Below are positions 1 through 64,000 of a stretch of DNA of 64,000 nucleotides, in pieces. The DNA comes from Balanoglossus misakiensis. Taxonomy: Eukaryota; Animalia; Hemichordata. The stretch is from assembly GCA_040954595.2 (NCBI GenBank), contig CM082598.2, forward strand, positions 8,323,097 through 8,387,096. Reading direction: 5' to 3'. Every line of letters starts with the position of its first letter. The first letter of the stretch is position 1. The translations under genes were made by a program, and so were the position numbers. The notes under the pieces are model-generated. The model was not told where the DNA came from, did not search any database, and was given only the letters and a program-made list of their open reading frames with translations.

Positions 1-129
1 TGCAACGGTATTTAACCAAATCTCGCGAGATCTCACAATGACCGGAAAATCATCGACGAGGATAGTAGTACAATAACAAAAGTCTGTACTGGAACACACT
101 GCAAAGTGATGTTAAAACAAAAAACTTAC

Positions 130-708
130 GGAGGACACCATTGCCATTTATGAGAAACGGAGCGAGATTCCACGGTTTATGAGTACCTCCCTCATAAATT
201 CCCGCTGCCACCTCAGCAATGTCATTCCCAGACAGTTTTGTGGCCCACACTTCCAGTCCTGTTAAACTACCTGTCACCAGTGCCGAATTTGTATCGAAGT
301 TCCCTCCTCCGACGTTGAGTTGTTCCTGTCCCAAAACTAACCGGCCACCGCCAGGTATAGGTTCGCCCGGGTTTAAGCCATCGCCATTCTGGTAGAGGAC
401 GCTGTTGTCGTAGTATTCCCACGCGCCATTCTCAGATACCCATGTGGCACAAACGTGGTGCCAAGTGCCACTGTTCACCACTAACGGCGTGCTGATCGAA
501 TGGCCTGTGATCACAAGGAGCATGCCGGCCGTAGAGTAATACATTGATAGTCCGTCGTGGTGCTGAGGAGATGCATAGGACACCAGTGAGACCCGCCCAG
601 ACTGTGTGGTTATTAACCAGATACAGACTGTCACGGTATCCAGATTCGGAATATCTTTTGAAATAGTTACATTTGTGTCTGCATTGTGAAATTCCAGAAT
701 AACGCATG
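130..708 (-). CDS. Pentraxin (PTX/LamG-like) domain exon of the SRCR-pentraxin gene; gene continues left of the window
   Basis: Acceptor ttttccacag before 708 and GTAAG donor after 130; 579 nt, phase 1-1. Translation contains TVCIWL, WHHVCATWVSENG (pentraxin HxCxS/TWxS signature), IPGGGRLVLGQEQ and GSLTGLEVW. Confidence 0.88.
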
Positions 709-1393
709 CTGTGGAAAAGAAGAATGCAAAATATCATGCAATAGTTGAATCAGATGTCCCCTACCAATTGGGGATATAGTACACGTAACATGTCACTCAC
801 CAAGTCGACTCTTCCCTGAAAATCAAACTGATTAGAATTAGCCGCCCCATGTGTATGGTACCCGTATAATCTACATAGTTGCATCTCAAAATGAAAACAG
901 ACCGCTTCGGCCAAAGTTGGCGTTAGGCATATAAAGATGAAACATCTTCTTTTGGAAGATGTTGTCTTATAGCCCAATTGTATGGAACTTTGGAAGTTTT
1001 GGTTTGCCTTAAACTATTTTTTTTCTCTTCGATATTCTCCGGGTTCCCTCCCGGGAGATATTTTCATCTGTTTATGGTACGGATCTATTGGTAGTCTTTT
1101 TTGCGAATTACAAAATATGCCTTTTATAAAATAAAGTAAAATGTTGTCAGGAACCTCACAAGCAAACAGTTCGCCTTTGACTGTTCTATTTGATTACACT
1201 TTTGTAAAACATTGCTATTCAATTATTACTGACTAACAAATTGTGCAAATATTAACGAAATTTCATTCAGTCAGTTCGTTTATACAATACATCTGACTAT
1301 ATTACAGTCGCTAAGAGATTTTAGGCACGGCATCAGTAGCACAATTTTGTGTGTTTTCCTCATGGGCATAAAAGTTTACTTTACATCACTTAC

Positions 1394-1566
1394 CTGAACA
1401 AACAACGCTGACATCCTGATTGTGCTCACAATTGTCGATACTCCACCCAGGCTTGGAGCAGAAAGTGAGACGCTTTTCATTTCCATGACACCTCAGGTCA
1501 CCTAGCGCTACGTGACCAACTCCTTCTCCAAAATGTGCTCCCCCATAGGCGATTCCAAACCTTCGC
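1394..1566 (-). CDS. SRCR domain 4, second half-exon
   Basis: tttcag acceptor, GTAAG donor, 173 nt, phase 2-1; AHFGEGVGHVALGDLRCHGNE...CEHNQDVSVVCS. Confidence 0.9.
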
Positions 1567-1604
1567 CTGAAATAGATAAGGCATTCAACGTTTAGAAAAC
1601 AATG

Positions 1605-1807
1605 GTATGTATGTATGCATGTATGTATGTATGTATGTATGTATGTATGTATGTATGTACGTATGTATGTATGTATGCATGCATGCATGCATGCATGCAT
1701 GTATGTATGTATGTATGTATGTATGTATGTATGTATGTATGTATGTATGTATGTATGTATGTATGTATGTATGTATGTATGTATGTATGTATGTATGCAT
1801 GTATGTG
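1605..1807. repeat. (TATG)n/(CATG)n microsatellite in intron
   Basis: About 200 bp of TATG with CATG variants, seen directly; it generates spurious ORFs. Confidence 0.97.
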
Positions 1808-1871
1808 TTAACATGTGTGCGCGAACGAACAAGCACAAGTCATATTTAAAATAACAAATCTTGTTATTTAC

Positions 1872-2025
1872 CTGTATCCTAGATGACGACACGCAACAGT
1901 TGCAGCAATATCATCAAACAAATCATCACAGACTGTTCCCCATTCTCTCCTACTATCCCGTACAAAATGTACTTCTACACGTCCCATGTACTGATTCGGT
2001 CCTCCTACCAAGCGAATGCTAGCTT
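1872..2025 (-). CDS. SRCR domain 4, first half-exon
   Basis: 154 nt, phase 1-2; IRLVGGPNQYMGRVEV...WGTVCDDLFDDIAATVACRHLGY. Confidence 0.9.
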
Positions 2026-2142
2026 CTGGATTTTTGCGAATTGAAGAGAAATAGGTTCGTTGCAAATAACCAATGTAATGCATGTGTATAAAATGGAGAA
2101 AGGGGATTAATGAAGGTGGAATATCACTGCATTAGGGCTCAC

Positions 2143-2324
2143 CAGAGTTTACTGTACACATAACGCCCGCATCTTCAGAGTGGTGACAACTGTGTGTTCC
2201 CCATCCTTTATTGGAGCATTCAGTGAGAACCATTTCATTTCCACTACATTGCATCCCATCTAACCATATGGGACCAGCTCCTTCTCCAAAATATGCTTCT
2301 CCGTGGATGGTTCCATAAGGTAGC
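2143..2324 (-). CDS. SRCR domain 3, second half-exon
   Basis: tctcag acceptor, GTGAG donor, 182 nt, phase 2-1; AYFGEGAGPIWLDGMQCSGNE...CHHSEDAGVMC. Confidence 0.9.
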
Positions 2325-2531
2325 CTGAGATACACCATGAATTCAACGTCTTTAAAAACAAAATACTTTATCTGTGCATAGCAGTGAATGTGTGCGTGCG
2401 TGTGTGCACCCGCATGAATTTTGAGTAACGACGTACAGAACTAATACATGTAAATCAATCCAGGAAAGTGGTTCAATGAAGCCACGGACGCAATAGCACA
2501 TATCAGTTTTAAGAATAAATCTTGCAATTAC

Positions 2532-2700
2532 CCATTACTTGGAACAATATATCCCAGTTGACGACACACAACTGTTGCAGCATTATCATCAAAGCCGTTG
2601 TCACAGACCGTTCCCCACTGACCATTGTGATATATTTCTACACGTCCTTTGTACTGATTCGGTCCTCCTTCCAATCGAATGTCACCTTCAACTGCTGGCC
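2532..2700 (-). CDS. SRCR domain 3, first half-exon (missing from the ORF track)
   Basis: Manual translation [48 protein letters not shown]; GTAATT donor after 2532; acceptor before 2700, with an in-frame alternative before 2691. Confidence 0.85.
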
Positions 2701-3804
2701 CTGGATATGTACGTATCGAAGGAAAATATATTCATTGGGAAATAACTTGAGTTTACTTGTTTAATTTTGTATGTGTAAAATGAAAAGAACATGTATGGAT
2801 TGTGGGTACAATTTCACTGCCTTGTTCAAGTTTACGTCGTCTTAGATTATATATACACGTTGGCATACTTGGTTTCCCTGTTATCAAGTTTAGGAGGCCG
2901 ACATTAATTTCAGAAGAAAAGAACATGATCGAGCCGATTGTTAGTTCGTGGAGTAGATAATTTACTGATAGCCTGTTTATCTCCGGTGACATGAAATCCC
3001 GCTCAAGCATTTACTAGTAAATGCTGCAGAAAAAGTACTATAATTATACGAATACATTTTGAAACACCAATGTCTATTTTCTAGTAAAGCTTTTTTTTGC
3101 CAAGCCGGTTAGTACTTCTTATTGTTAAGATTAAAATCGCTCGATATCACCTCTGGGTTGGGACGATTTGCCGCGAGTGCAGGTGTGGACCACGCCCGCA
3201 TCACAAAACGCGCAGAACATAAACCGGAAAACTGCGCGCATCTGTCTTTTTCCTATAGGATTACATTGAAAATTGCTAGAAAACGAATTCTACTATTGTC
3301 ATTTTCACGAAATTATACACATAGCTCAGTCAAGTAAAAATAAATTCATTGGTCAAATAAAATATAGGGGTCATCGCGCTCTATTTTGAGATAAATTTCG
3401 TTAAAATATTTGCCCATAGGCAAACCATTGGTGAAAAATGCTGAGTCAGCAGTTTTCTTGTATTATCGACTAAATTCAAGCGCGGTGACCCCTATATTTT
3501 AGTATGGATTTTCATTATGCATACAAAGGAGAATCCAAAAATCCACAATTAAAAAAATGATAATACTTTCAATTTTACTGGACGTACATCCTTAAATACC
3601 GTTGATTTGATAATTTAACAAACCTCAGTCTGCATTCAGTACTACAAGTCAGTAGTTACTGTACCAAATGTGATGAATATTGTCAGAAATACAGTTTTCG
3701 TAATGTAGGATTAACTGTATACAAATGGAGATGGACACATCACTTTTTCTGGCCTCAGCTACTTTATTTAACATGCATATAAACGTTCACTGTCCATCAC
3801 TTAC

Positions 3805-3977
3805 CTGCACAAAGAACGCCTGCATCTTCATAGTGATCACAATTGTGTATTCCCCATCCAAGATTGGAGCATTCAGTGAGAACCATTTCATTCCCAACGC
3901 ATTTCACGTCATCTAACCATATCCGATTATTTCCTGCTCCAAAATGTGCTTCTGTATAGGCGGTTGCAGAACTGGTA
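3805..3977 (-). CDS. SRCR domain 2, second half-exon
   Basis: 173 nt, phase 2-1; AHFGAGNNRIWLDDVKCVGNE...CDHYEDAGVLC. Confidence 0.88.
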
Positions 3978-4377
3978 CTGACATAGACAATGCAACGTTT
4001 AGAAAACAATTGAAAATACTTTCTGCAAAAGTGTATATACCCCCCCCCCCCCAATATACATTTGGCATGCGTGTGTGTACGACAGTGGGTGTATGTGTGC
4101 GCCCGCCTGAATTGTGTCTTTCGAAGTACAGAACTAATAAACCTTCTTCTCCATAATATGTTCTACATATTAGGTGGTTCCTAACCTCTGACTAAGGTTG
4201 ATCAGGATCATGAATTCGACGTTTAGAAAACAAAATACTTTCTGTGACCGTGTATGTGAGCGTGCGTGCGTATGAATTGTGAATACCGAAGTACAGAACA
4301 GATAAATCCTACCATAAAAGAGGTTAAATGAAGCCATGGACGCAATAGCATAAGTCATTAACAAATCTTAAAATTAC

Positions 4378-4522
4378 CTATATCCTAGTTGACGACACAC
4401 AACATTTGCAGCATTTTGATCGAAACCGTCATCACAGATTGTTCCCCACTGACCGTTGTGATATATTTGTACACGCCCTTTGAACTGTTCCTTTCCAGCT
4501 ACCAAGCTAATGTCACCTTCAA
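4378..4522 (-). CDS. SRCR domain 2, first half-exon
   Basis: 145 nt, phase 1-2; EGDISLVAG...[33 protein letters not shown]. Confidence 0.9.
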
Positions 4523-4868
4523 CTGGATGTGTGAAAATATATTCATTAAGAAACAACTTAACTTGTTTACTATGGCATGTTGTTCGTGTAAAAATAACGT
4601 CAGAATCCGATTGAATAGGATTCTGACCCTACTAAATGGTACATATAGTAAGATGCTTTTATTTCTACGTTGTTGATAGCCCAGGAATATGAAATTTGAA
4701 GATTGTTGTTATTGGATATTACCGAACTACAATGCGAGATATCCGCGCCCTTCAGACAACAGCAGGAAATTAATTGTACACACAAATCAATATAGGAATA
4801 ATCATAAAATGCTACTTATGAAATTTACATCAAATATGTGATCAAGTTAATGTGATGAAGAGTGTCTT

Positions 4869-6572
4869 ATTTTTTTTTTTTAATACTTTTTATTGGGAAC
4901 ACAAACAGTCATTTTGATACATAAGTAGATTTTAAAAAAAATTGACAATTATTTTTTTTGGAAGCATAACTTAATGAAAAGAAGAGAAAAAACAAAACAA
5001 TCTGGTATTCTCAGTTTGTTATATACCTCATAAGTGACGACCATTTTTTAAGATGAAAATACATTTTATGATTTGCAGTTGCAATCTTAAGTTCAATTTC
5101 ATGTATGTTTTTGAGCTGAACAATAAACCCAGTGATATTCGGAATTCGATTATTTAATTTACAGTAGTAAATGTACATTCTAACTTTCATTGCTAAATTG
5201 TGTAAGACAAAGTGTTTCCAAGGGTGTTTACATTCCACATTCAACAGGCGTTTAATCAGTAATACTTGCTTTGTTTTAATCATCACATCTAAATTGGGCA
5301 TTTTTAAGCCTCCTTGGCCCACCTCCCCTATCATTACATTCCTGCGAACCCGGTCTTGTCCATTCCAGAGAAAATTATAAATTAACTTATGAACCCGACC
5401 TATTACTTCATTAGGAAAAATTACATGTGTAAGCACATATGTTAATTTGGAAATTGCCAATGACTTAATAACTTGAACTTTCCCAATGATGGTCAAATTC
5501 CTAGTTTTCCACATATTGAGGACCTTTTTTAGATTTTCGACTGGGATAAAAATACTTTTCTCCTGGGCAATTGTTTCATTATAAGAAAAATGAATCCCCA
5601 CAATCTTGATAGTAGGGGTGGGCCACTTTACCCCGAACGCCTCATCTTTTCGAAGTCTCCATTTCCCAAGCCAAACAGCTTCTGTCTTGTCTTTGTTGAC
5701 TTTCAAACCAGAAGCATTATAAAAGGAAGTTAACATTTCAAAAACAATTCTTACAGAGTTTTCATTTGATAAAAAACAGGTCATATCGTCGGCGAACGCC
5801 GACTCCTTAATTTCAACACTGCCAATATTGATACCACTAATTTGTCGGTTATTTCTTATTGAATGCAAGAGTGTTTCTAAAACCAGAATAAATAACATAG
5901 GTGACAAAGGGTCACCTTGGCGCACTCCCTTCTCAAGCTTAAAATAGCCAGTACCAAACCCATTGTTCATTACAGTGCTTTCGATGTTAAAATATAAAGC
6001 TTTAACCCAGTTGATGAAGGACACTCCAAAATTAAAGGAAGACAACGTATTGTAGAGATAATCCCAACTTACAGTGTCAAAAGCTTTTTCAAAATCTATG
6101 GGTAATAAAATTGCTGGAATATCAGCATTACAGGTGTAATGAAAAATCTCATCTATCAAACGGATATAATCACCAATGTTTCTCCCCCGGACAAAGGCCG
6201 CTTGGGAGTCACCAATTAAGCAGGGCAAAACTTTCTCAATACGTTTCACAAGGCATTTTGAAGCAAGCTTCATGTCAACATTCATAAGGGAGATTGGTCT
6301 CCAATTTTTCAGATAGAGTTGATCCTTCCCAGGTTTATCAATCAGAGTTATGACACTCTGTTTCTGTGAATTTGAAAATTCCCCCGTTCTGTAACCATAA
6401 TTGAGAGAATTCAAAACTAAATTCCCCACCTGTGGCCAAAACGCCACGTAATATTCTTTTGTAAGGCCATCATTGCCGGGGCTTTTGTTGTCTGGAAGGG
6501 AGAGAAGAACAGAGGAAACTTCCCCAGGGGTCAAAGGACCCTCACACAAAACTTTATCATTCTCTGACAACC
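4869..6572 (-). mobile_element. 5'-truncated Tx1/L1-clade LINE, ORF2 reverse transcriptase region
   Basis: ORF 5011-6675 has KSPGNDG, NWRPISLMN, DFEKAFD, GVRQGDPLSP and AFADD, with a Tx1-like C-terminus (YIYYCK...IE..IA...KW). AATAAA and poly(A) lie near 4870-4895. The first ~34 codons come from the adjacent repeat. Confidence 0.9.
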
Positions 6573-9290
6573 CTGATTCCAAAAAAGGCAGTCTTATTGA
6601 TCCCACCCAAGACAAAATTGCCATTTTGGCACTTTTTAACCCAAAAAGGTCATTTTTAGAAAACACTAAAAACACACTGTTTTCGTCACATTCGAAGATC
6701 TGATGACATATGATATGCCTATTCTATGTAAAATTTGGTTGATATTACGAAAAAAAGCAGTCTGACTGACCCCAAACGAGACAGAATTGCCTTTTTGACC
6801 ATTTTTTGCCCAAAAACGTCATTTTTAGACAAAACTTAAAACACACTCTTCTCTTCATATTGATTGATTTGATGATATATGGAAAGTCAATTCTATGTGT
6901 AAAATGGTGACTATAAAACATAAAGCAGTCTTTTTGACCCCAATCAATACAAAAATGCCATTTTTGGCCATATTTTTGAGGTCAAAAAAGGTCATTTTTA
7001 CAAAAAAAATTAAAAACAAACTGTTTTCTTCATATTCAGAGATCATGTGATATATGAAAAGTTTATGCTATGTAAAATAGTACTGATTCCAGAAATAGCA
7101 GCCTTATTGACCCCTACTCAAGGCAAATGTGCCATTTTTGCCACTTTTTGCCCCAAAAATGTCATTTTTAGAAAACACTCAAAACTTATATATTTTCTTC
7201 ACTTTCGGAGATCTGATAATGTATTATATACCCCCCCCCCCCTGTGTAAAATTTGGTAGGTATTCAAAAAAGTAGGTTTATTAGCGCCACTCAAGATTAA
7301 AGTGCGTTTTTTGGCAAGATTTTGCCCCAAAAAGCAAATTTTAAGAAATAAGCAAACGTTTTTCTTTATATTTGGAAATTTGATCATGTATGAAAAGTCC
7401 ATTTATTGAAAAATTGGTGTTGACTCTAGAAAAAGCAATCTTATTGATCTCAATGAAGATGAAAATACTTTTTGCCCAAAAAAGCGTCATTTTTAGAAAA
7501 TACTAAAAACATGCTATTTTTTCCCCTTTGGTGATCTAATAATAAATAAAAGTCCATTCTATCTTAAAAGTAGCGATTTTTCCAAAAAAGCACTCTTACT
7601 GACTCCACAGAGGGAAAAAATGCCATTTTGGCCACTTTGCTCAAAAAAGGTAACTGTTTGAAACTTCTTTCTATATTTTCAGAGATCTTATGATGTACGG
7701 AGAAGGTCCATTTTTGTTGAAAGGGAGCCGATTCCAAAAAAAAATTCTTTTCAGCCCTACAAAATTGTCATTTTGGCCATTTTTTGGTCAAAAAGGTCAT
7801 TTCAAGAAAAAATGAAAACAAGCTGTTTTCTTCGTATTTAAATGTTTGATTATGAATGGAAAGTCCATTTTTTGCAAAAAATATGCTGATACCAACACAA
7901 CAGTCTTATTAAGACCCCACTCAATACAAAATTGCCACTAAGCCATCTTCTAGTCAACAATTGTCTTTTTCAGAAAACAAAATAATTGGTGTTTTTTGCC
8001 TTTTGAGTTTGATGTTATATTTGCATATTTAAAATGTCATACCATATGATATCAGTTGAATTGATGATATTGAAAGGCAGAGTTGCCACAATTTGGCACA
8101 TTTAGCCTAAAATGGAACTCAACAATAAAACGAGACGATCCATGTATTCACACTGTATACTATAAGTCGGTTATACATGGTATAATTTTTTTATGTACAT
8201 CTATACCAGCTCCGGATAGATTGTTGACATTTATCCTCTTCGTTCTGAATACAAAATCAGAAATTATATTATATCATGATACCTCCGTCATTTTGATTGG
8301 AAAGGGGTGCAATCCCACGATGCTAAATACTCAATAGAGCTAAAACTGGCCCCTGAACTTGCACACAACGGGAAAATGTGGGTTTAAACCTAATAAATAT
8401 AATAAAAACTCTTAAATTCCTTGACGTTTCAATTTGGAGATGTTCTAAGTGAATATTTGGGACTTTGCCATGTGCAGTGCCTGTCTTTTTGTCGCCTGTA
8501 TCATGTTTAATGTTTGGTCCTGGGCGACGTGTTTAGATTCATCGATGCGACCTTGGTTCAATTCGTATAACTTCTTTTACTCTCGACGCTGTTTCATCAT
8601 CATTATGAGTTCAATTTGGGCTATCTCCAAATGCAAACATTTTTTTCTCTAGAAAATGTTTAAAATGATAAATTTGTCTTAAGTAGGTCTTTTTAGGCAA
8701 TAAATTGCCAAAAACGCAATTTTGACTAGAATGGGGTCAATCAGATTTTTTTTACATAGAATGGACTTTTCATACATAATCAAATCTCTGAATATGAAGA
8801 AAACAGTTTGTTTTTAGTTTTTTTTTGTACAAATGACCTTTTTTGACCTCAAAAATGTGGCCAAAAATGGCATTTTTGTATTGATTGGGGTCAAAAAGAC
8901 TGCTTTATGTTTTATAGTCACCATTTTACACATAGAATTGACTTTCCACATATCATCAAATCAATCAATATGAAGAGAAGAGTGTGTTTTAAGTTTTGTC
9001 TAAAAAAACAACGTTTTTGGGCAAAAAATGGTCAAAAAGGCAATTCTGTCTCGTTTGGGGTCAGTCAGACTGCTTTTTTCGTAATATCAACCAAATTTAC
9101 CATAGAATAGGCATATCATATGTCATCAGATCTTCGAATGTGACGAAAACAGTGTGTTTTTAGTGTTTTCTAAAAATGACCTTTTTTGGGTTAAAAAGTG
9201 CCAAAATGGCAATTTTGTCTTGGGTGGGGTCAATAAGACTGCCTTTTTTGGAATCAGCACCATTTTTTACATAGAATGGACTTCACAAAC
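6573..9290. repeat. Foldback-like structure: ~170-bp tandem units (6573-~8020) and an inverted array (~8650-9290)
   Basis: 6573-7050 is a near-perfect reverse complement of ~8760-9257; the gcagtcttattga-like motif recurs at about 6588, 6757, 6926 and 7098. Confidence 0.8.
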
Positions 9291-10072
9291 CTTCCTTTCC
9301 AATTTTTTTTATTTAAAGGCACCTATCTCCTAGGGTAATAACTTGTCATCATAGTCACTAATTGGTAAGGGTACTTGGAAGTATGACGTAATGATGACGT
9401 AATTGATTATTATATCAATTTTTTGCAATAATTAGATACTTTACTCAATCAGCTTTCTGTTGATACCAAACACATCACAGTTTTCATCAGTACAATTGCT
9501 AAGAGACGTGTTTTGCAAAACCTCACATTTATAGGTGAACAGAACACCATTTTCGTAAGGGTATTTTGACTTATGACATCACTATGATGTCACGATTTGT
9601 CATATCACTTTTATTTTGTAATTAATGGAAAGCTTGTTTATTAAGCTTTCTTTTGATACCAAATACTTCCCTGTTGTTCTAGGTATACATTCAGAGAGAC
9701 ACTATTTTACAAGACTAATTTACCCCCCTACGTCAATTTATATGCCTTTTAGGCTTTTCTACATACGTTACCCAATATAATTTAGAAGCCAATAACTCGA
9801 AAACGCCCCGGTGCCCAGATGGCAAACAAAGTGAATTTTACTCAGTATATGAAAGGCTTTCAGAAAAACATTGTCTCAAAAATTCCCCCCCCCCCGGGGG
9901 GGGGGGGGGAGGTAAACCCCTACTGGCTTATGGTCTAATAAGTCAGTAGGTAGTATACCAAGGAGGATATCGTGTATTCCGTACTTACCAATATTGTCTA
10001 CGAATACACATGGTTCAGTGGAAATGGAACTTAATGTAATAGGCACATTAATAGTTACTTTCTGTCACTTAC

Positions 10073-10245
10073 CATAACAAAGAACGCCAGCATCTCGATA
10101 ATGCGGACATGGTTTCATTCCCCATTCAAGATTGGAGCATTCTGTGAGAGCCGCCTCATTTCCTTTGCATTTCGGACGAGTCAGCCATACCGGATCAGAT
10201 CCTCTTCCAAAATGTGCATTTGTATAGGCGAATCCAAACCTTTCA
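10073..10245 (-). CDS. SRCR domain 1, second half-exon
   Basis: cttag acceptor, GTAAG donor, 173 nt, phase 2-1; AHFGRGSDPVWLTRPKCKGNE...CPHYRDAGVLC. Confidence 0.9.
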
Positions 10246-10331
10246 CTAAGGTAGATCAGGCATTCAACGTTTAAATTGTGTGTGTGTGTGTGTGCGTGCG
10301 CGCATGTGTTTGTGCAGGTCATTCTTTATAC

Positions 10332-12922
10332 AACAGTATAGAAAACATTTTCCAATTTCCGAAAAGTAGCCGTTTTTTAAATTTTATTCAAGGAAATTAG
10401 TGTTTTGTTCACAGTACAATATATTTCGATATTTTTCTATGATTATTTTCAAGATGTTTGCAAGTGTACAGAAACCAAAGAATAAACTGTGAAATTTCCA
10501 TATAAATAATGAAGGAGCCATCTTTGGGTTGTATGGATTTGAATATTTCATTGAAAAAAACTAATAACTAAATTATGAATTCAATCAATAGTAAAATTTG
10601 CATAAATTGCTAGTCACTCCAGAAGGGTCAGTGCTTGGAAATGTGAGAGCCTGGAAATTTTCAAGCACTGACAAGGGTCAGTGGTCGGAAATTTCCAGAA
10701 ACTCAGGGAATGTGAGAGCCTGGAAATTTCCAAGCACTGACAAGGGTCAGTGGTCGGAAATTTCCAGAAACTCAGGGAAAGTGAGAGCCTGGAAATTTCC
10801 AAGCACTGACAAGGGTCAGTGGTCGGAAATTTCCAGACACTCAGTGGAATGCGAGAGCTTGGAAATTTCCAAGCACTGACAATGGTCAGTGGTCGGAAAT
10901 TTCCAGACACTCAGGGAATGTGAGAGCCTAGAAATTTCCAAGCACTGACAGGGTTAGTGGCCGGAAATATCGAGACACTCGGGGAATGTGAGAGCCTGGA
11001 AGTTTCCAAGCACTGACAAGGTCGGTGGCTGGAAATATCCAGACACTCAGGGAATGTGAGAGTCTGGAAGTTTCCAAGCATTGACAGGGTGAGTGCTTGG
11101 AAATCTTGAGTTTTTCTATCATGTTTCAAATTATGGCCTTTAGGAAAACGATCTGTTGAGGAACTTCGCCCGTGTTTATATCTTCAACCCTACGGGTGAG
11201 TTTGGTCATTTGACTGCGTTGGCCTCTTCTGCTGTTCTTCTCTCTCTCTCTCCATGCCCGACATCCTGGTTTCGGCACCAACAAATGTACCGCGTACACT
11301 TGGGAATAGGTTAGGAATGAAGAGAGAGGAGCGGGATGGCCAATACTTCTTTATATACAGTGGTTTGAACTGTGACATTTGGAAACTCTGCATAATTCAA
11401 GAACAATAGCATTTGGTAGTTGTGAAGTTGTGACTTTGTATACAGAGTAGAAAGAACAATTATGTCAGATAAACAATACCAATTCCCGATAAACAACTAG
11501 TGTATGGGCTTAACTCAGAGGAGTTGGTAGGCGAAGCCTGTCATGAACATTGTGACGCTAAGGCTCCTTAGACAAACCTGGTGCGTCTGCCGTCCAGATC
11601 CGTACCAGAGCTTTTCGCCGAAATTCGATTTTATCGGGAGAATATCCGTTCCCTGTCTACTAACCAGTTATAACCGACTCCGCGATTGACTTCTTCTAAC
11701 ATCCGAACCGCTCGCTTTCTGAAACTTTTGTGTTTACCCATTGAGATAACCTCACTGTATTCAATATGGCGATCTCAACAGGTAAACGCAAGAGAAAATC
11801 AGAAAGCGAGCGGCTGGGAAGTTAATTACATCATATTTAGAGTCATTTGTGGGTAGACGGGGGAATCTTTCTTTGAATCTCGGCCGAAAAGCTGCTGTCC
11901 GGATCCGGATTTCAGACGAATCAGTTTTGTCCATGGAGCCTTGCAGAGATGTGGTGGAAGCCGTGTATTAAACGCCGGGAGAACGCAGACATGTACGGAG
12001 GACTACCACGACCCCGTCAGTGCTTGGAAATTTCAAGGCTCTCACATTCCCTGAGTGTCTGGAAAGTTCCGACCACTGATCCTTGTCAGTGCTTGGAAAT
12101 GTCCAGGCTCTCACATTCTCTGAGAGTTTGGAAATTTCCGACCACTGACCCTTGTCAGTGCTTGGAAATTTCCATGCTCTCACATTCCCTGAGTGTCTGG
12201 AAATTTCCGACCACTGACCCTTGTCAGTGCTTGGAAATTTCCATGCTCTCACATTCCCTGAGTGTCTGGAAATTTCCGACCACTGACCCTTGTCAGTGCT
12301 TGGAAATTTCCAGGCTCTCACATTAACTGAGTGTCTGGAAATTTCCGACCACTGACCCTTGTCAGTGCTTGGAAATCTCCAAGCTCTCACATGCCACTGA
12401 CTCTTTTCCAAGTATTTCATCTGCAAAATATGGATTTGTCAATGAGCAGTGCTTATTTCCTAAAATTCATACGAAATCCAACGGATTTGTGTGATACGGA
12501 TATTAATCTAACAATTCTTTTAATAAATATTGGGTTTCAGATTTACTTTTTGATGATATTGTTTTTTCTGGCGAAATTTTACAAACAATTGTCACACTTG
12601 CAAATTTTCAGTAGAAATATTACTCATGATTAACATGGCGACAAAATTTCATTAGAAAAAAATCAAAAGGACTGTCATGTACGTGGCTTTGAAGGAGACT
12701 TTTTTCACAGATTAATTTTAATTTGAGTTTAAAGCCAAAATATGACAAAATGCATTTTTCCTGCTGTACAGCTGCAGGAAAGAGATTAAGAATACCTTTA
12801 TGTAATTTTTTCATTAGAAATTGGCAAAGAATAGGGAATATTTTCATAAATTTCTACCTTTTTCAGCTATAATTATGTAAAAAAGAGTTTTTTCGGAAAT
12901 TGGAAAATGTTTCTATACTGTT
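10332..12922. mobile_element. Non-autonomous TIR element with 4-bp TSD and inverted 69-bp tandem arrays
   Basis: TIR AACAGTATAGAAA(A)CATTTTCCAATTTCCGAAAA at both ends; ATAC duplicated at 10328-10331 and 12923-12926; 69-bp arrays at ~10628-11105 and inverted at ~12016-12400. Confidence 0.85.
11560..11942. mobile_element. Nested degenerate MITE (GGCTCC...GGAGCC ends, Harbinger-like)
   Basis: aaggctccttagacaaacctggtgcgtctg matches the reverse complement aaggctccatggacaaaactgattcgtctg; internal palindrome ccgctcgctttctga / tcagaaagcgagcgg; no clear TSD. Confidence 0.55.
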
Positions 12923-12951
12923 ATACATGGTATCACAAAACTTCTAATTAC

Positions 12952-13096
12952 CTAAATCCTAGTTGACGACACACAACGCTTGCAGCTTTGTTATCAAAGG
13001 TGTGATCACAGACTGTTCCCCACTGACCATTGTGATATATTTCTACACGTCCTTTGTACTGAGTCGGTGAGCCTCTCAACCTAATGTCACCTTCAG
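12952..13096 (-). CDS. SRCR domain 1, first half-exon
   Basis: catacag acceptor, GTAAT donor, 145 nt, phase 1-2; [44 protein letters not shown]. Confidence 0.9.
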
Positions 13097-13809
13097 CTGT
13101 ATGCGTGTATTGAACGAAAATGTTAAAAAATATCTTAAGTTTACCTGTTTCAGTTGTATGTGTCAAAAAGATCACGGACGGATTGGATTGTAACTTAACT
13201 GCACTGAATAAGTCAGGATCAATCCAATACATACATGGTGGCTTATAGAAGTACAGACTGGCCCGTGCTAGGGAAGAGTCTGTCTGTCTGTCTGTCTGTT
13301 TTCTGTCTGTGTCATCGATATCATTAAACGGTGGGTGAGATTTGAACCAAATTTTGTGGACAGGTATCGATGTTGGCGGATGGTCAGAAATGAATGCATA
13401 TTGGTGGATGTGGCTTGAATTTTATTGAATTTATCAAGATCAAGTTGTTATGATTTTAGCTCGTGTATGACAGAATCCGCATACACCGAAAATTACTTTA
13501 CGAACTTCGTTTAAACTTATTTGTACATGCCAATATCACATCATTATGATGGGAAACATTCCACTGATTTTTATTAAGTTGCAAAGTTGAACTTTTCTAA
13601 TCAATGGTATATTTCCAAAACACCATCACAAACTCAGTGAAAATTAAATGTACAGGTATTTATCTCACGGTCATCTCAATGTCCCATGAAATATTTTTGG
13701 ATACCACGTTAATATAGTAAAATGTAGTTTGCACTAACTTTTGCTATTAGTAGTGTACGTCAGTAGTTACTGCACTTGCAGCTATGCTGAAATTATTTCG
13801 TAAGTGATC

Positions 13810-14188
13810 TGTAAAACATGTTATTTTCGCGAGCAATAAATTTGCGCGAAATACGCAAGAACCAAAGCACGCGAAAATAAAGACTCGCGTAAATATAGCT
13901 GTGAAAGAACAATGTGGTAAAGTAATAGAACGATAGTCAAACACACACGCAACAAAATGAAAGTGCGGGTAATTTATAAAAATTGTTGCGGTTTCATGGT
14001 TTTGCTACGCATCGTGCAATTAGTTTGAACATCGTGGTTTGTGGCCAAGAATCTTGCTACGAATGCGACAATAGTAGTTTTTCGGAGATAACGAAGCAGT
14101 ACGAAAACGCGAAAATTAATACTAGCGTAACAGTGGCCTCTCTCGATATCGCGAAAATTTCAACTCGCGAAAATAACATGTTTTACAT
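13810..14188. mobile_element. MITE with ~24-bp TIR (Tc1/mariner-like CTGTAAAA end, degenerate)
   Basis: tgtaaaacatgttattttcgcgag at 13811 and its exact reverse complement at 14164-14187; repeated cgcgaaa motifs inside. Confidence 0.65.
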
Positions 14189-15783
14189 GCATTGATAAGA
14201 TACAATTATTGAACTGTTAAAAGCTTTTTTTCTCATCATAAATTTTAACCTGGAATGTTCCCCTTCCAGAGGAATTAGCGAATATTAGCCATAGCAATTT
14301 TATCTTGAGCAAAATACAGAGATTATTGTCTTACGATCTCATTATTTTCTTGTGCAGATTAGTCAATACTGTTAGAAATTCCCCCGAGAGAATATTCATC
14401 GTGTCGGTGGGAGCTAGCTTGAACTTTATTAACCACGCAGGCTGAGGCTGTAGGGGGCTACAATTTTAGGGGTATCGAGGGAGTCAGGGGTATGAAAATG
14501 AGAATTTTTTAATATATTTACGCGTATTCACGGAGACATTTTGGCGCGCCTTCACAGCGACAAACATTTTACAGTAGACACAATCCAAGAGTAGAGCAAT
14601 GTGTAATAATGACACAAGAGTTGTATTTATAACGTGAAAAAGGCAAATAAATCTCCACAAGAATTGGCCATATTAAAGTCATTATATCAATTTGACGCTT
14701 GGTACAGGTTAGAAAATATCCTGTCTTCTTTATACAGCGAATGTTCGCTTTTATTTTCTTCCATCTCTTGATATCATTTTGGTGCTTGGCACGGGCTGAA
14801 AAATGTCTTCTCTTAGTGTTTCATAATTCTTTACTAAATAGTACACTATTTTTCTTGTTGCCATGTTCTTAAACTCGATGTGCACGCTTCGTATTAAACT
14901 CAAGTACCCCAAACAATCTACATGACAACACGTCGGCGCCTATCTCACACACTGGGAAGACATAACGATTTCAGTGTCCGATGACTTTAATGCAAACGCA
15001 TAGCTGCGGCATATCGGCCGAGCCCCAGTCTGCCCGGAGACTGAGAATCTTTCGTCGGTTATGCGTCTCCTGTATATTAAAAAATCACTCTATATCGGAA
15101 ATGCCTGTCAGAAATGTTTATTTGTAATTAGAGCATTAGGGTTTACTACTTAGTTGAAGCAGTGCGTGTTGAGAAAGAGACGTGAACAGAAAGGGGTAGG
15201 AAACTCGAGTCGAACACGGACGACGAGAGTTGTTTAGCGTGTCGAACGCGGCTCTACGAAGCTCGTAGTTACCTATATATTTCATATATTTTGCTGCCAC
15301 AAACAACAAGTTCATGCGTAGGTCATAGACCCTAGAGAAAGAAGGACGCGCAACTCCAGGTTTTTCTTGAAACGATGTTCTTTTGCATACATTATTTTCG
15401 GATAATCCCCAATTATCCAATTTGCAAATAAACTATGTATAAACTAACGCAAAGTCTCGCGTTTTGCGAGAAAAGACGAGAAAACTGCAACGTGGTTGAA
15501 CTGCAGCGATCATTTATGGAACACATCTGGACAAGTTAAACACGAATTTGGCACTTCTGAGTCTGACAGCGTCCAAAAAAAGCATCTTTTGTCTAACAGT
15601 CCCGGTATTTGACAAGGCTGTGAGCTAACCGTACCTAGGGTTTCCTGTCGTCGTCAACCATGAAAAACCAAGATGGCGGCCATAGCGCACACGTGAAAAT
15701 CCACAAAGTTTGTTTACAAATTGTTTTCGTGAAATCTGTTTCATTGTTCACGCACTGCGAAATAAAATGCCCCTAAACCACAA

Positions 15784-18137
15784 TTTTTAGCTCACGTGAA
15801 AATCACGTGAGCTTATGGTTTAGCGATGTCTGTGTGTGTGTATGTATGTGTGTGTGTGTGTGTCTGTCTGTCTGTATACCCGATATCTCAAGAACCGCTG
15901 AACCGATTTCCACCAAATTTAGTACACAGGTTCAGATATCATATGGCAAGAACTGAAAAGGTTTTGGTGGGTGTGGCTTTGATATTAATGAAGTTATTTA
16001 AGTTTTAATTTTTCTATTACATGGTTGTCTATGTGAGCTTTCGTTAATGCCGCATATATGACCAGTGGAAACGATAGTTTGAGGAGATCGACTGTTTGAG
16101 GGCGCTGTGAAATGAGACATTCCTGGCGATATTGCCGTTGTTCTGTCCATGCTCAGACGCTGTACCCGTCGTTACGAATAACTTCCCTACGTGAATCCAC
16201 AAGGAAGCTAACGTTGTTTAGTTGCTTCATAGAGCGTAAATTGTTAATCTACAGGACCGTCAGACGAATACTCTTTTCAAATGAAGTTTGAAACTACTTA
16301 CGAGTAAGTTAGTGGAGACAATATGGCGGATAGTTGGCGTGCAGCCGAATCCGCGTTATGACTATGACGTGACCCATTCATCAAGACAAACCGTAAATGA
16401 TTCACGCATATTGTGGTCCTCACGCATTCAATCTCAAAATGTCACCAGGCTTTCTATTTGTCTATTGTTCAGAGAAAAATAACGTGGCGGTTGATCACAC
16501 TCAACAGTAAAATCCGTTTTGTGAATTTATAGACAGTCTGTTATCGCCAATACTATATAGCGATTGCTAGATGGCCTACCCAATATGTGATCGAGCGAGA
16601 ATGATAACATTGAATGTCTGTTCAGATCTCATTCCGTACGTCATACGTCAACATTTCGATTTCGATTTAATCCATTCATAAAGAATTTAGAGAAAGTCGT
16701 CTTGAATTGTGACCCCGATTATCAATTTTACGATGATTTTTTGGCGACGGAATACACGAGACGCCATTGCATAACTACGTCAGCTGGACTTCCAAGGTTA
16801 CCATTTTGTGTGTATGGAATCTTATCACAGAGACTACGTACTTTGACAATATGCCATGCTATATCAATGACGCCCCAGAAAATTTGTCGAAGAATGAATT
16901 TGTCTTCTCATGGTGGTGCAATATATTTTAATGTCTATTTTGAGGTTGATTTTGGTTTTTGGCTAACATGTATATCAATGTCAGCTTATAGCATAAGTTG
17001 GTGTCCGTCGTCTATGTATGTCTGTATGTGTGCCTCATACAGAATTATGTATTTTGCGAATGGATCAGTTTCGTCTAAATGTATTGATGTATGTATGTGT
17101 ATGTCCATCAACATCAAAAACTTGAAACTACTGATATTTAGTGTGTACATAGAAATTGTTTTTGCGAAAAAATGCATACTGGTATTAACTGGAAAAATGT
17201 TCAAATAGTCAAAATTGAAAAACTTAATAACAGCGGATCAGATTCAGTTAAAAATTGGCGTGCATTGGTGTGCAAGTACTATGGGAAGACCTCGTATGAT
17301 TTTGTTCAGGTGGAGTCAGTATCTGGCGTTTGCTATTTTTCATGAATTTTTGGGGGAATTTTCTGCAGTTTTGTTAAACAAATTTCTTCTCTGAAATTAC
17401 ATGTCCAATTGATGGGAAACTTGATATGGAGGTTCATAGGGCTTACCTGAATCACATTTGTGCAAACGGTGGTGAAATTTGCAAAAATGCATTTTTGGGC
17501 AATATTTCCTGTTTTTGTCAAAAAATCAAATCCCGTGAAACTGTAAGTGCAATTGTTTTGATACTTTGTATTTGGGTTTCTAGGGGTGATCTCAGTCAGA
17601 TATGATCAAATTGTAAAGAAATGTGCATAATTGTATTTTTTGGGAATTCTGCAGGGTTTGGCAAAATAGTCTTCAGTAAAACCACAAGTCCAATTGATTG
17701 GAAACTTTGAATGGGAATTCATATATGTGATATCAGTCAGATTTGTCTGAGTTACCTGTTGTTTGCCAAAATGTCTTCCTTATTGAAACTTGTTAAAGAG
17801 GTTCTTAGGCATGAACAGAAATCAGATTTGTTGAAATCTGGTGAAATATTCATACTTTTTGGTATATTTCTTGCCATTTTTGATCAACGAGTTTTAGAAT
17901 TCCATAGACTTATCTTTTTATGCAGTTCAGGATGGGGTACATGACTCATAACCCCTTACAAAAATTGACAAGGCAACAATTCCACAAACATGTTTACATT
18001 TCACAATGGTGCAACACACAACCCTTACACCATATACACTATAAACCAAATTGGTTTAACACTGGTTTTTCTAATCTTGTTATTCTGTCAACTTATCACA
18101 GTACTGCACGTGAGCATATTCAGTTAATATCTGGTTG
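15784..18137 (+). mobile_element. Helentron/DINE-like non-autonomous element
   Basis: T-run then hairpin agctcacgtga-aaa-tcacgtgagct (15789-15813), a (GT/GTCT) microsatellite, and a 3' sub-terminal repeat cacgtgagc at 18107 followed by a small stem-loop. Confidence 0.55.
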
Positions 18138-18168
18138 TTTCAATGCTTCACGCAAACATAACATTATT

Positions 18169-19228
18169 GAGGTATGTAAGGGTACTTCGAAGTGCATACT
18201 CCGAGTTCAAAGACCGAGTCGGACTTCAAAGTCCGAGTACTCGGACTTGTACACTCCGAGTAGTGGCTGTACTCGGACTTGTATACACCGAGTTGCACTC
18301 GGTGCTCGGACTTGCGTACTCCGAGTTACAGTTGAATAAAAAGCCAGCTTTTAAAAGCACAAATAATATTCGATATTGCGATAAAAATGTGGGAATACTT
18401 TATACTGAGCTTCCAGTCAAATCGATCGAGGGGTTTTGAAAGTATCGCAACATTCAACTTTCTTTCAATCTCTCGACATGCTGTATTGTATCATGTACAA
18501 AATGCACGCTCCGCGTAATTTCCGTTTGGTTAAATACTGACCTTTCCTATCTACTAGATCATATCCAAGTCTGATTTTACACTGAATTTTATAAGGAGCT
18601 CATTGGTTTGTCAATTTTAGAAGCTAAGTGAAAAGTACGCTAACGAACACGAAATGCGCCATACTGCGATGCGACAATCGTCATTTTTGAATAACCTGAC
18701 CTTTGACGTCATCGGTTGAAATATGGTCGAGGTCGCACTGCGCTCGATAGCGCGATGAATCTGACTACTCGCTTCCGCATTGTTCCGTGATCGGTATACT
18801 TGCCCTACGTTTTTATGTCTAAATATAAAACGTAATATTTTTTTTATTTTGAAAAACGGTTGTATGAGTGCAGTTACATGGTATGCTTTAGTGAACGCCC
18901 AGGAGTGACTGTGTGAATCAGAATGTTGTTGTGGATGTAAAGCCCATGCCTATTCAAAACTGGCGCAACAAGACATCATGGACACCGATCGTGGTAGTAA
19001 GCAATAAATGACTTCTTGAGTAATGAAAACAGGATTTTTGCCGTCCGTTGTCTTTCATAGGCAGTGTGTAACTCGGAGTACGCAAGTCCGAGCACCGAGT
19101 GCAACTCGGTGTATACAAGTCCGAGTACAGCCACTACTCGGAGTGTACAAGTCCGAGTACTCGGACTTTGAAGTCCGACTCGGTCTTTGAACTCGGAGTA
19201 TGCACTTTGAAGTACTCCTACATACCTG
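18169..19228. mobile_element. hAT-like MITE with ~160-bp TIRs
   Basis: 18169-18330 is nearly the reverse complement of 19067-19228; ends (g/c)AGGTATGTA...TACATACCTG; 8-bp TSD acattatt / gcattatt with one mismatch. Confidence 0.8.
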
Positions 19229-19659
19229 GCATTATTACGAAAAGTGTCAGCATTACCAAGAAGTATGAGTGCCCAGTCGGACATGCAAAAAACATGGGTG
19301 ATTTGTTTACAATTTTTAAATGAAGCTTGTGGCACTAGAAATGACCGTTCAACCGACAGACGAACACCAAACCATAATAAATAGCACAGAAAACGTTATG
19401 CTTTTTTAATTTTAGAAAAAAACGCAGTGGCTGCTGAAATATAGGAGTGCCAGTTTTGGTTACTGTCGCGCATCACAGAGTTGCGTTTATTTTTTTGGTG
19501 ATATGTTAATGATATGCTAATGACATTGACGCATGCCAAAGTGGAGATTCACACATGCCACAGTCCTAGGTGTTAATTATATGCAAAAGAACATCATCAT
19601 ACCTATAATCCTCAAACCCTTTGATCTTTGCCGAAGTTGCATGTCCTTCTTTCTCTAGG

Positions 19660-20175
19660 GTCTATGTGTAGGTCGAGAAAGTTCTAAAGCGGCCGGATGA
19701 TCGCTGCAAGGTTAGCGGTGGCCTCGCACGCCCAAATTTGCCACAACACTATCAGTCCACACAGCAGTGCGTTTCAAACTCTTCCGCTGTATTTTATTTC
19801 AACAACACAAATTCAAAATACAACACGGCAGTTTGGTATGTCGTCTCTATCCTACACTGCTAATTCTCATCTCAATCTCTAAAAAACGTTCAACAGACAG
19901 GGTACACTGCAACCCGCGGAACTAGCAATTTACGTCTCTGCTTCAGAGGAATCTACCGACCTGAAGTGGGGGAACCCAGTCCGTTCAAGCGTAAATGTCC
20001 TGATCAGAAGGTAACTCTCTCAACACGCACTACTTCAAGTGCGGAATTGAGATGGGGGCGCCTCTTTGTCTACTAAATTGTGACGTTGTTACAATGTTAG
20101 AGATGACGTGTCGCTGGAATCAAAGAAATACGGTGTTTCTATTTTGGCGTTTGTTGCAGCTATTTTGAATTCTGT
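19660..20175 (+). repeat. Dispersed repeat A (direct copy at ~25320-25930; inverted fragments at ~15150-15330 and ~20720-20975)
   Basis: Shared strings such as aggaatctaccgacctgaagtggg, gggggcgcctcttt and ctactaaattgtgacgttgttacaat. Confidence 0.8.
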
Positions 20176-20974
20176 GGTAAAATATCACACATGATATTAT
20201 ACCGGTATATTGATGGTGTAAATCACGCTATTTTATTGGTCGAGACACGACACGTGACTGTGATATAATCGTCATATACCACAGTCATATATCACGCAAA
20301 ACTCATAGTCAAAGAAATGCCTTTTTAAAATGTCGTGCGTATATGTCGTGAACTGGCCAAAATCTCGTGGTATACCATGGCTGGGGGTGTTTTATTGCTT
20401 AAATATCACACATCACACCTGCGCACGTTAAATACGAACACGAGGGCTAAACACATGTATTGCCTATTGCTGGTTCTCACTGTAACGCGTTCAACCAAGC
20501 AGTAACAGAAACAAACAAAAAAACAGCGACAAAAAAATACGTGTGAACATATTTATTTGCAGAGTGTAAACTCAGATCCTGCAATATTCTAGGAAATAAC
20601 CAGTAGTGAGGACAAGGCTTCGAAATGGCCCGCTCATTCTGGGAGAAAGTCATATGAACAGGTAGCTACAATAATTGTAACCTTGGTGGTGGGCTGGTGT
20701 ATCGCTGTCGGCCAGCCTGATCGCTAACGCAGCTAAATAGCTGCAACAAACGCCAAACTGGCAACACCGTATTTCTCTCATGCCAGCCAGCAACGTCACA
20801 ATTTAGTAGATAAAGAGGCGCCCCCCCCCCCATCCCAATTGCGCAGTTGAAGTAGTGCGTGTTGAGAGAGACGTGTCGACTCGAAGACAGACGACGAGAG
20901 TTGTTTAGCGTGTCGAACGCTGCTCTACGAAGCTCGCAGTTACCTTCTGACTGGGGCATTTACGCAAGAACGAA

Positions 20975-22790
20975 CTGTCTAATGGTTCTTGAGAAACAGT
21001 TCTTGAAAGAATTTTTTTCAAAGATTTTTGTCATATTTCGAAAACTTATATGGCCACCAAAGGAATTTTAAGAGCTGCGCGCGCGTGCCAGGGGCTTTTT
21101 GATGACTTCACGTTTAAATTTGTAATGCAATTTCTATCTAGTATACCTGACACTCTGTGTTTCTTTTCTCCCGAATATGTATTCTTCAAGAGGTGTCAAA
21201 TGACATTATTAGATCGTTAAATTGCTTTTATCAATAATAAACTAAAATGAAATGCCTGTAACAATTGTTCAATTCCTATCTCTGTCACGAACGTTTTTGC
21301 TTCTTTTGTGTCAGCGAATTAAATGTCATTTTCTTGCATTGTTAATGTGTGGCAGGTAAATAGAAAAGGCCGTAGCTTTTGTCTGAGTTACAGGCTCTTC
21401 AGATAATCGGGCAACCAGACTTCTGTGCCTCTAAGCATACATTTTGAAGCGACTTAACAGTTTTCTCGGGCAGACAGGCGTATGCTCTTAAATGGCTGGT
21501 CAATACATTGAAATTGTATAAACCCGTCCATCTAATCTGTTTCCTACGTACTATTAATGTCAAATAATTGCCATGCGGTATGCGTCACGTCTGTTTTGAT
21601 ACAAAAGCTTAAACTGTAGGCCTGGTGTGAAAGCGTTGAATTACATACTGTACGCATATATAAAGATTGAAATGCATCGGATAAAGGTCAAAGGTTAGGG
21701 AAAAATTGTCCAAAAAATAGGCAATTTTTTAAGCAATTCTCGTCCAATATTCAACACACATCAGTCGTCTGCAGTAAACATCCCCCCCCCCCCCGAAAAA
21801 GTAGTCATTGAGCAGAAGCAAAGCATTTCCCAACTGTCTGGAATGACCACTAACTTATTAAACACGTCATCCATATGATACAGTAGGGAAAGTTTTAACC
21901 GCAAATGCCATCGGCTACTATATGAATTTTACGAGCTACTTGCGAATGGCGGCGCGGCGTGTGATACATGTACGGTGTCTTAATTAATAAATTGCAATTT
22001 GCAGTATAACGACAGATTGCAAGAGGGATTGTGTATGATATGTTGTCTACATTTATAATGCAATTTAACAGATAGCTGATACTCTTATTTTTCTCCCGAT
22101 ACACATTCTCATTTTTCCTTGGCCGGGGCCAGAAGTTACGAAATGACATTAACTCGCATTATTAATATTTAACTAAAGTGAATTGAATTGAATGCAGCAA
22201 ATTAATTGTTTAATATCAAGATCTATCACAAGTATTTTCTTCTTTCTTGTCATTTTATTGTGTGACAGGTAAACTAATGAGGCCGCAGCTTGTGTCTTAG
22301 TCTTAGACAAGTATGGCTTCTGTACTTCTATAGTTCCAGATTGTGAAGTGTCCATTGCTATTTTCCTAGTCTGGCCCTGCCCAATCCCAGCGACTGGATG
22401 CAGAGTAGCTCCAGCGGCGTGAGAAAGAGACAGGGAACCAGACTAGTCTGGTCGTCCACTGCCCCATTCCCATCACTAGCTGTGTTACCCCTAACGGTGT
22501 TTATTTTGTAAGAGTACATAAGAGTATTTCAAGATTCCTTATGCCCTGTGAGAGCATATGCAAACTGGAGGGTCTGACCACGTGATCAAAAACAAGATGG
22601 ATGCCTCCAATGTCCGTACGCCAATGAGCAGTCCGGGTAATATCTCAGGTAGGATTGACCAATCGGCAATCGCCATTGCGTTACGTCATGAATAATTAAT
22701 CACCAAAGTTTTTCACCATTTGTGCGAAGCTTCTTCGTTTATTTTCGGTGATTTTGACCCTTTACTTTGACGCATTAGGCAGTTTGGCTA
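20975..22790 (+). repeat. ~1.8-kb direct repeat B, copy 1
   Basis: Nearly identical to 27430-29243, from gaactgtctaatggttcttgagaaacag to ggcagtttggctatgta. Confidence 0.95.
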
Positions 22791-24110
22791 TGTAAACAAC
22801 ATCCACGTGGTCTGTCGATGATAAAATGGCGACTAACATGAGCTGTACGTGAATAAGACTTACGATTTTTTCAACTTTGCCTGTCGTGTATGACACCCAA
22901 AAATGAGATTTTACGAGAAGGATTTTAGAGTTTGAGATTTAACGCGTAATGTTCTCTATTCAACTGCGACTTATCAGAATTTTTTCGATATCAATGCATA
23001 AAATTGTTTTAGTTGTCAATGGTGCATAGTAATACTCAACTGTTTTGTTTATGTGGCATGTGCAGTCGGCCAGCTTCGACACTTGCGGGAGTTTTAGTTC
23101 TGAGGAGTTCTGTCACCCAGTTTCCACTTCTCTTATGCTTAATCTTTCTCTATATGGACTTACTGGTAATACTTTTCGTGTGTCTGCTTGCTGTGAGCGA
23201 GTTTCTGGTACAGAGCTAAGTCTCGAATTCGGGGCTGAGCTGAAGGTCCAACGAGTTACGCGCTCACACTCGCTTCCTTAACTCCACACATGCTATATGA
23301 AGCCCATAGACGTGGGCAAGTCTACCTGACCTCATACCTTTCCTTGCTGGACAAGATAGGAGACGGTCAGGCGGTAGCAAGCGTTCCCCAAAGTAGGGTC
23401 CCTGTTAGAGTCGTACCGGAAACAGAAAAGAAGAAGAAGAAAACAAGGCTGACAGACAACAAAACGTATTCAGTTTATCGCAAGCGTTTTAGCCATAAGG
23501 CAGGCCCTACTTAGTTGGAGGAAATAAATAACAAAGCAACAGCCATTTTTCTTCACGTTCCATTGCGTGATATGGCGAAACTTTGCGAGATCAACATGTG
23601 CGCGCCCTGCGAATGCATGGCCATCGGTAAAAAACGTCACTGAATATAGCCGTTTCTGATATTTTTGCGAGTTCGTACTCGAGAAATATGTTTTTTTATC
23701 GCATAAACTGTAATATTTTGGAGTTTATATGGATCTTGCCGCGTGATTTGGAAGACATTTGGATCATGACATGTAAACAATGGCGAGTGAACAGCATCGA
23801 ATCCCGTTTTTGTGAACTGTAATTTACAGCTAAGATAACATCGAAAATCGAATTATATTTTAATCCAACCGATTTTTATGTGTTAGTAGTCGAATATTTT
23901 GTGTTTTGAGTGTGATGATTTTGTCAGGGTGTTTTTTCCTTGCTTTGTGTTTTTTATTTTTGAACGGCATGTGTTGTGTGGTTCGATGCTTCGATGACCC
24001 CTTAAGCTGACCGTGCCCATGGTTACTGTATTGTTTACGTGTACACTGGCGCCAAAGTTGATCGAACTACGTTGTCGTCTGCACATTTGTCGGGTGCTGC
24101 AGCCAGTACG

Positions 24111-24935
24111 ATGACCGGGCGGAAATCTCTCGGGTTCCACAATAACATTTTGCTGAATAGATGTCGGATTTGCAGCCGTAAATTTGCAGAGAAGCCATTT
24201 CTGTGCACAAATTTTGGAGATACTTTAGGTGAATGTTTTGGAATAGATATTTCAACGGATGACCCTGGCATTCACCCAACCCATTTCTGTAGTAACTGCA
24301 AGCGGCTTATTACATCTATTACAAAGGCAAAAGAAACAGGTAAACAGTACAATCATGGGGTACAGTTAACTGGTTGGAAAAAAACATCCGAGAATTGGTG
24401 AATGCAGTGTGTGTACTCTTTGCAAAAGTGGACAAAAGCGGAAAGCAGCAAAAAACCGGGGAAGACCTCCAATGACACAAACCAAAAAACTTGATGGAGA
24501 CCAAGAACATATACAATCAGAAAACATTATCCTTGCTGTACAGCAGAAAGCTGGCAAGAAGCTAAGGTCTGCATTAAACTTGTCAAGGTCACGCTTTTCC
24601 TCTGCGAGTCAAGATTTTGAATGTCCAGTTTGCCGAGATGTTGTTGACGAGCCAGTTCCACTTCTTTGTAATGGGCCCCATGTTTTTTGTTCTACTTGTT
24701 TACGTAAGTGGTTTGGAGAATGAATCACATGCCCCATCTGTCGCCTACGTATTATGCCAGGTGATATTGTCAGTGTCCCATTAGTATTGTCAAATATGCT
24801 GTCGTCTCTAAATATTGTGTGTGACTTTGCAAAGGCTGGTTGTTCAGAAGTTGTGCCACTACAAGACCTTTGCTCTCACACAAATCAATGTGCCTTCAAA
24901 ACTATCGCCAAGGAACATGATTATGCCTCACCATG
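24111..24935 (+). pseudogene. RAG1-like/Chapaev-type N-terminal module (Zn-binding NTD + C3HC4 RING + Zn finger), disrupted, no DDE core
   Basis: FHNNILLNRCRICS...FGIDISTDDPGIHPTHFCSNC, then after a poly-A frameshift near 24380 WKKHPRIGECSVC; basic RGRP linker; RING CPVC..CNGPHVFCSTC..CPIC with in-frame TGA at 24721; CDFAKAGCSEVV..L.SH...C. Confidence 0.82.
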
Positions 24936-26512
24936 CCCCTTCAACATGCATGTCAACACAGTGTGGGACGTCAATTCACCGGCCGGCTGCACCGCTCCCA
25001 ACATGACCAGCTCCACGCCACTTTGAGCTGCACCGCAGTCGGATATCCCACCCAGCTGCCAGACAGCATATGAAGGTGTCTGAGGCATTTTCTAGGCAAA
25101 GTGTACACGTTTAAAACATTGGGGTTTTCGGAATGGTAAAAAGCGGAACAAGAACATGGATTTATACTAATCATGAACGCCAAACAAACACGTTGAAAAA
25201 GCCAGATCTGAAAAAAAACCATGTGGCGTCCGCCGCTGGGCGCGATGACGCACCGACGTTATTTTTTAAACAATGTAACCTGTCACACTGAGTTCATATT
25301 TTTTGCTGTCACAAACAAGTTCATGCGTAGGTCGAGAAAGTTCTCAAGCGGCCGGGTGATTCACTGCAAGGTTAGCGGCGGCCTCGCACGCCCGAATTTG
25401 CCACAAAACTTATCAGTCCAAACAGCAATGCGGTTCAAACTCTTCCGTCGTATTTATTTCAACACAAACTATAATACAACACGGCTGTTTCTTACGTCGT
25501 CTCTAACCTACACTGTTAATTCTCATCTCAATCGTCTCTTCTGCAAAACGCCGATTCTCTAAATGAAAGTTCATCAGACGGGATACACCCGCGGCACTAG
25601 CAACGGCAAAATTAACGTCTCTGCTTCACAGGAATCTACCGACCTGAAGTGGGAGGAACCCAGTCCGTTCTTGCGTAAATGCCCCGGTCATAAGGTAACT
25701 ACGAGCTTCGAAGAGCAGCGTTCGACACGCTAAACAACTTTCGTCGTCTGTCTTCGAGTCGACACGTCTCTCTCAACACACACTACTTCAACTGCGCAAT
25801 TGGGATGGGGGCGCCTCTTTATCTACTAAATTGTGACGTTGTTACAATTTTAGAGATGACGTGTCGCTGGCATGAAAGAAATACGGTGTTGCCAGTTTGG
25901 CGTTCGTTGATGGTATTTAGAATTCTGTAGTAAACAGGGCTGTGCATATAAATAATATATATAGAACTATGGCGGTGAAGTTGGTTTTGGAAACATCTCC
26001 ACACTCACGGGATGCTTTTCACATTCAAACTGCCGACGAGAAAATTGGATGGGGAAGTCTATTCAATCGAACGTGGAATGAATCGTTTAGCTGAATGACA
26101 TCAATAGAATGATTTCCAGCCCATACAAAGCACCGAAATGATATCATGACAGTAAGTTAATTGATCTACTATTTTGCTGAAATAAAGCAATTTGAACATC
26201 GATCCATTGTCATTGTTCAATTTTCTATTTTAAACAAAATGTCCGCTTTAAACGGAAACACGACCAGTGACAGAGACGCTCTACCTGTCAGTAGAACGTC
26301 TAATCCAATTAAAAACTGCGACTTTTACAAAGCGACTTCAAGACAGTTCGATGAAACAGTTGTTGACAATCATTACAGTTCGGTTATCGGAATTTAATCA
26401 CAAATGCAGTCGAACAACCGCAAACAAATAAAACCAAAATGGTCTATGGTAATCTTAAGTAATAAAATTAATACCAAGGCACTACTTGCAAAACCACAAA
26501 GTTTACTCTTAC

Positions 26513-26576
26513 CTGTTCCTTCGGTTATGCGCGTACAGTAGAGCAATAACAGCGAAATTAGGACTAGTTGAAACAT
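26513..26576 (-). CDS. Probable first coding (signal peptide) exon of the SRCR-pentraxin gene
   Basis: MFQLVLISLLLLYCTRITEGT has a hydrophobic core; ACAG|GTAAG donor; 64 nt gives phase 1, matching the SRCR1 exon start; same strand as the SRCR exons. Confidence 0.72.
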
Positions 26577-27429
26577 CTCAGTATTTCATCCTGTTTTACA
26601 CGCATAAGCACAATTTAAACTGTGGAGCATACAGGGTTGTGACAAACAAGTACATCAGTCAGTTGCTATAGGCACACCCATGCGCTTTTATTGGTGGTGT
26701 TAATTCACGTCACTCATTAGTACGCCAGCCAATCGCATACCGTCGGATAATTTGCACAATCACATTGCCTGTATCATCTGATGTTATGCTTTTAAGCATT
26801 TGTACAAGACTAGTCCCTTTTCTGAAAGATGACCACAATTGGGATTATTTTGTGATTGTATACCATGAAATATCGTATAAATTAATGGACTTCAATGAAA
26901 CTGCATTGACATTTTTGCAAAATGCTTGTTATTTTAGTAAGAATAACCACAGTCTATGGGATGTGGTTTGGCCAATGGTTCTGTGCCCGCGAATTGATGT
27001 GGGGAATCCAATATTAGTCAGTTTTCACCACAGATTTTATATTCCCGAGCCAGGGTGTTCAAGTATCTCAATTTTCTGACTTATGAAACGTTGAATAAAT
27101 CAGGAACGTAATTAACAGAAATATTTGGTAAGTTGATATTTAATGAATAGTGCCGTGTTCCACAAAATACAAGGAACACATATACTGTATATACTGATGA
27201 TATATGCGAATTTTGGTCGAATGTCATCCAGAAGTTGGGTTAAATTTTGGGCCCGAGCTGATCAATCGTCGACAAAACCAACCCCACTGGTCACTTTTTA
27301 GCATGGAATTTAATATGCACAAGATAAAAGAAATAAAGAGAAGCCTATTATGCAGATATGGTTAATCTAAGAGAACCACTATGCAAATGTCGCCGAACAT
27401 ATCCATAAGTAGTCATCCAACCATTCCGA

Positions 27430-29243
27430 ACTGTCTAATGGTTCTTGAGAAACAGTTCTTGAAAGAAGTGTTTTCAAAGATTTTTGTCATATTTCGAAAA
27501 ATTATATGGCCACCACAGGAATTTTAAGAGTTGCGCGCGCGTGCCAGAGGCTTTTTGATGACTTCACGTTAAAATTTGTAATGCAATTTCTATCTAGTAT
27601 ACCTGACACTTTGTGTTTCTTTTCTCCCGAATATGTATTCTTCAAGAGGTGTCAAATGACATTATTAGATCGTTAAATTGCTTTTATCAATAATAAACTA
27701 TATTGAAATGCCTGTAACAATTGTTCAATTCCTATCTCTGTCACGAACGTTTTTGCTTCTTTTGTGTCAGCGAATTAAATGTCATTTTCTTGCATTGTTA
27801 ATGTGTGGCAGGTAAATAGAAAAGGCCGTAGCTTTTGTCTGAGTTACAGGCTCTTCAGATAATCGGGCAACCAGACTTCTGTGCCTCTAAGCATACATTT
27901 TGAAGCGACTTAACAGTTTTCTCGGGCAGACAGGCGTATGCTCTTAAATGGCTGGTCAATACATTGAAATTGTATAAACCCGTCCATCTAATCTGTTTCC
28001 TACGTACTATTAATGTCAAATAATTGCCATGCGGTATGCGTCACGTCTGTTTTGATACAAAAGCTTAAACTGTAGGCCTGGTGTGAAAGCGTTGAATTAC
28101 ATACTGTACGCATATATAAAGATTGAAATGCATCGAATAAAGGTCAAAGGTTAGGGAAAAATTGTCCTAAAATTGGCTATTTTTAAACCAATTCCCGTCA
28201 ATATTCAACACACATCATTCGTCTGCAGTAAACATCCCCCCCCCCCTCCCGAAAAAAGTAGTCATAGAGCAGAAGCAAAGCATTTCCCAACTGTCTGGAA
28301 TGACCAAAAACTTATTAAACACGTCATCCATATGATAAAGTAGGGAAAGTTTTAACCGCAAATGCCATCGGCTACTATATGAATTTTACGAACTACTTGC
28401 GAATGGCGGCGCGGCGTGTGATACATGTACGGTGTCTAAATTAATAAATTGAAATTTGAGCAGTATAACGACTGATTGCAAGAGGCATTGTGTATGATAT
28501 GTTGTCTACATTTATAATGCAATTTAACAGATAGCTGATACTCTTATTTTTCTCCCGATACACATTCTCATTTTTCCTTTGCCGGGGCCAGAAGTTACGA
28601 AATGACATTAACTCGCATTATTAATATTTAACTAAAGTGAATTGAATTGAATGCAGCAAATTAATTGTTTAATCTCAAGATCTATCACAAGATTTTATTG
28701 TGTGACACGTAAATTAATGAGGCCGCAGCTTGTTTCTTAGTCTTAGACAAGTATGGCTTCTGTACTTCTATAGTTCCAGATTGTGAAGTGTCCATTGCTA
28801 TTTTCCTAGTCTGGCCCTGCCCAATCCCAGCGACTGGATGCAGAGTAGCTCCAGCGGCGTGAGAAAGAGACAGGGAACCAGACTAGTCTGGTCGTCCACT
28901 GCCCCATTCCCATCACTAGCTGCGTTACCCCTAACGGTGTGTAACTTGTAAGAGTACATAAGAGTTTTTCAAGATTCCTTATCCCCTGTGAGAGCATATG
29001 CAAACTGGAGGGTCTGACCACGTGATCAAAAACCAGATGGATGCCTCCAATGTCCATACGCCAATGAGCAGTCCGGGTAATATCTCAGGGTGGCATAGTA
29101 GGATTAACCAATCGGCAATCGCCATTGCGTTACGTCATGAATAATTAATCACCAAAGTTTTTCACCATTTGTGCGAAGCTTCTTCGGTTATTTTCGGTGA
29201 TTTTGACCCTTTACTTTGACGCATTAGGCAGTTTGGCTATGTA
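27430..29243 (+). repeat. ~1.8-kb direct repeat B, copy 2
   Basis: Nearly identical to 20975-22790 with small indels. Confidence 0.95.
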
Positions 29244-29945
29244 CGCTGCGTTTTTTATCTGTCGGGTATAAGAAACATGCAGGGAAACTTGGTCATTTTT
29301 TGTCGCGGTTCACTTGGGCAAGTCTGAATACGGAGTGCTCAGCAGAGAGAAAGGAAAAACTCACTAAAACCGTGTCTTTCCGTCAGCATGACCAACCAAG
29401 GAGCGAAAAAGTCGTTATTTAGGCCGTAATAAAGCGTTTTTGTCCCCGAGGAGTGAATAAAGAACGGTCAGATCGTTGTGGGGTAGGGAACTCTTCTTCG
29501 CACCGCTGCGGTGCAGGTAACTCGTATTTGCACCGCTGCGGTGCAAATAAGATCATTGGAGTTATGCTGCAAAATAGTGCGGAAAAATTCCGACTTTTTC
29601 GAATATGCATCGTGATTGCGAAGGGTTCAGGAAGGCTAGCCTTTTACCTGAACGTGTCAACTGATGTTGGTTCGAGACCACTTTTTTCTATTTTTTTTAG
29701 AGAACTTTTAACGACATTGCCATTGTAATTTTTATAATTTTCATAAATCCAATTCATTTCAATATCTACGCTGCGTTTTTTATCTGTCAGGTATAAGAAA
29801 CATGCAGGGAAACTTGGTCATTTTTTGTCGCGGTTCACTTGGGCAAGTCTGAATACGGAGTGCTCAGCAGAGAGAAAGATAAACTCGCTAAAACCGTGTC
29901 TTTCCGTCCGCATGACCAACCAAGGATCGAAAAAGTCGTTATTAT
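29242..29945 (+). repeat. Two ~175-bp direct repeats (29242-29420 and 29767-29945)
   Basis: tacgctgcgttttttatctgtc...gaaaaagtcgttatt occurs twice. Confidence 0.9.
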
Positions 29946-31362
29946 TTAGTCGTTACTTATGATGGTCATAAATACATCTTAGTACTTACTCATTACTTTA
30001 CTAAGTTTCCATTAGCATATCCATTACGTAATGCACGAGCTAGGACAGTTGCTAAGCTCTTGTTTGATGAAGTAATTGCTACTTATGGAAGCCCCAGAGT
30101 TTTGCTGAGTTGATCAGGGATCGACTTTTTTATCCCAGGTAGTTCATGAAACTTGCAAATATTTCAACATCCAGAGGAAAGTTTCTACCCCTTATCGTCC
30201 ACAGACCAATGGCCTTACAGAGCGTTTCAATGGTTGCTTAGTCGACATGCTGTCCATGTTTGTTGATAGTAAACAGAAAGATTGGGATCGGTACCTAAGT
30301 TCAGTGCTTTTCGCTTATAGAGTTAGTCCTCAAGAGTCCAGTGGGTTCAGCCCTTATTATCTGTTATATGGTCGGCATCTCACATTGCCCATGGATGTTG
30401 AATTCCAGCCAGTTGAGGGTAGGACAAGAAATATAGATACACACCTTAAAGGTCCCATGCCATGCCCTATACGACCCCGCGTAAAATCACTATTTGGGTC
30501 TTGAAGTTAACGTATGTTACTATCTTGCAATGCGTTTTGCCCCTTGTGCTTAGATAACAAGCAAGTAAAAGTGGCGGGTGGGCGTGTACCCCTAACCCAA
30601 CTCAGTCGATTTTTTTCGGCTTTTCGAAGTTAAGCCGAAGACTTATCTTGATGTGGACAAATAGTCTTTCACACCTTTGTAAATCCTCTGCCTGCAATGT
30701 GAGGCAAGGGCTTCCTTTGCTTTGAACACTGTTTATATAGCTTGTCTTTGTCTGTGGACGTAATTACTCATGGACCGCTAATTACACTTTACTGTAAACA
30801 GAATGGTACACTACGACGTAGTGTACTTGTTTGTCCATATGCAAATACCTTCGCCTGGCTCGAGTGCGAAGTGGCTCCCTGATCACAGGCATGAAAAAAG
30901 GGGGCAAATTCCGGCATTCGCGCACATTTTTCGGAACCGACACAATAGGCAATGTATAGACAGGTACCCTAGGTGAGCTTTTGACGTGGAAAAATGAAAA
31001 CTTTCCAAAGCATGACATGGGACCTTTAAACATTTAGCTGCTAAGAGGGAGATAGCTCATAAAATCGCCAAAGAGAATACAGATCGATATCAACAGAATA
31101 TGAAGGACCGTTATGATCAAAATATCCAACGGTCATAAAATCTTAAAGTGGGGGATCCTGTATATTTATACACACCTGCTGTTAAACCAGCAGTTAATAA
31201 GAAATTCGTACATAAGTGGACAGGTCCTTACATTATTTCTGTGAAGGTGGGTCCTGTTAATTACAAGTTAAGTTTCATAAATAGCACCAGGAATTATCGT
31301 AAAGTCATACATGTGAATAGACTAAAAAGAGCTTATTTGCACCACTCCGACTTTGACTCACC
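29945..31362 (+). pseudogene. Gypsy/Ty3 integrase fragment, disrupted and inverted relative to RT
   Basis: YGSPRVLLS-DQG, STPYRPQTNGLTERFN, DWDRYL..VLFAYR...SGFSPY, GD.VYL...KWTGPY (GPY/F motif), VIHVNRLK. Confidence 0.88.
30450..31025. mobile_element. TTAA-target MITE (Kolobok-like, AG...CT ends) inserted in the integrase
   Basis: TTAA at 30446-30449 and 31026-31029; 16-bp TIR AGGTCCCATG(C/T)CATGC; removing it restores the integrase frame (IDTHLKHLAAKREIAH). Confidence 0.9.
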
Positions 31363-31419
31363 CTCATCTGTGAGTCGTGTGAAGAAAACGGTGTCCCAGA
31401 ACCCACAAATTATGAAAAT

Positions 31420-32760
31420 AATACCCTAGAATTGGTGCTTGACACAGAACATGTTTTAATTTCTTGAATGCATGTTCGCATCGATCATCCCATTCAAATT
31501 TCGTGTCCTTTCCCAACAATTTATGTAGAGGCCTAGCAATGATCGAGCAATTCTTTATAAACTTTCTAAAATAATTGGCCAACCCAAAAATGATTTCAAC
31601 TGTGTGACAGTATGAGGACGGGGATATTCTTTAACAGCTGTTACTCTTGTCAGCCGCAATTCCATCCTTACTGATAATATGACCCAAAAATTTAACACTC
31701 TTTCTCATAAATTGACATTTGCTGGGCTTTAATTTCAATCCAGCTTGACGTAACCTGGTTAGGACAGTATCAATGTGTTGAAGATGCTCCTCAAAAGAGC
31801 TGCTAAATATAATAATATCATCGATATAACATAACACATATTGCCACATAATATTGCGTAACACGTGTTGCATAGTACGCTGAAAACAACTGTGACTATT
31901 TCGCAACCCCTGGGCAAGTCTCCTGTATTGATATAAACCTTGATGTGTGACAAAAGCTGTTTTTGGTGTACTCTCTTCATCTAATTCCAATTGAAAAAAA
32001 TCCTGACAGTAAGTCAAGCGTCGAAAAATACTGAGGCTTATTCTTGCCTAACATTTCAAGAGATTCGTCCGTTCTGGGTAAGGGAAATGAATCAGGCACT
32101 GTAATATTATTTAAATGACGGAAATCTGTGCAAAAACGCCACGAACCATCAGGCTTTTTGACTAAAATTACTGGACTAGCAAACGGTGAAGTAGACGACT
32201 CGATAATATTTATTTCTAACAGCTGATCAACTTGTCGCTCAAGTTCACGTCTTTTCTCAGGCGTTACTCGGTAAGGTGGGCGACGGAACGGGGCAGCACC
32301 CTCTTGTAATCGTATTCTATGTTTGATTACATCACAGTTGCCTAAACGACCACTAGACTCAACAAAAGCTTCCATATTGTGCAGTAAAACATCTCTAAGC
32401 TGTTTACGCTGTGCCTTAGTTATCTCTAATTCATTAAGTTTCAATTGACCCATCAAATAATCCGTCTCTTTCTGTGTATAGGGCCCTTGAGGTGAGACAC
32501 AATTAATGGCATTATTATCGAGTTGGATTATTTGACTATTACAGGGCAAGGGCGAAAACATTCCAACAACACTGTTTTTCTTAATTTTGGCCACTGTATC
32601 CAAAGTGTTTACAACTCGCATGGGAAGAATATTCTTATTCCAATAGGCCAACCCCTTAGCTACCAAAATACCTTGGGTTAATTGTGTTCGTTTATCAGAA
32701 ATATCAGTAAAATATTTATACGGCACTTTCACTGGAATAACCATTTCACTTCCAGGTGAT
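31420..32760 (-). pseudogene. Gypsy/Ty3 reverse transcriptase, frameshifted
   Basis: PFRRPPYR, SPFASPVILVKKPDGSWRFCTDFR.LN, STLDL.SG, KTAFVT, GL.NS, CYIDD, LKPSKC, NYFRKFI, APIL. Confidence 0.92.
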
Positions 32761-33699
32761 CCACGGAGACACGTACCTGATCCACATTCATTTATTATCC
32801 AGAATTATTATAGTACATCAAATACGCCCAGTAAAGTACACGAGGAAGGGAACGAGCTCAGTAGCCTGAGGTACTCCCATCTCCCGTTAGATTATTCTCT
32901 TACAACTATAATTACTTTTCTCAAGGCGTGGTTAATCATGTAAAATATCACACATACAATGTGTTACAATTTCATTGGGCATCAATTCAACTCTACACGT
33001 AACAATTTACATAAAGCTTTATATAACAAAGTCAGTTCGATGATGATTGACAACCAGAGCAGTCTGTTAAACACCAGCTCTCCCTATCTACTTCAAATGC
33101 ATAAAATCAAATACTATCAAACATTGACATTCCCGAGCTCTGGATTAATTGACCCTTAAAATCATATTTGACCTTTATACAGATCGTAACAGCGTATTTG
33201 TTCGAAAAAAACTACGGGTTGTGAATTTTGACCACTGCATCGAGCCCCACTGAACAGAAGTTCTTGATTTTGGTGCCATATAGATTTGTTGATTGATTGA
33301 GAATGCAATTCTGACAAATATACCTTTTGTGAAAATTTTGAGGAAAGCCTTGTACATTTATTTTTCGAATGCGACGGTATTATGTCATTTTGGAAGAATG
33401 TAAAGTTGCAATGGCAGACAAAGTGTAACATTGTCATTGAGCTTTTCCCTTTGTGGCGTCCTATTGGTATGAAAGAGAATTCCAAAAGAAACGATGCAAA
33501 AATGATTGTTTGACCTTGAATAACTTTATATTACAAACAAAGAAATGTATTTCTATGTCTAAATCCAAGTCACGGCTCTCATCTTTTTTTTTGATAAAGC
33601 TTAGAGTAAAATAAGTGGACATGTCTTTTGGTTGGTAGTTGTCTTGCCGTTATGTCCTTTTTTTCATAATTTTGCTCACGGTTGTATTCATTGAATGGC

Positions 33700-33965
33700 G
33701 TTTCTAGAGAGCACAAATACTTTGAAGGGTTTTATACCATATAACGAACTATTAGCCTTGGAGCGAAGCAGAGCGCCCTGTATTTTACTTAATTACATCT
33801 GCTCATTCATAGAGTATTTTTACCTTGATAACGATGAAAATATTGTCTTGGGGAATTTAACCTGAATATTTTGACCAAGCAATGGAGTCCCTTAATTGGA
33901 GCAACTTTTTAATGCGCAAACTCACCCAGTGTCAGGTACTCTTTTTGATCATATATATGTGAACT
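33700..33965 (+). pseudogene. Degenerate AP-endonuclease remnant of a LINE
   Basis: Fragments read IVLG.FN and THPVSGTLFDHIYVN, resembling the GDFN and T.IDHI motifs. Confidence 0.4.
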
Positions 33966-35249
33966 ATTTTATAAATAAGTGGGCCGGTGTTTAGAAGTGT
34001 TCTATGGGATTTTTAGAGCAACCGGTTACCCAATGATCAACAGAGACTTGAGAACAAGCTTTTTGTGCGCATGTTTGCACTTCGCATGACAACGATATTC
34101 TGTAAATAAATGGGGCGGTGTTTAAAAGTGTTCCATCGGAATGTAACACTTCACAGGTACCTCCGACGCATATAATTGATGTTCTGTTCGTGGGGGGCAT
34201 GGGATGCGCAAATTCGAAAATGTTTTGTTAAACCTTGCCCTAGACATCATAAAATATCACAACTATAATTATTATATAGTTGACCAAATGGTAATCACAA
34301 GGCTCTTTGATTGGAGGACTGGCAGTTATGTTTATCTAGTAGTGCATTTTTAGTTTTTTATATTTTCACGTTGTAGAAAATCATAAAAACAAAATGTCGT
34401 TTCGTGTGTTTCGACTGAACATTCGAATATGACTCTCCGACTCTTTTAGGCCTTGCTCTTTCCCCTTTTCTCCCCAAGTTAAGTTTTGGTTGTATACATT
34501 ACTCAGACACCACACTTTGCCACTATGCTGTCCATTTTTCCGATAATCCCGAGGGACGGAAATGTTAACGTAAAATACAACCGCCAAGCGCAGGATATCG
34601 ACGTTGAACGACGACACAGCAGGTTTTTTCCGCATTTGATAAAGAGTGCCCTCTAGCGACGAATTAAATTTATTGCAGCCTAGCCTCAGCCTAGCCCGAG
34701 GTGTCATAGAATCAGTGTTCCCATGGAACTCTACAGTACAATCCCTAATGAGACGATTCCTTGTAATTTAATTTCCAGGATGATGTGATAATACAAAAAG
34801 GGATAGATAAACGTATTGCAATTCCTGATTGTTTACATGCAGTTTATGGTTTTGTATACAGTGGAAATATCGTGAAGTTTATTTTCACTGAAAAAATTAT
34901 GAGCTATTCACTATGATTGTATTTGCACTTTTTCTCAATAAAGAATATGAAACATCATTTGCACTTTGATTTCATCTTAGCGGAAATTTATCCAGATAGT
35001 GAAAAGAAATTTGAAGTGAAAATAAAGTTACACTTACTGTCATTTCAATATAAAGATGTATGTGTTGATGGATTGTTCAGTTTCAAAGGTATAACATTAT
35101 TCAATTTAATGTTTGCCCTACGAATTAATAGTTTTGAAAAAAGTAAATTCGCATTTCAAATATGTATTTCAAGACCTAACAGTAGTTTGAATCCATAATT
35201 AATATTTTTCAGGAATGATAAATAACAATAAAAGTGTCACCTGTGTTCT

Positions 35250-35480
35250 AATGCCAAATGAAATAATATGTGATGTTCCGATTACGTTTATCAAAAACAG
35301 GGTAGGTAGGTAGGAATGTTTTTTGCGTGATTCTCTCGATTTTCATAATTTTTTTATATTTGACATTGCCATGTTTTTTTTTACTTCCGGATTAGGATAC
35401 TTTAAAAGGTTTAGGGTCGGCGGGCTAAAATTAGGATAGGTCGGCTAATCGGAACAGAACGTATTTTTTTATTTGGCCTA
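35250..35480. mobile_element. Zator-like MITE
   Basis: Right end ttttttatttggcct(aa); left end (at)gccaaatgaaat; internal ttccgatt/aatcggaa inversion and gggtaggt/gggtcgg motifs. Confidence 0.45.
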
Positions 35481-36229
35481 ATTTTCAGTTTGTAACTGCG
35501 GGCTGGTAGTCCCTTCATTTGCATTGCTGGTGGTGGTCAGCAGTATTGGCCTGAGGGAGTAAAAAATATAATTTTTTCATCACATAGTCAATTTGTAAAT
35601 AGAAATTTGTGTTATATATTAAATGTATTCCAATTTACATTATTGTTTTAAGGCCGAGTTACATGGGTCACTCTGTGCTCAAGATTCATCGAAAACATAT
35701 ATCCGATTTCATTATTAAATAATTATTCACCGCATTTTTTTCCTGAGTAGAGCCAGATCATGTAGTTCCTGATTTAGAAAATGACAAATTAACAACATCT
35801 TCGCATGTGCAGATGTCAATGTGATTATTGGACCAGTTCAGCCTATATTCTACCCGCATTCTTAGGGATGATGGTGGCAGTTATATCGCCATCATGACCG
35901 AGAACTGCTGTAACTCTCGTCATCCGTTTTTTGGCAACCACTTATCTACATCCGATTTTACCTGCCTACGGTATGTCATTTTCTCCCCAACACAACCATT
36001 TTACTACCAGGAGGAATGATTGTGTCCTAACAAGCCGGAATATGAGTACAGTATGACTTGGGGCGTATTATCTGTTCCAGTTTATGTGCACAAGAGATTT
36101 TTTTCCCTCAGTCTCTTGTAATGCCTCTTTACGGAAAGGTACCCGGATGTAAATCAAAACGAGGCTATAGGGGGCACAGCAGGTCAGGCACAAGGCGCCA
36201 TTGTTTGAACAAAGTTTGTTTACATAACC

Positions 36230-36395
36230 ATGAATGATCAGGCATCAGTCGTCGAACTCGGTGATGTTCAGCTGGTTCCAGCGGACATACCTGGGTCAGA
36301 TCTGAACAGTCGTGATCCTACAAAGCTTAGGGTCAGTGAATTAGCGTTCTGGCTTCGTGATCGGAGACTCAGTGTGACTGGCAATAAGAAGACTA
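36230..36395 (+). pseudogene. Truncated SAP-domain N-terminus of the ISL2EU second protein (normally a YqaJ-type nuclease)
   Basis: DIPGSDL..RDP..LRVSELAFWLRDRRLSVTGNKK is SAP-like; the ATG lies just inside the left TIR. Confidence 0.6.
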
Positions 36396-36424
36396 TGGAT
36401 ATATGCAAGATAATTTATACAAAT

Positions 36425-36459
<35 letters not shown>

Positions 36460-36986
36460 TTAATCATTGTCTACAAGTTTATTTCATAGTTACATAAATT
36501 TCAGGAATTAATCAAGAAGACATACTAATTTCCCTGTCAAATTTGCAAGTAATGATGTAGTGATTGTTTGATATATGAATTGATTTACAAATTTAACCAT
36601 TTTGGTCAACATTCTAAATACCAGGTCCTTCAACATTTCAAGAGCTGTGACATCACTCTACATGCTTCAGTCAACAGGACAACATCATGACCTTATGAGG
36701 TGAAAACCAAAATTCATTGTTGCAGCTCATGTTTGGTTATTTAAGTTTCTTGTCAAATATTGTTTGTATTCTTCTTATTGAAATCGATTCAATCACTGGT
36801 TGTCACAGATTGACTCACACCCTTCACATGGACATAATGCATGACTACTCCAATTATTTAATTTTTGGTATGTACCAAAAATTGTTTTATAGAAGAAGTC
36901 ATGCATTATAACCACCCATAGGGTGAGAGTTGAACTCTAACAACCGGTGATCAAGTATACTTCAGTGAGAAGAAGAACATAAAATA

Positions 36987-37238
36987 AAGGTCATTGAACT
37001 TAATGCTCATCACTCAGTGACCTTGTTGACCCCACAATAGGCAATACCCTTCATGTTTCCAAGAGATGAAATCATATATGGAAAAGTAGCTCATATATAA
37101 AATAAAAACATAAAATAATATTCCAAAAGAAAATAAATAATGTAATAATGTAAAAATGAGCGACTTTTCGAACATGAAGGTTATTGCCTATTGGGTCAAC
37201 AAGGTCACTGAGTGATGACCAGAAGTTCAATGACCTTG
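36987..37238. mobile_element. Small palindromic MITE within the ISL2EU element
   Basis: aaggtcattgaactt...cactcagtgaccttgttgaccc...catgtt has an inverted copy at ~37170-37238. Confidence 0.6.
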
Positions 37239-37379
37239 CAAACACCACAATAGACACACCCTCACATAGCCATGTATCCAGAACTTACAGTCCCCACAGA
37301 TGACAATACCAGGCATATATTTAGCACTACAAAGTGGATCACTTTAATCATTGTTTAACATAATCATAATTAATTACAA

Positions 37380-38808
37380 TTAGCATGACAGCACTGGCCT
37401 CTGAAAATTCACAATAGAGCAACAGACAACCCATATCTGTTTTATAGATCCGTACAAAGTTAGTGGAATCACGTGATCAAATATGTGCCACGCCTTCACC
37501 CTGCCTATAGCTCGTTCAATGTGTATGCGAACACTTGCAATTCTCTGAGTTTCAAAAACATCATTACAGCTCATTTGCTTTTGACCAGGTCGACGTTTTG
37601 AAGGAATTTTTAGTGTCACCCTTCGTTTGATAAGTAGATCATCCAAATCAAACCCTTTGTCTGCCATTAAACTATCGTTTGGCTCCAGCAAGTCGAGAAG
37701 ACCACATTGCTCAGTGATGACTCTATCTGATGCTGAGCCCCCAAATAACGGACTGATAAAAGTCACGGCAACAGCAGGATCTATTGCAACAAGGCCTTTC
37801 AAAGTATCATGGGTTTTGTACTCACACCACAGTTCCAACTGTCTCCCATAGTCACTGGGTGTTTCGCATTTAATTTCTGTGCAGTCGATGATGCACCTGG
37901 TATCAGGATAACTGGATTTGAAAATCTCAGGCATATGCTCATTGACTTTTTGTCTCGATGGCCAAATGGGCAAACTTACAAATTGTAAATACATAAAATT
38001 AATCCAAGTAATACAAATGTCAGATTCAACGGAAATTGAAACAGAAAAGCACTTGGCTAAATCTCGCTCAAATAAGCCCAATCTCAAACGATAAAGTAAT
38101 AAAAAAAATCATCGATAGGCTGCATCGATCGTGGTCTTCCAGTTTTTCTGGCATCGCTGTCCGGACTCGGAGTGCATGAACGTTCTCTCGCCCTTCTGTG
38201 TGCATACTACCAGTAATGCAAATGTTCGGCGCACGGTTTTAAATATTCGTAGCACCCGACTAAAGTTCTGTAATCCGGAAAGCCGGTATAAATGTCATCG
38301 TCACTACACGAAAAACGGTCCAGTCCAAACTTATAAATGTCTAGTTGCTGTCTAGTTGTAGATTTTCTTTCTTCAACTGTTGATTTTCTTTCTCGAGTCG
38401 TTGAACTTTGTCGGCAAGAGTAAGACATTCCTCCGGAGTAAGGGGTCCTAACACCGCTGAACTGGACTGGGGCGAAATGTTAGCTGATGTCGTTGTGACG
38501 GGCAGACGTACGCTATCATCAACGAGACAGAGACAGGGTAGCTGTGGATTTTGTCCAGGGAAAGATGGACGGTAAAATTCCTAGCTTTAGATATCGCTTA
38601 CCGCCAATCCGATCTTGAAGTCTGGTGTCTTGAAATGTGCAGAACAGAGACACGTATTTGGTGTTACGGCGAAATCGTCTGCTCGCCGCATCAGCGCGAT
38701 CCACACTTTCCGACGCTTTTCGTCAGTGGGAAATGTATGCCACGACAGTTCTGGACACTTATTGGCTTGGTTATTACACAGGGCTGCAGCACAATACCAC
38801 GTTCCCAT
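37380..38808 (-). pseudogene. THAP-DDE_Tnp_4 (Harbinger/ISL2EU) transposase, frameshifted
   Basis: THAP: YCAAALC...WHTFP....RKVW...LCSAHF. HTH region: YTGFP. Catalytic motifs: IIDCTE, MADKGF, IASVRIHIERAIGRVK. Confidence 0.9.
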
Positions 38809-38929
38809 TGTTTAAACGTAGTACGCCTTACGTACGCAAAAGATTAGTGTCACTAAACAAACTTTGTTCAAACAATGGCGCCTTGTCCCTGACCTGATTT
38901 TTCCCTTGGTCTCTTGTAATCCTTGAGAG

Positions 38930-39920
38930 ATGTCTACCCTTTCCCAAGTAGTCCCAAGCTCGATAGCCCAATCTCACCCGTGTCGTTGGGGTTTAACTCT
39001 ACAACAAAAACGGGCACAACAGCAGTATTCACAAGTAATGAAATTAATATGTCCGCTACCCGAAGTACTTCTTGTGTGTTCTTCCAAAAAGCATGAACAG
39101 GTTCGCAGAACTCCCGCAAGCATGGCCTCTTTTTAAGTGGTATTTTCTCAAACCATTGTTCAGCGACAAATGTATCTGTCGCATCTGTATCGACTTGGAT
39201 ACGACCTTTCACCTCTTCTAAGGCGTGTTTTGCCACACCAGTGTTTTGGCGCATTTGCCTGGCTAGCTTGGGGAGTATTTAGTTGGGCGATATCTGGTGA
39301 TGGTGCTTGTCGATCATTTTTCCTTCTTTATGTAAATGCCCCTTTTGGTTGTTACCCCAACATACACCTGGTGTTCGCTTTGTTAAAGGTTTTTCCTTCA
39401 ATAACCACGTATCAGTATGCACCTTCTCCATGCTGTCCTTCAAGGCATTTAATACTCTTGTAAAGTTCATTTAAACGATCTGGGGAACCTCTCTACTCCA
39501 GAATTGACTTGACACTAGACCGATTTTACTATAACTGCTTTCACGCTGTAGTTCTTGCACAGTTTCTTCAAACGTCGCCCCTGCAGCCACATTTAACTTC
39601 CGACACACTTCAAGTCTATCTACTGCATCAACATATGCATCAATTAACATTTGCTTAAATACAGACCCAGAATCATCTGGATAAGCGACGGAAACAAGGT
39701 CGCGGATATCTTGTGACACAGACTGAAGGCTTTCGTCCCTTTCTGTTTTATTTGTCTTAGTTGTAAACGAACTATGTCCCCCTGTCCAAGCAATCCAAAT
39801 ATTTGTACCAGTTTATCACACAGTTGTGTGTAACTCAGCTTACCATGATTCAAGGATTTCAACAGTTGGATTGCTGGTCCTGCATCCAGCATCGCTTGCA
39901 AATATCTATCCACCTCATTT
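38930..39920 (-). pseudogene. Gypsy gag / degenerate zinc knuckle / protease remnant
   Basis: LRQIKQKG..SL.....DIRDLVSVAYP (gag-like), VCWGNNQKGH (decayed CCHC), VDTDATDTFV (decayed DTGA); same strand as the RT at 31.4-32.8 kb. Confidence 0.6.
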
Positions 39921-40151
39921 AGGTTATGCAACTCATAAAAATATGTACTAAAATTGGATTTGCAACTTTACAGTGACATTTGCCATACATAGTGTACAAG
40001 GCAAATTCCTTACTTTGATAGATGTGTAAAACATTTGGAAATGTAGTGTAAAATGTAGTGTAGCCAACCCAAAAGAGATGTACAAAATGTTTTTTGAAGA
40101 ATCTGTTTTCCATACTCTAACTGGATATATTAAGAACTCTGTATTAGTTAA

Positions 40152-40868
40152 GGTGGAATTGCATAAACAGTTGTGATATTTGCCACATTTTACTTTTTTT
40201 ACACAAATCAGTAGGTCTGACCAATGCGTCTTGGTGGAAATGGTACATAACCACCAAAAAATAGCATTTTTCCGAATGAGTCCACCGCAGCTTAAGAATT
40301 AGGTGTCAACAATGCAAATTGCCGTTTTTCTCAGTTTGCATTTTCGCTGCGTTTGAAAACTTCAGAAGAATTTAGCTTCTCTCTGCGTTGGCTGAATTTG
40401 CTCAAATTTTAGCAGGGGATTGTGTATGGCCTATCCAACAATACGAGAACAAAATTTAGTCGATAAAGTGTCCCTAACGCAAATGAACTTTGATTCAAGG
40501 CAACTCATCGTGAATTTTATCAAATTTTCTAAAAATCTAACTTGCAAACGCTGTTACTCCTCAATGGAAACAAATAATGCAAAACAAAATCTTCGTTTTT
40601 TGCATGTGTACTCTAGTTTCTAATGACATATTAAGATTATTGGTGAATGGTAAACTTTTTTACCTAATTCAAATTTTATGACATAATATCAAAAATGGGT
40701 TGTTTAACCCAAAAATGCCGCAATTTCTGGGGGTCAATAAAACATGCAACTCTAGCAAAAGTTCAAAAACTCAGCTTCCAGAATATGTATGGTTTATAGT
40801 GGTTTTAACGTTGTCTTTGGTGAGAAATATGCCTCTGAAAAAGTCTCGACTGTTCGTGCAATGCCATC
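40152..40868. mobile_element. TTAA-flanked non-autonomous element (Kolobok-like)
   Basis: ttaa|ggtggaattgca ... tgcaatgccatc|ttaa, an imperfect 12-bp TIR. Confidence 0.55.
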
Positions 40869-41120
40869 TTAAATTCGCTCAAGATGTCTTGGGCTCTGAA
40901 GACTCTCGATACTGGAGATGTTATCTTATCCTAGCTCGTTGGTGTACACTTGGTGGCAAATTGATTGTAATAATGGAGATGCGCAACTGTTACACTGGAA
41001 GCTAAAATTGTTTAGTCAAGACACAAGATTTTGTGCGAGTTGCACAACAGGTCGCATGATCTGTCCAATTTCGATAGAGAGACTTGTGGGCTTGGTTGTA
41101 CTATAGTATATCTTGAAATC

Positions 41121-41272
41121 ATATGTTATAATAAGACAGAACTCCATGGCTCGATCGTGCAAGCACGGCGAACCGGGGGTATTTGCATCGAGTGACTGGC
41201 GGTGTATTCTTGTGCCTGTCCCCTGCACGTGCTTGCGCGATCGAGCCATGGGGTTCTCTCATTATTACATAT
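41121..41272. repeat. Imperfect palindrome
   Basis: gaactccatggctcgatcgtgcaagcacg pairs with cgtgcttgcgcgatcgagccatggggttc. Confidence 0.7.
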
Positions 41273-41475
41273 GTTACTCCCATTGTATACAAAAAGACCG
41301 AAAACGAAAGAAATGAGACCGCCGAATGATATTGCTTGTTTCGTGAACAGGCCACACAACGATTACGTCATCAAATTTTCATTGGCCAGTAACACCACAC
41401 CCCAATCTTTGATTGGACAATGTTGTTTACTTATTTACGGGTCTCAGGCCTGGGTCATACGACATGTACCATGGT

Positions 41476-41540
41476 AGTCTCGGTTACCCAGACTCCTTCG
41501 CGCGGGCTATCGCCAAAGCGAGAAGAGAGTCTGGGGACAT
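41476..41540 (+). mobile_element. Academ-like left terminus (TAGTCTCG...CCAGACT hairpin)
   Basis: tagtctcggttacccagactc...gagtctgggg lies about 160 bp upstream of the helicase ATG; no partner end was found by eye. Confidence 0.5.
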
Positions 41541-41638
41541 GGCAGCAAAACGACTCTGAAACAAGATGGCGACTGCTGGAATTCGACTCAAGATCTGATT
41601 GGCTAGTTCCCCAATTTGACCCGGGTCACTAGCTAGCA

Positions 41639-44384
41639 ATGATGAGTGAGAAAATGGCGACGGTCCACATGGAAGCTAAGCTAAATGCTGCAATTCACGC
41701 AAGTTTACTCATGCACAACGTTCCGTACACACTAAAGGTAAGTTTATTCGTAACGTGAAATAACGATGAAGTCTTTCTATTTTTATTTTGTCTTCAATTT
41801 CCCAGAAATATCGCTAGCATTTAATTTGAATTTGATTTTGAGAAGTGTGTCGACGCGACGCCGACGACTTTGGCTCAAGGCAGTTGGTAATGAAATGCAT
41901 TTTGCAAAGTTTCTTAAAGTGCATATCAGCTTTTTTTCGTCTCCATAGGATTGTATAGTAATTTCTAGGTTAATGGGAGTTTCGTGTCGCTTACATGGTC
42001 CATATGCCACAACTTTAGTATACTTTCAATTATTCATGAAAACGGTTTACATTATATACTGTGTTGTGTTTATATCTTTTATTAGGATAAACAAGTAGAC
42101 TGTATACGGCAGACAGTTTTGGGGAGAGACGTGATGGCCATTCCACCAAATGGGTATGGAAAAGAACTCTAATTTACGCGCTTCTCCCCAGTATCTTTGA
42201 CCATTACAACGAGACAGAACAACATCACAAAGTTCTCGTAATTTCGCCATTACTGTCGCTAATGGCAGATCAAGTACAGCGACTTGAACAGATGGGGGTC
42301 AAAGCGGTACAGTTGAGTGTGCAGGAACTCCAAAGTGTTCCAGGTATGTGCAATTGTATGATTCCAAATGAAACAAAAGAAATGTAATGATATCATATTT
42401 TAGACCCAGTTGAAAATACATGTACTGTAGATCGATTGATAGTACCGCTACTAGAACCCTACTTAGATATAGATGCATACTACCTGTATATAACTAAAGT
42501 GTAGTTTACATCACAGTATCATTTCTAAAGTTACAATATAAATGTATATCTTATAGAGAGAAATTATTGTTGAGGTCTCAACACTGATTGTGATGGTTGT
42601 AGACACACCTGATGTTTTCTGTGTTATATCAATAATATTATCATGATATTTATATTTTCAATATAATGTTTAATATTATTAATTTTAGTTTAATTTATAC
42701 CATGCAAGGGTAGTTATTTGGCAAATGGTGTGTTATCCCTGGTGAATTTAACTATAATATAACCAAAATTAGTGAATGCATAATTTTATGAATTGTTATT
42801 TTTATTATTACATTATTTCTCAGCCAATGATCAACCTTGTATATTTTTTATTGATCTTTGTCCATACATGTAGGTCAAGAGTTTTCAGTTATGCTGCTCA
42901 GTACAGAAGCTTTATTTAGTGGCAACTGGCGTGATTATCTATGAAAATTCCAGCCTACTATTAACTCGATTGTTGTTGATGAGGCACACTGTGTTGTTGA
43001 ATGGTATGTAGATAGAAACACATTGTATACATACATTGTGCATTTAAAATATATTATTGCTGTAACTTTAGTATTACTGCCAATCAGATACAAAATATAC
43101 ATACATTTTTTTAGAAATGATTTGTAAATAGTGTATGATATGACTATGTTTGTTTTGTATTGTGTCTATAAATGTCTTGCTTTCATCTTGATATAATTGG
43201 CAGAGTAATTATATGTTATAAGTACACTGTGTTTCATTGTATATGAAAATTTCAAATTTCATAAACTTGAGATACTGAGCAGATTGTTATTTTCTATTCA
43301 CACAGGGGTAAAGACTTTCGGAAGAATTATGCTAGAATAGGGGAACTAAGAAGTCTTTTCCCAAATGCAAACATGCTAGCCCTAACTGCCACAGCAACTC
43401 ATGCAATGAGAAGTGACTTGAAGAAGATCCTATGTATTGAAGAATGTGAACTTGTGACATGCAACCTTGACCGCTCCAACATCTTTTATCAAGCAATTAA
43501 GGCTCCAACATCAATTCAGGATACATTTTTTTGGCTTGTCGACTGTCTGAGATGTACAAAGACATCAACCAAGAAATACATAATTTATTGCAGAAACATA
43601 ATGTCATGTGCCAAGTTATACAATTTTTTTGAGCGAGTTACAGGACGATTCTTGGTGTGGGTCACCTAGCATTCAAAATGCACTATTTGCAATGTATCAC
43701 CACTCCACACCTGCGAAAAACAAGCGATTTATTGAGAAAGCATTCAGCAAGACTAATTCCAAGTTGCGTATCATCTTTGCCACTGTCGCATTTGGCATGG
43801 GTGTGGATGCCCCAGATGTTTACATGATATTTCATTGGGGGGCATCCAGGTCCTTTGAAGGTTTCACTCAGGAATCTGGCAGGGCTGGGAGAAATGGGAA
43901 TCAGGCATACTCGACTGTTTACTTCCACCCACTAGATGTGAGCAAGGTTGCCACTGACAACATAATGAGAACTTTCTGTAAGTCAGAGGAAAAATGTCGT
44001 AGAAATATCTTGTTAAGTCACTTTGGGCAACCAATGCATACAGATGATTCTCTCGGCCATTTATGCTGTGATATTTGCCACAGACAATGTGCCTGTGGAG
44101 AGTGCCCTGTTATTCCTGGTTTAATCCCAGAGAAAGTTACTGACGAGGAATTATGTGCAGCTGCTAGAGAAGTTGAACGAGAACAAATAATTCACAATGT
44201 CACGGAAGAACAACAAACACTAATCAAAGAAGAACTGTGTGTTTATAGAGACACGATTTCTCAAGGTTTAGTTTCCTCTCAAGTAATGTCAGGGTTAACA
44301 GATGCAGTAATTGCAGATCTTGTAGACAATGTTGCATACATTCATTCAGTAGATGATTTACTTACAGAGTATGTATTTTGCTGA
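41639..44384 (+). pseudogene. Four-exon RecQ-like SF2 helicase (AcademH type): exons 41639-41737, 42086-42343, 42874-43003, 43306-44384
   Basis: Spliced motifs GRDVMAI.PNGYGK, VISPLLSLMADQV, IVVDEAHCVVEW-GKDFR, LALTATA, IIYCR, ATVAFGMGVD, QESGRAGRNG and CRR...CCDIC; canonical GT-AG introns; two frameshifts and an in-frame TGA. Confidence 0.88.
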
Positions 44385-45755
44385 GGTATGGAAAATTGTC
44401 AGTGACAAATTACATGTACAGTGAAAACTTGATGAGATGAATGATACACACAGAAAGCATTTTAGATGACAACAAATAGGGAGGCTCGTGGAATTCAAGA
44501 AATTGTAATATGTGGTTGTAACGTTTGTCTGTTTGTCAATTACGAACCCAACATAACTTTTCATCACACGAATCATAACAATTACATTTATAGAAACTAA
44601 GAAAAGAGTTTATTGTGACTGTTTTTCGACTCATGAATAATTAATTAGGTATCACAATGGCGCCAGTTTCAGCTGAGCGGTAGCGCACATTTGCAGAGTA
44701 AGGTAAGTGTTTCCAACTATTCACGACAAATGAGTGTATTAACATCAACATATCATGAAGTTCAGTAACTGATGATATTATGCACTTCATAATTATGGCA
44801 ATCTTCGATTCAGTAGGTTATGAAATGTTCAATTTCTCGACACGGCGTCGGTTACTAAGCAAAGTCTGTTTACATAGCAACATTGACGTGTGCAAGAAAA
44901 TCGTGTAAATTTTGGAGTTTTATTGCATAATTAAAGATTTTAAAATCATACGATTGTTGTTTGGTTGTTTTTACGCCGAAGGACTTTGATGTCACTCAAT
45001 GTTTTCACGTTTTGTCCAAATTGAACCAAGCAGAATTCGCCGACAATGGTGTACAGTCAGCGCGTATTACAACTCCATTGACAGCTATGGCTGATTATGT
45101 CAACCTCACCAACATGCCAACCGATCTCAAGTTTTTTGTTTCGCCTGAGCCGAAATCTACAAATCTGAAACCAACAGATTTTTGCAAACATGTCAATACA
45201 GGAGAGATGACATATCACCCTATAATGAAAAAATAAAAAAAACTGAATCTCAGAGAATATGCAAACCCCGCGTACGGGCTTGCTGCACGTACCGGCGATA
45301 TCCCTGGAGATTAATTGAAGAGATAATGGCAAGGACACGCGTGTGTTGACCTGCGTCTTTGGCTTACACCTCAGCATTGCATATGAACATGCAAATGCCA
45401 TAACCTTGCTTTTAATTTGCGAATGATGCTCCATCCAGCACCAAGGGCAATTGTAAACCCACTTTTTTATTGTTTATTATAGGTTGAAGGTCACCAATAT
45501 AAAATACAAATAAAATATAACTGACAACTCTACATGAAAATGTAACACTCAATTTGGTTAATTTAATTTCATATCAATTTAATTTTTATTTCTTTAAACT
45601 TATTGCAAGTAATCTCATGTTTCAATACGACATATTCACAAAATATTGTTTCTCTTTTCAGGGTATGACATATTCATTTTCTCACCTCTGAGGTAGGGAA
45701 CCGTCATATGACCCACAACATACGTATAAACAGCAGAGGCAAAAATCATGCTGTG

Positions 45756-46694
45756 ATGCCACATAAAAAGAGAAAGAGTAATTTTGATATAGGACAATGG
45801 ACAGTAGACAAAAAGAGAGCAAAGCAGATAGCTAGGGAGGAAGAAGAACAGAAATTAATTAAAGCTCGGCAACTTTTGAAGGAGAAAGTGGAGAATAGTA
45901 CACTACTAGTGAGGTCAGAGTCAGGAAAGTAAAAGCATAGGTTCAACCTAGGAAAGTGGCGCTCTGAAAGAAAGCGTAAGATAGAAGAGGAAAGTGAGCA
46001 GATAAGACAGAAGCAGCAGAAAATAGAAAATGGAAAGCAACTTGTAGAAAAGTCAAAGAAGCATTTGAGCAGACTAGTAAAGAGACAGAGAAAACTTAGT
46101 CAGAAAGCAGTTAGAGTTTGTCAGGAGGTAAGCTACTTTACACACACATACATACACGATATATAGCTAGCTAGATAGCTAGCTAGCTAGATAGATAGAT
46201 AGATAGATAGATATGCATGAGTGTGTGACCTTTGACTCTTTCATTTGCATATTTTACAGATCTCTTCATTCTCTGCTGTGAAAAAACAGACCTGTAGTTC
46301 AAAAGAGCAGCAAAGTCTGTCCAGACAACAGTGAACGCCTAACTCTGTCCAGAAGTCTGCAGCATGCTCGGCGAACAGAGACACTAGTGGCGGCCACATC
46401 CATTCATCTAGCAGCACCAGAATCTGACTCAAACAAGACAAATGTTAGTATTGCAAACCCCCCAAAGGCAGCACTTGATGGGCTGTGGGTAACGCTTGTT
46501 AATTCAGTAACTCCCAGTCATGTCTTCTGGTAAATTTAAAGAAATAATAATGCCATCATTGTTAAAGAAATCAATTTCGAAATTTGAAGATAGTGAAAAT
46601 AATCTCATCAGAAGCATCAAAGTATGTATGAAAATGGTGTGTTGTCAAAACGAAAATATAACGCCATTAAAGGGTTAGTGAGCTAAAATCAGTC
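45756..46694 (+). pseudogene. Disrupted N-terminal part of the RAG1/Transib-like transposase gene
   Basis: Basic, coiled-coil-like exon ending GAG|GTAAG near 46127; acceptor ttttacag near 46259; later fragments RRTETLVAATSIH, ALDGLWVTL, ENNLIRSI..YENGVLSKRKY; several stops and frameshifts. Confidence 0.55.
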
Positions 46695-48470
46695 TTGAAA
46701 TTAAATCAACCAAAGAGAGTGTTACAATTTGAAGCTGGTTGTAAAATACCAAGGCTCCTATCATATAATAGAGTTGTAAGCTGTGTCCGTAACCTTGACA
46801 TAGGTGACCTTCAACCTATATTAAATAATGGTAAGGTAGTTGGCATGAAAAGAGATACAGAGATGATGCTCTTAAAAATTGCCAACCTATATTTAACACT
46901 GTGCCAATATCAGCCTGATATCTTGAATTGGTTTGGTAAGCCAGAGGGGAGTTTTCAAATTGCCCTTGGTGCTGATGGGGCACCATTTGGGAAATATGGC
47001 CAAGGAACTGCTTGGCTAATTAGCTTGGTAAATGTAGGTCACAGGGTAGCCAGCCCTGATGACAACTTCCTGCTACTGGGTGCAAACTTAAAAGAGGAAG
47101 ACCCTCTATTAATAGAGTATGCTAGTTATTTAGCAAAAGAGCTGGAGGTCATCGAGTCAAAGAACTACTCAATAAATAATCTCAAGGTAAGTTTTAAGGT
47201 GTCACTCCTGCCCTTTGATCAGAAAGGTTTGGCAGTAGTGTCAGGCGAGTTGTCAAATGCAGCTACATATTTCAGCTCATTTGGCAATGTTACTAAAGGT
47301 GACATAGATAGTGTAGGGGGAGATATAGGCCCCGGTAAAAAGTGGACAGAATGGGACTATGCAAAGAGGTTGCAAGATGCTGAAGCTGTGGCAAAGTTAA
47401 AATCAAATTTGCTGAAAAGATCTGGTAAGTCTGACATTGACCGTACAAAAGTGACACGATTTATATCGAATAGGACATCCAGACAGGAATTTATTCCCCC
47501 ACTGGGTAGGTTTATAACTTGTACAAAAGTAGAACCACTTCACCTAAAAAATAATGGATGGCAGTATTATTTTCAGCGATTACAGACAGACGCTGTGGCC
47601 AAAACAGACCAGCGTGTAGTTGACAGTGGGGTGAAGCTGGAAAAACTACCACATGACTGTTATCTCTATAAATTCCTGTATGCCCTAAAGTACAATGTCA
47701 GAGCAGGTAAATTGTACAGCCAAATTGTAAAGTACTTCACTGAAAATAAGGTAAGTAAACAGAGCCAAGCAATAAGGGTTCATCGTTTCACTGGGGAAGA
47801 GTCCAGGAAAGTAGGTTGGTACTTTATGTCATTGATTAAGGCTCTGAGTGGGCCCAATGACAATGCACAACAACAGACAAGATTGGCTATGTACACATAC
47901 ATAGGTGTGCTACTACGTGCTATAACTTCACTTACTTCAAGGTTCAATATTAGTGAGAGTGATATTGCTGTACTTAAACAAAAGTGCAGATGGTATTTCA
48001 ATTTGCACTCTCTCTTTCTCACAGTAAATAATACCATCTGGCATATTGGATATGTGTTACCAAAGCATATATCTGAGGTGTATGGGAAATTCAGGATGGG
48101 GTTAGGTCTTAATACAATGGAGGGAAGGGAAGCCAAGCATTTGCGCCTGCTTGAATACAGTAATAATTCAACACCCCAGAACAGGTGGTCTCTAATTTTC
48201 AGGCATGAGTATATACTGCTGTATTGGCTGCGTACACAAGACCCCTCTTCTGATAATTATAAAGGGAGCCAAAAGGGTAAATGTGTCAATGATAATGGCA
48301 AATATATTCCAGACAGGTATTATGATGACCCAGGCTACCGTTTTTGTGGCAGTGAAAAGCAGGGTTTCTCTGAGTCATGTGATATTTGCAGCAGCAAATT
48401 TATGAAAGAAATCAAACATGCTGCAGTTAGTGGGAAAATAAGCAAATCTCTGAAAAATACCCTGAAGTAA
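46695..48470 (+). CDS. RAG1/Transib-like (CMC-Transib group) DDE transposase core
   Basis: 591 open codons with ordered motifs GADGAP (first D), PFDQK (second D; cf. RAG1 YDEK), EPLH (cf. DALH), WHIGYVLPKH (cf. YFHKTLAH) and GLG.NTMEGREAKH (E; cf. SEGNESGNK); C-terminal Cys cluster; AATAAA at 48652. Confidence 0.75.
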   Translation: MKLNQPKRVLQFEAGCKIPRLLSYNRVVSCVRNLDIGDLQPILNNGKVVGMKRDTEMMLLKIANLYLTLCQYQPDILNWFGKPEGSFQIALGADGAPFGKYGQGTAWLISLVNVGHRVASPDDNFLLLGANLKEEDPLLIEYASYLAKELEVIESKNYSINNLKVSFKVSLLPFDQKGLAVVSGELSNAATYFSSFGNVTKGDIDSVGGDIGPGKKWTEWDYAKRLQDAEAVAKLKSNLLKRSGKSDIDRTKVTRFISNRTSRQEFIPPLGRFITCTKVEPLHLKNNGWQYYFQRLQTDAVAKTDQRVVDSGVKLEKLPHDCYLYKFLYALKYNVRAGKLYSQIVKYFTENKVSKQSQAIRVHRFTGEESRKVGWYFMSLIKALSGPNDNAQQQTRLAMYTYIGVLLRAITSLTSRFNISESDIAVLKQKCRWYFNLHSLFLTVNNTIWHIGYVLPKHISEVYGKFRMGLGLNTMEGREAKHLRLLEYSNNSTPQNRWSLIFRHEYILLYWLRTQDPSSDNYKGSQKGKCVNDNGKYIPDRYYDDPGYRFCGSEKQGFSESCDICSSKFMKEIKHAAVSGKISKSLKNTLK

Positions 48471-48759
48471 AATACTATGAGTAAATTCAGAGGGTGCACC
48501 CAATGTTGTAAATATGTTCAAAGATTATTGCTTGCGTTGTAAGCTAATTTAAGTTGTACATTTTGGTAGGATACAGAATCTGGTTTGTCCTGTTATGTTT
48601 ATTGTAAATTGTGAAATCCTGAAACACTTTTCATAAATACATACATACAAAAATAAATATGTAATATACCACAAAAAAATAAACTAAAAGTAAATACAGG
48701 AAACTGAGAATGAAAATTTTCAAGTATCAGAGCTTGCTGTTGAAAAGCAATAGTTTACA

Positions 48760-49410
48760 ACAGTAAAGTCTGATACATGAAATTTTCATTTTCATTTTTA
48801 ATGCAATGATTGTATAAATTTCAGCATTTCTTTGAGTAATATGATTGATTTTTTTCGTGCAATTAAATTTTGACAAATGTTAGCAGCAGGATTCACAACC
48901 AATGGTCTGCAAAAATGAATACTTTATTAATTTTGACTGCTTTTGTGAAATGTAAATTAATGTAAATTTGAATTTTTAAATGTGATGGCAAAAATCTGAA
49001 ACATCACAGTTGAACTTTCCATTATACTCATCGTCACAGCCATGGAAGCCAAATATATTCATGACAGGTATTTTATGACAACCCAGACGACTGTTTTTTA
49101 TTCGTGTGGCAGCTAGATCATATACTGTGAAATGCAAGGTTCACAGAGTCATAGTTGTAAACTTATGGAGGAAACACAACACAACCCTGATACTTGAAAT
49201 TGTTATTTTCAATTTTAATGCAATGATTGAGAATGTATAATTTCAGCATTTCTTTGAGTAATGATTTGATTTGCTTTGATCAATTAAATTTTGAAAAATG
49301 TTAGCAGCAGGTTTCACAACCAGCGGTCTGCGAAAATGAATATTTTTGATAGCTTTTGTGAAATGAAAATGTGAAACGCAAATTTGAATTTTTAAATGTG
49401 ATAGCAAAAA
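48760..49410. repeat. Tandem ~220-bp duplication between the convergent genes
   Basis: ttttaatgcaatgattg...tttcagcatttctttgagtaat...tttttaaatgtgat at ~48795-48990 and ~49213-49410. Confidence 0.8.
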
Positions 49411-49731
49411 CTGATTGGCTTTAAAAAAGGTGAGAGTTAATTTCAAATGTTTTTCTACAGCATAACTCGAATGAATTTATGAATGGAATTTAATATTTGT
49501 AATTTCATTATACTCAAAGTCACTGCATCTAAATTAAGAAATAAAGATAACATGCCTTGATAAAATACCATTGTTTTTATTTCTGTGTGGGCTTGAGTAC
49601 TTGCAGAAAAACAGCTGGTTCTAGCGTAATACAAAATACCACAGAAATATCAGAAGTGTTTCTCAAAGTGAAAAGTTGTTAGAAAACAAGCAGAAATACG
49701 TCAATACTCGGCAGTTCAAAGTTCTCATAAT

Positions 49732-50346
49732 TCAAACATGTTGAGGCACTCCATGTTTGTTCCAGCATCCATAGTGAAAGCTGATCGTCGCTGTTTCAAA
49801 TGTCTTCCTATACCGCACAACCATGGGCTTTTCATTGGAACAGACCACTTCCACCCGTTGACCCTTCACTGACCTAACCAGCAGCTGCTGGTTTTCAGAG
49901 CGACCTCCTCGACCAATGACATATTTGACTTTGTTGATCCAGGGGAACTTCAGTGTGATTGTACGTGGTGTGACACATTCTTCAATTCCCATTGAATTGC
50001 GAGTTGCATAGTGACGAACAAGCTCAAATACGTCTAGTGGGATGTTTCTACTGAAGCTCCCCTTCCAAGGATTCCGCATCGAACAAGATGGCTTCAATTT
50101 CTGGGACACTTTCGAGCGCCAATGATCCATTTCTCGCTCAAAATTTGGGTACGATGCTATCTGGCGGAGCTTTACCTTATCAGCTGTGATTTTATCATGT
50201 CTCTTGTTAGCGGATTCAACATTTGCGTCCAGCTCATCAAACAAACCATGCAGGTTGCACTGGAAATCACTCCCCGACCTATCAAATTTTGCATCACGCA
50301 GCTTACGCTTGACAATCTTGGCAAGTTTCATCGTGGGCGCCGCCAT
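49732..50346 (-). CDS. Intact intronless 204-aa basic protein of unknown function, convergent with the RAG1-like transposase
   Basis: Uninterrupted ORF in AT-rich DNA; start context caagATGGCG; minus-strand AATAAA at 49576-49581; no kelch or PHD motifs visible. Confidence 0.7.
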   Translation of the reverse strand: MAAPTMKLAKIVKRKLRDAKFDRSGSDFQCNLHGLFDELDANVESANKRHDKITADKVKLRQIASYPNFEREMDHWRSKVSQKLKPSCSMRNPWKGSFSRNIPLDVFELVRHYATRNSMGIEECVTPRTITLKFPWINKVKYVIGRGGRSENQQLLVRSVKGQRVEVVCSNEKPMVVRYRKTFETATISFHYGCWNKHGVPQHV

Positions 50347-50451
50347 CTTGATTTACCGTTACCAAGGAAAATGACCCGAAGCGTGACCCCAGAATAGATA
50401 TGCGCGCTCCGTGAAGCATTAGACAAAACAGGGGCGCCCTGGGCCGCAGTG

Positions 50452-52943
50452 ATTGGCAGCATCAAAGATATGAAGACCTTGGATCACTTCTTTGACGATA
50501 TAGCGAGCAGGTGAATTTGCTGGCATCTGTATAAGGGCACATGCTGGAGAATTCTTGGCTAGGTCAGACAGGAATGTTGAATACTGTTGAGGTGATTTTA
50601 GAATGGTTCCATTATTGGAGATCAGTAATAGGAAACTGGCTAGAGACTGTAAGTGTCTGTATTGTTGTAGCAGCCTGATAAGATTGGAGAAATCTTGTGA
50701 TGGCAGAGGATCATGACTTGTATATTGCTCTAGAAGCTTTCTTGCTATTTTCTGTTGTATGAAGACCCTATCTTCATGCTTGGTGCCGACTATAGTTGGA
50801 TATTCACTGGACTGACCACGGGACTGTTCTGCTGAGATAAACCGCTGAAGCAGGAGCTTGTTCATGCCAATACAAGTGCCATCACAAACAATAATAGATG
50901 GTGTATCTCCACATGTTGCACATGTAAAGGCATCCTTGTAGTTAATACCCAGAAGTCGAATATAACCATTCCATGCTAATCTAAACTTGTGTAGAGGCAG
51001 AGGTGCTGTTCCTGAGTGTTTAGCCAGTCGTTTTACATATGCCCCGTAAAACACAAGTAATATTACAAATCAAATGCTTAACATTACTGCAGGTAAATTG
51101 CAACCATAACATGTTTAATTCCAAGTTAATGAAACAATCAAACATAGCCACCCTTAACCAACATGTACAAATACTGCAGGTGAAAGCGTCCCATTGTATT
51201 CATATAAAATGTAATATCAATACAAAATATTAAATACAAGGTTTGAAACTCGAGTGAAAAACTCGCTAAACCCACAGTCTTAATAAAAATTTCAATATAG
51301 TTATAATATAATTAGTGGTCCTGTTTTTGTGTTGTTGACAAAGTTGGCTATCTACTTATAACTGTAAAGGTTTTGCAATACATTCCTCTGTGATAATTAT
51401 CAAACTATATTTGAAATAAAAAAATCACTTACCTGTGAAATGATGCCAGTGGGTTTCTTCCTTCACACATAACTTCCAAGTATGTTTGTAAAAGACTGTA
51501 ATGCACAAAGTCCTTGTTGTTCAGATTAAACAATAAATCTTCTTGACCATCATAATACAGTCGACAAGAGCACAGTCCTATACTTGGTCTGTAGTACACT
51601 GAAAGAAGTTTAGGAGGATCAAAATTATGATTCTGGATGCATACCATGACTTAAATGAAGTTGATGGCATTCCCAAGCAAATAAAATGGATAATATTCGC
51701 ACCAATTTTCGTGTCAGAGGTTAAATACACGTAGTATTCTTTTAAGTACAAGTATAAATACGTATGTGGTCACTATACAATGTAGGTACTGTTTCAAGCA
51801 TACATAAAAATACACCCTTGGGTGTCAAAGTCACTTTCACGTCTTCAACTGTTTAAGTTATTGCACAGTATCTTAAACTCACCTCCTATGCTCTGATTGT
51901 CAGCAGTTCTATTTGCTTCTCCATATGAATAAGTTTCAAAGTATATTGTAGCATTGCCTAAACACCAATTCTCTTGCACTGGATCACCATCATTCCATTG
52001 GTTACCATGAGTACACATAGCAAATGGTCCGTCCTCAGGAATCGATGGAATTAATGCAGTAGGTATTGGAAGCTGAGAGAAAAAATAAATAAAAAAAACA
52101 ACTCTGCCATTTCCTGCTTTTAGAATAATTTTAAATTTGTAAACCTGCCATCATTAATGTGATTCCATGTACACAAATGATATAAACCAAAATACAATAA
52201 AATGATACAAACTCACCCTGCCACTCTGTTGATGAACATGCTTCTTCTGTAACTCCTCTGGAAGGCTGTATGGTATGGGCTGATATGATACATATGAAAC
52301 ATTGTTAACAATGGGTTCCTCGGAGAGTTCTTCTGGAATGGTTGTGTCATGTTCCTGGCACCAGGCCCTGTATACTTCTACATGATCACATGTGGATTTT
52401 CCACACCTACAGCGAGTACAGCTCAGTTTTCTCTCTCTTCTTTTACGTACTATACCTAGTACATGAACTTCTCTATCAATTGTTACTGCTGCTAGGAAGG
52501 GATTATGGCTTAACTGGTCGACAAAAGTTGAGTTGACAGGAGCATCTTCATGACCGGGATTGTGTTCAGCAGAGGACCAAGGGTACATTACATTGACAGC
52601 CCGTGCATGAAGACAATAGCTCGATTCTTCATCGTTGATAAAGCTATCAAAATCACCATCAAAACATGAATTGATGGCCTTCAGTCTTTCTCTATGTTTG
52701 ACCCCTCTCTCACACGAGCATGTCAACAGCACAGCATACTTGGTGTTTTCAGTGTTGTAAAATGCAAGTTGTCTTTCAAGGATACAGTACTTTGATAACA
52801 GTTTAGATTGAGTATGATCCCAATCTGCGACAACATAGACCCCACCAGCAGAGATTTCCCATAGTTCATCTTGTTTTTCCTCAGTTCATACATGTATGCT
52901 GTGTCAGTATCTATACAAAATGTACCTGAACTACATGACATCC
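50452..52943 (-). pseudogene. Multi-exon CxC4-type KDZ (Kyakuja-Dileera-Zisupton / HMGXB3-like) transposase, truncated at ~50452
   Basis: Exons encode LTCSC...CLH and C..C...CDH; CTHGNQW.DGDP...W; YYRPS..CSC...YDGQEDLLFN; FRLAW..Y..LL......FTC..CG..P.IIVCDGT (first catalytic D). A further possible 5' exon lies at ~53170-53540. Confidence 0.75.
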
Positions 52944-54118
52944 TGCAAAAACAAAAACAAAAAAATTAAAATTTTTGCATTTTAATGTTTCTGGATAATA
53001 CTCACAATGAGTACCAGTTAGTAATATTACCAAGTTTAAATATAAATGTAATACTTGAAGACACTCACACATTGTATAAATACAATCACAGAATAAACAA
53101 CAATATTGTCCTCAAGCAAGCAATATTGGCTCATAGCATGACTCAAGCTAAGAACTAATTAGTGCCCTAGAATTAACGACCAGTGACTGTGGGTTCGTAA
53201 CCTACCATCATACTTGTAAATACCTCACCAACATTCTCAGTATGATAATTTGTAGCTGATGATCTGAGGTTCGTGATACTAGAAGGTAGACTCAAAGTGT
53301 TCTGACATTGGGCTGTGGAGTGTACGTAACGAAGTTTTTTTTCAGAAGAAAAGAGTATGATGACTTGACTTTCATTTAACGTGACGATGATCATCGATAA
53401 GCCTACAGTTCTATCACTCACTACCATTAATCTACTAGTATATAGTAACTTATAGCGTTATGTTCAAAGTTGACACACAGTACATCATCGCACATGGTTA
53501 TGATTTGCTAGTTCGATCGCGATCGCGCGACTCGGCCATTTTGAACTGTTCAACAGGATTTACCGCTAGCGCTACTTTAACAAAGTGAGTATTCGTCATC
53601 GGGTCACTCGAAACTCTAAACTTGCCATGTGTCGAGCAACGGCCGCAAGAATTCATATTGTTAAAAAATAAATATGCATAGGTCATAATGATACATGAAA
53701 TATATGCTATCTAATAGATTTGTACGGTTTAGCTATTGTATGTCCGAATTCCAATCGTGATACTACACAGTGATTCCGCGATCTTGACAAAACGTAAACA
53801 TTGGCCATCGTAAGTTAAGGGAACACGTACTCGGTACGTATAGTGTCTGTAACTTGTAACGAGAATTTTAGAACCACTCCCGCATCGTTAAACCGGAATT
53901 AAACAGTAAATAATAACCTACCTAGTGTGCTTTCACTCAACACTAACTATGTTTGCTTAGTATAGTAAACATGAGCCCTTATCGCGTCAAGAAATGTAGT
54001 CAGTTTCAGTACACTACACAGGCTAGCGTGCGCTGTAATGTTTTGGTGTCGGTCACGCTGTATTGTAATGTTTTGGCGTCCCTCTCTACAAAATCAAGTA
54101 ATAAATTGACAACACATA

Positions 54119-55515
54119 CCGTAGTTGCCCGGGTAAGAACCCCTGCTCGGACAAACGCCCCCCCCCTGGTTTTAGGGCCCATTTGTAGATCGAGGCCATA
54201 TCCGGTCTAAAGCCCCCCCCCCCCCCCCCCGGCCGAATATCCATTAAATTCTTGGAAATTTAATAAAGTGCAATGCAAAAAAGGCGGATTTTCATCCCCA
54301 CAGTCACTAAAAGTGAAAAAAAAATGTATGGTGATTTACTTTCGCGCTGATTATCGTACCCACCGCGGCCGACTGGCCACGCTGAGTTATATATAGCCGC
54401 TCTAGATAACATGACCTCAGACAGGTCCCTCGGGACCGTGCGTCGAATTCAACGATCATGTAGATGGACGCGCTGCCGCGTATGAGGTCACCGGGGAGCT
54501 TTCCAAAGCGGCCGCGTGGAGATATGATTTCGCGCGTTTCGACAGTAAAGTATCGAAATCTTTGTCTTGATGTCACGCACACAAGCAGTGTTTAGTGCGT
54601 GCTCATAGTTTTGTTGTATTCTTATTGGATAAGAAAATATAAAATGTTGCATTGACCAATGAGGGTTTTAGTGAGGAAAATGCCATATGCGTGCTGAGGC
54701 AATTTTGAGCCACTTCTAGGCAGATCTTTGAGCAGCACAGAAGTTCGGTCCTTGTTCATCCAATTTTTTCGCCGCCAGTTTTTAGGCATTTGTAGCATTA
54801 GTATACAGTTCACAAGTCTGAAGATGCTACCTGTATTGTTATAGACATGTAGTTTTGGGAGGAAGGTTTTACAGTTTTTAAAGTTTTCATACATTGTATC
54901 CATTTCACATGTATTTGTAAATCTGGTGGTAAGCTGGTGAGGTCCAACACCACACCTCGAGCCCTATCATGCATGGCAAATGGACTGCAGGTTTTCAGAG
55001 TATTTTCCACTTTGGCTGAAAGGTTTATCTCTGTTTTTTCCTGACCCGCTAGATAGGGTGCTGACAGGATTTTTTACCACACAGACAAAGTCTTGGATTT
55101 TCTCTTACAATAGTTGCTATCATATGTTCAGTGCGAAGTTCACGTCTTTGCTCGAGCTTGCACAGTTCGCTTTCTAGTTGCAAATAAACAAGGCCGACTG
55201 CTCTTTGGTCTGGCTGTCACCATATTTTGGTCGTCTGTGATTAGTGTTACTATGCAACAATGTGTGAGAGAGGGCTACTGTATGGCAGTGGAGTCAAGAC
55301 CTGCTTCAGTCCGTCCTCGACGCGAAACACCCAACATTGGAAGATCCCGACTTGGACTCGGAGAATGAACCACTCAAAAATTTGCATAAAAGTCGAGGTG
55401 GCCATCCCTCATTTGCATAAATCTCGAGGCCATATCCGGGCTAAAGCCCCCCCCCCCCTGTTTTTTCGCTAATCTGTTGGCCCAGCACCCGGGGCTCTTA
55501 CCCGGGCAACTACGG
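54119..55515. mobile_element. Tc1/mariner-type non-autonomous element, TA TSD
   Basis: ta|CCGTAGTTGCCCGGGTAAGA...TCTTACCCGGGCAACTACGG|ta; internal direct repeat tcgaggccatatccgg.ctaaagccccc. Confidence 0.8.
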
Positions 55516-55891
55516 TAACATGCATAACACTCACCTTTTTGGCAGCCGGGGGAGCGACATAAAGTTTCCTCTTTCGATTTGTCAGGAAACACTCTTGTGT
55601 AGCAGATTCCACTAACAAACGCTTAGCTCTGAACTCCATCGCGATATCGGACAGCAAGACAGTGAATTGAAGTCTCGTGAGGAGTTAAGTTATACGTGAT
55701 ACAGACGCGATACTTTCATTGATTATGGGAAATGTTGTGTGGTGTTGATTGTTACATGTACACTCTCAATTAGCATTTAAACGCAAGCTGAGAGTCTCAA
55801 AAGCGATCTCCAATACGGTCTCAATTGCAGTTTACATTGTATCTGAGATTCTCCAATGCAGTCTCAAATGTGGTCTCAGATAGCATCTACT

Positions 55892-55927
55892 CACAGGGAA
55901 CTTAGTAATTTTGTTATTGTTATTACT

Positions 55928-55963
<36 letters not shown>

Positions 55964-57043
55964 AAGATTGGTAATAAAATTTTTTTTTTTTAAATCAATG
56001 TGTCATTTCTTGCTATGTTTGTCGATGTTGTAGATAACTGTAAAAAAAAACCAACCATAATCGTGGAAAACACGACCTAGGTCGCCGAATGTCACTACCG
56101 TCTTATATACAGGCAAGGGTGGAGTCGACATGCCCTGATCGAGGCTCATGGGCCACCTTCAAGGCCCTGAAAAATCACCCCATTCACCAGCGAGCGATTA
56201 AATTATGCCACCATAGGCATTGAAATTTATCTCACTGACCTAATTTGGGCTTCACTTCATCTATCGACCTGCAAACGAGTGGAAAAACGGCGATTTCCAA
56301 GTCGTACCCAGTCAAATTCAATCACATTTGAATGACGCGCCTGATGGTGATGGCTCTATTTTCTCTGCCTATTTAAATTGACCAATCGGGCGCCCTGTAA
56401 AGCAACACCCGGAAGTGTACGTTCTGACTATCGACTGCACTGTATTCAAGACGTAAAATGGTAGATTTTATGACAAAGAGTTGGGAAGTATCCATTTATC
56501 TGTATGACTCTTAAGGTTTCGCCTCCTTTTTTTCGCGTTATTTTGAACGCAGTTACACGTACTCGTACGAGTTGAGCAATAAACAATCGGGTGGCCGAGG
56601 CAGCCTTTACAGGGCGCCCGATTGGTCAATTTAAATAGGCAGAGAAAATAGAGCCATCACCATCAGGCGTGTCATTCAAATGTGATTGAATTTGACTGGG
56701 TACGACTTGGAAATCGCCGTTTTTCCACTCGTTTGCAGGTCGATAGATGAAGTGAAGCCCAAATTAGGTCAGTGAGATAAATTTCAATGCCTATGGTGGC
56801 ATAATTTAATCGCTCGCTGGTGAATGGGGTGATTTTTCAGGGCCTTGAAGGTGGCCCATGAGCCTCGATCAGGGCATGTCGACTCCACCCTTGCCTGTAT
56901 ATAAGACGGTAGTGACATTCGGCGACCTAGGTCATGTTTTCCACGATTATGGTTGTGTTTTTTTTACAGTTATCTACAACATCGACAAACATAGCAAGAA
57001 ATGACACATTGATTTTTAAAAAAAAAATTTTATTACCAATCTT

Positions 57044-57079
<36 letters not shown>

Positions 57080-57118
57080 AATAATAATAACAATAACAAA
57101 ATTACTAAGTTCCCTGTG
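55892..57118. mobile_element. Foldback element with ~510-bp near-perfect TIRs and 7-bp TSD (P/Galileo-like)
   Basis: CACAGGGAAC...GTTCCCTGTG; arms 55892-~56400 and ~56606-57118; ATCTACT duplicated at 55885-55891 and 57119-57125. Confidence 0.88.
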
Positions 57119-57929
57119 ATCTACTCACATTTGAGACTCTCAGAATATGGTCTCAGAACGGGTCTATGTGGGGTCTCACATACCTTTTATGAACCTCTAC
57201 GTATTTACCCGATTCACACCTTTCGGAGAGCTTTACATATAAATGAACCCCGAAAACGTGGGGTTGGCTCGGTTTGGCTCGGGCACACCTTAGCGTCACC
57301 GAAATCCTAATGAAAGTGACTAAAATCCTACCGACCGTAAAGTGGACAGTAAAAGAGAGCATGGACATATGAACTTTTTTTTATTGCAGCGCGTCGCCTC
57401 ACACATGAATTCTGAAATTTGGCGCAAATATTGCTGATTTTACCCAGAAGACTTCAATATCAACATTAGATCTGACGTCAAACCATTGCGATCGTAGAAT
57501 ACGACAAGGTTTTTCCGCTCGCTGGACGACAATAGGCGTAGGGGGTGTACGAGAGGGATCAAGAGCGTTGAAATACATGAATGGACCTCATGGGCCACTG
57601 GGTTAAAAAAACACAGCAAGATTTAGCGATATTTAGGCAAATTCCAACAGTCCTAAATGAAAAACGCCACACCTGCAGGCACTAGTGATTTCGAACGAGT
57701 TATGTAAAACACAACTCGCCCGAAGTTTTGCAGCATGACTAACTGTTGCTGTAATCAGTGGTTGGTAAATATACTAAATACACTGTTCTCCGAACGTTTA
57801 TGTCTAGTGATATTCATTAAAAAATACGACAAGTCTTCGTGTTATATTCACGTTATGTTTAATTTCCGTCAATAAAAATTGCATTATGGTACAAATATTT
57901 ACATTTTCCGTTTTGTTAATATCAGCAAT

Positions 57930-58410
57930 TTTGATCATTTCCCGTTCCCACAGATCGTTCCTCCACGCGAACGTTTTCCTCTTCAGCACTTTTTTTCTGA
58001 CCTCTAATCTTCGGCATCTATTAGTCCTCACTAACGTTTCTGATGTGTATGGTCGGTCCACGTTTTCATTCGGTAGATAGATAAACGTGTTTTATATGCC
58101 TGTACGTGTATAAACCTTCAAAAGTTTTGATGCTTCACTTGGGTAGTACTTTTAATTCACATGTGGCAACACCATTCTATTGATGTGACTTCATTATTTG
58201 GTAAATTAATACACGTTTCTTTGTTTTCGTCTATTGATATTTGTGGCGGTGGGGAAACATCCAATACTAGTACTTACCCAGTCTAGGCATGCCAAATCTG
58301 CCCCAATTTCATAATTGCTGTCTCCAAATACCACTCCTTTGTCTTGGTATTGTAATGCACAGTTGTTAAAGCTTTCCACGTAGTGGGTGTCCCGACACTG
58401 TTTAAACATA
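57930..58410 (-). pseudogene. C-terminal exons of a Kolobok-like transposase
   Basis: CRDTHYVESFNN.ALQYQDK...F....Y.....LACLDW, an intron, then NENVDRPYTS...KKVLKRKTF....LW. Confidence 0.6.
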
Positions 58411-58804
58411 AAATATAGATAAGTTTTATATCAGAATAAAACAAGAAAACACATTGCAACTGCATGACTCCAAGCATTCCTGATAATACGTTCACCATTT
58501 CAATAATGTTCCTCTCTGCACCCGAGCATGCAGTGCTTGGGCAATAATAGTGACAGAACATGCATGACCCAAATATTTCATCCAGACTAATATGGGCGTG
58601 ACAAGACTTACGTGAATGTAGGCTTCAGAGATTTTATACATTGCCATCTCCCTTATAAATTTGGTGAGTAGCCCTATGGCAACAGGGCTACGTAACTCTA
58701 TCCGCCTAGTAATGCAATTTGGGTTAAAAAAACAAGAAAACTTTTTTTTCTGACCTAAACTGTGGACACCAGATTTCTGAAGTTTGGGTTACAGGAAACA
58801 TATT

Positions 58805-61800
58805 TAGGGCACAAGCGCCCTCAGGCGCTTGTGCCCTATTTGTATTGTTGGCTTTTTAGGGCACAAGCCAAGCAGGCTTGTGCCCTATTGGTATTACTGG
58901 GTTTTTTTAGGGCACAAGCCAAGCAGGCTTGTGCCCTATTGGTATTACTGGGGTTTTTAGGGCCCAAGCGCATGCAGCGCTTGGGCCCTATTGTTATTAT
59001 CCTGGTTTTTCTTCTACTTCTTCTTTTTTTTTTTCTTGTGTAGTTTTTTCGGCCAGCTAGATCTGGAAAACGGCTAAACCTACCAATTTCAAAGTTGGCA
59101 CAATGGTGCAGGCCAATGAGAGCTAGTGCAGTACCCTTGTGAATGTTTAATAAGTCACGTGACCTGATGACCATATATGGGCAAAGTTTTCAAATCGGCC
59201 TAATTTGCATATGAATGGAGATATCAAAATTCTGTTAACATACTTTGTGGGCCATATGGCCAGGGTTCTACATGCCAAATGTCAAGGCCATAGGCCATGT
59301 CACTTTTGAGAAGAAGATTTTTAAGTATTATTTTTCATATTTTTTCGTCCAAGCAATCGGCCTATACTTTACATAGTAAAGCTATGACCACATCGTATTT
59401 TGGATAAATATGCATACATATCTCAAAATCTGTTAGGCCGATCATCTCCAACTTTGGTGTGCAGCTAGCCTAGCATTTGTCAATAATTTTAAGCGAAAAA
59501 AAATAATATCAAAAATCGACCGATTTTTTTATATTAATTTTTTTATTAAATTTATACCTTTAATTATACCTCTATGGTTAAGCTATGTCTATGTCTTATT
59601 GTGGAATTCCGGTCTGTGCAATAGTCCTGTACAGTGACTGTCTATTGGTCAGTGAGCACAATGGCACCAAAATAAAAGGCACAATTTTAGGCTCACCTGT
59701 AACACCTGCTTAACTCTTTAATTATGTGCATACCTAATTCTGGGCTAACTAAGAGGGCTAGAGGTTTCGTTCTTGTGGGACATGGACCAGTATAGGGTCA
59801 AAATTTCTTGCCCAAATTTTGGGTGACCTCAGGTGACCTTTGACCTACTTTCCCAAATCTCCGCATCCAGAGCAGGTACAGACTTGGCGTTTGGAGGGTT
59901 GGGACTAAAATTGAAAAGCCAAAATTGGGGTCACCTGTGACACCTGCTTATCTCATTAATTATGTGCATACCTAATTCCAGGCTAACCAATAGGGCTAGA
60001 GGTTTGTTTTATGCTGAACATGGACCAGTATGGGGTCAAAATTTTTTGCCCAAATTTTGGGTGACCTCAGGTGACCTTTGACCCACTTTACCATATCTCG
60101 GCATCCACAGCAGATACAGCCTTGGCATTTGGAGGGATGGAACTCCTGATGGAGCCTTACACTTTATCTCATTAATTATGTGCATACCTAATTGCAGGCG
60201 AACCAATAGGGCTAGAGATTTTGTTCTTGTGGGACACAGACCAGTATGGGGGGTCAAAATTTCTTGCCCAAATTTCGGGTGACCGCTTATGACCTTTGAC
60301 CTTCGGCTTAAGCTTGGGCCCGTCATCGCTGCTTGCAGCTATATTTTTTTTTTTTTTTTTCTTGTGTAGTTTTTTTGCTCAGGTAGATCTTGAAAACGGC
60401 TGAACCTACAAATCTCAAACTTGGCACAATGGTGCAGGTCTATGAGAGCTTGTGCAGTACCCTCGTGAATGTGTAATTAGTCACATGACCTGATGACCAT
60501 ATATGGGCAAAGTTTTCAAATGGGCCTAATTTGCATATGAATGATGATATCAAAATTCTGTGCAATCATTTTGCGGACCATATGGTCAGTGTCCTACATG
60601 CTAAATTTCAAGGCTCTGGGCCAAGTCAATTTTGAGAAGAAGATTTTTAAATATTATATTTCATATTTTTTGGACCCAGCCATAGGCCTATACTTTCTAT
60701 AGTTAAGCTATGATGCTATGTCCACATCTGTGCAATGGTCCTGTACTGTGACTCTCTATTGGCCCGTGAGCAGAATGGGACCAAAATAAAAGGCAAAATT
60801 TTGGGCTCACCTGTAACACCTGCTTAACTCATTAATTATGTGCATACCTAATTCTGGGCTAACTAATAGGGCTAGAGGTTTTGTGCTTGTGGGACATGGA
60901 CCAGTAAAGGGTAAAAAAAAATTGCCCAAATTTTGGGTGACCTCAGGTGAGCTTTGACCTACTTTACAATATCTCGGCATGCACAGCAGCTACAGCCTTG
61001 GCATTTGGAGGGATGGAACTCCTGATGGAGCCTTACACTTTACCTCATTAATTATGCACATACATAATTGTAGGCGAACCAATAGGGCTCGAGATTTTGT
61101 TCCTGTGGGACACGGACCAGTATGGGGTCAAAATTTCTTGCCCAAATTTTGGGTGACCACTTATGACCTTTGACCTTCGGCTTAAGCTTGGGCCCGTCAT
61201 CGCTGCTTGCAGCTATATTTCATCTTTTTTTTTTCTTGTGTAGTTTTTTTGCTCAGGTAGATCTTGAAAACGGCTGAACCTACAAATCTCAAACTTGGCA
61301 CAATGGTGCAGGCCTATGAGAGCTGGTGCAGTATCCCTGTGAATGTTTAATTAGTCATGTGACCTGATGACCATATATCGACAAAGTTTTCAAATGGGCC
61401 TAATTTGCATATGAATGGAGATATCGAAATTCTTTTAGCAACTTTTGTGGACCATGTGATCAGTGTCCTACATGCCAAATATCAAGGCCTTGGGCCAAGT
61501 CTATTTTATGAAGAAGAATTGTAAATATTAGTAGTTTTTCATATTTTTGGACCCAGCCATGGGCCTATACTTTCTATAGTTAAGCTATGACGCCATGTAC
61601 ACGTCTGTGCAATGGTCCTGTACAGTGACTGCCTACTGGCCCGTGAGCAGAATGGGACCAAATTAAAAGGCAAAATTTCGGGCTCACCTGTAACACCTGC
61701 TAAACTCATTAATTATGTGCATACCTAATTCCGGGGCAACTAATAGGGCTAGAGGTTTCGTTCTTGTTGGTCATGGATCAGTATGGGGTTAAAAAAATTT

Positions 61801-64000
61801 GCCCAAATTCTGGGTGACCTCAGGTGACCTTTGACCTACTTTCCTATATCTCCGCATCCAGAGCAGTTACAGACTTGGCGTTTGGAGGGTTGGGACTAAA
61901 ATTGAAAAGCCAAAATTGGGGGTCACCTGTGACACCTGCTTATCTCATTAATTATGTGCATACCTAATTCCAGGCTAACCAATAGGGCTAAAGGTTTGGT
62001 TTTTGTTGAACATGGACCAGTATAGGGTAAAAAAATTTGCCCAAATTTTGGGTGACCTCAGGTGACCTTTGACCTACTTTGCTATATCTTGGCATCCAGA
62101 ACAGGTACAGCATTTGTGTTTGGATGGATCGAACTATTAATGGAGTCTTACACTTTACATAATTAATTATGTGCATATCTAATTTCAGACAAACCAATAG
62201 GGCTAGAGATTTTGTTCTTGTGGGACACGGACCAGTATGGGGTCAAAATTTCTTGCCCAAATTTTGGGTGACCACTTATGACCTCTGACCTTCGGCTTAA
62301 GCTTGGGCCCGTCATCGCTGCTTGCAGCTATATTCATCTTTTTTTTTTTTTTTGTGTAGTTTTTTTGCTCAGGTAGATCTTGAAAACGGCTGAACCTACA
62401 AATCTCAAACTTGGCACAATGGTGCAGGTCTATGAGAGCTGGTGCAGTATCCCTGTGAATGTTTAATTAGTCATGTGACCTGATGACCATATATGGGCAA
62501 AGTTTTCAAATGGGTCTAATTTGCATATGAATGGAGATATCAAAATTCTTTTAGCGATTTTTGCAGACCATGTGGTCAGTGTCCTACATGCCAAATGTCA
62601 AGGCCGTGGGCCAAGTCTATTTTGAGAAGAAGATTTTTTTATTTTTCATATTTTTGAACCCAGCCATGGGCCTATACTTTCTATAGTTAAGCTATGACGC
62701 TATGTCCACGTCGGCTGTGCAATGGTCCTGTACAGTAACTCTCTATTGGCCCGTGAGCAGAATGGGACCACAATAAAAGGCAAAATTTTGGGCTCACCTG
62801 TAACACCTGCTTAACTCATTAATTATGTGCATACCTAATTCCAGGCTAACTAATAAGGCTAGAGGTTTTGTTCTTGTGGGACATGGATCAGTATAGCATC
62901 AAAAATTTTTGCCCAAATTTTGGGTGACCTCAGGTGACCTTTGACCTACTTTCCTATATCTCGGCATCCACAGCAGGTACTGACTTGGCGTTTGGAGGGT
63001 TGTGACTAAAATTGAAAAGACAAAATTAGGGGTCACCTGTGACACCTGCTTATCGCATTAATTATGTGCATACCTAATTCCAGGCTAGCCAATAGGGCTA
63101 GAGGTTTGATTTTTGTTGAACATGGACCAGTATGGGGTTAAAATTTCTTGCCCAATTTTGGGTGACCTCAGGTGACCTTTGACCTACTTTACCATATCTC
63201 GGCAACCAGCGCAGATACAGCCTTGGCATTTGGAGGCATGGAACTCCTAATGAAGCCTTATACTTTACCCCATTAATTATGTGCATATCTAATTCTAGGC
63301 GAACCAATAGGGTTAGAGGCCTGATTTTTGTTGGACCTGGACTGGTATGGGGTCAAAAGTTTTTGCTAAACTTTCGGATGGCCTCAGGTGACCTTTGACC
63401 TAATTTCCTATATCTCGGCATCCAGAACAGGTACAGCATTTGTGTTTGGATGGATCGAACTATTGATAGAGTCTTACACTTTACATCATTAATTATGCGC
63501 ATATCTAATTTCAGACAAACCAATAGGGCTAGAGGTCTGGTTTCTGTTGGACCTGGACTAGTATGGGGGTCAAAACTTTTTGCCCAATTTTTGGGTGACC
63601 ACATATGACCTTTGACCTTCGGCTTAAGCTTGTGCCCGTCATCGCTGCTTGCAGCTATATTTTCTTCTACTGATTTTTTTTCTTGTGCAGTTTTTTCGGC
63701 CACTTTGATCTTGAAAACGGCTGAACCTACAAATCTCAAACTTGGCCCAGTGGTGCAGGCCTATGAGAGCTGGTGCAGTACCCTCGTGAATGTTTAATAA
63801 GTCATGTGACCTGATGACCATATATGGGCAAAGTTTTCAAATGGGTCTAATTTGCATATGAATGGAGATATCAAAATTCTTTTAGCGATTTTTGTGGACC
63901 ATGTGGTCAGTGTCCTACATGCCAAATGTCAAGGCTGTGGGCCAAGTCTATTTTGAGAAGAAGAGTTTTTTATTTTTCATATTTTTGGACCCAGCCATAG
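58805..64000 (+). mobile_element. Stacked/tandem array of Helentron(HINE)-like non-autonomous elements
   Basis: Four 5' hairpins (tagggc[a/c]caagc...gcttg[t/g]gcccta) at 58805, 58857, 58908 and 58958; 3' ends gcttg[g/t]gcccgtcatcgctgcttgcagctatatt at 60312, 61186, 62301 and 63628; internal ~215-240-bp subrepeats. Confidence 0.75.

Follow-up and report, generated by a model that had tools for sequence, protein, structure and literature searches.

A probable 5'-end fragment of a RING-bearing Chapaev transposon, with a RAG1-like zinc-binding module, in the predicted first intron of an acorn worm SRCR-pentraxin gene

A 64,000-nucleotide stretch of the Balanoglossus misakiensis genome (hereafter, the window) contains a module whose zinc-binding motifs follow one another in the order of the RAG1 non-core region. 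From which kind of element did this module come: a RAG-like (RAGL) transposon, a Chapaev transposon, or a core-less unit in its own right? The module was analyzed together with its junctions, its host gene, and its relatives.

RESULTS

A RAG1-like module with two lesions in its reading frame

In a six-frame translation, an ATG at 24111 opens the module, and frame +1 then reads H-x7-CRIC, HPTHFCxxC, and W. A run of seven A residues (24372 to 24378) shifts the frame of the open reading frame (ORF), and frame +2 continues with H-x5-C-x2-C, RGRP, a C3HC4 RING, a C2HC finger, and EHDY. Read through in this way, the plus strand encodes a predicted N-terminal zinc domain of the NZD or type I Chapa kind with type I ligands (24111 to 24425; His + CxxC + CxxC + W..H-x5-CxxC), in which the frameshift lies; a basic RGRP linker and a helical spacer (24426 to 24612), assigned from the sequence; the RING, with C-x3-H spacing (24613 to 24750) and a premature TGA in frame +2 (24721 to 24723); and, from sequence comparison, the C2HC zinc finger followed by EHDY, an instance of [D/E]HxY (24800 to 24925). 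The EHDY motif presumably resembles an HCF-1-binding motif. The coding sequence of the element reaches 17 codons beyond EHDY, to 24958, so that the end of the resemblance, which a preliminary description had set at EHDY, was placed too early. The type I ligand pattern of the NZD was compared with section 9 of 10.64898/2026.01.24.700457.

Profile matches were obtained in Pfam for RAG1_imp_bd (E = 4.3e-6; 27.0 bits, with a cut-off of 23.3) and for RING (E = 3.6e-8), and a match to Sina_ZnF fell under its cut-off. The RAG1 NZD (21WB; E = 2.4e-5) was the top PDB match of the first 96 aa. Judged from these sequence matches, the module exceeds chance resemblance, and the RAG1-type order of NZD, RING, and zinc finger with one frameshift and one TGA, as first described, was recovered with every motif in its place. 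An Rfam search of 22700 to 26700 gave no match.

The RING side aligned to residues 203 to 374 of mouse RAG1 with 30 bits, and the generic RING ligases RNF4, SIAH1, and TRAF6 outscored mouse RAG1 when the RING half alone was compared with the PDB. An ordinary RING ligase of the TRAF, SINA, or PDZRN type was considered and rejected: the NZD is present, the best matches are NZD-bearing proteins rather than RING proteins without an NZD, and the RING-side piece scored 175, 152, 123, 107, and 103 bits against its five nearest relatives versus 37.5 bits against a TRAF-like protein.

The window copy ends at a junction with an unrelated repeat

Public contigs came from three runs (X1, X2, and X3) on a single sample, from which the window itself may derive. 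Contigs of X1 and X2 match the plus strand from 23481 to 24958 and diverge at both ends, which delimits a truncated member of what is most likely a RING-bearing family of Chapaev-type transposons; it consists of a 5' noncoding region (23481 to 24110) and the start of the transposase gene. The ends had been expected within about 23540 to 25270; the element-derived DNA instead starts further left and stops at 24958, and 24960 to 25934 belongs to a different repeat. In each run a single contig (1,393 nt in X1 and 1,662 nt in X2) covers the ORF as far as 24958; the two differ from the window at 20 and 22 letters in this part (identity of about 97.6%). Both contigs lack the extra A and have a sense codon at the TGA site, and the ORF is therefore open in them. 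They extend 491 and 703 nt past 24958, where they are unlike the window; the first 30 letters of this continuation matched no conserved motif, and a possible splice donor lies among its first letters.

The unrelated, high-copy repeat at 24960 to 25934 is itself left-truncated and is joined directly to the interrupted transposase gene. In X1, summed contig depth rises from 958 before 24960 to 19,000 to 40,000 after it, loose contig ends lie before 24960 and 24977, and partial copies of the repeat occur in the same intron at 15152 to 15274, 19664 to 20181, and 20733 to 20977. Since other copies of the repeat extend to the left of 24960 and the element contigs continue past 24958, both sequences were cut at the junction. 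The open frame in contigs that run on where the window switches to the repeat indicates a decayed, junction-cut copy. In the preliminary description, the feature was a module without a catalytic core and a deletion derivative of a RAGL or Chapaev element; the missing core and the truncated state hold for the window copy, but the module does not stand alone, and the derivative arose at a junction with a repeat and not by an internal deletion that kept both ends.

At the left end, element contigs in X1 and X2 reach 32 nt beyond 23481. This extension does not occur in the window and shows no terminus or terminal inverted repeat (TIR), and flank contigs leave the window sequence at 23478. Two explanations are conceivable: loss of the 5' tip from the window copy, or an origin of these contigs from other insertion sites. 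No inverted repeat pair framing 23481 to 24958 and no target-site duplication (TSD) was found, both ends appearing truncated; a 14-nt left-end motif had no inverted partner beyond chance. Chapaev transposons proper have a 4-bp TSD. Beyond the flank, the alternative contigs continue with sequence that had no exact match in the window, only two matches with two or three mismatches (one of them at a microsatellite edge), and an empty site and TSD could therefore not be defined. A perfect CACAGTG heptamer lies across the truncation junction (24957 to 24963). It was considered as a recombination signal sequence (RSS) or TIR and rejected: other copies of the repeat differ there, no nonamer accompanies it, and five such heptamers occur in the 64 kb. 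It is probably incidental.

Summed contig depth, which is not a copy number, was 958 and 328 over the ORF and 60 to 176 over the flank, a several-fold excess that suggests a few copies of the element. Minor variants in X2 resemble the window sequence. Contigs of X3 do not cover the module, which is no proof of absence. Between the window ORF and the contig, 4 of 20 differences were synonymous versus 28% expected (P = 0.62; low power, polarity unknown), and at one of these differences an invariant Cys is missing from the contig. At this low power, the differences are compatible with neutral drift and give no sign of selection.

The fragment lies in the predicted intron 1 of a gene with SRCR and pentraxin domains

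The host gene occupies 50 to 26576 on the minus strand, antisense to the element, and extends past the start of the window; it encodes four SRCR domains, each split between two exons, and behind them a pentraxin/LamG domain. No membrane anchor was seen in the part of the gene within the window. A hydrophobic 21-codon exon with the donor GTAAGA (26513 to 26576, minus strand), the best of three candidates scanned and alone in looking like a clean signal peptide, would be the leader exon, and the next exon, which is an SRCR exon, begins at 13096 (minus strand) with matching phase 1. The predicted intron 1 between them (13097 to 26512) measures 13.4 kb and is rich in repeats, and it contains the fragment, in agreement with the antisense position between the leader exon and the first receptor exon proposed earlier. 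Given what SRCR and pentraxin proteins do, an immune-receptor role of the gene is plausible. The insertion had also been loosely likened to the proposed one of the RAG transposon into a receptor gene. This likeness is not supported, as the fragment is a scrap without TIRs among other repeats, and it is superficial because the insertion is intronic and in a non-Ig gene. In a passage on sea urchin Ecp2, a RAGL unit is described inside a host intron. Separately, a 1.8-kb direct duplication (96% identity; 20971 to 22794 and 27427 to 29243) flanks the host leader exon and the fragment.

The closest relatives continue into Chapaev-type sequence

The NZD piece was searched with phmmer against 1.84 billion representatives; 264 reached E ≤ 0.001, and the best 150 of the 264 were examined. 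Among the matches listed, the top match was a 147-aa fragment (P0002; 77% identity), and the longer top matches were Ptychodera flava proteins. Proteins of less than 300 aa made up 125 of the 150 listed matches and were not assignable to a superfamily. The KTxG region was reached in 14 of the 150, and 5 of these 14 were members of the relatives' profile or cluster-mates of its members.

When the module, with its frame repaired, was aligned to 161 stored proteins, the nearest P. flava relatives showed 35 to 43% identity over 270 to 274 aa: 43% over query positions 1 to 274 for the P0003 cluster, 40% for P0162, and 35 to 36% for P0005, P0050, and P0155. The RING identity was 36/69 to both P0003 and P0162. 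These relatives have in common W-x2-H-x-R-x3-C-x2-C, [D/E]HxY after the finger, and the C-x3-H spacing of the RING (all but P0005); the last feature is shared by the module and 10 stored proteins, all of the same clade. Behind the module, the relatives carry KTxG, to which the longer annotations add GGDKG, GDY, GLSGA, and GEQGxE. A match to DUF1280 was found in 10 of the 13 aligned relatives and a match to any RAG1-core family in none of the 13; with the core region of P0155 as the query, nine proteins matched, all nine with DUF1280. According to PMC3985635, DUF1280 is the Chapaev transposase family. The nearest relatives thus possess the DUF1280-type DDE core that is absent from the window copy.

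In a tree of 20 modules, with four near-duplicate rows left out and no RAG1 or RAG1L row, the module fell into an eight-row clade (support, 96/94) with seven hemichordate proteins, three of them having a DUF1280 core. The clade members, from P. flava and Glandiceps talaboti, are XP_070568023.1, XP_070546860.1, XP_070571009.1, XP_070533759.1, P0162, P0163, and P0164, the five nearest being 35 to 43% identical to the module. Unlike the window copy, they run on into the KTxG region, a helical region, and, in complete annotations, the DUF1280 region. The scored sets contained no invertebrate RAG1L. Taken together, the sequence comparisons resolve the choice between RAGL and Chapaev, with high confidence, in favor of Chapaev.

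Several relatives have annotations that stop at common points: P0003, P0005, and P0050 of P. flava, together with P0022, P0063, P0068, and P0138, end just before the first catalytic Asp or just after TGGQ. P0003, for example, has KTGGQP and no RAG core and is annotated as ending immediately ahead of the first catalytic Asp. These end points are probably exon boundaries, and core-less isoforms acting as repressors are a possibility.

Word-based protein searches, an insensitive method, gave no match for the NZD piece and only one, TRAF-like, for the RING piece; metagenome scans for the module found nothing. The literature matches listed, with Repbase outside their scope, included no paper on hemichordate Chapaevs. 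In P0142, P0097, P0049, and P0008, NZD-like domains either are joined to DUF3504/QRICH1 (amphioxus) or form tandem repeats that lack a RING, architectures that indicate shuffling of the NZD-like domain beyond RAG1L and Chapaev.

Comparison with RING-bearing Chapaevs, RAG1, and core-less sequences

A Chapa domain followed by a RING is described in two Chapaev subgroups in PMC4411706. In RING-bearing Chapaevs whose Chapa domain is of type I (Chapaev-1/2_BF, -1/2_NV, and -4/6/7_HM; PMC4411706 and 10.64898/2026.01.24.700457), a Chapa/NZD, a basic G(G/R)RP linker, a RING, and a zinc finger follow one another as they do in the module. These Chapaevs also share its His + His + 2Cys ZFb ligands, and the closest relatives of the module likewise have the DUF1280 core. 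The window copy differs from them in having no core, TIR, or TSD, and its clade differs in the C-x3-H RING, the W-x2-H-x-R-x3-C-x2-C pattern, and the [D/E]HxY behind the finger, none of which was seen in the published BF, NV, and HM rows. For Chapaev3, TIRs beginning with CAC and a TWA TSD are given in PMC3014272.

The order of NZD, basic linker, RING, and zinc finger is equally that of the RAG1 and RAG1L-A non-core region. It is nevertheless improbable that the fragment is the 5' part of a RAGL transposon resembling family A or of a chimera between the module and a RAG1-type core. An NZD (C1 to C3) with a RING and zinc finger, used as a criterion of RAGL transposons, is present in the module but is not diagnostic, because it is common to Chapaev. 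In the rows given in PMC7204232, the NZD of PflRAG1L-A was identical to the module at 21/62 ungapped positions, compared with 23/62 for P0003 (both by eye); these close scores fit the report, in section 9 of 10.64898/2026.01.24.700457, that RAG1L NZDs resemble type I Chapa domains. In the RING, by eye from the same published alignment, PflRAG1L-A reached 18/69, half the score of P0003, and the RING-side piece scored far lower against mouse RAG1 (30 bits) than against its five nearest relatives (103 to 175 bits). The HPTHFC motif resembles vertebrate RAG1, the RING and zinc finger are kept in P. flava RAG1L-A and in some echinoderm RAG1L-A proteins according to section 10 of 10.1101/2023.08.20.553239, and two relatives are named "RAG1-like" by NCBI. 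Against this, the linker, the C-x3-H RING, the finger, and [D/E]HxY are all as in the DUF1280-bearing clade, and one of the "RAG1-like" proteins is a cluster-mate of P0003. Furthermore, P0155 and P0003 match mouse RAG1 over the non-core region only, the nearest full-length relatives have no RAG1 core (NBD and DEDE tetrad), and RAG-core motifs were found in 0 of the 150 matches listed. No NBD, RAG core, or RSS-like TIR was seen with the module, and inspection of the window's ORFs of at least 110 aa, by eye rather than by profile, revealed no RAG2L. A RAG2L in convergent orientation, heptamer TIRs, and a 5-bp TSD were likewise not seen in the window ORFs and repeats, the 3' part of the element being lost. 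A motif search of the supplement of the RAGL-A paper gave no match to the family of the module.

Less probable still is a core-less origin, in which the module would belong to a nonautonomous family resembling N-RAG-TP or to a stand-alone gene for an NZD-RING-zinc finger protein, which would act as an E3 ligase or repress transposition. The frame of the family is open across the whole module, a possible splice donor is among the first letters past 24958, and three P. flava annotations stop immediately ahead of the catalytic domain. PMC1131882 reports RAG1 N-terminal-like sequences that lack a core in invertebrates, and Aplysia N-RAG-TP (PMC8355894) similarly shows no visible RAG core. In the module, in contrast to these precedents, the absence of a core is explained by the truncation of one copy: two lesions interrupt the window copy, which also stops short at the repeat junction, the contigs run on for at least 491 to 703 nt, and the relatives go on into DNA-binding and catalytic domains.

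DISCUSSION

Proposed history of the fragment

The feature at 23481 to 24958 is most likely a frameshifted, stop-interrupted 1.5-kb 5'-end fragment of a RING-bearing Chapaev DNA transposon and probably has no function; it is likely to be ordinary genomic debris. The parent family is probably multicopy with an open reading frame. A member of this presumably young, low-copy family would have inserted antisense into intron 1 by DDE cut-and-paste, after which a deletion or rearrangement would have removed the DNA-binding and catalytic exons together with the left arm of the neighboring repeat. A second deletion perhaps removed the 5' tip, and neutral mutation would have added the frameshift and the stop. 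By analogy with RAG1, the NZD, RING, and zinc finger of an intact parent may form a regulatory, dimerizing, or E3-ligase head on a transposase of about 900 to 1,100 aa.

The locus itself, a defunct transposon remnant in an intron full of repeats, is of minor importance. It is of some modest use in pointing to a probably young RING-bearing Chapaev family with an open frame, which bears on whether the RAG1 non-core region was inherited with the core or acquired from a Chapaev-like donor (PMC4411706; 10.64898/2026.01.24.700457). The feature is real and, most likely, adds another RING-bearing Chapaev-type element to those known. A bolder reading has a slim chance of being correct: the parent would be a still-mobile, RING-bearing element of hemichordate type whose NZD, RING, and zinc finger have the RAG1/RAG1L-A non-core region as their nearest extant sister, the element being either the Chapaev donor lineage of that region or a chimera with a RAG core. 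If so, open-frame copies would permit a direct test of the roles of the NZD and RING in transposition. In practice, acorn worm database names such as "RAG1-like" can denote Chapaev transposases.

Other elements in the window

An ORF of 599 aa at 46671 to 48470 (plus strand), with a decayed upstream part at about 45790 to 46700, shows a RAG1/Transib/Chapaev-like DDE order (GADG, FDQK, EPLH, and EGRE). It had no Pfam or PDB match; its nearest Atlas neighbors are unnamed clusters, which come largely from cnidarians wherever a phylum is recorded, and clusters with DUF1280 and RAG1_RNase_H rank next. That this ORF, with its RAG/Transib-like core, and the module are separated halves of one element is highly improbable, for although they lie on the same strand 22 kb apart and its motif order and look-alikes suit a missing core, it is not matched by the profile made from relatives of the module, hhalign gave a probability of 4.5% at the last Glu motif only, and it has its own decayed coiled-coil N-terminal region. 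By its sequence features it is a separate element, possibly of an unnamed family.

Long, near-perfect inverted-repeat elements of a miniature inverted-repeat (MITE) or foldback-like kind are present at 18170 to 19227 and 55891 to 57119 (161 bp at 98% and 515 bp at 98%, respectively). A RecQ-type helicase fragment (Helicase_C and RecQ_Zn_bind) and cysteine-rich ORFs without Pfam matches occur at 43271 to 44384 (plus strand) and 49732 to 52885 (minus strand), a combination that we take to recall AcademH and KDZ-type transposons. In addition, a non-LTR reverse transcriptase, Gypsy-like reverse transcriptase and integrase pieces (by motifs), and a Harbinger-type transposase (DDE_Tnp_4) were observed at 5011 to 6723, 30109 to 32804, and 37380 to 38108.

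Follow-up and report, generated by a model that had tools for sequence, protein, structure and literature searches.

Introduction

To our knowledge, the recruitment of RAG2 has been treated as a one-off step from the single-gene Transib to the RAG system. EnSpm/CACTA elements encode a transposase and a second protein, TnpA, and carry short subterminal repeats. Chapaev/Chapaev3 elements have target-site duplications (TSDs) of 3-4 bp, and Chapaev3 elements use the target site TWA. ProtoRAG/RAGL elements generate TSDs of 5 bp (PMC7204232). Transib transposases contain a conserved SxxCxxC motif, and their D-to-E spacing is 206-214 residues (PMC1131882), compared with 253 in RAG1. RAG1L and Transib proteins average 26% identity among themselves (PMC9435367). 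CAC..GTG ends and 3-bp TSDs are given as hallmarks of Chapaev/EnSpm in passages of PMC4079192 and PMC12730594, and a passage of 10.64898/2026.08.26.747230 recently reports 3-bp TSDs for some Transib elements. DUF1280 denotes Chapaev (PMC3985635). A zinc-binding CxxC, also written C(2)C, is reported to be common to RAG1, Transib, Chapaev, and CACTA.

Here we describe a widespread transposon family, of which intact copies exist in nature. Its transposase, of predicted RAG1 fold, appears to have retained a convergent partner other than RAG2 through deep time, to have lost a zinc site thought universal in the clade, and to have changed its target stagger to 3 bp. The family would provide a second, independent example for asking why a RAG1-type enzyme needs a partner and what the partner does. 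For coral, nemertean, and hemichordate genomes it represents a further transposon lineage that lacks annotation, and its partner defines a family of proteins with no recognised fold.

Results

A dead, one-ended copy that cuts a KDZ-type gene

The window, i.e. the whole 64-kb stretch of DNA that was analysed, contains the following features.

45404..45602, minus strand: patchwork, upstream of the gene, of inverted copies of DNA coding for the transposase (46531-47005)
45756..46127, plus strand: transposase exon 1, with putative boundaries; basic, helical N-terminus with the family FxIGxW motif
46128..46259, plus strand: putative GT..AG intron, read from the sequence, with a microsatellite inside
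46260..46670, plus strand: 5' part of transposase exon 2, frameshifted near 46280, 46517, 46624, and 46669
46671..48470, plus strand: transposase core, open, of predicted RAG1/Transib fold
46974, 47217, 47541, and 48129, plus strand: residues D102, D183, H291, and E487 of the core
48339-48389, plus strand: C-terminal CxC-x10-CxxC, with Arg instead of the first Cys in this copy
48471..49731, no strand: intergenic gap, with the 3' ends of both genes inside
48701-48798: palindrome in the intergenic gap
48770-48999 and 49187-49414: direct duplication in the intergenic gap
49732..50346, minus strand: partner gene, intact, 204 aa, pI 10; long helices and a mixed alpha/beta domain, ending YGxWNxxGxPQH
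50420..50451, minus strand: right terminus, first letters CACTGCGGCCCAGGGCGC at 50451, placed by the gene-homology break and a run contig
50452..52885, minus strand: target gene, outside the element; CxC4/KDZ-type, cut at 50452, with its 5' part present and a possible first exon near 55639

The open transposase frame (46671-48470, plus strand) has 599 codons from stop to stop; the 591 codons described in an earlier note on this DNA are those counted from the first TTG. The convergent partner frame (49732-50346, minus strand) is intact and intronless, with its ATG 105 bp from 50451, as that note described. The right end cuts the KDZ-type gene exactly at 50451. An 848-aa CxC4/KDZ-type homologue aligns to the window as far as residue 599, corresponding to nt 50452, and its residues 600-848 have no significant match anywhere in the 64-kb window, in agreement with the earlier claim that this gene is cut off at the element edge. 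A contig from the sequencing runs X1-X3, which represent one sample, possibly the source of the window, and were used as contigs only, also starts exactly at 50451. The window terminus resembles those of two relatives, L071 and L068. With a matrix built from coral-type termini, the terminus CACTGCGG scores only 4.7 bits and ranks 106 of 127,976 sites.

No plus-strand match of at least 12/15 to CACTGCGGCCCAGGG occurs within the 64-kb window. Therefore, the left end is absent. Exon 1 contains an in-frame stop at 45930-45932 in the window sequence, and the base at 45930 differs in the run contigs. The frameshifts of exon 2 are seen by tblastn, in a three-frame read, and as indels relative to the run contigs. 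Because of the frameshifts and the missing left end, the window copy is a dead, one-ended transposon copy; the earlier note had already described damaged N-terminal exons, found no left terminal inverted repeat (TIR), and judged the copy probably dead. The copy appears to have inserted into the KDZ-type gene, and a later deletion or rearrangement likely took the left end together with the 3' part of that gene. The adjoining RecQ-like helicase and KDZ genes were considered as parts of the element and rejected, because they have no match in 80 loci. The inverted patchwork upstream of the transposase gene consists of pieces of 35-56 bp each, 71-86% identical to the transposase coding DNA.

Element ends and target-site duplications

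Complete relatives are 4-8.5 kb long and have inverted ends of about 30 bp of the CACGCTGGG type. These ends start with CACRSYKRG; the CAC start proposed in the earlier note is retained, but its longer form, CACTGCG, is not. Across nine elements, the left and right ends are 99% identical at positions 1-10, about 59% at positions 11-32, and 30% beyond. Within one family, CAC is the exact point from which the copies differ. Relatives sit in many different flanks, and the partner gene lies inside the TIRs.

A 3-bp TSD is present in 4/10 two-ended contigs, and duplications of 4-6 bp are present in 0/10, so no 5-bp TSD is seen. The TSDs are GAT, ATT, AGC, and ATA. As a control, mismatched flank pairs agree at 3 bp in 6/90 cases. 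The 6/10 contigs without a 3-bp TSD are probably chimeric short-read assemblies. The element L081 provides an empty-site check: it lies inside a satellite whose empty unit is seen 21 times, and ATA is duplicated. This single GTDB locus, labelled as a bacterial metagenome-assembled genome, was rejected as a bacterial occurrence and read as host-animal contamination, given its ~294-bp satellite array. An apparent TTA duplication in L009 was dropped, as the site on its left, although TIR-like, is internal and has a constant flank, and L007 was left out for having too little flank. In a search for subterminal repeats, the top 9-mer count is 2, equal to shuffles, in 8/9 elements and 3 in one.

Fold and conserved residues of the transposase

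For the 599-codon frame, a RAG1/Transib fold is predicted (model pLDDT 92). All 49 Foldseek matches at E<=0.001, among the matches listed, are RAG1, BbRAG1L, or HzTransib. In VIA, the model matches RAG1 residues ~490-1007 with Z 23.1 (3.5 Å over 422 residues, 11% identity), BbRAG1L and HzTransib with Z 20, and the P element with Z 12; RAG1 entries range from Z 17 to 23, and a gap of 3 in Z varies with conformation. Fold matches by themselves give the lineage no position in a tree. The RAG1-like core that had been read from motifs is supported by the predicted fold, including its DDE domain. Sequence and profile searches of the PDB returned noise only, with no RAG1/Transib match. When scanned with Pfam, the window protein and 46 of the 120 homologues had no family match, be it to RAG1/Transib, DUF1280, or Transposase_21; divergence may hide a Transposase_21 match from such a scan. 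No relatives of the transposase were found in viral contigs.

Residues D102 (113/113), D183 (117/117), H291 (120/120), and E487 (117/117) are invariant among the homologues, with equivalence to the RAG1 D, D, and E assigned by motif order and aligned range. H291 is the PLH histidine, and the LH motif is present in 120/120 homologues. The motifs GADG, FDQK, PLH, and EGREAKH occur in the order first described, but the HxxxxxxxH pair of that series is not the conserved one, as H458 is His in only 10/119 homologues. A ZnH2-like pair at 461/466 is His in 49/119 and 115/118; H(3-4)H is present in 48/118. The CxxC zinc motif after the second D, already noted as lacking in the window copy, is found in 0/118 homologues, which supports the altered Zn site suggested in the earlier note. 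Its absence is family-wide and not a lesion of the window copy, and together with the partly kept H(3-4)H it may be read as a lineage-specific loss. The C-terminal tail C-x-C-x~10-C-x2-C has Cys in 108/110, 108/110, 109/109, and 109/109 homologues. The D-to-E spacing is 304.

Linkage and properties of the partner

The locus set comprises 81 loci. Of these, 80 come from metagenomes; they were the best 80 of 258 and, with some redundancy, represent about 16 families. The partner is present in 32/81 loci, and in 32/32 it is convergent and downstream of the transposase. It is tail-to-tail in 27/30 related, coral-type loci with at least 1.5 kb downstream, the three partner-less ones being L030, L056, and L067, and lies upstream in 0/28 loci with at least 1.5 kb upstream. 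The layout persists across families with transposases only 34-88% identical. In the reverse direction, 9/11 distinct-sized contigs of one partner cluster recur, by size, in one transposase cluster, an indirect comparison covering 15 of its 21 members. For 18 representatives, the distances of the two proteins correlate in a Mantel test (rho 0.55; 0/10,000 permutations as high), and the two trees largely agree, with 9/15 splits in common. The proposed constant linkage to a partner other than RAG2 is thus upheld, homologues of the partner being linked to this transposase elsewhere. A regulator with no contact to the transposase would show the same linkage and co-divergence.

The 204-aa partner belongs to a conserved family of basic proteins, with 93 homologues in full HMMER searches, whereas a word-index search found none. 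Its pI exceeds 8.5 in 89% of 47 homologues, and PxH is present near the C-terminus in 51/72. A Pfam scan of 72 partner sequences gave no family match, and no conserved catalytic residues were found. The model (pLDDT 88) shows a 58-residue helix and a small mixed alpha/beta domain, with no propeller. Nothing significant was returned by Foldseek against the PDB (best E 0.026, with weak matches to RnlA and METTL16), by a BFVD fold search (best E 0.003), or by a VIA-wide search (best Z 6.6), and the Atlas gave no usable match. All VIA matches fall on the N-terminal helices; therefore, the alpha/beta domain is barely tested there. The gene is under coding constraint, with codon positions in the order 2 > 1 > 3 in 5/5 pairs, and the protein has a faster rate of divergence than the transposase, the median identities being 22% and 40%, respectively. 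Within the length limits of the search, the 120 + 93 proteins include no transposase-partner fusion. Many families keep inverted copies of their own partner DNA. These could form hairpin RNA, which hints at dosage control.

Comparison with described systems

The family resembles RAGL/ProtoRAG in its predicted RAG1 core fold with DDE and PLH histidine, its two convergent genes between CAC-starting TIRs, its Cys-rich C-terminal tail, and its occurrence in hemichordates, nemerteans, and corals. It differs in having a ~205-aa helix and alpha/beta partner instead of the six-bladed kelch RAG2L, 3-bp instead of 5-bp TSDs, near-symmetric TIRs, no ZnC2 CxxC and only partial H(3-4)H, and a CxC-x10-CxxC tail instead of CX2CX3GHX4C, at 11% identity. 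Transib (HzTransib and Nozomi-related elements) shares the fold, the CAC ends, and, in some elements as recently reported, 3-bp TSDs, but has one gene, the conserved CxxC, and a shorter D-to-E spacing. Because the TSDs are 3 bp and not 5 bp and CxxC is absent in 118/118 homologues, the family is, by the marks that define them, neither ProtoRAG nor Transib. The earlier label 'ProtoRAG-like' is therefore not kept as a family name, the zinc and tail motifs of RAG1L being missing as well. The proposed reading of TSD length (5 bp for Transib/RAG, 2-4 bp for CACTA/Chapaev) gave 3 bp.

Chapaev/Chapaev3 elements share CAC..GTG termini, 3-bp TSDs, the LH motif, and an H(4)H seen here in 48/118 homologues. 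A DUF1280-labelled cluster is also the nearest family-labelled Atlas cluster for homologue P0002 (score 0.97; DUF1280 in 16% of its members). The remaining labelled sets in the Atlas consist of RAG1-domain clusters, with no Transposase_21 or Plavaka among the matches listed. Unlike Chapaev, the family has no C(2)C, no DUF1280 match in the window protein and 46 homologues, and a constant convergent second gene, and its TSDs are not the TWA of Chapaev3. EnSpm/CACTA is similar in CAC ends (CACTG in the window), 3-bp TSDs, and a transposase with a second protein; it is dissimilar in that the family has no C(2)C, no Transposase_21 match (47 proteins), and no detected subterminal repeats, and has a convergent, mostly intronless partner. 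With the CMCT clade the family shares CA..TG termini, a TSD within 2-5 bp, and a RAG1-like DDE domain, but it is without the C(2)C said to be common to all members and keeps H(3-4)H only in part. It appears to be a two-gene lineage, so far undescribed, within the wider CMC/Transib/RAG clade.

Discussion

The window probably holds a dead copy of a two-gene DNA transposon family, with a transposase of predicted RAG1/Transib fold and a convergent partner likely serving as a non-catalytic transposition helper. From the fold, the conserved D/D/E, and the PLH histidine, a transposase dimer would cut at the CAC ends via the nick-hairpin route of RAG/Transib, and insertion would occur with a 3-bp stagger. 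The new four-cysteine tail may clamp the inner part of the TIR, by analogy with the RAG1L tail. We infer that the partner is a transposition subunit, likely recruited separately from RAG2. We lean towards a basic partner that enters the transpososome or helps it, either through DNA binding or by docking on the transposase via its conserved C-terminal PQH hairpin, plausibly at the lost ZnC2 site, or through both. By analogy, it might have an accessory function comparable to that of RAG2, TnpA, or MURB, while being unrelated to them. A bolder version is doubtful, if conceivable: a new superfamily-level lineage beside RAG/Transib in which the RAG1-RAG2 design evolved independently, as an obligate complex with a kelch-free 200-aa partner docked at the lost zinc site, the PQH hairpin replacing zinc and the dose self-limited by regenerated inverted partner copies.

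Within the same family, the partner could instead be a separate regulator (a repressor, anti-silencing, or chromatin-targeting factor) without transposase contact, a reading that we find fairly unlikely. Its basic nature, the lack of conserved catalytic residues, its faster divergence, and the inverted partner copies with possible hairpin RNA are consistent with regulation, but a required interaction would fit the near-universal retention at deep divergence and the exposed motif at the C-terminus, which is strongly conserved; regulation is still compatible with such an interaction. It is unlikely that the family simply belongs to a known group (Chapaev/Chapaev3 or animal EnSpm), perhaps with an entry in Repbase, and that the RAG1 match reflects which relatives have solved structures. 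The ends and TSDs, hallmarks of these groups in the passages cited above, and the DUF1280-bearing Atlas cluster favour that assignment; the missing C(2)C, the TSDs other than TWA, the lack of subterminal repeats above shuffles in 8/9 elements, and the RAG1-domain Atlas sets argue against it.

A true RAGL/ProtoRAG branch, in which an unrelated gene replaced RAG2L in place, would explain the identical convergent layout, the best structural match to RAG1 (Z 23, with Transib at Z 20 or less), and a D-to-E spacing nearer to that of RAG1 than to that of Transib. This is very unlikely, as identity to RAG1 is 11%, below the average among RAG1L and Transib proteins, the 5-bp TSD, ZnC2, and CX2CX3GHX4C tail are missing, and the Z gap of 3 is conformation-dependent. 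A partner that is merely carried along as passive cargo, or sits there by chance, as its absence from three loci might suggest, is scarcely credible and largely refuted by the convergent orientation in 32/32 loci, the matching trees, the coding constraint, and the position inside the TIRs.

Linkage of the transposase and its convergent partner

The two-gene transposon lineage with a RAG1-fold transposase is real and apparently undescribed. Both genes are found in the window, tail to tail as an earlier note on this DNA claimed, and the transposase gene starts at 45756.

46671-48470 (+), long ORF of the transposase
49732-50346 (-), 204-aa ORF of the partner

Among the best 80 of 258 metagenome transposase loci plus one GTDB locus, the partner is present in 32 of 81, every time downstream, on the opposite strand, and across a gap of 245-3,976 bp. 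Where 1.5 kb or more is available on the downstream side (30 loci), 27 carry it, the exceptions being L030, L056, and L067; of 28 loci with upstream room, none has it upstream. In 18 representatives, transposase and partner identities are correlated (rho 0.55; 0 of 10,000 permutations), and the two trees have 9 of 15 splits in common. Reverse linkage is indirect: with contigs matched by size, 9 of 11 of one partner cluster recur among the listed members of one transposase cluster.

Transposase fold and zinc site

Transposase homologues number 151 among 7,994 scored candidates, with 28-62% identity in the 120 listed; hosts are corals, anemones, an octocoral, a nemertean, and a hemichordate, and the closest named homologue is from the acorn worm Ptychodera (62%). 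Sequence searches of Pfam and PDB give no match. For the predicted model (pLDDT 92), the listed significant Foldseek matches are RAG1, BbRAG1L, and HzTransib. In VIA structure comparisons, it aligns with RAG1 at Z 23.1 (3.5 Å over 422 residues, 11% identity), with BbRAG1L and HzTransib at Z 20, with the P element at 12, and with Hermes at 6. In the Atlas comparison of protein-cluster features, two cnidarian clusters rank first for one homologue, followed by a DUF1280 cluster (16% of members) and then by RAG1-domain clusters.

Residues D102, D183, H291, and E487 are invariant across homologues. Judged by motif order and aligned range, they probably correspond to RAG1 D600, D708, H795 (named in PMC7204232), and E962. 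The CxxC expected after the second aspartate is missing, as had been claimed, and not only from the window copy: 0 of 118 homologues have it, and 48 of 118 keep H(3-4)H. A C-terminal CxC-x10-CxxC is 98-100% conserved in homologues; the window copy has one cysteine replaced.

The partner protein

Full HMMER searches give 93 cluster representatives of the partner. The homologues are ~200-240 aa long and basic (pI > 8.5 in 89% of 47). Conservation includes the C-terminal motif YGxWNxxGxPQH but no catalytic residues. All five pairs compared show, by codon-position identity, a gene under coding constraint. In the predicted model (pLDDT 88), long helices precede a mixed alpha/beta domain and there is no kelch propeller, in agreement with the earlier view that the partner is not RAG2-like. 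P0169, a homologue from Tubulanus polymorphus, has the partner domain at the C-terminal end of its annotated sequence, in a host-like protein of 515-633 aa (three isoforms) with presumably tau/MAP-like repeats; exonisation or gene-model fusion may account for this.

Element ends and target site duplication

The relatives carry CACRSYKRG at both ends, the right one 70-290 bp beyond the partner start; since termini were chosen with the motif pattern, this consensus is partly circular. Same-family copies diverge exactly at CAC. The nine two-ended elements are 4,152-8,542 bp long, with imperfect TIRs of ~30 bp and no clear subterminal repeats. In the family of L008-L012 and L028, a second TIR-like site with constant flank is present ~845 bp inward of the left end.

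A 3-bp duplication (GAT, ATT, AGC, or ATA) flanks 4 of the 10 two-ended contigs, compared with 6 of 90 mismatched flank pairs; the other six contigs are probably chimeric assemblies. Duplications of 4-6 bp occur in 0 of 10, so the 5-bp mark of Transib/RAG elements that the note had proposed is not seen. The GTDB locus L081 is decisive for the 3-bp length: the element lies inside a satellite, and against the 21 occurrences of the empty unit the duplication is exactly ATA. The contig (L081:1-17728), labelled as an Anaerolineae MAG, comprises a ~294-bp satellite array and a complete animal-type transposon, and probably stems from contamination of a GTDB genome by host DNA.

Inverted copies of the partner gene

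The left arm contains a 77-340-bp inverted copy of the element's own partner DNA (84-95% identical) in 5 of 9 two-ended families, the copied segment differing from family to family. A similar inverted copy lies in the gap in 3 of 18 representatives. Cross-family comparisons give 1 of 90 (18 bp).

Loci with inverted copies of their own partner DNA
Left arm: L002; L007; L010-L012/L028/L039; L023/L025/L026; L081
Gap: L004; L038; L068

Taken together, the copies are 70-98% identical and none is in direct orientation. The window has instead short inverted transposase fragments at 45404-45602. Inverted copies may reflect hairpin-RNA self-limitation or template-switching repair.

Proposed mechanism and relation to known transposons

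The family is a mobile TIR-bounded two-gene unit making 3-bp duplications. Judging from the predicted fold, it would move by cut-and-paste through a RAG/Transib-type nick-hairpin route. We infer, with some preference over the alternative of a stand-alone regulator, that the partner is a positive cofactor binding DNA and/or the transposase. Its terminal histidine hairpin might, on a hypothesis drawn from two family-wide traits, make up for the lost zinc site.

The family behaves as would a member of the CMCT clade. It was set apart from RAGL, Transib, Chapaev3, and EnSpm by their published features, taken from PMC9435367, PMC12730594, PMC7204232, PMC10462144, PMC1131882, PMC4079192, PMC3985635, and 10.64898/2026.08.26.747230. 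The label "ProtoRAG-like" given earlier is not supported, as the family differs from RAGL elements in partner, target site duplication, zinc site, and C-terminal tail. Transib has a single gene and CxxC, whereas the family has two genes and no CxxC; Chapaev3 has C(2)C and a TWA target, and the family neither; EnSpm has C(2)C, which the family lacks. According to a 2026 preprint (10.64898/2026.08.26.747230), duplication length is labile within Transib; therefore, judged by its 3-bp duplication alone, the family may still be of Transib ancestry. Searches of openly accessible papers gave no description of such a two-gene lineage; a database entry, for instance in Repbase, may already exist.

The window copy

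The window element is a dead copy. The N-terminal damage suspected earlier is real: the 5' part of the transposase gene is interrupted at 45930 by a stop and near 46280, 46517, 46624, and 46669 by frameshifts. Contigs from a single public sample depart from the window at 45930, 46517, and 46624 but have no indel near 46669; both versions seen are thus broken. Both genes are also matched by two further contigs from the window's own species, with joints at 48124-50326 and 48227-49731.

At the right end, an 848-aa CxC4/KDZ-type homologue aligns as far as nt 50452, its last 249 residues having no significant match within the window, and a public-sample contig starts exactly at 50451, a start that a heterozygous site could also give. 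The right end is therefore well fixed. No left end is found in the window, as stated before. The closest named homologue of the neighbouring gene is from another acorn worm, Glandiceps (61%); with the Ptychodera match of the transposase, this makes a hemichordate host likely. Two genes flank the element.

41650-44384 (+), RecQ-like helicase gene with introns (Helicase_C, RecQ_Zn_bind)
50452-55639, cut CxC4/KDZ-type gene, convergent with the helicase gene

Together they may form one larger element, the insertion target of the two-gene transposon.

Other features of the window

The window is animal DNA with many transposons. A broken gene piece derives from a RAG1L- or Chapaev-type gene and is unrelated to the two-gene transposon 21 kb away; no catalytic core was noted downstream of this piece. 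Near-identical segments of ~650 bp or more (21500-22160 and 27950-28600) flank this remnant. Labels of the last three lines are those we presume from translations.

24006-24830 (+), RAG1 N-terminal zinc region (Pfam RAG1_imp_bd, E 4.5e-6), then RING finger
37380-38930 (-), transposase of the Harbinger type (DDE_Tnp_4, E 3e-39); L036 is flanked by a similar gene
55911-57096, 492-bp inverted repeat, 98% identical, 202-bp loop
40141-41355 and 54117-55517, nested high-depth MITE-like repeats
5011-6723, presumed LINE reverse transcriptase
30109-32804, presumed Gypsy-type fragments
50-13421 (-), presumed host gene exons with pentraxin-like and scavenger-receptor-like domains
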